Assembly (NCBI GenBank): GCA_020536535.1
Contig: JAHLWZ010000424.1
Location: forward strand, 1-64,000
From: Pelomyxa schiedti
Taxonomy: Eukaryota > Protista > Evosea
Length of the DNA stretch: 64,000 bases
Direction: 5' to 3'
A program made the position numbers and the translations under genes. Below, piece after piece: positions 1 to 64,000 of the stretch. The first letter of the stretch is position 1. Every line of letters begins with the position of its first letter. Below the pieces are notes generated by a model that did not search any database, was not told where the DNA came from, and worked only from the letters and a program-made list of their open reading frames with translations.

Positions 1-275
1 CCTCGGAGAAGGTACGATCACTCCCACCACCGCCACAACCCACACTGCTGCCCCTCTTTGCCGCTGTGTCGCGCAGGTCACCACGCCTCGGTTTTACCTT
101 TGGCCCTGGTTCTCAGATACTTCACACTGCGATTCAAGCCTGTGACACCTACGCTGAAGGAAGTGAAGGAGGCCCTTTCCTGTTTTGAAAAAACAAAGAA
201 AAATTCAACAGCATCAGCCTTTTCTTTTACGAATAACCCCCACCCACTTTTTCTGTGAAACAAGCCTCGTTGGGA

Positions 276-1447
276 ATGGCTGCTGTGAAGGACTTGTGAG
301 TGATTGGTGTGCCACCCATAATAAACGCACTGACGTTGCCACACACAGTGACTATTTGGCGAAATTGCTTCTCATTGGCGACGGAGGCACAGGCAAAAGT
401 ACGGTTCCTGAATTCTTCTTTGGCTAATGTCACTCTCATTTTTGGTGCAGCCTCTCTTATACTGCGATTTGTGGTTAGTTTCCTCTTTTTGGAGTAACTT
501 TGAATTGTGCTATAAGGATGATGAATTCACATCGAGCTACATAAGTACCATTGGAGTTGATTTTGTGTGTGATACTGCCACTATCTTGCATTCTGCTCTC
601 ACAAATAAAAGAAAATTAGAACAGTTCAAGTGGGCTCCAAGATACTGAAAGCTCAAATTGTAGGCCTTTTTACTCCGTTTAAATTTGAGGCAATTTACTG
701 ACACATCATAAAGTGGGACACTGCTGGGGAAGAAAGGTTCTTTTCCCATGCTCACATAGACCAGTAACAATGGAATTAGATTCAGAACGATAACCAGCTC
801 ATGTAATTGTCTTACAATCAAATACATTTCCCTGATGCTAGCTTCCATTGCAAGATTACCGGGGGGCAAGTGGCATTATTGTAGTATAGTGTGTTACTGC
901 CATCCTAAACAAAAACATCTCACGATTCTCAGTGACATCACTGATAATAGCACCTTTCAAAATATTCCAGAATGGCTACGCTCAATAGACAGATACTGTC
1001 TGAAACCACCTCAAAAGATACTAGTTGGCACAAAGGTTGGCTGTTGTAGGGGGAATTAGATTCTCGCAGTAAATTAATTTCAAAATAAACCTTTGGATCC
1101 CCAGCTAACTACTTGTGTTATTTATTTAGCTGGACTTGGCCACTGCCAGTAGGCAGGTGGAATACAGCCAGGCCAAAGCACTTGCCGAAGAAAATTGCCT
1201 CAAATTTTGGTGTGTGCCTTACCATTGCCTATTCCAATATTTGTTCACTATTATGAACTAACACTTACAACGTATCCGCAGGGAGACATCATCCAAAGAC
1301 GGAACCAACGTGGAAGAAGCCATCATGTCACTCCTTGCTGATATAAAAAATATGAAAGAGGCTGAGGAACAAGCTGGAATCACATCACCCACAGGCACTG
1401 TATCCCTCCCGGACCCACACCCACCAGACAGCAAAACCTGTTGTTGA
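276..1447 (+). CDS. Rab-family small GTPase (Rab1/Rab8-like, atypical), multi-exon
   Basis: Spliced reading gives [53 protein letters not shown], ETSSK and a C-terminal CC prenylation motif before TGA at 1445-1447. Confidence 0.92.
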
Positions 1448-1539
1448 ATGTGGTTTGTATGCCAAGAAGTTGTATCTACTGCTTTCTTTTCTTGCATCCC
1501 TACTTCTCTTCTAGAGTGTTCTAAAAGAGGTTCTTTTTT

Positions 1540-3661
1540 TTAGAGGAGTTTGACGAGGGTTGTTGTTTTTGGTGTGTCGAATTTCAAGGTGTGCACTAGA
1601 ACTTTGTTTGGCATGGCCAGTTTGACTCTGAATTGAAGTGTTATGGTGACATCAACGGGCAAGGCGCTGTCAGAGGTAATGGGGCGAGTGACGGAGAACG
1701 GGGCACTCTTAATGTTCACAGCGTCAAAATCTGATGATCCTGGTGCACGTGGTATCTGAAACTGTACACTGCGGAGCAATGTCTCTAAATCGGCACTTGC
1801 ACAGCACGGTGCCGGCTGAACAAACGCAGTCCAGGACCTGCCTTCTGTACAGGAAGTGGTACAAGATGTTGCTGTTGTGGAGGAGGTTGTGGGTGTTGTG
1901 GTATTAGACAAGATTGAAGAGTTTGTGGGAAGGGGTGATGTGGGTATTCCAGTGTAAGAATTTCCAACTAGGAGACCTCCAGAGAGAAGGGCTCCTTGGC
2001 TGAGCCGAATACCTGCCTCGATGTAATATGAATCAACAGACTGATTTCAAATTAGTTTCCCAAACTCTTTTGAACAACTTACCTTGGGTTCTGTGATACT
2101 GGTAACGCGTCACGAGGATGCCAAACAGGGATAGGGTCCAACAGAATACCCAGATCCTCTAAGAGCAATGTAAAGACTTCGTCACATCTGTGCACGAAAT
2201 TAGACATAGTTGTTGAAGGAGTACACTACGTCGCCCAAATGCGGAGATGGGCCTGCTCATCATCAGGAGTTGCTTGTAAATTTATTATTACAGTCTGTTT
2301 TGGAATGAACATAAACGTGAGTCAAGGTAAATAATCCAGACCTTCTTGGCCATGAAAGGAAAGTGAGTGATGTGCCTACATTCTAGTCAATGCAGTCACA
2401 GAACTGTTAGATACCTGAGCGACATGGAGGTACCAGCAACAATGCACAGATCGGCTTTTGCACAATGTTCCTCTGCTTCATTCCAGTCGATCTAAAGGTT
2501 GCTTAATTAACAAACAATATCCAATAATTTATAATTGTATCATGATACTTTGTCTAGTCTTTCCCCAAAGTTAATATCTGAAATCAGTGGTGAGTTAAGG
2601 CTCTAGCAGGCAGTGAACTTACGGGTATCTTTAGTTCCTACATTTTTATCTCGGGTGGATATTAACCTGGGCCCGTCATTAAGAGAAAATTAAATGCCCA
2701 AGCCAAACCCGTTATCAGTAAAAGACGTGCCCGATCCTGTTTTTGCATGTTTAGTTTTTTCACCAGTGTACCCCTTGGGTAAGGTACTCCCACATCTGCT
2801 GCAAGTACCAAGTCCATGGTCATGCACATGAGTTTCTGACTGCCTGGTCTTGACAAGATAACGTGAGGATTTTCTTTGTCGATAGTGATTAGTTACATGC
2901 CAGTTCCTCTCAAAATCATAGCCACACCCAGTGCAGCGCTCGATGTAAATGTCACCATGTAAACATGCCAAGTTCACATGCCCCTGCAGTCCGGCCTTTC
3001 GAAAGATTCCATCCAAGTTGGTAGTCACCACAAAGTGTGCGAGCCCTACTCTAATAAGGGTTGCCATTGCCATGTGTGTATCGCTTGGTTGTGCATCAAG
3101 CATCTTTCAAGTCGTAGGAGAAGTTAGACTGCAGAGAAATGGTGTATTTTGCACTTACTGAGACTTTTTTATCTGCCTGGTATAACTGGTGTTAGATTTG
3201 ATGGTAATCTGGTAAAGTGACCTTTCTAAGTTCCTTGACCATATTTTCGAGTAGCATGTTAAGCTCTTTTTCTTCGTGGGGAGTTCTCATAGGATTACTT
3301 TCAAGCTCCTTAATGCGGCTTTTAGTCCAGGCACCAGACGGACCTCTGTAGTCCCCAACACCAGAAGAAGTAGACACACCAGCACCTACGAGGGAGAAGT
3401 GAGATTGGCGGCGTGAAAAAATAAAAGAAAAAAAGCGGACGTGTATGCGCGATCTCACACGAGAGGAAGAAAAAGTAAGATCTCACCAGTGAAGAACACA
3501 GTGTATGTGCTCTTCTTGATCATCTTACCCAAAGTGTGCACTTTTTTACGCAACCGAGCCGCATCGTCAACCCTTTCAGCACCACGTGTGGCGTCCACCT
3601 GGTAGTTTTATTATTTTATGATTTAAGAGGCCAACCGAAGTGGCGATACGGTGGATGACAT
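1540..3661 (-). CDS. NAD-dependent deacylase, class IV sirtuin (SIRT6/7-like), with C-terminal YEATS-like domain
   Basis: FTGAGVSTSSGVGDYRG, HFVVTTNLDG, LHGDIYIERCTGC...CSRC zinc ribbon, INFGE, IVAGTSM, IINLQ; last exon reads LLVGNSY...WTAFV...PFSVTR. The start codon is tentative. Confidence 0.88.
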
Positions 3662-3978
3662 CGAGAGCCGGGCAATCCAATATTCAAAGAAAATCACAAC
3701 AATGCACTCCAACAGCTGGATCTGGTTGAGATTAGCATTGGAGGCCGATCACCGAAGCGACTCCTTCATCATCAGAGTGAGTGTATTGGGAGTGGTTCTG
3801 CAGTGGGAAGAGAATCTTCAGTATGTCAGGTTCTCCTCGCAAAGCAAGCCATAATAAGGAACAGCACACGAGTGATTACACTTCAAGGAAATGGGACAAT
3901 AAGAAACAAAAATTTCCCCTTTGGTTCGAACACAGGAAAAAAAAAACAACCAAAGGGCGATAGGGGTGTTGTGTGTCG

Positions 3979-6900
3979 ATGGCGGGGACACCGGGGGCTA
4001 CGACACTGCAAGATCCAAACACGCCAGCCGTAGATCTTTCTACGCCCAATGACCTTACGAGCGCAAAAGATCTCAAACCCGACGACCAACATCACCGTCA
4101 CCACAGACATTCGTCGTCCGGAGGAACAGCCAAGCACTCACAGCACGGCACTGTGCCTGAGATGCACCAACTATCGCCAATGGGTGATTACGAAAGAGCC
4201 CGCCGTAGACCGCCGACCAGGTCTCACTCGCACTTTTCCATGTCACTTTTTTCTGAAGAAGATGGACCCCCAGTCAGTGGTGGCACTGGCGTATCCAATC
4301 CAATTTCGCGCTTGCACAGAAAATTATCTAGCAACTGCATGTCAACGACCTCCTCTTCTTCCTCACCTGCGATCTCCAGCTCAATGTTGGCAGCACCTCA
4401 TAATGTGGTTGCACCTGTTAAATCACAACTGGGTCTGCCAGCACAGCAACAGATGTTAGGTTTGGACGACAGTGGATCATTTAAGGGATTATTACGTCCA
4501 CCTGCAAAGTCACTGGGTAAAGTGGTAAGCCTCCAGATGCAGTTTGACAGTAATTTTTCTTTTTCCCTATCCTGACATACTTCGCCAGAGTAAAGGCTCA
4601 TCTAATCAACCAAGTGCCAGTACACCATGTTGTATTTTGGCCACACTCACATCACAAGTACCTTGCCTGCCAACAACGAATTCTACATCAACACAATTAG
4701 TAAGCCAAAACCGTAGCCCGGTGTGCAGTCCTCTTATGGGCCCTGTTACACCACCACCCAACCCTGCCCCATTCTCCTCTGTAGCAAATCTTCCTGGTAA
4801 CCCACCAAATGGTCTTCAGAGAAGTGCACCAAGTACACCCACTTCATCACCTCCCACAAGTGCAGCCCTTGCTTTTCACCCAAACAGTAACTCACCAGGT
4901 CTTGTGTCCCCTAGTCAAACAATATTCACTGCGCGAAAAATTGCAGCCCCAATAAAAGGTTTCTTTCTTTTTTTTTACCCTTGTTGCTTTGAATTTAAGT
5001 TTTTTTTTAGACTTTCATCGTCCTGCCAGATTTTTTGGTGTTCCTCTTGAGGCATTGAAGCAAGAACAGTTAACATTATCTCATTCACCAATCGTCCTTG
5101 ATCGAACCTTGAAATTTCTGAAACAAAAACTGATAACTTGTACACTACACATTTTCATATAATTCATAACCATTCCTTCTGCAGTATACTACCGAACCTG
5201 GAACACCCGGCAAGTAGGCACCTGGTTGGAAACAATTGGATTGGGAGAATACAAACGACAGTTTTCTAAGGCGCACATCAAGTCATTTCACCTGCACTTT
5301 CATCTCACAATTAAATTTGCCCAGTGGGGTCAAATTGAATTTGCTAAATGACGAGGACTTGGAAGCTCTCATAGAAAACACAGATCATGTACATCGTTTT
5401 GTCACAGAGCTTGCTCGTTTGGATGAAATAGCTGGTTTTTATCCCTTTGTATATCCCTATTAGCTTCTAATCTTGCACAGAGGTTGCTGTTACTGGTCAA
5501 GGCTTCCTGCATAACGAACTCTATACAGTTTTGGCCTTGATAGGTCTGCCACCTTCCTTACACAACTGTTTAACTCACCAACGAAAGATATGTGGGAAGC
5601 GGGGTCTATAATTGACTATTTCCAAGGGGACCATAGCCCCCGAACAATATCAACCCTCTTAAAGCTGTACCTTCGGTCAATTCCCGATCTTACAACTTCT
5701 TCAGAACTCTTTCTATCCCTCACAGCACGCGGTATTTATTCCCACCTTTCAATCCAGAGGTTATTTATTCCACCCACCAGTCAGTAATTGGTATAATATG
5801 GAGAACCCTCCACCAGATTATCCTTTACAAATATATGAAGACTTCATGCAGGCATTCAGATTTCAATCGAAAGTTCACCATGGTTTGTCTTTCTCTTTTC
5901 ATAAACATGGGGATTGTTTCTCTGTCGTTTATCATCTTTAGCGGTGTTGCAAGGAATGCTGGACTTCATACAAGATCTCTGCTGCAAAGAAAATTCACCA
6001 TGTTCCCAACTGGAGCTTGTCTGTACCGCATTTAGTGAGTGCATGTTTCGACCAGCTGATGACGACCAAGCAACTCTCTTCTCCAATACACTCAAACTAC
6101 TTGTAACAAACCACAAAGTTATAGAGGTATTGTTCCCTTTTTTTGGCTTATGGATTCTGAAAAAAAAAAGCCTGGAGCAAGCAATTGTTATGATAGCATC
6201 CCTCGCTCTCTCCTGTATGGAGAGGTTGTATTTTCTGTATTTGACAAGGCATGTCACCTCAAACAGTCCACAAGTTGAGTTAATTTCAACTTAGGTTCAT
6301 TGGTTCTTGGGATCTGTCCTCAACTTGAACGCTCTGTCCACCCCACAACTCAACAAGACTGAATGGGCTCCAGGGAAGGTTATTCTTTCCAATTGGCGAA
6401 TCATGTTCCTTCAGCTGGACTCCAAGGTTTTTCCTTTTGTTCTCCAATGTCTCATTTATGTAGCGAGTGGATGTGGACATGCCGTTCAGTAGCGTACAGA
6501 GAGTTACCCTTCCTAAAGGTCACACGCAAAACACTTTAGACAAAGGGTACTTTAGTAACTTATCTTGATAGGAAGTTCCTCAGAAGCGGCAGCTCGTGAT
6601 TCCATCCCTGTTGTAAAGCTAATTGGGCGAACTTTCTCCTCACTAACGTTGTTATTCCCATCCACACAAGATATCTCAAGGCACTGCCAGTCCCTTTGTT
6701 GAAGTCAATTAATTTTTTTAAGGTTCACAGAAAATCTCAAGGTTGGAATACGTGCTAAAGAATTTCCCTATGCAAACAAGTGCTGTCTCTTATTTTTCGA
6801 GCCATTTAACAAGAACCAAGGGAGTTCTTTGATTACACTGATAGAGCACAAACAGGGTATACAGTAGAAAACGAATTCAAGCGGATGGGCTGCTCAACTA

Positions 6901-9900
6901 ATTTTTCTATAGTTGAGGTAAGCCTTGTCTAAATGCAATATCCCAAATCCCCGTGACCCCTTTTTTTCAGCCGCAGCGCTTCAGTAGAAGTGACACATTT
7001 ACTATCTCCCCACAAAAAGCTGTGATCCCACAATTCTTTCTCAACTGTGACTACGAATTAGATAGGTAACCACCGGCCCTGAGAATACATTTATACATTT
7101 ATGACTTCCTTTAGAGTGCCTGCCTTGGTTTGGCGCTCTACTGTCAGTGGTGCTTTCGTCTTAAGGTCATTAAAGCACAACCCTGCCAGCCCAGAACAAC
7201 GATGCACTCATGGTAACACCTATAACACCTCGTTCCCACATTGGATTAAAAAAAACCAGAACAAAGGGCACCCAACCTGTTTACTGCTAAACTCCTCGAG
7301 TTCATGAAGGCATTCTCTCTGAAGGCAGTTACAGTTTCCTCCTCCCAGGACAAACCCTATCCACAAGCCCAGAGTGATATCGTGCTTCAACATGAGACCA
7401 CAGGAGCCATGGCGAAAATTTATTCCACCATGCACCAATTGTATGCGAGACGTTTTAGGAGATTACATTTATAGATTATAGGTTCACACAGTACAATACA
7501 ACAACAGACTGGAACAAGCAGTGGAGTAACACTCAGTCTTTGTGGGGTAAAAATATCCATTCGTTATTATTGGGTGCATTTGCCGTTTCCACGGCATTGA
7601 AAGCTAGACAAAACATTTTCCTTGACTTCCAGGTTCAAACCAAACGAACCTAACAAAAACCGCAATAATTTCTTAATAGAGTGAAGAAGATGGCAACGTG
7701 CCTATCCTCTCCTCCCTTCTTTGTTTGCTTCACGATCCCTTCTATCGTACTATAAAGGGATTGCAGATACTAATTGAAAAAGAGTGGGTTCATTACGGCT
7801 ATCCATTCATCTGGGACTCTGAGCCCTCTTTTTCAAACAATCCTCTTTCAGCGTCAGATGAATATTTCCCGGTGGCTTTCATTCAGTTTATGGACACTTT
7901 ATGGACACTGTGGAATATTTTTCCTTCTGCATTTGAGTTCTGTGAATCCCTAATGAGATTTCTGGTTGACCAACTTGTCACATCTCGCTTTGGTGACTTT
8001 GAAATGGGCCATGATGACGCAGATGATCACATTATGTGTGCTTTCAATACGTTGGAGAAAATTTATTCTCAGCTTTTTAATAGATTGTCAAATACTACGC
8101 CATCTGTGTGGGATTACGTTCGAAGGAATAAAAGTGCCTTCAAAAATTCCGTATATGACTCCAGGAATGGAGAAGTACTGGAGCTGGAACCTGGAGAGTG
8201 GAAAGCATTCACACCCCATTTTTGGTGTGGCTGTAAGTGGCCTTAGCTTTACATTACAAATATAATGGATTCCCAGTTTTTTTCCCCTGGCGACACCAAC
8301 TCCATGTGAAGGAAAAGATTTTGCGCTGGTTTGAGTCCCCCATGGGAGTTCTCGATGCTTCCAATCTCCAACTTTTTTTCTTCCCACCAGCACCAGTTTC
8401 CTCTCAGTCATTTGTATTCTCCCCATTTTTTCATTTTGGGAAATTGATTACGACAGGCTGGGATAACAGAGCTTAATCTTGATTTGAATAGCTTGACAAC
8501 CATCCCAAGTTGCATTTATGAAGTGCATTCCTTTATTCTTATTCTTCAAACTAACTAAGCTTTTCTACATTAGTGTGTAAGTCTAGAAAAGCTGAAGCTC
8601 TCGGGAAATAGTGTTCATAACATTTCCTCCATGCAAATTTCTCTAGTGGCGCAAAAGTGCAAACTAAGGTCCTTGGACCTCTCCAACAACAACATTAGCA
8701 CGATTCCCAACACCCTAAGTTCCATAGAATCTCTTTCGGAACTTAATCTCTGCCAAAATAAGTTACTCAGGTTAGGCTTTTTATGATTCCTAAACACCAC
8801 ATGACCAATACACAGTCCCTTACAATTTTTATCTGGGCTTCTGAATCTTCGTGTTTTGAAAGTGTCCAAGGCCTTATTCTGGACACATGATTTACCTACT
8901 GGTTTCCACATCACATCGACAGTTTTCGTGCTGACCTATACTTTTCTTTTAGGTTTTTCCGAACTAATTAGACTTGAAGAACTGTATGCTAGCGCCAATG
9001 AACTCAAGAGCATAAGTGATTCCATTGTGGAGTCTTGGGCTCCCTCGTTGCGTGTTCTGGACTTGAGTTGCAACGCACTGAAGTTTCATACAAAATTTCC
9101 TCTTCTGACAAAACTGGAAGTACTGAAGTTGCGTGACAACCAACTGGAGGCCCTGCCATTACGCATTGCCTTTATGACGTCGCTGGTTGAATTAGACATT
9201 TCCCAAAATAAGATAAAGGAGTTAACACCCGCTCTTGGTTCAGTTGTAACGCTGCAAAAGCTTGCAATTGAAAAAAACCCTTTGAAAAGTGTACCTCCAA
9301 CAATTGGGCTTCTTACCCGACTACAGTATGGTTGTCCTTTAAACCGGGATTACTAAAAGAAAAAAGGTTGGGATATTTCACACATGATGAATCTCTATTC
9401 CCTGTTGACCTCACAACCACAGGGGAGAAATTGGCTTCCCTCAGAGAGCCGCTGAGGCGCCAAGCTCCCTTTTTCCGAGCAAAAATCATTGTTGTAAGTT
9501 GCTCTGTATTTTTCTGCCAAGGTAATTTCCTGCAGCTCGGGAGAGAAAACGTTGGAAAAACAGTTTTAATGCAGTGTCTACTGAAAACTTCTCGACGACA
9601 TGCAGACAATCTAAAAAGTTATTCAACAGGTTTTTGTGCAGAGTTTTATCCGATTTTTTTAGCTTGACAACAAGATGGTGTGGATATCTCCCAGTGGAAC
9701 TTCAACTATAAGAAAGAGGACCAAACTCTCAACATTACTGTTTCCGTGTGGGATTTTGCTGGACAAAGTTGGAAGTTTCTATTACAAAATAACACTAATA
9801 TTATATCCAGTTATACATACCAACACCCATCAGTTCTTCCTCTCTGATCGGGCAGTTTACGTTCTTGTCTGGAAAATACCTTTAGGGGATATGGCCTGCA

Positions 9901-12900
9901 GAGTTCACTACTGGCTTGAAAACATTTCCACATCCGCTAAAAATGTATGTTGATGCCGGAAGACCAATTAACTCAATAAAAGGCTCTTGTATTTATTGTT
10001 GGCACACATTTGGACAGTGCTGATATGTCTGATAAGCAACTCGATGCTATCAAAAAAAAATATGAAAGTAGATGAACGTAAAAGAAAAATAGCAGTAACG
10101 ATTATGATAGAGCTATTCCCCTCTCTCCAGCTGCGTTTCCACATTGTTAGCAACACCACCAAGGACGGCTTGTCGCAGCTTAGAAAGAAAATACAAGAAG
10201 CTATTGTAAATCAACCTCACATGGGAGATCTTTATCCAGCCACCTTCTCTTTGTTAGAGAGTCAAATAAAAATATGGAGAGGGATCCCCCCGATTATCAA
10301 AGTGAAGGTTTTTCGAGGTCCTCCTTTCCTTTTTGAACTCACTCTGTATAGGACTGGGAATTCACTGCCAAGTGTTGCTTTATACACAGTGATCCACAAC
10401 TTGAAGTTGCTACTCAACTTTTTACTGACTTTGGGATGATAGTCCGATTTCCCAAGCATCCCCTTCTGAAGGATTTTATTATAACTGACCCTGGCTGGCT
10501 TCCCAAGGTAGACATATCTGCATGTTTATTATAATTTCAAAACCCAAATCAGATCATGTCCACAGTTTTCACAGAGAAACACAGATGGGTGCACGATGGG
10601 TTCCTTAGGTGACAACACCACACCTCAAATTGGTGAACTGACTCTTTTGTACTAGGGTCTCTGATTTAACTCACATTTGGAAAGCACCTCTTATTCCACC
10701 GCATCTCCACTCAACTCTGCTTCATCTTTTCTCTCTGTTTAACATCGCAACACTCATTGAAAGTGCAATGAACCCGTTCCTCCAATTACCACCAAACACT
10801 CAAGTACAGACAACAATGGTAAGGGATAGCCGTGACAAGTCTGAGGCAGCAGCTGTAAAATCCAAGACTCCCTCCCCTAAATTGGTATCCTTTCTACAAA
10901 AGGGGAAATTCTTATCTGCATATTTAGAGTGATTCAAACTCGGGTATTCTTTCTACTATCTCCGCAAGTGCTCCAAGTCCATCTTTGATATCAGCTCCCT
11001 CGAGCCCAATCCCAGGGAATCTTACTGTACCAGACGCACCAACACCAATCTCCATCCGAGAAGTATTTTCACGTGCCAGTACTCTCACTCTACGTGCAAC
11101 TGAGCAACCTTCTGCATCTGATGATGTTTGTCTTCCTGTCCCCAGTCAGAAGACATTTCCAACATGCCTACAGGTTTTATTAGAGCAACCATTGGAGCCA
11201 ATTGTTGCTGTTCAGTCCAGACTTGACCAAGATTCTTTAGTTCTACTTCCATCTCTTCTGCCAATGGACACACCCACATCTCTAGACACTGTAGTCTTCC
11301 TCCCATTTCCATCAAACTCAAAGAAGTATAAGATATGGCCAGCATACCACAAAACCGGGGATATGGAAATTGGAAGACAGTTCCAATTTCAGTACATCCC
11401 AGATGGACTCTTCTCGCGGTTCATTGTTGCCTTAGCAACACGGCACAAAATCTTGACAATATGGTACGAACGAATGAATAACCTAAGCGAACACAACGTA
11501 GGAGAAATGGCTTTGTGCTCGAAAGTACTCAAGAGCCCCCTAATCCACCTGTGAAATACCTTATCCAACAAGACGTAGAGGTAATAATCTTCACTTGGAG
11601 ACTCTTATTCTAATTTTTTTCAGCAAAATACAATCACGATTCGTTTGAGGTTCAACACAGAGGGAAGACCTGGTGAATACATGAAAATCGGGCCCATCCT
11701 TCAAGAAATACTTGAAAACTTAGGTTGTGAAATAAGTAGTTGGTTCAAGGTAGTTCCCCCATACTCACCTAGAGCCCACGTGACCTTGTATTAGGTTAAT
11801 GTGGCATCCTCAGCGATATGCCCACAATGTCTAAGATCGAGGAAGACAAAATACTTCCTCTTTTCCTCTGATGTGATCGAACAAGCAGTAAACGATGGCA
11901 CACAAGAGATACTATGTAACAACGAAAATGCCATGGTTCCAGTAGTCAGTATTGTTCCTGATAAAGTCACGCACCATCTTAAAACGGTAGGCTTTCCATC
12001 ACTTATGAAACTATCAATAATAAGAAATCAGCTGCATACAGCCAACATCCAGTGGGACCAATTAGAAGTGAAAGGAGTAATAGGTGAAGGAGCAGTAGCT
12101 ACAGTTTATCAGGTCAGCCATTCTTGCCGAATTTCCCTTACCCTTTTCACAGGCATTATGGAAAGGGGAACTTGTAGCTGCCAAACTTTTCAAACTGGAA
12201 AAGGAAGGCATTGGGTGTCTTGCGGGACACCCACCGGCCTACGACCTATCCTGCAAGGTGGTTGAATGTCGGAGAGAATTGCAAGTAATGAGGTAATCAA
12301 TCAGGCCAACATAGACATGCTGAAATATCATAGTCTCTTTAATCACCCAAATATACTGCGAATTATCGGACTTGTTACACAACCACTGTGCCTCGTTATG
12401 GAATTCTTGGATGGAGGGAATTTGCACTCCTACTTACACACAGATTCGATCGATATTTCTTGGCAGTACAGGTTGAAACTGGCAACTGATGTTGCCCGAG
12501 CAATGGCCACATTGCACAACAACGTTCCACCAATAATACACCGGTACCCCTTTCCTAACTTTTCAGTATCACTGAGTTTTTTTTTTTCTGAAAAAGGGAT
12601 CTGAAGAGCCCCAATGCATGCCTATCAATTTAGCTATGTCTTCATCTTATAATGAAACAGGTATTACTAAGAACTGGCGATCCTCCTACTGCCGTTTTAT
12701 GTGACTTCGGTCTGAGTGGTGAATTCTCACTCGCCACCATAGTTGCAGAAAATCCAGGTTTCTTTTCCTTTGAGGTGCCTGTTTATTTTTTCACGATGCA
12801 TTTTTTTTTTTTACAGTATGGGTTGCTCCCGAGGCACTCAGGGGGGAGAAATTCACTCTTGAGTGTGATGTGTATGCCTTTGGTGTTGTAAGTCCCCTAT

Positions 12901-13191
12901 CCTTATCATCCTGCACCCTTAGCTTCACTTAGATTTGCTGGGAACTTGCATCAAGGCAGGACTACTTTGGCGAACTTAAGTTCCTCAGTGAAATTGCCGA
13001 TGCGGTCGTAGAAGGCCGAAGACCGGCAATACCCAGTGATACCCCAGTGCGGTTCAAACAACTTATCGAGCAATGTTGGTGCCCTGGTATAGTGCCAAAC
13101 CTCCTACCCACTCTCTGATTCGTTTCAAACAGACCCAGCTGCAAGGCTCAACTTTTCTCAAATTTTGGATTTTCTGTATGATACACACTAG
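3979..13191 (+). CDS. Roco protein kinase: RhoGAP-like, myotubularin-like, LRR, Roc, COR and TKL kinase domains (Dictyostelium Roco9-like architecture)
   Basis: FFGVPLE and TLLKLYLRSIPD (RhoGAP); DPFYRTIKGLQILIEKEW and FPSAFEF (myotubularin); LRRs at about 8460-9330; LGRENVGKT, TDGVDI, VWDFAGQ (Roc); GEGAVATV, HRDLKSPN, DFG, WVAPE (kinase). Confidence 0.9.
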
Positions 13192-13390
13192 TACACTTAC
13201 ACACCAACCACTGTACAAACCCAGAATTGTACAAAAAGTGTAACACCATACCCCAAAGCAAAACGCAATCATCACCAGTATACTGAGAAGTATAAACCGA
13301 AATAATACTCTTGTCCAACTATTTGCTTTTCAAAATTTTTGTGGGTAACAACAGATAACAAATAACACAATAATATCTCACATATTTTGT

Positions 13391-14728
13391 TTACAAGAGA
13401 CCGCCAGAGTTCGAGTTTTGTAGTGATGAAGAGGAAGAAGAGGTACTTGGACCCGAGGTGACTTGGGCATAGTACTCCACATCAGGCTTCATGTCACTGG
13501 TACCAACGCCATTGATGAAGAACAAGTGGCTGCGGGAGTTCGGGTTGGTCTCGAACAGAACGAACCTGGAGCCGACTTGGTATCCCCCCTTGAGCTGGGC
13601 CAGCTGCCCATACACAGTATCCACGACGGTTCTGTTGACATGCACCGCGTAGTCGGGCCGCGTGAGCGAGTTGATGGAGTCCGAGAGTGACAGAGCGAAG
13701 AACATGTGGTTCATGGTGGTGAGGGAGTTGACGCGGTTGACGTAGTACACGAGCACGCCGAGGAGCGAGACGAACGTGGGGTGGTCGAGCACCGGGTCCC
13801 CGAGTAGGTTCACGGCCGCGTTGTCGGGGTCCCCGTGGACCACGTGGTTGATTTCCTGCACAAAGTACCGCAGCAGCACCTCGGGAACGAGGTTGAAAGA
13901 GCTAGGCAGAGGAATCTAAATGTGGATATAAGTCAAGAGACATGGATATTAACAAAAAAGAATGGAAAAAAGTAAGGTACCAGCACTTGAGAATGGGTAA
14001 AATGGGTAAAACAAAAAAAAAAAAAAAGGGGGGGGGGGGGGGGGGGGGGGGGTGAACGAATCGGGGAGTGGTAATGTAAATTGGTATTTGTGCATACGAT
14101 TTCTTCCTTAAATCGTTTGTAGGACGTAACAAAATCGGGCTCCTTGGTCTNNNNNNNNNNNNNNNNNNNNNNNNNNNNNNNNNNNNNNNNNNNNNNNNNN
14201 NNNNNNNNNNNNNNNNNNNNNNNNNNNNNNNNNNNNNNNNNNNNNNNNNNAGATTCCTCTGCCTAGCTCTTTCAACCTCGTTCCCGAGGTGCTGCTGCGG
14301 TACTTTGTGCAGGAAATCAACCACGTGGTCCACGGGGACCCCGACAACGCGGCCGTGAACCTACTCGGGGAGTGGTAATGTAAATTGGTATTTGTGCATA
14401 CGATTTCTTCCTTAAATCGTTTGTAGGACGTAACAAAATCGGGCTCCTTGGTCTCTGCGCAGTTCATGATGAACTTGTTGATGTCGTCGTAGGTTGCGTT
14501 CCACGCAGCCACGTAAGTTGGCTTTGGCGCCCCGGTGAGCATCATGCACGAGTGCTGCATTTTCTTCAAATACACACTCATGGGATCGTTTGCTGCCGCC
14601 GTCGTCGGTGTCCTTCGCACTGCTGCTGCCGTCGTCGTAGCCGTTGTCGGTGAGGCCGTAGTCGACGGCGTCGACGCTGACGCCGCGCAACTACCGCCGC
14701 CGCCACTGCCGCCATTGTGGGATTCCGC

Positions 14729-14775
<47 letters not shown>

Positions 14776-14965
14776 CATGTTCATGTACGCAACACCGATT
14801 GGGGGTAGCAAGCGTAGCGTCGGTCGTAGTCGTGGTCGCCGCCACGCCAACGCTTGGCATCGGCGTTGCCCTTGCGTGGCAATATTCACGCGTGGACTGA
14901 CAAAAGTTGTGCAAGGCCATGAACTTGTTCATGGTGTAGCGTTGCATGTTCATCTGCTGTGTCAT
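13391..14965 (-). CDS. Hypothetical protein with poly-Q and Thr/Ala-rich tract, interrupted by an assembly gap
   Basis: Two long ORFs with GC-rich codon usage on either side of the gap and a poly-C/poly-T intron; no recognisable motif. Confidence 0.6.
14061..14453. other. Assembly gap (N 14151-14250) with duplicated and inverted flanking sequence
   Basis: 14061-14150 is repeated at about 14365-14454; 14251-14370 is the reverse complement of about 13798-13917. Confidence 0.9.
14729..14775. repeat. (TTG)n microsatellite encoding poly-Gln on the minus strand
   Basis: Directly visible tandem TTG run. Confidence 0.95.
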
Positions 14966-15062
14966 TCTCTCTCGCGCACTGTTAACTTCTTACTATTTTC
15001 TCCTTTATTCAGAATACTGGATTCGGCGAAACATCACACAGAAGGCTCAAAAAGTCGAAAGC

Positions 15063-15723
15063 ATGTCCAGTTGTGGCCGGGCGAGGAGATCTGTGGTTCT
15101 CGGGGTAGATGGTGGGGGAACGACAACCAGGACGATTGTTGTTGATGCCAGTGACCCCAGGTCGGTCACGTCTGCTGCCACAGCCACTGTTCTCGGTAAC
15201 TTTTTGCGTTCGTCGTTTCTTTCCTTTTTTTTTCCTCCCCCATCGTAATAGCTCCAACACCTTCTCTTATCTTTGTCAATTCATTTAGTGAGTAGGGGAG
15301 GAAATCTTTACGGGGGCTTCAAATCCGAATAGCGTTGGGGAAGAAAAAGCACGTGGAATTATTCAAACTGGTATCCAAAAGGCACTTGCCTCTGCCGGTT
15401 GCACTCCTGATGAAGGTACGTACCATATGTTTTATTCTCATTTGTGTGCTTAACAATGCTAAATAATTCTTCGGCAGTTGTTGGTATCTGCCTAGGGATG
15501 AGTGGCGTAGATCGCCCAGAGGACAAGGTTTTGGTTAGGGGATGGGTCAGTGAATGCCTTGGTGCAATGGATAATGTGATTATCAACAATGACGCTTCTG
15601 TTGCCCTTGCCAATGCAACTGGTGGGATTCTGAATGGAGTTGTTGTCATCAGCGGAACCGGAACGATTGCCTATGGCTGGGATTCTGCAACAGGAAAGAG
15701 TTGCCGTGCCGCTGGATGGGGGT

Positions 15724-15775
<52 letters not shown>

Positions 15776-16435
15776 AATTTCTCACTTTTCAAGACCACTT
15801 CTAGGTGACGAAGGCAGTGGCCACGATGTAGGCTCTCTGATACTGCGCGCTGTCACATCTGCAGAGGCACTCTCATTTATTTGTTTCATTGGTTAATTTA
15901 ATGAATTTTATCCAGGATGGGAGAGGACCTAGTACTTTGCTTCATCAAGCTGTATTAACAAGATTAGAGGTACCATCATAAAACAACAGTGCCCTTGCAT
16001 TAACTTTAAACAACAAGCTCAGGCAAGCTACGGATTTAATTCCTTGGGCCTACAAGTCAGATGATAGCTGGGCAAGAATTGCTGACTTGGCAATTCTAGC
16101 TGTTGAATGTGCAGAAAAAGGAGATGCTGTTGCACGCTCCATTCTGGAGCATGCCGCAAAAAAGCTCCAGGCATTCCGCAAAAACCAATCATGGTTTGAC
16201 TAAAACACCACAGAACACTGTCTTGACTGTCATTAACAAACTTGGGCTGGAGCACACAGCCGCTATACCTATTGTGTTCGCAGGCAGCTTAATTGCTAAG
16301 GACACCTTAGTAACCAAACTCCTGAAAGAAGGACTGTTGGCTGAACTCCCCAATGCCAATATTCAGATACCAAAAAATAGTGCCACAATAGGTGCTGCCA
16401 TGATGGCCATCAGGCAGTATGAGAAAAAAGTGTAA
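15063..16435 (+). CDS. NAGK: N-acetylglucosamine kinase (BadF/BadG/BcrA/BcrD ATPase family)
   Basis: LGVDGGGTTT, SNPNSVG, LGMSGVDR, NDASVAL, ISGTGTIAYG, RAAGWGPLLGDEGSG, DGRG motifs across exons. Confidence 0.88.
15726..15772. repeat. (CT)n microsatellite inside a NAGK intron
   Basis: Direct dinucleotide run. Confidence 0.95.
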
Positions 16436-16539
16436 AGAAAAGCACTTGTTTTTTGGAACACATTTTTTTGAGTTTGTCAAGAAAATACACTCCACCACGA
16501 GTGTTGTCTATCAACTTCATCGGCTGCATTGGTGTAAGT

Positions 16540-17490
16540 TTAACAATATTGGTTGAGTTGAATAATACCAAGTGAGGTCAGTAAGGTAGGCACATCTTTC
16601 AAAGACTCCTCTGTGACTGTAATTGGTGAAGTGGCTACTGAGGGGATCCTGCAAGGGTTGGCCAGCTTCATTGAAATTGGTGTAGTATCTGTTGGGAATG
16701 CACATGTGGTCCCAGGTGCGCATTGATGAACTGCACCAAGGAACGTGCCACACTGAAGGAACAAACCAGGTTGCCCACGCAAACAAGCATAACCAATGTG
16801 TCCACGACATATACGCAAGATAGCCCGAGCTGGAACACATTAAGGTAAAGAAGAACGCATAGAAGACATACTTGTAGTGTTTTCTTCCAGACATGGGAAA
16901 GCCGCTCCGAAATCCAGTGCTATGCACGTTGTTCCTACGGGACATTTCCTTACGGAAGCCTCACTGTCCACACACTGCACATAGCGCGAGGTATCACCCC
17001 CAAAGCAAGAGTATCCAAATGATAGGCCCAGAAGTCGAGTGTTCTCTTCACACATTGCCGTAATATTCTCTGTTCCAGGTGGTGGTAACTCGGGCAGTGC
17101 TGTTTTCAAACACAATTAATTGGAAGTGTAGAGGAAGCGATAACGTACAAGGAACGATGGCATTGCAAGGTCCCGTCTCAGATGGAGCCATAAGTCCACA
17201 CAGTGTCCCCAGTGGGCACTGTTGTACAGAATGAACCAACTCAGCCATATGACAGTCAATGTAAACACGCGACGTAGGTCCCTCAGGGCATACAAATATG
17301 TGCAAATTAGGATCAAACGAGTTGCATAGAGCCAGTGTGTCGTTGAATGTGTACATAGTGAGGGCATCTTGGCCTAAAAAGGGGGGAAAAAACCCAAGTC
17401 CGTTAAATGGCCACTCGTAATCACTACGGCAGTAATACCTAGAGTCAATGACATGAAGATAGCAAAAACAAGTGCGTATAACGCTGCCAT
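16540..17490 (-). CDS. Secreted cysteine-rich protein with three repeats (possible CBM19-like chitin-binding modules)
   Basis: Signal-like MAALYALVFAIFMSLTLG; three units ending QCPLGTLC, KCPVGTTC and QCAPGTTC, each followed by PC. Confidence 0.6.
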
Positions 17491-17973
17491 ATTCACGGTG
17501 TTGCAGGTGTGAAAAAGTCACAGTGTATAACAACAATAAGATCTTGCTGCAAACGACAATATTCATTCTTTTACTGTTGACGACACCAACTTATGATGAA
17601 CGTCCCACTGGGAGCCATTTTTTTCCCGTTCTAATGAAAAGTGTTGGTGAATCTGAAGGCCTGAGAAGCAATATGTCCGGGGAGTGATGCCAAACGCGTC
17701 ACCCCACGTACGAGACACAATGTTGGGCTACATCCATTTCGATCAGATCTGGTAGCGGATTGGATTCCTTCTGGAACAAGAACGGAAACTGAGCACTTTT
17801 TAGCACCGGCGAAAACAAACAACAAACAACAAACAAAAAAGAAAAAGGAAACAAACCGCAGTACAACTAACAAGCAACAAGACAAGCACAAAGTAAAGCA
17901 ACAAAGGAACAAAGCGACAAGCAAAAATAATAAACAAAGCAAAGTAGATCTAAAACCAGAAAGGCAGACAAGG

Positions 17974-19596
17974 ATGGACAAGACAACGACAAGCGCGGAC
18001 ATGGATCCGGAAGTAAGGCAGTTCTTGATTCGCAAACAAGTGAAAGCGCTATCCGAGGCGCGAGGGAACGGCACCAGCATGATCTCACTTATGATCCCGC
18101 CCCGCGACAAGGTCTCTGTGGTGAACAAAATGCTCGTGGAGGAGATGGGCACCGCGTCGTGCATCAAATCTCGTGTCAACCGTTTGAGTGTGCAATCAGC
18201 CATCACTTCGACCCAAAATCGCCTCAAGGTTTGCGGTTTTCTTTCTCCCCACTTTGCATCACCTCACAAATTGTACAGCTGTATAATAGGATACCCAAAA
18301 ATGGATTGGTGATTTACTGTGGCAACGTGGTGACTGATCAAACCAAGGAGCGCCAGCTCACGATCGACTTTGAGCCGTTCAAGCCCATTCATCGTTTCAT
18401 GTACCTCTGTGACAGCAGGTTCCACACAGAACCGCTGAAGGAATTGCTGGAGTGTTCTGAGAAGTTTGGTTTCATAATTGTTGACGGAAGTGGTGCTCTG
18501 TTTGGGTATCTCAGCAAAAACTCATAAACAAGGCTCTAACACTCTTTTGCAGAACTGTCTCTGGAAGCACAAGGGAAATTTTACACAAGTTTGCAGTCGA
18601 CCTTCCCAAGAAGCATGGCCGGGGAGGGCAGTCTGCTTTGCGCTTTGCTCGTTTACGTTTGGAGAAGAGGCACAACTTTCTTCGCAGGGTCGCGGAAGTG
18701 GCAACGCAAGTCTTCATCACAAATGACATGGTAGAGCTTCCCTCCAATAGTTTTAGCTTTTCATTTCGATTAATACCCCGTAGCCTAATGTCTCTGGGCT
18801 TATCCTTGCTGGGCTTGCCGACTTCAAGAACGACCTATCAGCGTCTGATTTGTTTGACCCAAGGCTGAAGGCTGTTGTTCTAAAGATAGTTGATATCTGC
18901 TATGGTGGTGAGAGTGGGTTCAACCAAGCCATCGACCTCTCCGCCGACGCCCTTGGTGATGTCAAGCTCGTTCAAGAAAAGAAGAAGCTCTCTACATTCT
19001 TTGAGCATGTTGCCACCGACACGGGCCGCTACTCTTTTGGCATTGTTGACACCCTCCAAGCTTGTGAAATGGGTGCAGCAGAGAAACTTCTGGTGTGGGA
19101 AAATTTGGACTTGACTCGCTACACACTGGTCGACCCTACAACGGGGGAAGAACAAGTCCGCATTCTAAGTCCGACCCAGGTCACCGAATCTGCCAGTTTT
19201 GTAGACCAAAAAACGGGGCATGAATTAGAAGTCCTTTCTACCGAGTCTTTTGTGGAGTGGCTCACACAAACTTATAAGAAGTTTGGTGCTACCTTAGAGT
19301 TCATCACAAATAAGGTATGTTCGCCATAGAACACGGCACACAACATAAATAAAACTATCAACGCACTGCTATCTTGCTTTACTACTTTGACTTACACTTT
19401 TTTCTAGTCAGAGGAAGGCCTACAATTTGTTAGAGGGTTTGGAGGAATTGGGGCCATACTCCGTTACAGAGTTGACTTCCTATCACTCTCTGGAGAGGAG
19501 GGAGACGCCATCCCAGAGGGCAAGAATTCTGACGATCTTGATGACGACGATGATGACATTGACGATGAATACTTCGACATGGAACACCCGTTTTGA
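17974..19596 (+). CDS. eRF1: Eukaryotic peptide chain release factor 1 (variant CIKS motif)
   Basis: [59 protein letters not shown]; four introns; acidic tail. Confidence 0.96.
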
Positions 19597-19975
19597 CTGA
19601 CCGGTTCAAATGGTGTTGCCGCCGCTTCGGTCGGGGTATCTTTCCCTCTCTTCACTTTGAGTCCTAATGTTTCTTTTCCAGGCCAGCCCTCGTGCTGCTG
19701 TTCGTACAGCCCCTGCCCCATCTCCTTTGCGCAAGTGGTAAACAATTCCACCAACTAACTCAAGTGAGTAGTACCCTTTGCTCTTTTTCACATTACCAAC
19801 AAATCAACTAGGTTCCCATTTACATTGTTCCCAATAAATTACTTCCGTTCTAATGTGGGACAATAATAAACAAATTTCTTTGAAACTCAAGTTTCTTTCT
19901 TGGTCTTTATTCCTTTCAAAAACGGGTGTTTTCGCACCCTACAAGTGAGTTGTGGGCAAAGTAGTTAGTTTAGTG

Positions 19976-22900
19976 TTACAGAGTGTCATCCTCATCACTA
20001 GTGTCTTCATTTTCGTCAGAGGATGACGAGGGGGTGGTGGGTTTGAGCTTGGTTTGTGTGTTGGTGTTAGTGGTTGTGGGTTTGGTGGTAGTAGTAGGTT
20101 TTTGTGGAGCTGTTGGTTTCTCAGTTTTTGCGTCGGCGTCGGTCTTTTTGCCCCTTCTTAGAGAGGGGAATTTTGACTTGGTTTTTGGCTCTTTGCTTGG
20201 CTTGCCGTCCTTGTTTGGCACCCCCAGAGCCTGGGCAACAATGCTGCCGCTTCCCCTGAGGAGGTCGTTGCTAAACAGTTCATCGCGGGGAACTGGAGCA
20301 GAAGCACGTGGATTCGTGACAACCACGTTCGGTTTTGGGTCCGTGCTGCTGGTATTATCGGGGGGGGCGGATGATTTGCGTTCGGGAGAAGGGGAAGTAC
20401 TGGTTCTATCAAGTACTTTGTGAGTGACGGGTGGTGTTTGGGGATTCGGTTTTACTGCAATCTTCCAACCAGGTTTAATAACTGCTTTGTTGACTATCTG
20501 GGCAAACGACGCGTCAGGAACGGGAGTGGCAATAGGAGCAGTGATCTTTCCGACTACCCGAGAGAGAGCCTCGTGAGTGCTATGGGTTGATGTTGCCGGT
20601 TTTGGTTGGGCTTCGACATTTGTATTTGGAAGTGCCTGCCTTTCTTTTCCTGTCTCTTCATCTTTCTTTCCTTCTTCCTCCCCTTCCTCGTCCTCTTCTG
20701 CCTGTTCTTCTCCTTCCTCTTCCTCCTCATCCCCTTCCTCTTCCTCTTCTTCCTCCTTGGCTTTTGTTTTCCCCTCTCCTGCAGCAGCCTTGCTGGAATT
20801 GGCACACTCATCTTTGTCGCCCGCGTCTTCTTGTGCCTCTTCAGATTCATCATCGCTGTCAGATTCTTCGTAGTAATCATCATCCACGTCCCAGTCATCT
20901 TCCTCCTCACTGCTACTTGACTCTTCGTCTTCAATATTATTCAGAGTTTGCTCTTGTATTTCACTGGGGCCAAATTAGAGAATACCAAAGTCACACGATT
21001 ATTTACCTGACAAGTCCCACATATTGTATGAACTCCGTGTTTGTCGCCTCTCCAGAGTCGTGTATTACAATGTGAAGTAGAACTTCTTTTACATCGCCAC
21101 AACAGTGTAAAGCTTGGATTGGAATGGGAGAATCTGTACTGGCTGCTTCATTAGTTGTCCAGATGTAAATACCAGGAAGATGCAAGACTTTGCACAAGGC
21201 ATCAACAACACCAACCAGCCGAGAGACATTGGAATTGGGAATGATGTTAAGCATAGGTTTGTTGTGCCAACTGAAGAAGCCTTCCACGTACGTGCAAAAC
21301 ACATCCTGTAAAATACACCACTCTTCAATCACTTGTTCGTATGGCTCAATATCTGTCTGATACAATTCATGAAGAGCTTTGGATGAGTCTAAGCTTTCTG
21401 GGATGCGGGAGAGAAGGTCTTTGGGGGAGTCAAGTTCACCAAGATTTTCTCCTTTAATAAACCCCTTTGCTTGTGTCTTGAAAGCATCCCATGCATTCAA
21501 ATAGTTTTTCCTTGCTTTTCTGACTTGTGACCAGTGTGGAAGTAATTTACAGCTCCCTGGATGGAATAGAGCCGCGGATTTTATCTCGAGGGAAACAATT
21601 TTTCGTAAATCCAAATCGCCACACTGCGATAGTAGTGAAAAGAGTGCTTTATCTCGGACATCCCCTTGCTCAATGAAGGTATGCGGAGAAGAGCCTTTCG
21701 CACTGTGAAATCCGAAGTCCAACCCCTGGTAGTGAGCAACATGTGTCAGTTCAGTTTTCGTACTAGAAGCTTCAAGTTGTGCCCCCTGCTGTTTCAAGAA
21801 AAGTTTATTGATAGGGCTCAACCCATGTGAACTTAAGAACATGGCACCGGCGGTCATCACTGGTATAGATCCAGTGGTAATGGGAACTCGTTTGGTTAAA
21901 GACACTTTATAAACGCCGCGGAATAACTTGACTGAAAACCAATAAAAGCAACAATCTGTTGCCACTACTACGATCTCACCTTGGGCAACATGTCCATTGA
22001 AGTCATCAGGGAATTGAATATGTGCAATAAACTCTCTGTTTATAACATCAAAAATCGAGAGCACGTTATCTGCACACTCAAATACAATCAAGCGACCTTG
22101 AATGCAACTGTAATCCAAAAAGGGTTCAGATAACGTGAAAGTACTAGATTTAGAGAGTTCAAGGGGTAACTCTCCTTTACATTCTTGTATGAAAAACTCT
22201 TTCGAAGAGACAAATATGATAAGATCTCCAGTTGGGGAAAAAATTAGGTCACGGCAATCGCGATAACTTCGTAGAGTCCTCCTTTCCACCAAGTCAACTA
22301 CTTGCATAAATCTTTCTTTACGTGAATTGTCCAGAGTCAAGACATTCATCAATTTGTTGTCCATAGAAAAGTAACCTACAGTCACAGTTTTCTTTGGTGC
22401 CTCCTCAGGGAGCTTGAATCTGCAAATGCTTCCAGCTTTGGGATCAAGTATTCCAATTGCCGCCCCGTCACTTTCCACTACAACAGCCAACTGTGCGTCC
22501 CGAGTAAACTTGAAGGATCCTCTGATCTGCTTTGGATACTGAAGGGGTGGTAGTTTTTCTCCTGTTTTAGTGTCCCACCTTTGCAGTATAGTGGGAGAAT
22601 TTGGATTGACAGACGGGGCACTTTGCTCCCCTTCAACTTTTACCTTCTTGAAATGAGCAGCCAGTACAGAACCATCTGGAGTCAAGAACGATGCCATGTT
22701 CATTGCAGTGGTAATTGTTGTTGAGAACAGGAACTCTTTTGTTTCTGTGTCCCAATATGAGATGACTTCAACGTTTTTATTTTTTAAAGACCAGCCATGG
22801 CTGATCATTCTCGAGCCATCAGGGGAAATAACACCCCCAAGTCCCATATGAGGATGTGGCACAGTGGATTGCCGCGGGGATTTGAAATTGATGTCTTTCA

Positions 22901-25900
22901 ACAGTACAGATTTTCCATGAGCCACAGCAAGTGTCTTGTTGTCAATGGCTAAGGAACCAGCTTTTTCATCAAACGGTGAAGTCCACAACATTTTACCACT
23001 TGCAATATCCCATGCGCTAAAGCTTCTACTAGTGTACGAAATCAGTAGACTTGAATCGTGGGAAAATGTGACATCATGAAGCCTGTCCTTGCTATGACCT
23101 TTCAGCACCCGAATACTACTGTTATCTAGGTCAAAAAGGTATACAGCACCGTTTTTCAGACCCAAAGCAAGGAAGCTATTTTTGCCTGATGAACAAGTTA
23201 TAGTGTCTTCGCATGTTTTCTCAAGATTTTTTTTGCCAGATTCGTAGTCATAGAGGTGAACTGTTTTGTCCAACACAGAGACAAAGTATTTAATGGATGG
23301 TGGCTCAAAATCATCTCCGGTAACACATTCAAAAACACAAGCTTTTTGCCAGTTGGAGGTTCTCCAAACAGTCACAGTGCTCTTTGCTTTGATGGCAAAA
23401 AACTTGGAATCACTTGAGAAACAGTATTTGCTCTTCTTTGGCAGAGTTTCTTTAAGATATTCAACGCCTGTTACAGCATCAATCACATAAACATTTGTAC
23501 TACTTTGCAGTGTAAGGAAGTTCGCTGAGAAGGTGACCAACTCTACCACAACTTCCCTCTTCAAAATCTCAGTGTGTGTGGCAACGTCAAAGACCTGAAC
23601 AAAATCTGCACCCACTCCTAATAAAAACTTGCTATCGGGTGAGAAATGGCCCAGCTCATAAGGTGGCTTTGATTTAGCCAAAACTTTTGTCTTAATCACC
23701 TGCTCACTTGAAGAAAAGTCAACAAGAACAAGCTCTTTTCCTGCAACACTGAGAAGGTTTTTCGTTTTAGCAAATTCACAGTCCTGAACTTCCCACTTAA
23801 ACTTAATTCCTGCTTGCCCAAAATTGACCCCAGCTAGGTTGCAGCCTGTAAAGTTTGAGTTGTGAAGCCAAGTCTGCTGCATGTCACAGCCATGGAGATC
23901 GGCATGATTAAAGTCACATTTGTCAAAAACTGCACAAGTCAGATCCGCCTCTGGGATGCATATACCAGCAAAGTCCCAACCCACGAACGTTTGGTTCGAC
24001 CGAGCGAGTACGGTCATGGCGTTACTTGCAGCAGTTGCTACATTAGGACCCCCAGTGGTTAGGGTGTGTCCCCTTTTCTTTGGTATTGGGGGCTGAGCAC
24101 ACAAATCTTGGAATGTGCCCAAAGTCCGTAATCTGGATTTTCTTATGAACATCACTAGGCCTTCGAAAAGTTGAGATGCCTTCTCTGCGTTCTCATTTGT
24201 GAGTATTTCTGAGAGGAATCTCACAACTTCAGGTTGAATTCGCAGAGGTTGAAGATTAAGAGGCTGGAGATGAGGTGGAGGAATGACAACGTGAGTGCGT
24301 CGTGCCTCCCGCTTCTGAAGAAATTCTCTCACACATAGTCTCATTTTCAGGAGAGAGAATAAAGGGAAAGTGCATTGCTTCTTGGCACTAAGGGCAGCTT
24401 CCTTAAGGCTGGGTGAAAGATTCAAGTTTGATATAGCTTGATGGCAGGCATCAATGAGAGTCTCACCTCGGTTTACAATTTGCAAGAACTCATCTACAAA
24501 GATTTTCTTCTGCCCAGCATTTAAAAATGGCTGAATCTTTTCCATTTCCAGTAATAACTGCTCCAAAAATTCCTGGATTTTTTTTTCTGGAGCCGCTCTG
24601 AGTGTGGCGCTTTGCCGAACTTCATAAAAGTTGGTGTATGGATGTTCAGCACAAAGAATAGCATCATAGCAGATTTTTTGGGCAATGAAATACTCCATGA
24701 TTGTTTTATGGATGAACATAAAGTTATTGCCCTTCTGTTGCAGAGGGCACCCAGCACGTACCAGTTCGATGCAGGGGTTGGTGCAGCTAAAGAAAATTTC
24801 CAGTGGATTGCTGACATCGAGTACATTCACCTTATTTTCATTTTGTCGCCACTTTGGTGTGTAGCGGACCATTGTGGAGCCTTGGCGTAGCATCATAAAA
24901 GCCAATTCCTGACTGAATGTCTTGTAATCTGAAACAATGTCTCCTTTGACCTATGCGAAATAAGACATTTTACTTTCAGGAACATGGATTGGAAATTCCA
25001 ACCTGGAAATTGAACATTACAGAGCCATCTGTCGCAGTCCTGCATGCCTGAAATCTTTCAGGTGTAATCTTAGCTTTTTCTCGCTGGAACCATTGGTCTG
25101 TAAATTTGTCATAGAGTTCCAACCGAGTCAAGGTTGGCTTCTTCTTAGTTTCCTCCCGTAGTTTTCTCTCCATTTCCTCGTGTTGATACTTCTCCACCAA
25201 TGTGGGAAGAATTTCCATAAATATTGTCAGCACAAACGGTGTCTTGAGCAGTTCTTTGACATCTTCCAATTCTTTCTTGTATTCATTATAGAGATCTGCA
25301 CACTGAGAACCAAGTGGGCCGCCATTTACTCGGTACTTTTCAACATAGTCCGCGATTTTTTTTTCATCAAAGGCTTCAATGTACCAGCATAAAACATCCT
25401 CGGTGGAGTCTTTGGTGCGTGAAAAGCTAAACTGGTCGAACCAGTCCGGCCCAATTGCCTCAGGTCTGCTGGTTACAAGTACTTGGGCATTCCATTTATT
25501 GAATTCATTTGTACGACAAAAATTGGCTCCACCCTCAAGGTTCACTTCATCAAATCCATCTAAAATGAGTAGGAGTCGATGCCTCTCGTTCTTAAGCTGC
25601 TCAATGTTCTCCATGGTAAAACCTTGGTCGAATAGATACTTCTCAATCAATTTTTTTCTGGCATCTTTGATGGCTGGAAGTGAGATAAATACAGGGGTAA
25701 CCTGTATAGGGAGATGGAATAAGTGCTAAATTGCCACAGGAGAGGGGTTTACATGCAAGTCATCAAATTGTTCCCATAAAATCTTCTCCAAGCAGCGGCC
25801 GAATAGTGACTTACCAGTGCCAGCACAACCAAGAAGTAGCATTGTCTGTGGCATAGGGCTATCTTCTTCTGCATTGAAGGAGACCGACTTTAGTCCTGAA

Positions 25901-28649
25901 GGATTTTTCACTGGGAGTCTGAGGAACTTTCGGAAAAGCTCAGACGTAAGGTCGAAGCTGGTTTCGTCTGTCTCATTGTACTTTCCCTTGAGCTCAACAT
26001 ACATCTTCAATTGTTTTTCAATTTCAACATCATCGAAGAAGCGTTGTTTCATTTCTTGTATTTGTTCTGTCACTGACCCCTTCAGTCTTTTCTGCAGTTC
26101 TTTTTTTGCTTTTTGCAACAATTCGCCACTTATCTCCACTGCTTCAAACTGTGTTGGCTGAATGGCTGTGGCGTCAGAGGGAAGTAAGTCTTTGAGATGT
26201 ATAATTGGGTGAACTTTGAATTGTACAGTCGTTTTCCCAGATTTCCTGTCTCGCTGTTCTTTTTCTTGTTGTTGCTCCTCAATGAAATTCACAAATTGTT
26301 CAAGTCTGAGAGACAACTGACTAAGGGCTTCACTGCCGAATGTACTACTACAAGCTTGCAGTTTCGACTGTAAATAGCGCATGCTAATTGCAGTCTTAGA
26401 ATGAAACTTAGATTTGGTAGCAATCACTTTATTTTGCCATGCTGTGGCCTTGCCCGAGTCGACATATGTGTTGTCATAGGCTTCTCCAAACCCAAATACA
26501 ATCCCATCTAGTGCGTTGACATACACCCAGGCATCTCTACTTTCTATAAATGCAAGAACTCCTTGCCGTCTTCCACCAGGTGTGGCCTTAGCTTCTGTTA
26601 TCAATGACGGAACAGCCTTTTCAAACTGCCTGCCACTTGAGAAATTCATAATTGCAATATCTACACCCAAACTCCTTGCTTCCCCTTGCTCTTCTAACAT
26701 CATTGCTTGTTTAACTTCTCTAAGTTGTGCTCGGGCGATATTGTTTATTGGCTCTGGGAAACCAAGATACTCCTTCAGCTTGCTTATTATGAAAACTCTT
26801 ATGCCCACTTCAGAATTAAGAAGCCTTCGTACATAGGAATCGTCAAGTGGATTTCGGTCAAGTAACACCTTGGTCATCTGTTGCATGCACCACTGCTTTA
26901 GGTCGGCATTCTTTTCAACAGGTTGGGAATGTACGATCCCAGTGAGAAGGTTCAAGTAGCCGAGTGTGAAGTCGTGATCACCTTCTAGTATAGATTTGCT
27001 GAGATCATAGCCACTACGAATAAGCCTTTTCCCAGCATCAAGTATCTTGGCTGCGGCACTAATGTTTGGTGGGGAAGAGGAAGTTGAATGCGGAACTGAG
27101 GCAGATCCAGCGGCCTCAGCACTGTCCTGGACACTCTTGCCATGCAATTTAGTCTTCCAGAATATTTGTTCCACCCGTGATAAAGCCAGTAATTGTTCCT
27201 CCTGGGGGAGTGGCATTTTTTCCAATTTGAAGAACTCCAATTCAATAAAAAAAAGCTGGTCCATCCAGCTTTTCTTTACATTGATTTCGTCAATTGAATG
27301 TTTGATATCTCCAAATGCCTCAAGTAAGAGGCTAACGTCCCATTGGTTGACAACATTCACGACGCCTTGAATAGCCTTGATACCATTCCCAACCCATTTG
27401 GCCACACTGTCCAGAATTTCAGAGTTGTCATCAATCCTCAATAAATTTTGCTTTGCCACCTAGGATGAGAGTTGGTAATGGCAACTCTCGTTGTGGAAAA
27501 CCTCAGCTTCAGCAGCTACGTGACACTCTTTCTGCTTATAATTAGAAAACGCAGACTTGATTTCCTTGAATGACGAGACAATCTTCTGTTTATCCTCTGC
27601 CCTGTTGGACAAAATTTAGCTTGGGACAAGGGATAAAAATAAAAAGTGCCTGAAATTTGTTATGCCTAATGCCCAGAGTGCCCGGAGCACACGGTTAATG
27701 GCACAAAGCACACTGAAAACTCTTTCCGCATTTGAAGATTGTGCATGCATATCGGAAGCTTTATTTGCAAGTACACGCAGTACCTTAACTGCCCTAAGAT
27801 TTGTGTCAACTAGAACCACCCAAAAGGAAAGCACATACTGGTCCTCTGCAAGGTGCTCTCTTGGAGCCTCACTAAGAACATAAGCCACAGCATCTATCAT
27901 TCCCACATTAACCAATGCATCTTGTTCAACAGTATTTATAAGAACATCCAACAGCTGTTGCACTACCTAATCTCAATTCGTTACATTTTCAAAAATATGC
28001 TATTGTATCAAAATAGTAATAATAAAAAACCATGGAAAGAAAATCAGTTAAAAACCTCTCTGTCTTCAACCACGGCAAGCTGTTTTACTTCTTCTATGAG
28101 AGCCTGTGTTTTAGTCGGAGTGAGTGCGAACTGCGCAATCACTTCCAAGGCCAGCCTTTTTCTCGGGTTGTCATAAGCCAGAGATCTCTTGATCCTCCCA
28201 GATCCCGTGTCGCTTTCATCGGGCGTGCCGCCGGGCCTGTCGTCGGCCCGTAATTTTTCCAGAAGTGAATCGGCGGCCGATTTCGCACAACCAACGATCC
28301 GGGAAACGATGCCACCGCCCGAGACCGAGCCGGTCCGGGGAGTGATGCCACCACCAGTCGTTGATGTCGAAGGTGCCTGAGGATTCGAGTTTGGAGATTT
28401 CGGGTCTGCGGGCAGCTGCTGTGGAAGCGGCAGGGGAGTCACGTTGAGCTTCTTCACGAGGGCATCGTAGCGCTCTGCAGTTGCAGATTCACTCTGAGGG
28501 GACAGGTCCTGTGCCAGCTGAGAGACTGTGGAGATCATTTTGATCGTAGCAGATGCAGTCGGCGCTGCAGCCGCGGAACTCACCAACGACGAAGTGCTCA
28601 GGACATTCGGGGACGACGTCGCTGCTGTGGCCGTTGCTGCGTTTGACAT
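19976..28649 (-). CDS. Large STAND/NACHT NTPase with pentapeptide repeats, WD40-like repeats, an extra C-terminal domain and an acidic tail (NLR-like)
   Basis: Walker A LLLGCAGTGKS, Walker B LLLILDGFDE, LVTSRPE, LKTPFVL, FIHKTIMEYF, SNAMTVL then pentapeptide repeats, FSPD/FSHD/ISPDG WD-like blades. An intron at about 20964-21007 joins the acidic last exon in frame. Confidence 0.88.
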
Positions 28650-28760
28650 GTTTGGTTGTTGTTGGAAGAATTTTTCGTTGTTCGGCGAACAGAAATTCTG
28701 TTATCAGGTTTCGGGATTTCTATGAACGAGGCAATAACTATTCTGGGCGTTTTTGTATCC

Positions 28761-31700
28761 TCAAGGCTTCTTGAACATTGGTTGGTAGTCTTTGTAGAAG
28801 ACTGTGAGTTCTTCGTCCAAGTGTGCTGGTGATAGTGATGATTTGGCTATCTGTTTGGCAAGCAAAGTCTTCATAGAGGTCAGGAACGCAGCCTATGGGA
28901 TGACTTTCAGATACAACTGGTGAGGTGATGGGGAGAGGTTTACCAGTGTAATGCCTGGGTTTCTTGCCAGAAGGTTGAGTCCTACTTCGTGCATTGCAGG
29001 AATGTAAATGGATGTAGGAAGTAACAATGGCGCCATGTGCTTAAAGAGACCCGACCGCCTGTCCATTACAATATCCTGTGTATAGCACAAGTGAGGAATG
29101 AAGGCAGGGACAAATGTTACCTTTTCAGTTGCGAGGTTCTTTAGAAACATTGGGCATTGAGGAAAACAACAGTGGTGACGAAGAAGCCCAGGGTTTCGCA
29201 TCAAGTCCAATTGGTCATTCTGGTTTTTGTTTTTTTTTTTTTTTGGGAAGATTTGTTTTATGGGGTACCTTTGGTCTAGTCTTATTCAATTCGTTTACTT
29301 CCTTCAATGTAAATAATTTTGGCATGCCAGGATGCTGCTCTAGGAAGTCCTCTTGAAGTTTTCTCTTCATTGCAATAGCAACAGCTGCCAAATTTTCTTT
29401 TGTTTGTTTACTAAGAGCCTCGATAATCTTGGATTCCTCCCGTGCGTAGAGTTTTCCCCTGGTTTCACGGGCAATGTTTTGTACCACCTTGTGTGTATGA
29501 ATAGGTTGTCACTATACTAATGTAAACTGAACCTCAAGTGGCCGTGATAGTGACTCCAGCTCTAACCTCCGGGATTTGCTGTTGTGGTATCTTAAACCCT
29601 ACCTTATTGTCAAAAAGGAGTTGAGAACGACTAAAAAAAACCTGTACATAAATAGCAATAGGTAAGCAGCCCGGGTCACATTGGCTTTGTCTTTCAGATG
29701 GAAGATAGCGAGAGATGAACGTAGAAACTATGGGTATAAGTCCCTCTTGTACTTGCGTAAATTTTACCTTGGTGGGCATGTTCAAAATCGTGAATGAGGT
29801 TCTCTCGAAACTGTGCATCCCCAGTAGCAATAAGGACGTCAAGAGAAGCGGCCTTTGTAGCAGTGTGTAGGTATGAAAGTAGGCTCAGACAAGCAAAAAC
29901 TGATTTTGGAGGACAATTTGACAGCATACTCATATCCCTGTAGAATAAACCACTCTTGTTGCGTGCAGTATTGAGGGAAAACTCATGTGAGTGTTCCGGT
30001 TTATTTCCCTTTAAAACTGTATCTCTTGTGGGATGATGACAGTTATCATTCTTTATACCAAGAACGGATGCAATCATATCGGTTGCAATATCGGCAAGAG
30101 GAGTTAAATTCGTTGGTGAGCACTCCCCTTTTTCCAATTTTTGCTTCTGAATTCCCTTGAGAACAATACGACAGCCCCTGCTAGCTGCCTCCCCCAGCAA
30201 AGCAAACGCAATTTCTGAAAGTTGATCAAACTTCTCGGCAGCAAAAAGACCCAGTGAAGCAAGTGTTTCAGGGAAAACGCACATGGCACCCAGAATTTTA
30301 GCAACTGAGGAAACATCGTCTTCCTCTGCTTCTGTCATGAATCTTCCAGGATGTGGTTGTACGAGTTTTTCGAGAAGAGTTTGCCAGTAGGATTGGCTGG
30401 AGATCGAACGGCATCGGCACCGAAGGGTGTAAAGAATTCGAAGCATGGCTTCTACATTTCTTGAAGTGCGCGTGGTGGGATCGAGTAACTGAGAGGTTGC
30501 CCGAACCAGTGAGTGCATTAATAAGGCTGTCCGTTGTGCTGGGAGAGAAAGAGAAGGATTCCTAGTGAAAAGAATGGCGGTGTACACCTCATGCAAACGT
30601 GTTTGAGAGAAAGTACGGCAAGGGGAGAGGTTAACAGGATCGTCAACAACTAAAATATCAGTTACGACTGTGCCATTGGAATCTTTCAGTTCCGCCATTG
30701 CGTCCAATGCACATGAAGCACTGGCTGTATCGCCATAATCAGATGATACATACTTCACATTAATGGCCCAAGGATCCACATTGGAAGCCTCAGATCGCGA
30801 AATGGTTACGAATAAACCAACCATTCCATACAAATATAAGAGATCACTGGAATATGCAATGTTGATGCACGGTAACTGTAGTCCGCTTGCAATCTCCAAC
30901 GCATGTTCGATTGTTGATTTACCTGATACAGCGCTGCGGGGATCACATCGCTGTGGCTGGAACAGATTTTCGGTACGACAAAAATGCTTTTTCAAGTCAG
31001 CAACCAGTTCATCCACCACTACCAGCCGGGCACGGCGAAGAGCCCGAGAGCCATACTTCATTGAAGTAACTTTGCTCAACCACATTGCCTATAACAGATA
31101 TTAGTAGATGTTTCGCCAAACATGTGAGAAAGGCTCCACCTGTTGGTCTGAAGTCATTTCAGACTGGGCCAGTTTTACTTGGTCCTCCAGGCCGCCAACT
31201 AAATTTTCCAGTTCATTTACCAACCTACGTTTTGCTTTCATCATCACAAATCTTTGGGCTGGTGTTTTCCCTTCTAGTTCGCGTATATTCAAGTTCTGCT
31301 CTTTAATAGTTTTCACCACCGAACTGGTGATTTTCAAAGCAGCAGTAATATCTTTGTTGGCAACTGCTGCAATTTTAATATCCGCCACAAGGGTGGTGAG
31401 TGTATGAAGAAGGGCAGACTGAACAGAAAGTCGGTCTATACACGGATCAGCATCTACTCCCACAGTGTAATCACACCAGCCAATCTGGATGTGGTGTGGT
31501 GGAGTCTGACATACAAGGAGAACAGCTGTTGCCCCTTCAGGTTTCATCACAACTGTAATATCTGGTTTCGGCCTGCACACAAGTGAATGCACAAATCCAG
31601 TATCAAAAATATGCTCTGATGGAGGTATAGACAGTTTGAGAGCGCTAGCTGACGAGCAACAGCGTTTAAGATCGTAAGACAGTTGTTGTACAGCCAATGG

Positions 31701-34700
31701 AAGAACTTTAGTTTGTCTGGCATAATAGCAAGGATATCTTTCATTTCCCGATACCGTTTGGACTGAAGTTTTCATTTTCATGCCTGAATAGGGATTAGTT
31801 GTTCGATTTTAAAGGATTAAAGATACCCAGGGAAGTGTCAGAGTCCTTTCCTATTCCCACAACGGAGAACATGGCATCCATTGCCGTGCCATAGACGAAC
31901 TTACTGTAATCTGAAATATCGTGCTCGATGGTTTTCTTTGTATTCACTGTATCCGCACCGTCGGACATAAGCACAAATAGAAATAGGTGGTTCTGCAAAA
32001 CTTGAATAGTGCGCATCCATTTGCATAACTTGGTTATTCTTTGCATCTGAGCATCATCGGGAAGAGTGGGATGAGTTTCTGTAGAGCTGTGCTTCCGAGC
32101 TTTCCTGAGATCTTTCTGTGCTTCGAGGAGTATGAACTCCTCGGCAGAGCAAACTCGTTGAAGAGCCTCGGTAAATGCATTTTCTGCTTCTTCCAACAAA
32201 AACCGCTCTTGCATTGCCAGAGCAATATCAAGAGCTTTCTTGAATCCACCAAGGGCATCTGTTGCCTTCTCTAAATGGATGCCGGTAACAGCTGGGGATG
32301 TGAACCATTGGGGGGTTGTCACTTTGTGTGCCTCGACGGTGGAACCAAAGAATACAGCTGTGGCAGTGTCTGGGTCAATGGAAGCAAAAAGTTGTGCACA
32401 TGCAGGCAGCATTAGCTTCTGGAAGGTGAAACCCATTGAACTGGATTTATCCAGAATGAAGAATAAGTGAACTGCAGTTGCAGGTGCGTGATAGGAATAA
32501 ACTCCAGCTCTGTCTAATGCCTTTAAAGTTAAAGGCAAAATCCATTGGTTTTCTGTGCCAGGTACTTTCCTAACAATAAAGTCTGTCTTAGGCTGCAGAC
32601 CTTTGATGTCAGTCTCTTCACTGTCGGTCTTCCTTATTTCTGAAAGGGCTTCTGACCCTGCTTTACTTTTTCCAGACTTAACTGATGAGACAAGTTGTGA
32701 ACGGGTAAGTTTGCCCCATTCAACTGCTGCTTTCTTCCTCATTGCCCGGAGTCTTGACTTAGAGGGTTCTCCTCTTGATTTCTCAAGAAGATTTGGTGCA
32801 GATGGGATGCTCACAGGACCATATTTAATTAACAGAACAGGTAGAACTTGTTCATTTTGAAAAAGAACATAAGCATAGTTGTCAGGTGCAATAACAGAAT
32901 CGTAGCCAGGAGGAGGGGCATCATTATCATAAAATTCATATCTTTTGCATAGCTCGGGTGTTGCAAGGCACGCTCTGCCCAAGTTTATAAGAGCCACAAA
33001 GATAAAATGCTGACCCACAGAATCATAGCACGAGAAACCATGTGCTACTTGAATAATGGGGCTTACATATATTCCTTGCCCCCAAACAGAACCTGTTTCA
33101 ACCTTAATCACTTTTCCCGATTCTGTGAGATCCCATGGACATCTTACTTTGTTATTAGGGGATAATATAAATGAGATTTTCTTACACAAGCCCTGACTTT
33201 GCAATGCTTGCAACATTTTCTTCATTGCTTGTACCGTGAAATCCAATTGTGGGGGCATAGAAGGCCTTGCGATCAGCCGCTATAGATTTAGCTTGTTCAT
33301 CATTCAGACGTTGCAAATAAGCAGAAAATTTTGCCAGAAGGTGTGGTGAAATAATATTTTCCACAGTATGAACTACATATGGAAATTTCACTGCTAAGGA
33401 ACTTATTGCTTTTGTGGCAGCAATTGTAAGCTTCTTAACAATAGTATCCACACTAACTGTCTCAAGGGCACAGCGCGGTACTTGTATTTGTTGTGTAGCG
33501 GGAGCAAAATCGCAGCCAGCAGGAATACAGGGAATTACATTTGTATCTGGACTCATACGAATTTTATCCACCTGCTGTGAAGCAGCAGTGGCGTAGTCTT
33601 GTGCAAGAGAAACGAGAGTCTGGCAAATAGCACTTCCAATACCACGCCTAGCACACTTCTCAAGCAAATTTTGCAGCACTACTAGATCACCAGTAGTGAA
33701 GTTATCACTATCAGGGAGAGAAATTACAGGAGACACATCGGGATAATTTTCATGAAGCTTAAGAAGAAGTTCCACATATGTGTCTCCCTACCAAAGGTTA
33801 ATATTTATCCTACGATTTCTTTACATACAGAAGTAGAGGTGCAAGTTATACTTGCTGTGTACTGGAACCCTTTTTCCCTTTCTTGTAAACTTGCGTGGGA
33901 AACCTACTGCTAATTGGAGAGGAGAAGGACAATGCGAGTAGAGATACCCTTGTGTGCCCCAAATTTTTGGCAAAGAGTCTTTCTAACTCTTCCATTGTAG
34001 AATCCTTCTATGTATATGTGTTCGATTAAAGTTTCAACGCTAAGCTACCAACCTCTTCCGCATGGGAGGCTACAGAAACATCCTGAGATGACTTAGTAGG
34101 CGCTGAGGTTGATTCTGCCGTCGAAGAAGTAGTTGTGGAAGTTGTAGTGGAAGTGGTAGTGGAAGTTGTGGGTGTGCCAGGTTGAACTGGTGCATGCGCG
34201 GTATTTTTTGGTGCTTTTGAACTGGATTCCAACGCAGTATCAATAATTTTCTAGGGTAATAGTTGGCAGTCCAATTTGCTACTTGCAACATAGGTACCTG
34301 AGAGGAGGTGAACTGAATTTGATTTAAAACGCCTCGTGCCACTAGTGAACGAAGTGCACTTACAAGATTCCCAACGTTAGCAGTGATTTTGGATGCATTA
34401 GGAACTTGTTTGAACAGTTACAAAGTTAATAGATATATTCATTTGCGAATAAAACCTGGAGGAGATGCCTTAACTGGAGAGCCAAAAAGGGTCTTCGCCA
34501 ATGCAAGTACTTTAGCCTTGTGATCACCATTCATCAGATTCCTTGGATCGGCCAGTACGAGACCCTTCCAAGTAGTTAGAAAAACAAACAAACAAACAAA
34601 TAAATACACACACACAAAAAAAAAATAACCCCCAACACGGAGCCTAAAAGCAAAGATATAAGAAAACAATGCACACGGAGATTTCAGAAGCTTGAGCTTT

Positions 34701-34915
34701 GGTAAGTAATCTCGCATCTACACAAAGGCCCAACGACTCGATAAAAGCTCTTAGCAATGCAAAGGCCTTGGTGCTGCACGTCCACACGGGGGAAAAGTAA
34801 ATGAAGTCAGCAACAAAGTAAATTAAGAGCAACAACAGTCAAACCTGGATATTTTGTTCCCGGCACCACCCACCACCGCTATTTTTTTCGCCGCTGCCGA
34901 GTCGTTCCGCTTCAT
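28761..34915 (-). CDS. Multidomain RWD - PARP-type ADP-ribosyltransferase - vWA - unknown domain protein
   Basis: RWD-like LHENYPDVSP...GSAICQTLV; ART motifs FHGT, WGQGIYVS, GYDSV, AYVLF...QVLP; vWA MIDAS FILDKSSSM and FVLMSDG. The 5' exons are tentative. Confidence 0.78.
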
Positions 34916-35046
34916 TCACGACAGAGTGTTCCGGTCTGTTGATTAGTGTGGTGTTGTTCGCCACCACGCCAAAATGGCCATTTGTACTACGAACCCCACT
35001 GCACGCAACCACATTCTACTTCGGTTTTTGTTGAGGGACAACTTAC

Positions 35047-36297
35047 TCAACAACGGGAAGTTTTGTTTGTTGGTGGAGGTGGGCTTTTGAGGGCCACGGT
35101 GCTTGTGGCGGCTCGCTGTCGGCAAGCTTCTTCAGCATCTTCCTCGTCCTCGTGCATGGTTTTTACATCGGCAAGGAGTGCCATGATGGCTTCGTCCACA
35201 TTGGTTGAATCTTTGGATGACGTCTCCCTGTGGATAGATATGTGGTGGTAAGTGTTTGTTGATTATTGTTGGTGTGACTGCACATATATTGAAATACTCG
35301 CTGATGAGGCACACACCAAAATTTGAGGCCGTTTTCTTCTGCAAATGCTTTTGCCTGGCTGTATTCCACCGCCCTGTGGGGAGTGGCCAAGTCCAGCTAA
35401 AGAAATAACATAAGCAATTAGCTGAATTCCAATAGTTTATTTTAATATTAGTCATCAAGAATTCAGATTCAATTGAAACAGCCTTTACAGCCAACCTTTG
35501 TGCCAACTAGTATCTTTCGAGGTGGTATCCGACAGTTTGTATCTATTGAGCGTAGCCATTCTGGAATATGTTGAAAGCTGCTTCTATCGGTGATATCACT
35601 GTGAAATTGTGAGTGGTTTGTGTTTGGGATGGCAAAACACACTAGGTTACAATAATGCCAGAGCACCCCCGGTAATCTTACAAAGCAAATCTAGGATAAG
35701 GAAATGTATTGATTGTAAGACGATTACATGCACTGGTTATCGTTCTGAATCTAATTGCATTGTTAACAGTCCCTGTGGGTATGGAAAAAGAACCTTTCTT
35801 CCCCAGCAGTGTCCCACTTTTTGGGTGTCAGTAAATTGCCTCAAATTTAAACGGGGAAACAGGCCTACAATTTGGGCTTTCAGAATCTTGGAAGCTATTT
35901 GAACTGTCCGAACTTTCTTTTCTTTGGGTCAGAGCAGAATACAAAGAGAATAGAGGAAATGGCCAGTAACACACAAAATCAACTCCAATGGTGCTTATGA
36001 AGGTCGGTGAGAAGTGGTCTTCCTTTTAGCACAATAAGTCACCTTCGAGATTACACCGAAAGAGGTACACTAACCACAAATCGCAGTAGAAGACAAGCTA
36101 TACCAAAAATGAGAGAATTGATTAGATGCCTGGCATTAGCCAAAGAATTCAGGACCCGTACTTTTGCCCACGCCATGGTCGCCAATGAGAAGCAATTTCG
36201 CCAAATAATCACTGGGTGTGGCAACGTCAATGTGTGTTATTACGGGTGGGAGTTGTTCTGACACAACAAACACTCACTAGTTCTTCCCAGCGGACAT
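35047..36297 (-). CDS. Rab-family small GTPase, paralog of 276..1447
   Basis: DYLAKLLLIGDHGVGKS, WDTAGEE, DITDRSSFQHIPEWLRSID, LVGTK, ETSSK; same intron positions as copy 1; ends KTSRC*. Confidence 0.9.
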
Positions 36298-36507
36298 GTC
36301 TGAAACGGAACTTTTTTCTCAGTGTTACTACCAAAAAAAAAAGTCTCGGGAAGACCCGAGCGACGGCTATTTCGAGGAAAAAAGGGTTGGGGTGCACTCC
36401 TGGAAAGGTGGTTGATAAAGTGCCAGTTCAATGAGGAGTTGGAGCTATCAATAGATTTGACCCGAAACAACTCTCCATTTATGAGCCCAAAGCACCGACT
36501 CGTTGTA

Positions 36508-37732
36508 TCACACTTCCTTACTGGCAGTAATAATACCCAATCCAGTCACGGTGTTGGACACGACACACAGTGGGGAAAACAAACAAAGTAGTAAATACAG
36601 GGGAAACACAAAGTCTATTGAAAACAACATCAAAAATTGTGCCTGTAGGTTACAATTAGGGAGACAAGTCATAACAGGGGGTGGAATGTGATAGGGAGTG
36701 TAAGGAGGCATGGTTACGCACGGCAAAATACCAGCAAGTTCCATAGCCCAGTTTGCACTATCAAACCTTGTTGGCTTAACCTTTGCGGCCACATTGTTGC
36801 GAACCATGTCACCACATGTTGGCAGAGTGCCGTGCTTGCTGCGGTATTCTACATCAGCGGCCTTGGCCACAGCATGAAGGTCAGCTTCGGCCAGAGGTGA
36901 CGGAGGGTGTGTGGTGGAGGGTGTAGAGGGTGTAGCGGACGTGTGTTGGCCAACCACCATTCCAACTGACTCACCATTGCGGTCAAATACAAACAGAACC
37001 GGGCGTGGGTTGGTGCCCTTTGGGTGCTCAAGGAACCCAGTCATGCTGTCCCTCTGCGGTTCGGCGGGTGATTCCTGCTGAATCGGCGTTTCCATCCGTG
37101 ACAATGAAGAGGAAGAGGAAGAGGAATGAGAAGAAGACGCAGTGGGTGGTTTCGAAGGCGGGTGTGAACTTGTAGTTGCATGTAGTGGAGATGATTGGCG
37201 CTGTTGTTGTTGCTGTTGGGCAGAGAGGGGACTGGGCTTCCTTGTTGGGTTTTGAGACCCGTGGAGTGCTGATTTCACAGCATCAGCAGAGAATGGCACA
37301 GAAGCTGTTTTGGTAAGCTCACCCTCGGCACTGCGGCGAAACACGTGTAAAATGGGAGTAAGATGGGGCTGCAGTTGTTGCTCAGGCGGAGCGCCTCCTC
37401 CTGTGGTGTGAGTGGCTTTGTGCAATGACCTGAAGTACTCGGCGCTGTCAAAAAACTGTCGGGTCCACGCCAACCTATTTTGCAACTCCTCAGCAGTCAT
37501 ATTGCGCCCGTATTTACGCTTCACTCTTTCTTGCTCAAACTCGAGCCATTCCTTTTGTTTTTGGTAAGGTAATGCAAGGTTAGTGTACTGCTGTTTCTTT
37601 GTACTAGTGTTAGTGCTGTATGTAGCATAAAAACCACGCTTGGCTCTAGATCTTAACGGGTACCTTTGTTCCTGGTTCAAATACGTTTGTGGGTGGTGTC
37701 GTTTTTCGCTTGGTTGTCGTTGCCGTCGCCAT
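36508..37732 (-). CDS. Endosulfine/ARPP19/Igo-like protein with two FDS motifs
   Basis: KRKYG...RQFFDSAEY and SKHGTLP...TRFDSANWAM separated by an S/P/Q-rich linker. The 3' end is uncertain. Confidence 0.65.
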
Positions 37733-38009
37733 CGTCGTTTGTTTTATTTTTTTTAATATTAAAATTTGAATAATTCCTAACTTCTCTTTAAGGGCGTTTT
37801 CCAACGTTGTTTCTTTCTTTTTCACAGAGGTTTGCACCTTTTTTAAGTACTTTTCTAGTAGAACGACGAGAATTGTGTGTCTATTTCGGTGCAAATCGAC
37901 TTGCTTTTTTGGTTCCAGAACACACTGGCCCCAATTTTACAGAACGTAACGAGTGACTGGCTGTACTTGATTCAATCAAAAGCACAAACGCCAGTCACTC
38001 TCCGTCCCA

Positions 38010-39697
38010 TTATAGGCTCGACGATGCCGAAGTGCTGTCAGGCGACAGCGAGCACTCCGGGGATGCGGCGGCAGTGAGGGGTGTATCACAGGCTCCAAAG
38101 GCCACAAGCTTGGCTGCGTCGTATTCTCGCCATCTTTTCAGAGTGTAGGGAAGGTAGGCAAACGTGGTGTCGTCGTTGACGCCGTTTTGCACGACGCCCC
38201 AGACTCCCCACAGCAAGTGGGATAGCTGTGTATTGGAGGAATTAGTTGGAGTTGGTTGAAAGGGGGTGAGGGTTACCAGAGTAAATTTGTACACATCACT
38301 GCACGCTTGCTGCACTTCTTCCGGGGGTATTTCATCAACTATACTGCATGAGTTTCTTGTTTGCTTCAAAGCGGTTACCTTGTCTAAGTGCTTGCAGATA
38401 GGAGGTCAAAAATGTCTTCTGGGAGTGAATAGAGGGATAACCTCCACTCCTTACTAGCCCTGATGAAAATAAACCATAGATAAATAAAGGAGTGGGGAAA
38501 TAGACCGCCATATTCACAAAAGTGGTTGGCAATATCGAAATATGTATAGTTGTACCAGCTGTACTCCAGGTCGATAAACGTTATATTACCTGTCCATGGT
38601 CACGGGAATTTGGGTAATATCATCTTACCTGAATTTTCGTCTAAAACAATGTTTAATGCTTGGCAATCGTTGTGACAAAGAGCGACTGGATACCTTCCAG
38701 GTGCCCCCAATTGCGTTTTAACAAAGTTCACCTAGTTGGCACGTTCATATCGCTTAAAATTTTTTTAAAAAACGAGTACCTCAGCTTCTAGATGTTGCAA
38801 GTTAATGCCTGGCACAGGGGGTAGGTTCTTGGGAACTGTAATATGATTTAAAAACGGAATACACTGCATCCATTCAAACAAACACCTACATAAAAAATTA
38901 TGCAGTCTTGCCCCAATAAAAAAAGGGGGAGGAAAAATTAAAAATAGAAGTGGCACGAACTTAGAGAAACCCAGGAGTCGAGAATGTCCCAGAAATGTGT
39001 TTTAACTGGTCCAAGGACTTGTGTAGCTGAAAGACTGTGTAACCGAGCCAGGTGCTTTGCAATTTGTACAGCATAAGTGGTTAGCTCTACTGCCATGAGA
39101 TAAAAGATAAGCAGAGAAAGAGGGTACCCGATGTGTTAAGAGTTCTACCCACTACATAAGTAGATACTGCGCCGTTGGTAAATTGACCATGTATTTTAGG
39201 GGCGATTCCGTGTGAGCCTAAAAAGCGACCTATCTGATGAATGTTAGAAACGTTATTACGGTAAATGCAATCGCACCGTAAGCTCCAGGTTACGATCAAT
39301 AAGGAAATGAGTACCCTTCCCGAACACTCGGATAACCACTTTAAAGCCGTCTTTCCCGCTGCACTTCCAAACTGAATTTGTGCGTTCAATTAGCCCTCTA
39401 CGTCGAAATGGGGAGCTTGTGTCAAGAGATAAAACCTGCGTTGGTTGTTCCTTGAGTCAATCTCTCGAGCGCAAAGAACGACGAATCGCTACACCGCGGA
39501 GACTCGTAAGACCCAGATCTGAATCGCTCCCAAAACGGACAACACCACACGGCCGCTCCCAGGACCGCCTCAGTACTCCGAGAGTCCACACTGGCCTCGC
39601 ATCTTATGAAGTCGCCGTCCGTTTTCTCGCTTTCTCCCCCTCCCCAAGCACTCTGCGCCGCCTCGAACCTCGCGCCCACCACCGTTGCACTGTCCAT
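38010..39697 (-). CDS. Choline/ethanolamine kinase
   Basis: LTQGTTN, GIAPKIHGQFTNG, LARLH, LCHNDCQALNI (Brenner motif), FIDLEYSWYNYTYFDIANHFCEYGG, HLLWGVWGVVQ. Confidence 0.88.
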
Positions 39698-39928
39698 TTA
39701 TTTTTCAGATTGTAGGTAAATGAGCTGAGTTAATGTAATCTCCTGACTTTCGGCCCGTTTGACATGTGCGCAGGTAAATTTAAAAAAATGTGGACATGTT
39801 GGGGCAACTCTCCCCAAGATCCACTTGTTGTGAGCCGTAATTCCGGGACAAGCAACTAATGCGGCCAAAAATGGTTGTTTTTTTTTGTTTTTTTTTGGTT
39901 GGTGCTTGTGTTGTGGGTGTTGTACACA

Positions 39929-40987
39929 TCAAGGAGTAATTCTGGTCCAGGTATAGGACGTCCCATTCATGGTAACTTGGCCAATGCCGTAAAGGTGGTA
40001 TAAGAAGATGGGTGTGGAGAGACGGGACACCCTGAGGGGAATAAGTTTGGCGAATGGTGATAGAGGTTGGTTCTTAATACCTGCTGAGTATGGAGTTACG
40101 TGTCGCGCGAGATTGGGCAATGTCCGCATCAAAGCTTGGAGCCCAGTTACAGTGTTCAATTTGAAGCTCGGTGTGAAGCATATCACCCAAGCACAGCAGC
40201 TCCTTGCCATTGAAGAAAAGCTGGACCCCGATGTGACCCTTTGTATGTCCGGGAGCCGCAAAAGCGGCAATGCCAGGTACAATGGAGTTGGTGATGGGCT
40301 CCGAACTTGGTGGAAGTGGTGAAGGATTGAGCAGGGTCATACGTGAACGAATGAAATGTCCGTACGGCTCTGCCATAGAACCCAGCTTTATATCATAAAA
40401 TTAATAGGAAATGAGGAGGGACGCGGTGTACTGTAGATGACGCAGTGTACTCCTTCTCAGAAAGGTAGAAGTGCGCGTTTGGGAAGTGCACGGCCCCTGC
40501 CGCCTGCAAATAAATCAGTTCGAAACGAAGCAATCAGTAGGATTACATGATCCGCATGCAAATGTGTGAGTATGATAATATCAACAGCCGCGGGATCGAA
40601 TCCAGCCTTCACAATGTTCCGAGCCAATTTTCCAACACGAGGGAAACCAGTCTTTGTTGCTAGTTCTCCCATGCCGCAGTCAATGAGCACAAGGTGCGCC
40701 GGCCTGAGATCGACAATCACGCAGCCCAGACGCAGAGGCAGATCTGCAAAGTCCTTTGATGCTGGGTACCCGTACTTTATCAATGCCCTGTCCAGATCTG
40801 CAGTTGTAGGAGCCGCAGGATCTTGATCGCCGATACGGCCAGTGAAGAATGCCTCAGGAGAAAGATGAACAGTTCTGGAGTACGTTGCAACACCGTCGCT
40901 AACAACTGTGATACTAGTGCCCCCAACGCTAAACGAGATCCAAGTGTCATCATCCATTGCCGTGTTAGTACTAGTCGTAGTAGCCAT
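39929..40987 (-). CDS. Metallo-beta-lactamase-fold hydrolase (methyl-parathion hydrolase/AHL-lactonase-like subgroup)
   Basis: VVSDG, LIDCGMG, LTHLHADH, APGHTKGH, LGDMLH, FDAD, YHLYGIG. Confidence 0.85.
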
Positions 40988-41399
40988 TAGTGACCAGCAA
41001 CGTGTCCCCGAAACAGAATAAAAAATGCAAGTACTGCATTATTTCTTCACAAAGTGCCAATGTGTCAAATCAAATTGGCCCCAAACGGCCACAAATCCAC
41101 GGTCTAAGATCCAGATCTTCAGAGTACCGCAGATCTGCGAGGGCCACCCTTTGCATTGGAGGAAAATGCGAACAAATCAACAGTACGACGTCTGCGCACG
41201 TAACGGTTGCATAAATCATCACATGATGAACGTAAATCAATACTCGAGACAAGGGAACGGCAGATCTGGTTAACACAAAAAACGAACGATTTTTTTGTAC
41301 GAAAGGTCTTTTGGGGTAATAAACTCGAGCGACACCGCAAAACAAATAATAATAATAAAAAAAATTCAAAAACGTAAAGGAGGTGGCAGGTAATACGAG

Positions 41400-43631
41400 A
41401 TGAGAGATGCCGAGCCTGAAGATCCAAAGAACAACTTCGTGTATAGGGCCTTGTATCGTAACAGTAGTTTGGTAGCACGGGTGGAAGAGACTGACTCCGT
41501 GGTGTGTCTCCCACCAACTGCAATTCTCAAGACAATAGTTCCTACTAGTGACACTCTTGGTGAGTTGTTTTTGTTTTTGTTGCTTTTGTTCTACTTTTGT
41601 TTCTTTGGTTACCTTCGTTCATGTGTTTTTGTTTTGCTCTTGGTAGTTAGTTAATTGCTTAACAATCAGAGTCACACATCTTATTTCCATCACGGATGTT
41701 TCTGGGGAGGTACACGACAGCTAATGGGAGAGATGCCATTATAGAACGTGGTGTTGTAACAGTCTCTTCTTCAAAAGAAGAACCTGACCGCCCTGAGGGC
41801 AGTAAAACCCTTCACGCACAACAATCCACCACCACACCAAATGCACTTCCAGTCCCCCAACAACCAAGTCGGGGGCAAAGCACTACCACTACCACTACTA
41901 CTGCCGCTCAGCCGGCCGCACCGGACAAGACAAATTCTATTTCTGCCCGAGTCATAGCTGAAGAAATACATTATCACAAGAACAACAAAGCAACAAGGAT
42001 GCTCTCTATTGATGGCTTACTGTGTGTTGCACAACTTGTAAGATACTTTTCAACTTTCCACTTTCCCATATTGTATAGAACTCCGAACCTTCAGACACCT
42101 CAAAACCGTTGGCGATACCTTCCACATTTAACCAGTGAGTAGTGCCTACAAAGACTAACTTATGTAACTCTGTTAGGTGTAAAGAATTTTTTGAGGGTGA
42201 ACAGGTCAACACGATAGTTTTGCAGAAAATACAGAGGCTTATACACGATTTCAATACAAGCTATTTGATACCTATCCAGAAGGAATTTGCCCCAGAAACT
42301 ATCCAAAAAGTGAAGGAACTGTTGGAAATGGCAACTACTGTGAGTGGTGGGTTGTGCTGGTGTTCGTTCTCGCCATTTCCCCCATTCTTTCACTGTTTTG
42401 ATGTGCAAATATACGATTTCTAATTTCCTTTCTTTTTGCAAGTAGAATTTGTCCTGTGTGAATCCGGACCTCAAACGCCGGCATAATCACGGAACACCTG
42501 AACAAGTAACCGAACTGATTCTTGCCATTGAAAGGTTGTAGGATTTTCTAATCTTCTAAATTAACTTTTACCAGTTTTGTAATGGGGCAGATCCATCCTA
42601 CAGTATGGCCGAAGGTAAATGCCTGGTACCTATCTGAGAATATCTCTCTTCATGCCAGGACATCTAATTTAACTCTGTGCTCCCAAATTGAGAAAAAGGC
42701 AGGACCAACTGACCTTATTCTAAAATGTAACTTGGAAAATAGATTGGGTTCCGCACGGACCTTGCACCAATTGTTCCAGTTGGCAAAGCCGTTCTGGAGG
42801 ATATAGTGACACTAAGCTCCCCCTTTGAGATGTTGAATGCTCTACAAGACTTTCAAGATTGCTATACATGTTACTTAAACTCTGGGCAGTTTTCTGCCAA
42901 ATTTGCTTCTCGATGTAGACACTTTCTCTTTCCTCAATACAAATCTCACAACGACTTAGTCCCAGTCCCAACCAACTCCACACCAAGGGAAGCAATGAGT
43001 GCTGACGCATTACTCCCTCTTATTATTGTATTGGTGTTGCGGGCCAATTTACCCACTTTGTACTCCTCTTTAATTTTTATGGAGAATTTCACTTGCGCGG
43101 ATCTCTCAGTGAATAATATGGGGTATCAACACCGTTCACCTCCTGCAACTAATAAGTTCCAGATACAATCTTGCGAACTTACGAGCAGCCATGGAGTACA
43201 TCATGTCCGAAGGGAATGATGACCCTCAAATTTCCGAGGCCATTTCCAAGCGACTAGCAGAGACCTCGAGAACAATTGCAGCATCACTTTCTAGCACTCC
43301 ACCCCCCTACATCCCATCAATTACTTCAAATAGCACAAGTCCAACAACATCACTTCTGCACACTTCAGCATCCTCACACCCAATCAGCACCAACACAACC
43401 ACACACGCCGCACCAAATACCACCATACCGGACCTTATATCCTCCGCCGTATCTCCAACAAATACCGCCCGGGAAACTAGTCCCGACCCAGTAATCATCA
43501 CACCAAAAGCCATCAGGCCATCAAAAGCACCTGCCAGAGCACCGGATGTTATTAGGGTTCAAGAGGTAACACACTCCCCCTGGGACAGGGTTTCATTTTC
43601 CACACAATCCCGTACCTCCATCAATGAATGA
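41400..43631 (+). CDS. VPS9-domain Rab5-family GEF (Varp/ANKRD27-like N-terminus)
   Basis: N-terminal NNFVYRAL...VVCLP; VPS9 core MSADALLPLIIVLVLRANLPTLYSSLIFMENF; S/T/P-rich tail. The 3' end is approximate. Confidence 0.8.
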
Positions 43632-43733
43632 GCCCAGCACCTGGGGTCATTCCCAATTTTTACATTTTGTTTCTACTATGCACAAAAAAAAACCAAAAAA
43701 CAAAAGACAAAGTTCCCTATTTATTCCACATTC

Positions 43734-46700
43734 CTACCACTGTGACAGACACCAACACAAATGCATGAAGAAGTGCTCAATAGTAAGTGCAGGGAGTGGT
43801 GGGAGCCCCTCTGTGGGAGAGGGACAAGTGAGTGATGAAGTGTCACTGAACAGAACCTCAGAGAAAAGCAACAGACCCATAAGGCGGTTTAGTACCGGCG
43901 CGGGCTGTGTGTCCCGGTTTGCTAGTGCCTGGTTTATGTGTCCCATCCACTCGCTGCGTGGAATCGGACTGGAAAGTCGGGTGAGGTTGTCTCTAAGGCT
44001 AATGTTGTTTTGTTGCAGTAGGGTGTGGGTACAGGGATGTGGATTCTCGGAAGGGAACCGGGACATCCAGCGGAACAGGGTGGATAAAGCCATGTGGTGC
44101 GAGGGAAAATGAACGGCAGTACCCTGTATTGGGCGTCGGTTTTGGAGCGGATTGTGGGAGAGGAAAGGTGGGGGGGAAAAAAACCTGGTATTGTGAGAGA
44201 CTATGTACATTGGAAAGCAGGGAGGCAACGTAGTCAACTGGTACCAGGCCAATCCCGAGTTGTGTTTCAGGTGAAAAGCCAAGTTCCAAAATTCCAGTTA
44301 AAAGTCTGCACATCCAATCTGCTTTATTCCCGATACCGGTTTTTGTTGAAAACCAAATGAATCCAGGTCTGGAATCCGAGTTAACAGGAGCTAAGTCAAA
44401 TGAAGAATGCCTTACCTCAAAATAACTACTGGTAGGCCGGCAGCAGAAGCTTGCCAAACATGCTTTTCTCCACACCACTTCGAGCATTCATATCCAGATG
44501 ACTCTTTGGCAGCTCTAAAACAACAATCACGGGTGTGCTGAGTAAGGAAAATAGTACTGGAGCGCGAGGAGCTGGCCGTTGTGATCTAAAACAGACTCAG
44601 AGGACATGTGAATAAATAGTCGAGATCTTGACATTATTGCAATGGCAAGAAGTTCTCGAGTCCCCGCCACATTCACATTCCTATTTTGTATAAAGAATTG
44701 TGTAAACTTTGGGAAAAAAACCTTAGAGCAGAATATGAGGCAACATGATTCACACCTGCTCCAATGTGATACACGTACTCGAAGGCGCCTTGCCTAACGA
44801 GAGAACTTAAAAGTGAAGGATCAAGCCCTAGTGATTCTTTTTCCAGATCACCTACAAGTACAACAATTCGTTCGAACATCCTGTCGACGATAATAGAATA
44901 GGAATTAAGTGCCTCATTCAAGCGGTTCTTTGCTGTCTCCAAGGAAGAGCCTCGCACAAGACAGTAAAAGGTGAATTCAGGTGAGAAAGTAGACGTAAGA
45001 GAAGCAAGGACATGTGCCCCAACAAACCCAGTTACACCAGTGATAAATACTCCATGGGTGGTAATGGTTTCGTTAGAAACAAAACTAGATCCCAAGTTGT
45101 AAGTTGATGGGGATGGAAGATCCTGCTCAACTTCACTGCTTGGCACGGAACTATCACTACAGCTTATTTTCTCTGATTGAGGGGAAGTACTGCGGAGCCT
45201 CGAGGCAAGGGAAGAAATTGTGGGGGCCATGTATACATCCCTTACAGTTACGTGAAGGCCATTAGCACTCAGAACATGTACCAATTTCATTGTAAGAAGA
45301 GAGGTGCCACCATAATGGAAGAAGTTGCTGTTGCTGTCCCCCTGGAATGCTCCAAGTACCACCTTCCAGGCATCATAAATCGTTCTCTCTTCCTTTGTAT
45401 TAAAAAGGGGTGTGCAGTGATTACTTAAATCCTTGGAATGGTGTGGTGGAGGGAGTGCCTTCCGGTTGAGCTTCCCTGTGGTTGTAAGGGGAAAATTATC
45501 CAGAAAAGTAAATGTGCTTGGAACCATATACCCAGGAATTCTTTCTTGAAGGTGTTGTTGGAGCTCCTCTTTTAAGGTGCTATGCGATCTTGATGTTGTA
45601 TGGCAAGGCACAACGTAAGCTGCAATGTATTTAATACCGTTATTGTCTTCGAATGGAATAGCCAAGGCAGAGGAAACATAAGGGTGAGAAGTTAAAACAG
45701 ATTCAATTTCCCCCAGTTCGATTCTCTGCCCACTTAGTTTTATTTGGTAGTCCAGTCTTCCACAAAAGGAAATGGTCCCATCGTTCAGATACCTTGCCAG
45801 GTCTCCGCTTCTGTACAACTTGCTATTGTTGTTCATGGGATTTGTAATGAACTTCTGAGCTGTAAGCTCCGGACGCTTTAAGTATTCCCTTCCCACAGCA
45901 ATTCCTCCAAGACAAATTTCCCCAATCGCACCTATTGGGACTGGTTTCAAATTCTTATCAACAATGAACACCTTTACATTGCATATAGGTGTGCCAATCG
46001 GAACACAAGTGGTAGGCAAATCTTGCTTTTTTGCGGTTGGATTCACATCGTAGACACATGTTTCTACTGATGCCTCAGTAGGACCGTATGTATTAAACAG
46101 TTTGACTGTACCAGTGGCGAATCGAAGATAAAACTTTGTCACAGTATCCCAAGGAAGTGAGTCGGCTCCTGTAATTACATATCGCAGGTGTGGTAGATCA
46201 ACGCCTTGAGAGGCCTCGATAAATTCGAGAAGCATTACAGGGACAAGGAAAACAGTGGTAACGTCATTTTCCTTCACAAGAGAGACAAGCGCTTCTGGAT
46301 CTTTGTTTGCACCGTCCGGTGCTATAACACAGCAAGCTCCAACAACCAAAGGCCAGAGAATTTCATCCACTGAAGCATCAAAAAAAACTTCTGAAGAGGC
46401 AAGAAAGCTATCTGTGGGAGTGAACTGGAACTTGTCTTGTAACCACAGAATGTGATTGGTTGTTCCGGCATGCTCGTTAACAGCCGCTTTGGGCTTCCCA
46501 GTCGTGCCGGATGTGAAATAAGCATAAACGGCCTCATTGCCTGTGACGATATTGTGTGGTAGATTCATTTTGAAATTTCCAGCAGGGGCCGTTGAAATAT
46601 CCATCAGGAGAATTTCTTCAATTGTAAAAACAGGGACACCTCGCCAAAATCTATGCTGATCTAAACTGAATTGGGCATTGTCTGTGGGAAAGCAAGTACT

Positions 46701-49700
46701 GAGAAATTTGGTGGCTGCCAAAATTACTTTAGGAGAGAGATCATCCAGGGCGGAATTTAGACGTGAGGAGGGGGAATGAGGGTCAAGGGGCACAAAAGCT
46801 CCCCCAGTTTTGAGTATTCCAAAAATAGTAATAACTATCTCCGGGGATCTGTCAGAAATGATGGGAATAAAGCATTCTTCTCCAACACCAAGCTCTACCA
46901 AAAAATGAGCTATGCGATTTGCGCTTTCATTTAACTGTTCATAGGTCATAGACAAATGGTTATATTTTAGAGCAACGTTAGTAGGTGAACGAGTCGCCCA
47001 CTCTTCAAACATAACATGTACAGGTCTTATATCATGAAACGCTTTTTCAGTATTATTCCAAACGGCTTGTTGGTGGTGTTCCAGTGAAGACAGTACGTTC
47101 ATATCACACACAGTTTGTTCAGGGCAAGATAAAATGCTGGAAACTAGAGTCTCATAATTATGTGCCATTCTTGCAATTGTGTCTTTGTCAAATAACTCTT
47201 TGTCATACTCGAATGCCAGTACTATTTCTCCATCAGACCCTTCATTAGTTTTACTAAACGCTGTCAAGAAGAGGTCACACTTTGCTGTGTTCCCTCCCAA
47301 CAAAGTCAATGGTGTTGATTTGGTCCCATTTAATTCCAGGTCGTGGTTAGTTTCCATTCCAAACATAACTTGAACAAGCGGCTGGAAGTGAATATTTCTC
47401 TCAATTTTGAGAGCTTCGATAACCATATCAAATGGGACATCCTGATAGTTTTGTGCAAGGATCACTTTCAATCTCACACTTTCTAGTACAGTTTTGAACG
47501 TCCAACTTTCATCAATCCTAACTTTAATTGCCAGAGTATTGACAAAAAATCCAATAAGGGCTTCAACACCAGGGTAATGCCTGTTAGCGGTTGCAATACC
47601 AATAACAACTCCCTCACTTGTATCTGATTGCCCGGTATCTCTAGTTTCGAATTGGGGGCTATAGAAATGGAGAAGGATGTGGAACACAGTTAAAAGAGTT
47701 ACAAAAGGAGTGGCACCACATTTTATCCCAAAGTTTATAAGCCGAGATGCAGTATTAGCTGAAAGACAGTGAGAAACGATTCCGGCCCTGTATGTGCGAT
47801 TCGTGGAGCGCGGTCTATCGATTGGTAAGTCTGCTATCTGGGGAGCACATTCAAGTGCTTGCTTCCAGTAATCGAGTTGCTTGGAGAGGTCATTCTGAAG
47901 CCAGTCTCTGTGCCAAAATGCAAAGTCGGCATATTGGAAGGGGAGGGCTGGAGGGAAGTATGAGTTCCCAGACACCAAACCATTGTAAAACCGAGAGAAT
48001 TCCGTCAAAAACAAGTAATCTGACCAAGCATCATAAACTATGTGATGAATATTGAATAAAAGAAGTGTCCTACTACCAGTGAACCTGCATACCAAAACTT
48101 TGAGCAGTGGCCCAGTTTCTAGATTGAAAATGAAAGATAACTCCCGATTGACAATATCCTGAGTTTCGGAGGCATTGTCAATTTGTATTTCTTGGAAAGA
48201 TATTGCACTCGCAGCTTCTTCAGGCTCTTTGATGACTTGCCATACTTCACCTGCTTGTTCAACAAAAGTAGTCCGAAGTATCTCGTGTCTTTTTGTGATA
48301 CATGTGACGGCATCCAGAACAAAATTGAAGGGCAAAGTACCATCCACCCAAAACCCACGTAAGATACAATACTGAGAAGACATGGGAAGAAGTCTATCTA
48401 GAAAATAAATTCTCTGTTGGGAATACGAGAGGGGAATGTGTTTGGGACGCTTATGGGCTGTCAGCTTTGGGAGTTCACTGCATAACTTTTTCATGTGCAA
48501 AAGCTCTATGATTCGTGTTATTGTTCTTCCTTCAAAGAAGTCTTGCAGGTGAACTTCAAGCCCTCTCTCATGAGCACATAATACAATACGCAATGCCAAT
48601 ATTGAATCTCCCCCTATCTGAAAGAAATCACTATGGAGGCCAACATTTGTCCCTTGGGGAAGACACTCCCGCCAACACTGCGCTAGGAGTTGCAACTCTA
48701 CGGAGAAAAAAGAAAGAGTGGAACTAGTATTTTCAGTTGGTTGAGGAATATGCAACTGTGGAGCAGGGAGAAGTTTCCTATCGATTTTCCCTGTTGTTGT
48801 TGTTGGAAATGATTCCATTATGGTAAATGTATTAGGAATCAGGTTAGGTGGGAGTTTGGAAAGGAGATATGTGCTAAGTTCCTGTGCACAATTCTCACGG
48901 ATAGACGTATCTCTGAGCTGGATGTAGGCTGCAATACTAGGTCTACCAGAATCTTCCCTCATAGAAACCACAGCTTGCAATACGTTTTGGTGCTCCTGTA
49001 GTGCAACTTCAATCTCGCCAAGCTCAATTCTTATCCCATGAAACTTTATCTGGAAGTCAATGCGTCCGTGGAATTCAATTTCCCCATTTGGAAGGTATCG
49101 GCCAAGATCACCCGTTTTGTACACCCTGTCATGTGAAAACGCAGTTTGTACATAACTTTTTCTTGTCAGGTCAGGTTGCATTAGATAGCCTGAACCAAGG
49201 GCAGCTCCACCAATATAAATTTCTCCTACTACACCAACGGGTACAAGACTCAGGTAATTATCCAAAATGAAGATCTTCACGTTGCTGATGGGTTTCCCCA
49301 AGGTGACAAAAGAACTTGAGTACTGGTCAGATGCAACACAATCAATCATAGTAACTGCCACAGCAGTTTCAGTTGGGCCATAGACAGAAACGAGGTGCGC
49401 ATCTTTACCAAAAACATCATAGAAATCTTTCACCCAGCTTGAAGGCAATGCCTCCCCACCAGAAAAGAAATAACCATGAAGTGGTGGCACATCAGAGGAG
49501 TATTTCTTTCCTGCATCAATGAACTCTCTCAGTATTGTGGGTACAAAGAAAGTCATGGAAATTTGATTGGAAACAACGGCATCAAGAATCTGCCTTGCAT
49601 CTTGTATGTGGGGAGCAACAACAATAACAGTAGCGCCAACAACCAAGGGCCACATAAATTCTGAGACAGACGAATCAAAAAAGAAGGGTGATTTGAAAAG

Positions 49701-52700
49701 GCTGGCTTGGGTTACGTGCAGTGGGTAGCGACTCTGAAGATACAAAATGAAGTTAAGAATGGCGGAGTGCACATTTACTGCCGCTTTAGGTTTTCCTGTT
49801 GATCCCGACGTAAATAGTGCATAAATTGGATCAGAACCAGTGGCTTGGCTGTGTGGATTCTCAACGCAGAGGGAACGATTCCCTATGATTCCTTGAATTG
49901 ATACAACATTTAATGGAGGGGTAGCTAATGGAATGCAGGAAATGTAAACTTGGTCAGACGCTAGAATGACATCAGAAGACATATCCTCAAGAATAATGGA
50001 GATTCTGGGCTTTCCCCAATGCGGATCGATTGGCACGTAAGCTGCCCCTGCTTTCAGTATTCCCAATATCCCAATCACCATCTCCATTGATCGTACAGCA
50101 ATAAACGGAACGAAAGTTCCTCTCCCAATGCCGGCTGATAGTAAGAAATTGGCTACTTTATTTGCCTCACAGTTAAGGTTACTGTAAGTCATTTGTTGTT
50201 GCTCAAATTTGAGTGCAACCGTGTGTGGTATCCGTGATGCTTGCTCCTCAAAGAGGAGGTGTACAGTCTTTCCATTTTTCAATTCGGAATAGTTCTCGAG
50301 TGTAGTATTCCATATTTCCAGTTGCATTAAATCTACATGTGGCACTATTGGTAGTTGATATACTTTCTGGGCAGAATTGCTTGACACAAGACTTGACACA
50401 AGTTCTGTTAGGCTGTCCCCCATTCTCGAAATTGTGTTTTCGTCAAATATGTCTTGAGCATATTCAAAGTGAAATGTAAAGCTGGAATCTGTTGCGGATA
50501 CACGCAAAGTGAGATCAAACTTGGCTACTTCAGAAGATTCTGCCTCAAGCTGTAGGACCTCATGAATTCCTTGAAGCATGAAGTTGTTGGAAGCAAATGG
50601 TTGCCAATCATCCATCACAAACATCACTTGGACCAATGGTAACGTTTGTAGGTTGCGTCCAACCCCAAGTTGATCTACTATCCAATCAAAAGGAATGTCC
50701 TGCGCATCTTGAGCTTCCAACACCTTCTTTCTCACTTTTTTGATTATTGAATTGAATGGTTTTTCGTCGCATACGCAATGCCATATTGGAAGTGTGTTAG
50801 AAAAAAAGCCGATCAGGTTTTCCACTCCCGGGTAGTGTCTGTTTGCTACAGGAATTCCAATCACGATTCCTTCCTGCTCCTCCTTCCATCTATGTGGGCT
50901 ATATCTGTGCAGAAGGAGATGAAAAAGGGAAAGAGTGGTCACAAAGAGGGTGGAATTATAAGGCATGCCAATGGCCCTCAACTTATCTGAAATGGAAGGA
51001 GGTAAATGTTTGTAGTAGTGCCCAGCCTTGTATGTTCTATTTGTTCGTGGTCGGTCAAGAGGAAGTGCTGATACATGTGCAGTGTGTCGAAGAGCCTTTT
51101 GCCAATAGGAAAGTTGTACATTGGTTACAGTGCTCTTGAGCCACTCTCTCTGCCACAAAACAAAATCAGCATACTGATAGGGCAGAGGAAAAAGAGGTTG
51201 TTGGTTTTCACAGGCAGAGTGAAGGGAGTTCAACTCCTTATTATACAGCAGCGATAACTCCTTGAAAAAGACTACCACTGACCAGCCATCCATTATTATA
51301 TGATGCATATTTACAATCAAAAGTAGCTGCTGATTGTCAAGATGACCAATTATCAGGTGAATCAGCGGGCCCTGCAACAAATCAAAGGTGCTCCGTCCTT
51401 TGAAATTGATATAGCAGGTAGCTTTCTCGATTGCATTTCTGTCTCCTCCAGTTATGTCAATCTCTTGGATGTCCATAGACTGGCTACAATTCTCACTAGG
51501 GAGAATGATCAAAAATGGGCCATCTTTATCTTCTCCAAATAATGTTCTTAGAGATTCATGGCGCTGCACAAGCTGTATAAAGGCTGATTTGAGGCAAGTA
51601 CTATTCAGATTGCCTGACATAAGGGCAGCACTTGCTTCGCTGTACTTTGTAGTATTAGGGGAGAGCTTTTCAAGGAAATACAGCCTCTGCTGATTGTAGG
51701 ATAAGGGAAGTCTATCTGGTCGTTGTATTTTTGGGATTGTCTTTAACTTGGGTCTTTCATTGATTGTCACATGAAAAAGATCCTTAAGGGTTGTGGCGCA
51801 ATATACTGATGATGGTGAAACGGGACAATCGAAAATCTGTGCCAGTCTGAGACTATTTGTTAGGAAAAAAGTTCAATTTGAGACCACTTTACCTCGTCGC
51901 AATGAGAAGGGCACTCAAAGAGTTGAGACCCAAATCTAACAAGGGCTTATCAATGGGAATGACCCCTTCTTTAAAGGATAGCACTTCGGAAACCACTTGC
52001 TGCATGACTGAAAGTAAAGAGCTGACAGCTTCACGATACGGTCTTTGAGTCGAATGATTAGGCCTGGGCTCCAGGTTGAACAGGGAGGATGAAATGCCAA
52101 GTTCTTTTACACATAATGTGTGTGTCATGAAGCCTATCCCACCAGGACCAACATCATGCACTTCCACAGACAAGTACACACCAACGGCAGTCCTACATCA
52201 AGGAATCAGCAATAAATCTATGGGGAAAAAAAATACCTCACAATTTCTAACCAGTGTATAGGCTTCATAAAATGAGTAACTAAATTCCAGAAGTCACTGG
52301 ATTCCTGCACAGGTGTTTCTTAGAATAGAAGTGGCGCAAATGGAATTTGGAACCTTTGAGCCTTTACACCCAGCCGAAGCTCTGGAAACCTGCAAGTAGA
52401 GCTATCAATTGACCGGAATGTATCTGTAGGAGTTGTTGTCAGGAACCTGATTTAGGATCGGCTCCTGATAGAATGGAGTATGAAAAGCATTGTGGACAGG
52501 TAAATATTTTGAATCCTGGGGAAAAAGGTCGTGGAGATTTGATAAGGTTTGTGGATGCCCACCAACAACAGAAATCAATGGACTTAGACTAATTGCTTCC
52601 TGGCACGGTTCCATTGGATTTTTGTTAACTGCTGATATGGCTGATATCAAATTTGGAAGTGGAGTCTTGGAAACAAGTAGCATCCAAGGTTCCTTAGATA

Positions 52701-53554
52701 ACTGACTGCTCAATTTGAGAGTTTCAGAAGTATAGAAAGCACCAAGTTCCACTAAGTTTTCAACAAGATGCAGGCTGTTTGACATGAAGTTCTCCATTGA
52801 AGTGGAATGTTGAATAACATGTGCAGAGAACATTCCAACAGAGTAACCAATGAAGTGATCAAAAGAATTACGAAACGAATAGTATCTCTTGGAGCCATTG
52901 ACATCAGAACTAGGTACAATTCCCAGGTCAGCAGACAAAGTAGCAACCAGGAAGTTCCCAAGTGAATACGTGCAAGTCAAAAACAAGGACAAAAAACTCA
53001 TCTCCAGTATGTGCAAGGAAGGACACTCCCCATCAGTTGTTATCCTTTTTTGTTCAAAAAAAAGTGAGTAGCCATACCTGCATTTTATGCTCTATTTAGA
53101 AATTTACAAAAAAATTTAATTGTTTAGACTTTTCTTTCCCCTCCTGATTTCTTATTTACCATGAGAAAACATCAACAGGGCGCTTCAGATTCACACAGGC
53201 CCAAATGGAATCATCTCCCAACTTGGCCTCAAGCGCCCCGGACGCCGCGTGCATGCTCCTCTCAACAAACTCCCTCACCAGGCCTCGGTCCCCATCTCCC
53301 ATAATTTCACAGTAGCAATCCTCGCCGCCGTGGTCCGAGCCTCCCCTCCCCGGCGTCGCGGCAGGCGGGCCGCCAGTGGCCGCCGCCCACCGCGACATCG
53401 CTCCCATAATAACCCCCTTGATCTCCCCTGGCTTCGGCGGCAGCCCCCCAAGCACGCAAATCCTGCCCCGAGCGGCTTCCGTCGTCTTCGTGCTCCCTTC
53501 GAGGCACCGCCCCCGTTGAGGCGCCACGTCTCGTTCGCCGTTGCTGCCGCTCAT
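43734..53554 (-). CDS. Nonribosomal peptide synthetase: starter acyltransferase-T-C-A-T-C-A-T-thioester reductase
   Basis: AT GYSVG and LPVHNAFH; T0 LGLNSL; C1 HHIIMDGWS; A1 FTSGSTGKPK, YGPTE, YKTGDL; T1 IGGDSI; C2 HHIVYDAWS; A2 FTSGTTGKPK, YRSGDL; T2 YGGTSL; R ITGVTGFVG, HIGAGVNH, GYECSKW, RPG. Confidence 0.93.
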
Positions 53555-53708
53555 TTTTTTTAGTTCTAAAAAAAAAGGATTTTTTAGGGTTTGATTTTCC
53601 TTGCAATTCGTTCGGTTTTGTATCTTTATTTCCCCCTTAGGGAAAATGTGGGTGTTTGTTGATGATCACAGGAATGCAGGTCGAACTGCGGTTACGTGTT
53701 TGGCACTA

Positions 53709-55799
53709 CTACTCGGTGTTGGTTTTGTTAGTGGTTGTAGTGCTACTAGTAGAAGTAGATGATGTGGATGTTGATGTTGTTGGTGCTGGAGTTGGGGTGT
53801 TGGCTTCGAATCGAACTACTATTACTGACATGTTCTCTGTGGATGCGCCCGGGTTTTTGTCAATGGCGGCCTGGACAACATTGGTGGAGGCTTCATAGGG
53901 GTCTGTGTACTGCTTTGCAACATTGATCGCTTCCTGTTGTGAAGTAAGCGGTGTGTCCGCGAATCGGATAATTGTTGATTGGTTCTGCAGTTTTTGTTAT
54001 TGTTGTTGGTAACCTGATTGGTAAGTATATCCCAAATTCCATCCGACGCAATTACAACAAAAGAGTCGTCTGGTTGCAAGTGCACACAACTGACATCAGG
54101 TATAGGACTTATTACTTGCTTAGGCACTTTGAACTCGTAATCTCCAATTGCCCGGGTAACGGCCAAGAAGCTTCTGTAAACGTGACGTAAACCTGGGTTG
54201 GAGTGGGACCTTGTATACTTGCCTACATATGCCCCCTCTTTGAACCCTTAGAGTGCCCTGGCCATCTCGATAAAGACTCCCACCAGCCTCCTTGATTCGC
54301 TTCGCCTCGTCCTGTCGCTGTGGCTTGTGGTCCTCTGTTAGTTGTTCAGCTACCTCACCTCTGAAGGTAACGTTAATGTAACATCAAGAGACTTGTTGTA
54401 CTTGCGCACCTGCAGAGTACCGCTCGGCAGTCTCCCAGATTGGCTATGTAGAGGGTCATTCTGCCCATGTGCATTTGGGTTAGGACGAGCAAGGCTGTTG
54501 AACCACTTTGGCAACCACAACATTTCCCAGCCTTCCCAAGGTATTTAGCCTCAACTTCAGCAAATGACTTCAATAGGATTGTCTTTATCATGTCTTCCCA
54601 TTCATGAATTTGTTGTTCAACCTGTTCCTGGGAATTTGTCATTTCATTGACTGTTTCTTCTTCTTCGATTTGTGCCGTGTCCTCTGGGTGTATGTCCCCA
54701 GTGTGGTTTGCATTGGAGGGTGAATTGATTCCACAAGTCATTGTTCCTCCCTCAGTAGTGGCAGTGTTTGAATGTGGCTTGTCGGAGGCATCAAGATTGT
54801 CCAAGGAAGGATGCGGCATTGTCTCTTGGGTGTGGTCTGTATCAATGTGCTGACTGGCGAGAATGTGCCTTGCGCGCCACTCTCTTCTGGCTTGAGCATA
54901 ATGAGTTTCTAAGACGTTGTGCAGCGTCCCACCAAGAAAGCTGCATCAGGAAAAGTGGCAACATGAAATGTGTTTGTCAATCAGGTTTCAAAGTAGAGAA
55001 GAGAAAAGTTAATTGTATACCGAGAGCAATCGTTGCCATAATGTCCGTCAAATATAGCGTTATATACAAGCATACTGGGTAAGCTTTTCCGTCCAACAAA
55101 TTTCCCACACACAACTGCATCGTCCTGATCAGTCCTGTTCCCAACAGACGAGAACCATCCAGAAGCCACATGGGAGATACCGCCGTACATGGAATATCTC
55201 GAACTGTGTTCACCATCAGGTATTGGATAAGAGAAGTCCTGTGATAGTGACATTTCTTCATAGAAAGTGAGGTTCTGTTTTGGCACCACAGTTGTTGTTT
55301 CCAAACACAAAGGAGCAACTGCGGCCGTGCTTCCCGATGCGGAATTCGACTGTTGATAATCACTCGGATCAATGGATGGGGTTACAACTCGTTCCACTGA
55401 GGTAGGATCTTCCCCGTCTGACTCGACTCCCTCGGTGTCGTTGCCGTCGGTGCTTTTTTCCACTTGTGGGAGACCTGGGGTAGGGCCAGCGGTAGTCGTT
55501 GAAGTCGTGCTAGTAGCAGTAGTCGTTGCCGTTGCCGTTTGCCGCGAGTCTGTCGACGTGGTGGTCGAGTCGGGTGGGGAGTTTGGTGCCTCGATCTCGG
55601 CCGCGTCGGTTATGGGATGAGTGACGAATTTGAGGGAGCGAGTTCTGGGAACTGGTGTGACCGGCGACGCGATTATGGTTCTTGGAGCCGAGTCGAGGGT
55701 GGCGCTCGAGCGACTCCTCTTGGTTTCTTTCTTGCTCATGATAGGTCTTTCCGGAGATCTCTTTTGTGACTGTTGCTTCCTGTTGCCGCCGCGGCGCAT
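53709..55799 (-). CDS. Protein phosphatase 2C family protein with long low-complexity N-terminus
   Basis: GNRTDQDD, AIFDGHYG, GSTA, ANLGDCRAVL, LTEDHKP, LAVTRAIGDYEFK, IASDGIWD, STENMSVIVV. Confidence 0.88.
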
Positions 55800-56088
55800 C
55801 ACCGCCTCGTATTACTACTAGATAGCAATTATTATTTCGGATCGAGATTTGATGAACCAAAAGTCTTCGTCTATGTGTGGTCGATTGGTGTGTTGGGCCC
55901 AACGTAGGGACTTGATGTCGCTGTGCAGGCGTTCTGAGCTGCGCGGCCGGTGAGAGGTTTCATTTGGTGCACCAGCTCTCCTTGCAAATTATGGTGTTCC
56001 GGCTTGGCCATTCCCTGCGACAAACTCCTCTGTGGTATGCCCATTACTCTGCTGGGAATATCGTCCTATGCCTGTGGTGAAAAATAAT

Positions 56089-58346
56089 TCAGTGAGTGGC
56101 AGCACATACGCCGTCCATCTCATAAGACCTAATCCAGAAATCGCTGACGAATTCCTTAAACACCTCCCACTGGGGTTCGTCCAGGGTACATTCCTTTCCA
56201 ACACGGTCCTCTTTCGTACCAGTTATGGCCACGACACCCCCTTCTTTGAGTTTGGTTAATGCCTTCTTCACCTGTGCATACAAGGTGTTTATAAATGGAA
56301 TATGCTGCGGGCAAGAACTAGAACTTACTTTGTATATGTCTCTCTGTGTGATAGTTCTGGGGATGTGAGATACGGTGTCCTGATACAAGAACAAGGCACC
56401 GCTATTCCAGTGGCTGATGATTGTCTCGCTGTCCACCTGGAAATCTTCTGGTATCAACACAATCGACCCTGACGAGGAATGGTTACTGATAAACCCTCTG
56501 CCTAGCTTCACCATCTCACTTGTTTTTGTTTGCTAAATGATAATTTATAATTATAATGTGTCTTTTTTGCAAGCAGGCAACACACGCCAATTTTTTTGAC
56601 ATGTGCACAAGGGAAATTTTTTTTTTGCAACGAAATCAGAGAAAGGACAAGAAAGCCCGGCGTCAATAATCTCCTCTGTTGTCCACCTGGAAATCCTTCC
56701 AGAATCCGTACAATCGACCCGACTAACTTTAGCTCTCTTCATCGCTATCTTCGCCACTATCCTCTGGATCGTCAGACTCTTCGTATGGGTGTTTGGGAGT
56801 TGTGACAGGGTGCAGTGCCATCNNNNNNNNNNNNNNNNNNNNNNNNNNNNNNNNNNNNNNNNNNNNNNNNNNNNNNNNNNNNNNNNNNNNNNNNNNNNNN
56901 NNNNNNNNNNNNNNNNNNNNNNGAATCCGTACAATCGACCCGACTAACTTTAGCTCTCTTCATCGCTATCTTCGCCACTATCCTCTGGATCGTCAGACTC
57001 TTCGTATGGGTGTTTGGGAGTTGTGACAGGGTGCAGTGCCATCAGATCTCGAGATGTTGCCCCCCACACATGTGTGAAAATCAGGCTTATGACGTTCTCT
57101 GGGAGCCTTGGCAGCACCGGCGTAGATCTGTTGGTCGCCAGAATCCTGAACAGTGTGCAGATTGACAATCTCGCAGATCTGGGCGCCAGTCGGTGCTTGC
57201 TTGGGGTCCACCGGGGGTACATTGCAGATAACAGACCCGCCGGACTGGGACTCTGGTCGCACAGCTGCTTCGTTGTGAGAATCTTGGGGCCTTCGTGGTA
57301 CTGAGGTGAAGTATCAGCCCCATGCAATATCTTGCAAAAAAGTACGTGAGAAACTTCTCTGTGACTGCTGCTATTTGTATACGAACCAGTAGAGATACAA
57401 GATCCGGGCGGTTATCAATGATGGCCCTGTGCAGAGCCACTTCAGAGACTGGCACGTTTCTGATCTTGCTGACGTAATTAGGATCTCGGGGATCGTCGGT
57501 CCCAGATTCGGTGTCAGGTATATTTTCATGCTTAACGTGGTTGGTCACCAGATTCGCATTGGCACCTCTCTGGAATCTTGTAAATAGACTCACCAAAAAA
57601 ACTGGTAAGTAGAAACCTCAAGGAGAGTTTGGGCCATCGGAAGGTTATTATTTGCACAAGCGAGGAAGAGAGCCGTTTGCATTGTGTTGGTTCTTGGTCC
57701 ATATTCAGACTGCCCACTTTGGTTTTTTTGGTTTCACTGAAATCGGGATAGGGAAGAAGTTTTGTACCTATCAACAAAAAGACTATCAACCTTGGCCCCT
57801 GCATCGAGAAGGGCGTTCAAAAAAGCCACATTTCCGGAAATGACAGCTTCATGAATGGGGTACTCCATTCTTTGTCCATCATACCTTCAATGAAGAAAGG
57901 GGAGTAAGGATAATGAAGCAGAACTGGTTTCGATTGACCTCATAGTATGTGCATCACGTAAATGTGGGATGTTGGGATCTGCTCCATGCTTGAGGAATAA
58001 TATCTGGAGGTCAGCGTTGTCCGTGCCCTGAATCATCTGGAATGCGGTTTCCTCGACACCACACCCTCGCCAGTCGTAATCCTCATACCTGAATTGAGTG
58101 GTAGGGATATGCAGGACAAGAAAGCAAGAAGGACGTTTTACTTACTTTGCATTCACCTTTGCACCGTGCTCCAGAAGTAATGTTATTGCCTCTACCCTTG
58201 ATGGACTATTCCAAGCCTTTATTGCTAGATGTATTGGACTCACCCTAGTCCTTGCGCCCCAAGTTCCCTCTTTAAAACTCTAAAACCCCTTAGTAATAGC
58301 GACAGACAAAATAGAACATAACAGCAACAACAACAACAGCAAAAAA

Positions 58347-58426
<80 letters not shown>

Positions 58427-58630
58427 AAAAAGAAACATAGGCACCTCAAAGGCAGCGTTGGCGCCCATGTCATTCAGCAGAGACTTCATCTTGCCCACAT
58501 CGCACTTGCGGCTGGCCGCGAGCAACTCCTCATCAACGCCTCTGGATCCTGCCCCTTCATCGCTTCCCCCTTCCTCGTCTCCATCCGACACCTCCAGCTC
58601 CTCGCCCTCACCCGAACGCTCGTCGCTCAT
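56089..58630 (-). CDS. Ankyrin-repeat protein with C-terminal F-box/SOCS-like motif
   Basis: LLAASRKCD...LLNDMGA, PIHLAI...LLLEHGAKVN, FLKHGADPN, ALHRAI...HGADTS; RLPENVISLIF. Spans a gap; the last exon assignment is tentative. Confidence 0.72.
56702..57043. other. Assembly gap (N 56823-56922) flanked by a direct duplicate of about 120 bp
   Basis: gaatccgtacaatc...cagtgccatc is present on both sides of the Ns. Confidence 0.9.
58351..58425. repeat. Poly-A homopolymer (poly-T in an ankyrin gene intron)
   Basis: Direct run of about 75 A. Confidence 0.95.
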
Positions 58631-58686
58631 TTTTCGGTTTCAAGCGGTTTTTTTTGTTTCGTTGAAGGGGAATTCGTGTTTATGCT

Positions 58687-61600
58687 TTACAAATAGAAAA
58701 GGATTCTGTGGATGATGTCCAGAGGAAGATCTCTCATCAGACAATCCTCGTTGTCGCCGTTCTTGAATTTGGCAATAAACAGCAATCTGGCAATGTTCCA
58801 CGCCACTATTGGCTTGTTAGAACTTATCCTTTGCGGAGTGGGTGTGGCAAGCAAAAGGCACTCACCAAAAGATGGCGGTGTCGGAACCGGCAAGATTTCT
58901 GCAGAATTTGTCACTTCGACTGTGCAATGCCACGGCCCGCGATCTGCAACAAAGTCCAAGATGTCAGTCCCGGAACATCCATTTGATCCCAGTGGAAGCC
59001 ACATTTCGAGGCTTCTGTGGTTGCTCGTGCTCAGTCTCAGCATATTGGATTGTATCTGGCTGTAATCAGGAAATGGGTACTTAATTATTGCATACCTCTT
59101 GTTCCGTGCGTGCACAGGACCACAGTCTCACGTCCCTAATGAAACCTTTGCACCCAAATGTGGCAGTAGATCCGGCGCCATCCCAATCTTTTGTGGCTCC
59201 TATTTTAAGTAGCTCTGTTGCGCCAAATGTTACTGGTGATGAACCAGCATCAGTAGTGGCTACAATGTCTCCATTTAGATATCTGCACCAAAAAGACATC
59301 AGGTTTTTTTAAGAATTAACGAAGTTGGAAACTGATTGCAAGTGGGAGGGAAAAATACAAAGTAATTCGGCCAGAATCATAAACTCCACATAAATGCCCC
59401 CAATAGCTCTGTATGAGAAAAGTTACTATTATCGTCACGAGGTAAGGAAGAAAAAAAAAAGCAGACATACATTAGGTAGCAACCCCGCTGTCACACATGT
59501 TTCCACAGAATTGACATAAAACATGACACTGCCTGTTGGAGTTTTTTTGGAATAGGCCAGTGGCAGTTGATATGTGCTTACCATTATTGCTAAAAAATCC
59601 AAATCCTTTTTGACTTGAGCCCTTTGTAATAATAATCTGCAAAAAATAAACAATTTGTCGAAAGGAGNNNNNNNNNNNNNNNNNNNNNNNNNNNNNNNNN
59701 NNNNNNNNNNNNNNNNNNNNNNNNNNNNNNNNNNNNNNNNNNNNNNNNNNNNNNNNNNNNNNNNNNNGTTGTGACCCTTCATTGCTCAGAAGATCATGAT
59801 CTACGGGAAAGTCATTACTGCCAAGTGGAAGCCAGCAGACAAGGTCAGGTGAACGTCTATCAGATGCCGAAAGAACATTCATGTTTTCCATAATCTGACG
59901 AATAAATTTCAAGAGAAGGAAATGGGAGAGAATAAATACCTGAGATGGAGTTCTTGCACATCTCCAGATTCTTACATCTTGAACAGAGCCAGTGAAGCCA
60001 TATGGATGTGGTGCATTGTTGTACGTGCAGTAACCAATGTGAACAGGAGCTACATTGGGTATAATGGCCGCAGCCCCATTAACACTTGATTGACGACTGC
60101 CGTTGATGTACCTATTTCATATTATATGTGGAATAGAGGCAGTATTGCCAAGGAGAAACCATACAGTTGAGTTTGGCCATTGTCAAACACACCACAAATG
60201 TGCGTCCAAAGCCCCTATTGGTTTGTAAGTGGATAAATCTCCCGTTACTTAGGAGTACTTGCCGCTGTTAGTATATATGATGGAGTTACTTGCCCACTCC
60301 AGCCATTTACAAAGAAGATTACAGTTCCAGCTGTAGGTGTGAACGAGGAATCAAAAGAACTTTCTCAAGTACCACTCTGGGCAATTAAGCCATAGCCATT
60401 CATGTCCCATCCTTCTGTTAACTTTGAAACGTACACCTTCAATGTTCGATGTCACGAAAATAATATTAACACGACATTATATAAACATACAGCCCAAGTT
60501 GGTAAATCAGAGGTATCCTGACAGAAAAGCCAACACTCAACTGTTAGAGTACGATCTGGGTTTAGAGAGTCATGGTGCGGTATAAGGAGCCCAGTGTCCG
60601 GACTTGGAAGAAACAAGCACCTGCTCGAACTTAAGAAGGTGGGATGAAGAATAGTTTGTAGGAAGGTGGTGAAACCTTCCTCTACTCGCATTGTTACGTT
60701 CTAAACTTGCTACTTCTGCTGGAATATGGACAGGCTGCATAGAGAAAATAAGTTCGCATAAAGGGTGAAGGGGTTCTCTACCATTTTTGGAGAATCCTGA
60801 GGTGCGGCAGCGTAGTTGACCATGAATGGACTCCCTGTTTGTGTTACACGATGACCGTGTGAGCTCCTGTCAGCCAAAAAATTGCCGTCATTAGTATTAA
60901 GTGGAAGCCAGAGAAGAAGTTTTGAGAAGTCATCTTGAGAAACTCCATTTGCCAAACAATTTGTAATCTTTTGTTCTTACATTTTAGTGTAGGAGTGATT
61001 GCATACCTCTTGAGGTGTTCTGGCACAATTCCAAATTCTCACATCTTTCACAAATCCAGTAAAACCGTAAACTGTCTCATACGTCCGCCATTTTGTATAC
61101 CCAAGTCGAATACTGGAGTCGGAGCTGTGCGTGATTTCCCTGAATTCCTCATTTCTTGCTGTCTTCTCACATATTCCATTCAGATAACTTGCCAAGAAGT
61201 GACCTCTTAGAAACAAAGATAGTAGCATACATTTTGACTTCACCTTTGTCAAAGACACCACAAACGTGAGTCCATGTATTCTGCAATATTTTACGTGAGT
61301 GGGTTTCAGAGCAACTGGAGTTCCTACTTGCGGGAGTGCAACACATTCTGTGTGGAGTCCAGACCATCCTCCAACGAAGAAATATATGTTCCCAGCTTTG
61401 GGGATGGGTCATGTAAGAGCATGTAATACAATGCAGAAGCTACTACCTGATGTACCAATCAAGCCATAACCAGTAGTATCCCATTCCTGGTTAAGTTTGG
61501 CCACGTATACCTTTTCCACGTTAAGAATGCATAGTGAGGACAGGGTTGATGGGCATACTGGATATCCAGAGGTATCACCAGGATATCTGTAGAATATATA

Positions 61601-61932
61601 CATCTCCACTGCAACAGCTTTTTTTGGGCACAAAACCGCCGAGTGTGGAATCACTAGCCCACAGTTTTTGGAGCGAAAAAGTGCACATCCCGCATCTCCT
61701 TGGTGGAATTAGAACCAAGAGACAAAATAAAGAAGTAGAACTTCGAACCAGGTATAATGGGATGCTCATTTCGAGTCGTTATCGTTGTCGAAGTTGAGGA
61801 AGACGGCGGCGTGGCAGATTCGGACCTCGCTCTGCTCCCATAATCGGCCCCCACGCCCGACACAATCGGTTGCACTCTGGGTTGGTCCCCGCTGTCACTC
61901 ATCGACCGTTTTTTTCTGTTGGCGTTTCCCAT
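58687..61932 (-). CDS. Concanavalin A-like/LamG (laminin G3) repeat protein, possibly N-myristoylated
   Basis: Three repeats ending GF.G.(V/I).DVR(I/L)W.CART..E(V/I), with WTHVCGVFD-type and YLNG/YING motifs; starts MGNAN; ends LPLDIIHRILFYL. Contains the gap at 59668-59767. Confidence 0.8.
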
Positions 61933-62149
61933 TTTCAAAATAAGGATTTGCCGATCCAAACAGAAAGATACCAATTTTTCTTCTCCACCAGATACGAAAC
62001 AAATACAGGAATCACCCACAGAATGGATGGAGGTTGGTATTGTATGCCAGTTGGAAAATGAGGTGGATGAGGTTCAGGGGGATGTGACAGAGTGGTGGGG
62101 GTGCCTTCTTCCACCCTATAATCTGTTTTGGGTTTTGATTTGACAAATG

Positions 62150-63244
62150 AATAGTTATTTTGGGAATGTACAAAGGACTTTATTGCGGTATTCAAGGTGT
62201 AAACTGCTCTCAACTCGTGCAATCGCATAGAGGTTGTTGATGTATCATCAAATGGATTGGAAATAACTTAATGCCGTTGGTTAACCTAATGATAGACTGC
62301 TAATTACTTGAAAGTTCCCTTAATGCAGGTAATGCGACAATGCGCAGCGGAATCCTTATGATTCTGTTGGCAGAAACTAGCGAATACTGAATAGGAAAAA
62401 GTGGTGGTAACTTACAATCTAATTGCTGTAATGATGACATGCCAGTGATACAGGGAGGAATTTCCGTAATTTGATTGCCACCCACTATCGCAGAGTGAGA
62501 AAGCCATATTTATGGAAACATGTTACATACAGTACATTTCCTTTAGGCACGTTAGGCAACCTATCTGATTTGATATGCGACAAATACTGTTAGATCTCAC
62601 TGTGGACACGATTTGTCGCTGTTACATGTATTGGGGCAATTTTATATTTATTAACAACTTAGAATCCGCACGTTGTAGGACAAGTAATGCAGTAAGTCCA
62701 CCTATTGCAGGTGGTATTTCAGTTAAGTTATTGTCAGACACTGGCTTTCGTTAGTCAAAAAATAAAGCTCAGAAGCAACACACAATTTAGGGTTAGAAGT
62801 CCGTTTAGGCGGTAGATTTCATTGGGTATGTTGGAAATACGATTATGAGACACTAGAAAGTTCTAAGCAAATTTGTGGATAAGGAAAACATGTACATGTC
62901 AGGTGTTGCAATGAAGGTAAACATCCAATTTCAGGAGGAATGCGTGCAATTTTGTTTTTGTACACTTTTTTTTGTTTTTCAAAGTGAGCTGTTGGAAAAA
63001 TGACAGGAAATGCACACAATCCAATGTGTTTAAGGCAGTGAGGTGGCTAATTGCGGAAGGTATTTCAGTAATGTCGCCCGATCGCACTGCCCAGCAACAA
63101 ATTAAGGGACAGCCAGTCGACTTTAAAAGATGAACACAAAGGAGAAAAACCGCAGAGAGTAGTCTTGGGAGTTGGACTATTTGCGTTGTACTTTCTCATT
63201 GTCGCTATTGTCTTTGCAAACAACCCATCTCCGGTCTTCATCAT
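62150..63244 (-). CDS. Leucine-rich repeat protein
   Basis: Roughly one LRR per exon: ITEIPSAISHLTALNTLD, NRISNIPNEIYRLNGLLTL, NNLTEIPPAIGGLTAL, NQITEIPPCITGMSSLQQLD. The 3' end is uncertain. Confidence 0.75.
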
Positions 63245-63381
63245 CTGTGATTTTATTTGCAGACAATTATCAACAGACGGTCGTTCCCAGAACTCAGAAG
63301 GCGGCGCGCAAGCAAACAACACTTTCGATGACGGCGACGCTCCCAATGAGTCAAGAACAAAACGAAAAGAAAGCTGCGTGA

Positions 63382-64000
63382 ATGGAGCAAGGTGGCGACG
63401 ACCTCGGCGCGGACGACAACGAGCACGACGGCCCCGACGAGGACGCGGGGCGAGGCCTCCTGCCCCCCGGGCTCCTGAGGAGGATCAACTCGACGGTCCG
63501 GCGCACCTCACGCATGGCAGAAATCACCTCGGCCCTGCAGCGCAGGGCGCAGGGGGCGGCGTCCGAGTCGGAGAAGCAGGCGGTCGTGGCCGAGGGGGCG
63601 GGGATGCTGAGGGCGGCCGGCGGCCTGCTGGCCAGGGTCCAGGACCACCTGCTCGACCTGCTGGAGCCGCTGCCCGACGGCGTCCCCGTGATCGACGGGC
63701 TCTCCGAGCTGCAGAGGATCACCGCCGTGTCGCGCATGTTTTCGAGCCATATAAGGGGTCACTTTGGCGGCGCAACGGAATTATGGCACGTGATGAGCAG
63801 CAGGCCGTGGTTGCATGTATCGCAAAGTGCTGATAATGATAGAGGAGGAGGAGGAGGAGGAGTGGCAGGTGGGATAGGAAAAGGCAAGGGGAGGAGGAGG
63901 AGGAGGAGATACTACGACATGGTGGTGTGTGCGTGTGTGCTGGACACGGTGAGGTCTATCATTTCCGAGTTCGAGGTTCTGAGTGACTTGGTGCCTGGGA
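63382..64000 (+). CDS. Partial GC-rich ORF running off the window; weak methyltransferase-like motif
   Basis: Open from ATG 63382 to the window end; ends YDMVVCACVLDTVRSIISEFEVLSDLVPG. Confidence 0.5.
   Translation, partial: MEQGGDDLGADDNEHDGPDEDAGRGLLPPGLLRRINSTVRRTSRMAEITSALQRRAQGAASESEKQAVVAEGAGMLRAAGGLLARVQDHLLDLLEPLPDGVPVIDGLSELQRITAVSRMFSSHIRGHFGGATELWHVMSSRPWLHVSQSADNDRGGGGGGVAGGIGKGKGRRRRRRYYDMVVCACVLDTVRSIISEFEVLSDLVPG

What the first reader, a model, noticed from the sequence alone, without database searches (positions are those of the whole stretch)
43734..53554. Self-contained acyl-loading two-module NRPS with reductive release in a protist
Seen: AT-T-C-A-T-C-A-T-R in one intron-containing gene embedded among eukaryotic housekeeping genes, with catalytic motifs intact (three carrier Ser, both HHxxxD, R-domain GxxGxxG and YxxxK). 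Known: multi-module NRPSs are rare outside bacteria and fungi, and R domains release aldehydes or alcohols. Inference: an undescribed amoebal pathway to an N-acyl dipeptide aldehyde or alcohol. Best candidate for a new system in this window.
Basis: partly seen in the sequence, partly recalled or inferred. Interest (0 to 1): 0.88.

Follow-up and report, generated by a model that had tools for sequence, protein, structure and literature searches.

The report
Amoeba acyl-primed two-module peptide synthetase
The anaerobic amoeba Pelomyxa schiedti carries a spliced nuclear gene for a roughly 3,100-residue enzyme that should load an acyl group, add two amino acids and release the product by reduction; this layout is not described in the literature I could search, but its expression and the integrity of its loading domain remain unproven.

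Summary
On the minus strand, 53554-43734, nine exons joined by eight GT-AG introns give one open frame of 3,117 aa. The genome is Pelomyxa schiedti: a GenBank P. schiedti NRPS maps at 100% to another contig.

The gene is native. Its codon usage matches its neighbours. It lies between a PP2C gene and a VPS9-domain gene. Introns split both T0 and R at matching profile positions. Its C domains group with P. schiedti paralogs, apart from the 45 bacterial C domains sampled.

It is the most divergent member (about 39% identity) of a family on about 17-19 contigs. Earlier agents of this scan noted that family on other contigs of this genome. On the contigs with C domains, only this one has a reductase domain.

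Caveats:
- A conserved 16-codon piece of the acyltransferase is 1 nt out of frame. The frame stays open only through a 109-nt intron that skips it.
- Substrate guesses (hydrophobic, then basic) are weak.

The likely product is an N-acyl dipeptide aldehyde or alcohol. This is a new variant of a known kind.

The parts
53160..53554 (-). Exon 1: start codon and the N-terminal part of the SAT-type acyltransferase. It is unusually GC-rich (65%).
   Evidence: The ATG at 53554 is the first in frame after the stop of the upstream PP2C gene. The ICVLGG... and ...VDVFSW segments resemble the SAT N-terminus in paralogs by eye (C753, and KAH3760971.1); BLAST and Pfam gave nothing significant. The intron lies after a Trp, as in the annotated paralog.
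52414..53077 (-). Exon 2: SAT core, with the nucleophile GYSVG (52848-52834) and the His motif AFH (52488-52480).
   Evidence: Pfam SAT PF16073, E 3.3e-12 and 47 bits. The Atlas feature search gives FAS central AT/SAT as top cluster, score 0.96. A family profile hits only the fungal FAS beta acetyltransferase region and the norsolorinic acid synthase SAT in the PDB, both weakly. The residues are invariant in the paralog alignment A1.
52305..52413 (-). A 109-nt GT-AG intron (model i). It contains a 48-nt relic (52353-52306) homologous to a conserved SAT segment in paralogs but 1 nt out of frame with the next exon.
   Evidence: Coordinates and frames are. The relic VPNSICATSILRNTCA lines up with paralog segments PVPNSAAFISTSLNADTS and PVPDSPAFISSFRQADIS. 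The assembly holds no second copy.
52237..52304 (-). Exon 3: a C-terminal SAT helix region (ESSDFWNLVTHFMKPIHWLEIV).
   Evidence: It is homologous to a paralog exon (IEAAEFFEQMQRDGIQNSINW) with an intron at the same upstream boundary. It is in frame in the model.
51893..52192 (-). Exon 4: the end of SAT (VEVHDVGPGG), a linker, and the first half of carrier T0 with Ser in GLNSL (51930-51916).
   Evidence: PP-binding profile positions 4-38 of 67 end at the exon's last residues. It is similar to the T0 exons of six paralog loci.
44722..51852 (-). Exon 5 (7,131 nt): second half of T0, then C1 (about 51755-50373), A1 (50315-48723), T1 (48695-48498), C2 (48470-47073), A2 (47045-45423), T2 (45395-45198) and the N-terminal third of R (from about 45065).
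   Evidence: Pfam; motifs; colinear at 39% identity with the GenBank P. schiedti NRPS P0117; PDB matches for C1 and C2 and for R.
44558..44680 (-). Exon 6: R domain, NAD_binding_4 profile positions 110-143 (NVNVAGTRELL...SSES).
   Evidence: Pfam profile 110-143 follows directly on 1-109 of exon 5. tblastn with a bacterial R domain agrees.
44416..44514 (-). Exon 7: R catalytic Tyr and Lys (GYECSK, 44495-44478).
   Evidence: PF07993 profile positions 174-207; motif.
44185..44368 (-). Exon 8: R domain, profile positions 204-256.
   Evidence: Pfam NAD_binding_4 204-256.
43734..44123 (-). Exon 9: the C-terminal subdomain of R and the stop codon (TAG, 43736-43734).
   Evidence: It is open and in frame in the model. 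No Pfam hit for this piece.

Best explanation
This is a native nuclear gene of Pelomyxa schiedti encoding a single 3,117-aa megasynthase, SAT-T0-C1-A1-T1-C2-A2-T2-R.

Proposed mechanism:
1. An Sfp/AASDHPPT-type PPTase converts the three carriers to the holo form.
2. The SAT-type acyltransferase (Ser in GYSVG, His in AFH) takes an acyl group from acyl-CoA, or from the ACP of a separate FAS or PKS, and puts it on T0.
3. A1 loads a probably hydrophobic amino acid on T1, and the LCL-type C1 N-acylates it.
4. A2 loads a second, possibly basic, amino acid on T2, and C2 forms the N-acyl dipeptidyl thioester.
5. The terminal SDR-type reductase releases it with NAD(P)H as an aldehyde, possibly reduced further to the alcohol.

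Because the N-terminus is acylated, pyrazinone cyclisation is blocked. The product would therefore resemble leupeptin-like N-acyl peptide aldehydes.

Shown here: domain order, motifs, gene structure, native origin and family membership. Inferred: every chemical step, the substrates and expression.
For: - Domains and motifs.
- One open spliced frame with eight GT-AG introns.
- Introns split T0 (PP-binding profile cut at position 38) and R (profile 1-109, 110-143, 174-207 and 204-256 on successive exons), so the exons only make sense joined.
- Genome identity: the GenBank P. schiedti protein P0117 maps at 100% to contig C753.
- SAT-like exons lie upstream of the NRPS gene on at least 8 other contigs, followed by a T0 exon where checked. 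GenBank proteins KAH3766394.1 and KAH3764772.1 show SAT-T-C-A.
- Native origin: RSCU correlation of 0.87 with neighbours and matching GC3; eukaryotic flanking genes; the nine Pelomyxa C domains form one group with SH-aLRT 100 against 45 bacterial ones.
- C1 and C2 best match LCL-type C domains (Txo1, Txo2, TycC). Surfactin synthetase entries, which I take from memory to be the starter C domain, score much lower.
- The N-terminal part of R best matches the thioester reductases MxaA, a PKS R domain and AusA.
- PPTase genes are present in the genome.
- A-domain pocket residues, read by motif position, are DSSFFGVVAK and DADFIGTVEK.
Against:
- The gene is absent from the protein collections searched, so no public gene model supports it.
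- A conserved SAT segment (52353-52306) is 1 nt out of frame with the next exon. The open model skips it through the longest intron of the gene, 109 nt, which may damage the acyltransferase fold. If the 60-nt intron is used instead, translation stops at 52298-52296.
- The AlphaFold model of the SAT exon had low confidence (pLDDT 46.7), so the fold is not confirmed.
- The A-domain codes match no code I know, so the substrates are guesses.
- Sequence cannot tell aldehyde release from alcohol release.
Confidence: 0.55

Rival explanations
1. The gene is a decaying or partly disabled paralog. The frame defect in the SAT region is real, so either only a truncated SAT fragment is translated or the protein carries a crippled loader. 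The C-A-T-C-A-T-R part would then be unprimed or silent.
For: - The conserved segment 52353-52306 has a 1-nt frame offset and no homopolymer that would suggest a sequencing error.
- This is the most divergent family member, at about 39% identity and on long branches.
- No public gene model or RNA-derived protein was found.
- Earlier scan notes report broken alleles of other family members.
Against: - Outside that one spot, 9,354 nt stay open across nine exons with every catalytic motif intact. That is unlikely for a long-dead gene.
- A canonical GT-AG intron restores the frame, and its acceptor lies at the intron position conserved in paralogs.
- Codon usage is host-like.
Confidence: 0.2
2. 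The enzyme is not self-contained. Its SAT domain works as a trans-acylase that collects a finished fatty or polyketide chain from the ACP of a separate PKS or FAS. That is what SAT domains do in fungal NR-PKSs, and what it presumably does in the PKS-fused paralogs. The true pathway would then include an unlinked PKS, and the product would be a lipo-dipeptide.
For: - At C753 the same SAT type follows an HR-PKS-type ACP directly.
- Earlier notes describe PKS-SAT-NRPS fusions in this genome.
- Pfam assigns the domain to the starter-unit:ACP transacylase family.
Against: - No PKS or FAS gene lies within the 64-kb window.
- The fungal FAS acetyltransferase, the other close relative, takes its substrate from CoA.
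- Nothing in the sequence tells the two acyl donors apart.
Confidence: 0.3
3. The gene is bacterial contamination or a chimeric join in a single-cell, whole-genome-amplified assembly.
For: - P. schiedti harbours bacterial endosymbionts, and its assembly comes from single-cell libraries (PMC10579272).
- The nearest non-amoebal relatives of the C domains are bacterial, at 35-38% identity.
Against: - Eight spliceosomal introns, two of them inside conserved domains.
- Host-like GC, GC3 and codon usage.
- Eukaryotic genes within about 160 nt on either side on the same contig.
- No N run inside the gene.
- Clustering with other P. schiedti paralogs.
Confidence: 0.02

Closest known systems
Pelomyxa schiedti SAT-primed NRPS paralogs
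   Same: They share the SAT-type acyltransferase, T0, C and A order, an intron position after the SAT N-terminal exon, and C domains that fall in one clade.
   Different: Identity is only about 39%. This copy starts with SAT and has no PKS in front. It is complete on one contig. On the contigs with C domains, it is the only one with a terminal reductase. Its SAT has the frame anomaly.
Dimodular R-terminated NRPSs: AusA/PznA of Staphylococcus aureus, and the gut-bacterial dipeptide aldehyde synthetases (Guo et al. 2017, as reviewed in PMC8210680)
   Same: Two modules and a terminal thioester reductase release a dipeptide aldehyde. An N-acyl tail is reported to stabilise the aldehyde against pyrazinone formation. 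AusA R is among the PDB matches.
   Different: Those are bacterial genes without introns. From my own knowledge, not tested here, their acylation comes if at all from a starter C domain using acyl-CoA. Here the primer is a fused SAT-T0 didomain and an LCL-type C1. T2-R identity to anything found is at most 34%.
SAT domain of fungal non-reducing PKSs (norsolorinic acid synthase PksA) and the acetyltransferase of fungal FAS beta
   Same: It belongs to the same Pfam family (PF16073). The GxS/CxG nucleophile and downstream His are present. The nucleophile motif aligns in the weak PDB profile hits.
   Different: It is fused to an NRPS T-C rather than to KS-AT-PT-ACP or a FAS. It is very divergent, with no significant sequence hit outside P. 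schiedti.
Fungal lipopeptide initiation by T0-C starter modules loaded in trans (emericellamide EasA with the acyltransferase EasD; echinocandin EcdA with EcdI). This comparison is from my own knowledge and was not tested here.
   Same: An acyl group sits on an N-terminal carrier and is condensed with the first amino acid by a C domain.
   Different: There the loader is a separate protein (an acyltransferase or acyl-AMP ligase). Here it is a fused SAT domain.

Membership tests
Modular (type I) NRPS | Condensation domains with the HHxxxD(G) motif | tested here: met
   PF00668, two stretches, E 2e-162. HHIIMDG and HHIVYDA are present.
Modular (type I) NRPS | Adenylation domains with core motifs A3, A5, A7, A8, A10 and Asp235 | tested here: met
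   PF00501 and PF13193, two each. The motifs are TSGSTGKPK and TSGTTGKPK, YGPTE, YKTGD and YRSGD, GRxDxQxK..G.RIE, and GKIDRK and GKLNRK. FFDSS and FFDAS carry the Asp.
Modular (type I) NRPS | Carrier domains with a phosphopantetheinyl Ser after each loading step | tested here: met
   GLNSL (T0), GGDSI (T1) and GGTSL (T2), all within PP-binding matches. T0 has Asn where Asp is usual.
Terminal thioester reductase (R) domain, SDR, PF07993 | Rossmann motif TGxxGxxG and the catalytic Tyr-x3-Lys | tested here: met
   TGVTGFVG and GYECSK are present. The profile is covered colinearly at 1-109, 110-143, 174-207 and 204-256 on four exons. Best PDB matches are MxaA, a PKS R domain and AusA R.
Terminal thioester reductase (R) domain, SDR, PF07993 | NAD(P)H-dependent two- or four-electron release of the thioester | not testable with these tools
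   This needs an enzyme assay. The presence of Tyr argues against a redox-inactive Dieckmann-type R* domain; that rests on general knowledge.
SAT / fungal-FAS-type starter acyltransferase (PF16073) | Profile score above the curated cut-off | tested here: met
   47 bits against a cut-off of 22.8. Paralogs score 29 and 36 bits. The Atlas feature search gives FAS_AT_central/SAT at 0.96.
SAT / fungal-FAS-type starter acyltransferase (PF16073) | Nucleophile in GxS/CxG plus a catalytic His | tested here: met
   GYSVG and AFH are present. The flanking Gly-Tyr and Gly of the GY(S/C)xG motif and the His are invariant in alignment A1, and one paralog has Cys as the nucleophile (GYCGG).
SAT / fungal-FAS-type starter acyltransferase (PF16073) | Complete, uninterrupted acyltransferase fold | tested here: inconclusive
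   The AlphaFold model of the core exon reached only pLDDT 46.7, so I ran no fold search. A conserved C-terminal segment is out of frame, or skipped in the open model.
Starter (Cs, lipoinitiation) condensation domain | C1 closer to the Cs clade than to LCL elongation domains | tested here: not met
   C1 scores 198 bits to Txo2 and 142 to TycC, but 84 to the surfactin synthetase entry, which I take from memory to be the starter C domain. C1 groups with C2 and the paralog elongation C domains. This was a PDB-based test only; no NaPDoS-type classifier was available.
AusA-like or gut-bacterial dipeptide aldehyde synthetases | Orthology: close sequence relationship with the same architecture | tested here: not met
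   The best T2-R relative is 34% identical and lies in a 3,643-aa metagenomic NRPS. The C domains sit outside the sampled bacterial set. The enzyme works like these synthetases but is not a member of their family.

The most novel reading that the evidence does not exclude
Archamoebae may have evolved their own class of megasynthases in which a FAS/SAT-type transacylase primes NRPS modules. This gene would be the one complete, stand-alone, reductase-terminated member found so far, making a leupeptin-like N-acyl (hydrophobic)-(basic) dipeptide aldehyde. An anaerobic amoeba full of endosymbionts could use such a compound to control proteases of prey, symbionts or itself.
Probability: 0.3. Interest if true: 0.78.

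Novelty: new variant of a known kind. Interest (0 to 1): 0.6.

Why it matters
To my knowledge multi-module NRPSs are known almost only from bacteria and fungi. I found no paper in the searchable library that links Archamoebae, Mastigamoeba or Pelomyxa with NRPS or PKS genes.

This gene is a compact, complete test case, with one polypeptide, two modules and a defined start and release. It would let someone ask three questions:
- Does a fungal-type starter transacylase prime peptide assembly?
- What small molecule does an anaerobic, symbiont-bearing amoeba make?
- How did a probably bacterial NRPS lineage become an intron-bearing, expanded eukaryotic gene family?

If the product is an N-acyl peptide aldehyde, it would be a protease-inhibitor scaffold from a new source.

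Tried and rejected
- Whole-exon homology search: it timed out, so I replaced it with region searches.
- RNA-derived protein fragments covering the SAT exon: none found among proteins of 112-355 aa.
- Fold of the SAT exon: the AlphaFold model had pLDDT 46.7, too poor for a fold search, so I ran none.
- Sequence search of the PDB with the SAT exon: nothing significant. A four-sequence profile gave only weak hits, at E 0.039 and 0.51.
- A second allele to resolve the frame offset: the assembly holds only one copy.
- DNA around P0117 through the look-up of encoding contigs: not on record.
- Splice alternatives around 52305-52452: I tested 23-, 24-, 32-, 52-, 57- and 99-nt introns and a 6-nt remnant by reading frames. 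All run into stops or are too short. Only the 109-nt intron keeps the frame.
- Rejected readings: bacterial contaminant (introns, codon usage, flanking genes), a Cs-type starter C domain, and a redox-inactive R* domain (Tyr and Lys are present).
- The joined, spliced protein was never sent to a search or folding tool. Exons were searched separately by reference. Joining was done only inside my own scripts, to check the frame and map motifs.
Full report
**What is there**

The finding lies on the minus strand. One 7.2-kb open exon (51872-44676) carries two Condensation, two AMP-binding plus AMP-binding_C and two PP-binding domains, and the first 109 profile positions of NAD_binding_4. Small upstream ORFs carry a SAT domain (PF16073, 47 bits against a curated cut-off of 22.8) and half a PP-binding domain. 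Small downstream ORFs carry the rest of NAD_binding_4.

Reading the sequence and checking by coordinates, I obtain nine exons:
- 53554-53160
- 53077-52414
- 52304-52237
- 52192-51893
- 51852-44722
- 44680-44558
- 44514-44416
- 44368-44185
- 44123-43734

They are joined by eight GT-AG introns of 82, 109, 44, 40, 41, 43, 47 and 61 nt.

- SAT: GYSVG and AFH
- T0: GLNSL
- C1: HHIIMDG
- T1: GGDSI
- C2: HHIVYDA
- T2: GGTSL
- R: TGVTGFVG and GYECSK

The joined protein was never sent to a search or folding tool. Exons were searched one by one by reference. Joining was done only in my own scripts, to test the frame and map motifs.

**Do the exons belong together?**

The support is structural.
- The T0 carrier is cut by the 40-nt intron at PP-binding profile position 38 of 67, at the last residues of exon 4. 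Its remaining helices must be the first roughly 30 residues of exon 5, just ahead of C1.
- The spacing from the T0 Ser to the start of C1 is about 56 aa, like the roughly 62 aa in an intron-less paralog.
- The R domain profile runs 1-109, 110-143, 174-207 and 204-256 over exons 5, 6, 7 and 8, with exact hand-over at the first boundary.
- Exon 1 has no Pfam hit and no significant BLAST hit, but by eye it resembles the SAT N-terminus of paralogs. It ends after a Trp, where the GenBank model KAH3760971.1 also has its first intron.

**Organism and origin**

A region search with C1 returned bacterial NRPSs at 31-38% identity, plus one eukaryotic protein, a GenBank 'non-ribosomal peptide synthetase [Pelomyxa schiedti]' (P0117). 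P0117 is colinear with the big exon at 39% identity. It maps at 100% over all 2,381 residues to contig C753 of the window's own assembly. The genome is therefore P. schiedti, or the same assembly: 52.4 Mb in 5,337 contigs, with the window on contig C424.

The gene is native rather than a contaminant:
- It has eight spliceosomal introns.
- GC (42.8%) and GC3 (38.8%) equal those of neighbouring ORFs, and relative synonymous codon usage correlates at r = 0.87 with them.
- A PP2C gene ends about 155 nt upstream on the same strand. A VPS9-domain gene converges about 100 nt downstream. An MBL-fold gene, an endosulfine-like ORF and an NLR-like gene lie further out.
- No N run lies inside the gene.

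In a quick IQ-TREE of 54 C domains, the nine Pelomyxa domains form one group with SH-aLRT 100 against the 45 best bacterial matches. Those nine include this gene's C1 and C2, which sit on long basal branches. This fits one old acquisition followed by expansion in the amoeba lineage.

**The family**

Condensation domains occur on about 19 contigs of the genome, and the P0117 search hit 17 contigs. SAT-like exons lie just upstream of the NRPS gene on at least 8 other contigs, followed by a T0 exon where checked.

phmmer with the SAT core exon against 1.84 billion representative proteins found only three P. schiedti clusters and one spurious bacterial repeat protein. The three clusters are:
- KAH3766394.1, with the order SAT-T-C-A
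- KAH3764772.1, with SAT, T, C, A and a second C and T
- KAH3760956.1 and KAH3760971.1, of which KAH3760971.1 is a stand-alone SAT

At C753 the SAT follows an HR-PKS-type ACP, so the GenBank model of P0117 appears truncated at its 5' end.

Earlier agents of this scan described this SAT-NRPS and PKS-SAT-NRPS family on other contigs. I re-tested the core claims (organism, SAT upstream of the NRPS, a PKS-type ACP upstream of one SAT, a Cys variant of the nucleophile) and they hold.

This copy is the most divergent member, at about 39% identity. It begins directly with SAT. Among the contigs with C domains, C424 is the only one with a PF07993 reductase. Thioesterases sit on C198 and C983. Many paralog contigs are short, so these counts are lower bounds.

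The two main P. schiedti papers do not mention NRPS, polyketide or secondary metabolism. The library holds no paper linking Mastigamoeba with peptide synthetases or Archamoebae with polyketide synthases.

**The weak spot**

After exon 2 (…YRYIP) the frame meets a stop. Paralogs continue with a conserved segment (PVPxSxxxISSxxxxDxSx), then an intron, then the exon that matches our exon 3.

In this gene a 60-nt GT-AG intron (52413-52354) would lead into a clearly homologous segment, VPNSICATSILRNTCA (52353-52306). That segment is 1 nt out of frame with exon 3, which starts at 52304, exactly at the ancestral acceptor. Read through, it stops at 52298-52296.

The only in-frame solution I found is a single 109-nt intron (52413-52305) that skips the segment. 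There is no homopolymer at the site and no second allele in the assembly.

Three outcomes remain possible:
- The SAT lacks a conserved 16-17-residue strand.
- The assembly has a 1-nt error.
- The loader is broken in this copy.

**Domain types**

The SAT assignment rests on four results:
- Pfam.
- A language-model feature search whose best cluster is FAS central AT/SAT at 0.96.
- A weak single-sequence hit to the fungal FAS beta subunit that aligns the nucleophile motif with its GHSQG motif.
- A four-sequence profile whose only PDB hits, both weak, are the fungal FAS beta acetyltransferase region and the SAT of norsolorinic acid synthase, again with the nucleophile motif aligned.

The AlphaFold model of the core exon was poor (pLDDT 46.7), so I ran no fold search.

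C1 and C2 both match the LCL-type domains best (Txo1, Txo2, TycC, fuscachelin). The surfactin synthetase entries, which I take from memory to be the starter C domain, score far lower. C1 is therefore not a classical acyl-CoA-using Cs domain, which fits a carrier-bound acyl donor on T0.

The N-terminal part of R matches MxaA, a PKS R domain, an NRPS R domain, AusA R and carboxylic acid reductase. Tyr and Lys are present, so a redox-inactive Dieckmann-type domain is unlikely; that rests on general knowledge.

Pocket residues, read off by their positions relative to motifs A4, A5 and A10 (GrsA numbering, from my own knowledge), are DSSFFGVVAK for A1 and DADFIGTVEK for A2. A1 resembles branched or aromatic hydrophobic codes. 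A2 has acidic residues at positions 239 and 331, as codes for Lys, Orn and Arg do. This agrees with another first-stage note on this window, but it is only a low-confidence guess.

An AASDHPPT/Sfp-type PPTase is present on C561, with a second ACPS match 3.6 kb away.

**Mechanism and comparison**

The most likely function is N-acylation of a dipeptide and reductive release. The steps would be:
1. SAT loads T0.
2. C1 joins the acyl group to amino acid 1.
3. C2 adds amino acid 2.
4. R releases an aldehyde, or after a second reduction an alcohol.

It works like the dimodular R-terminated synthetases. AusA makes a dipeptide aldehyde that cyclises to a pyrazinone, and gut-bacterial enzymes make dipeptide aldehydes that inhibit proteases and are stabilised by an N-acyl tail (PMC8210680; see also PMC7586950 among the hits). 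It is not their ortholog: the T2-R part is at most 34% identical to anything found.

The priming unit works like a fungal SAT or the FAS acetyltransferase, but it is fused to an NRPS. I did not find that combination described. Whether the acyl group comes from CoA (self-contained) or from a separate PKS or FAS ACP cannot be told from sequence.

**Verdict**

This is a new variant of a known kind: a real, native, apparently complete amoebozoan NRPS with an unusual fused starter acyltransferase and reductive release. It belongs to a lineage-specific family that this scan has met before on other contigs. Expression, the SAT reading frame, the substrates and the product all remain to be shown.

Noticed in passing
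window 53160-53554; L008 2282-2575: Exon 1 of the gene is 65% GC (GC3 72%), against 43% and 39% for the rest of the gene and its neighbours, and its codon usage does not correlate with theirs. The first exon of the stand-alone SAT paralog KAH3760971.1 is likewise 63-71% GC. The same region in the PKS-fused paralog, where it is internal, is not. GC-rich first exons may be a feature of this genome.
   Followed up: partly
window 52306-52353: A 48-nt relic of a conserved SAT segment lies inside what must be treated as an intron to keep the frame open. It is 1 nt out of frame with the next exon, whose start coincides with the intron acceptor position of the paralogs.
   Followed up: yes
G000 contig C753 (L018 about 1063-2699; L001): The GenBank model of the P. 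schiedti NRPS P0117 (2,381 aa) seems truncated at its 5' end. An HR-PKS-type ACP and SAT exons lie directly upstream on the same strand.
   Followed up: partly
G000 contig C561, about 20850-21450 and 24953-25231: Two matches to the 4'-phosphopantetheinyl transferase family lie 3.6 kb apart, the first preceded by an AASDHPPT_N domain. This may be a tandem pair of Sfp-type PPTases that could serve the many carrier proteins of this genome.
   Followed up: partly
G000 contigs C530, C158, C795, C1068, C889, C798 and others: More than 20 loci carry NAD_binding_4 domains, some in open frames of 1,000-1,300 aa. These could be A-T-R-type carboxylate reductases or fatty acyl reductases. None is on a contig where I found a C domain, except C424.
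   Followed up: no
window 14151-14250, 56823-56922, 59668-59767: Three runs of exactly 100 N, which are scaffold gaps or withheld stretches. None touches the gene.
   Followed up: no
window 40460-40987 (-), 41696-43631 (+), 53712 to about 55800 (-): The neighbours are an MBL-fold gene, a VPS9-domain gene that converges on the NRPS 3' end with about 100 nt between the two stops, and a PP2C phosphatase gene with a Thr/Ser-rich tail ending about 155 nt upstream of the NRPS start. No obvious tailoring or transport genes, so there is no sign of a gene cluster.
   Followed up: partly
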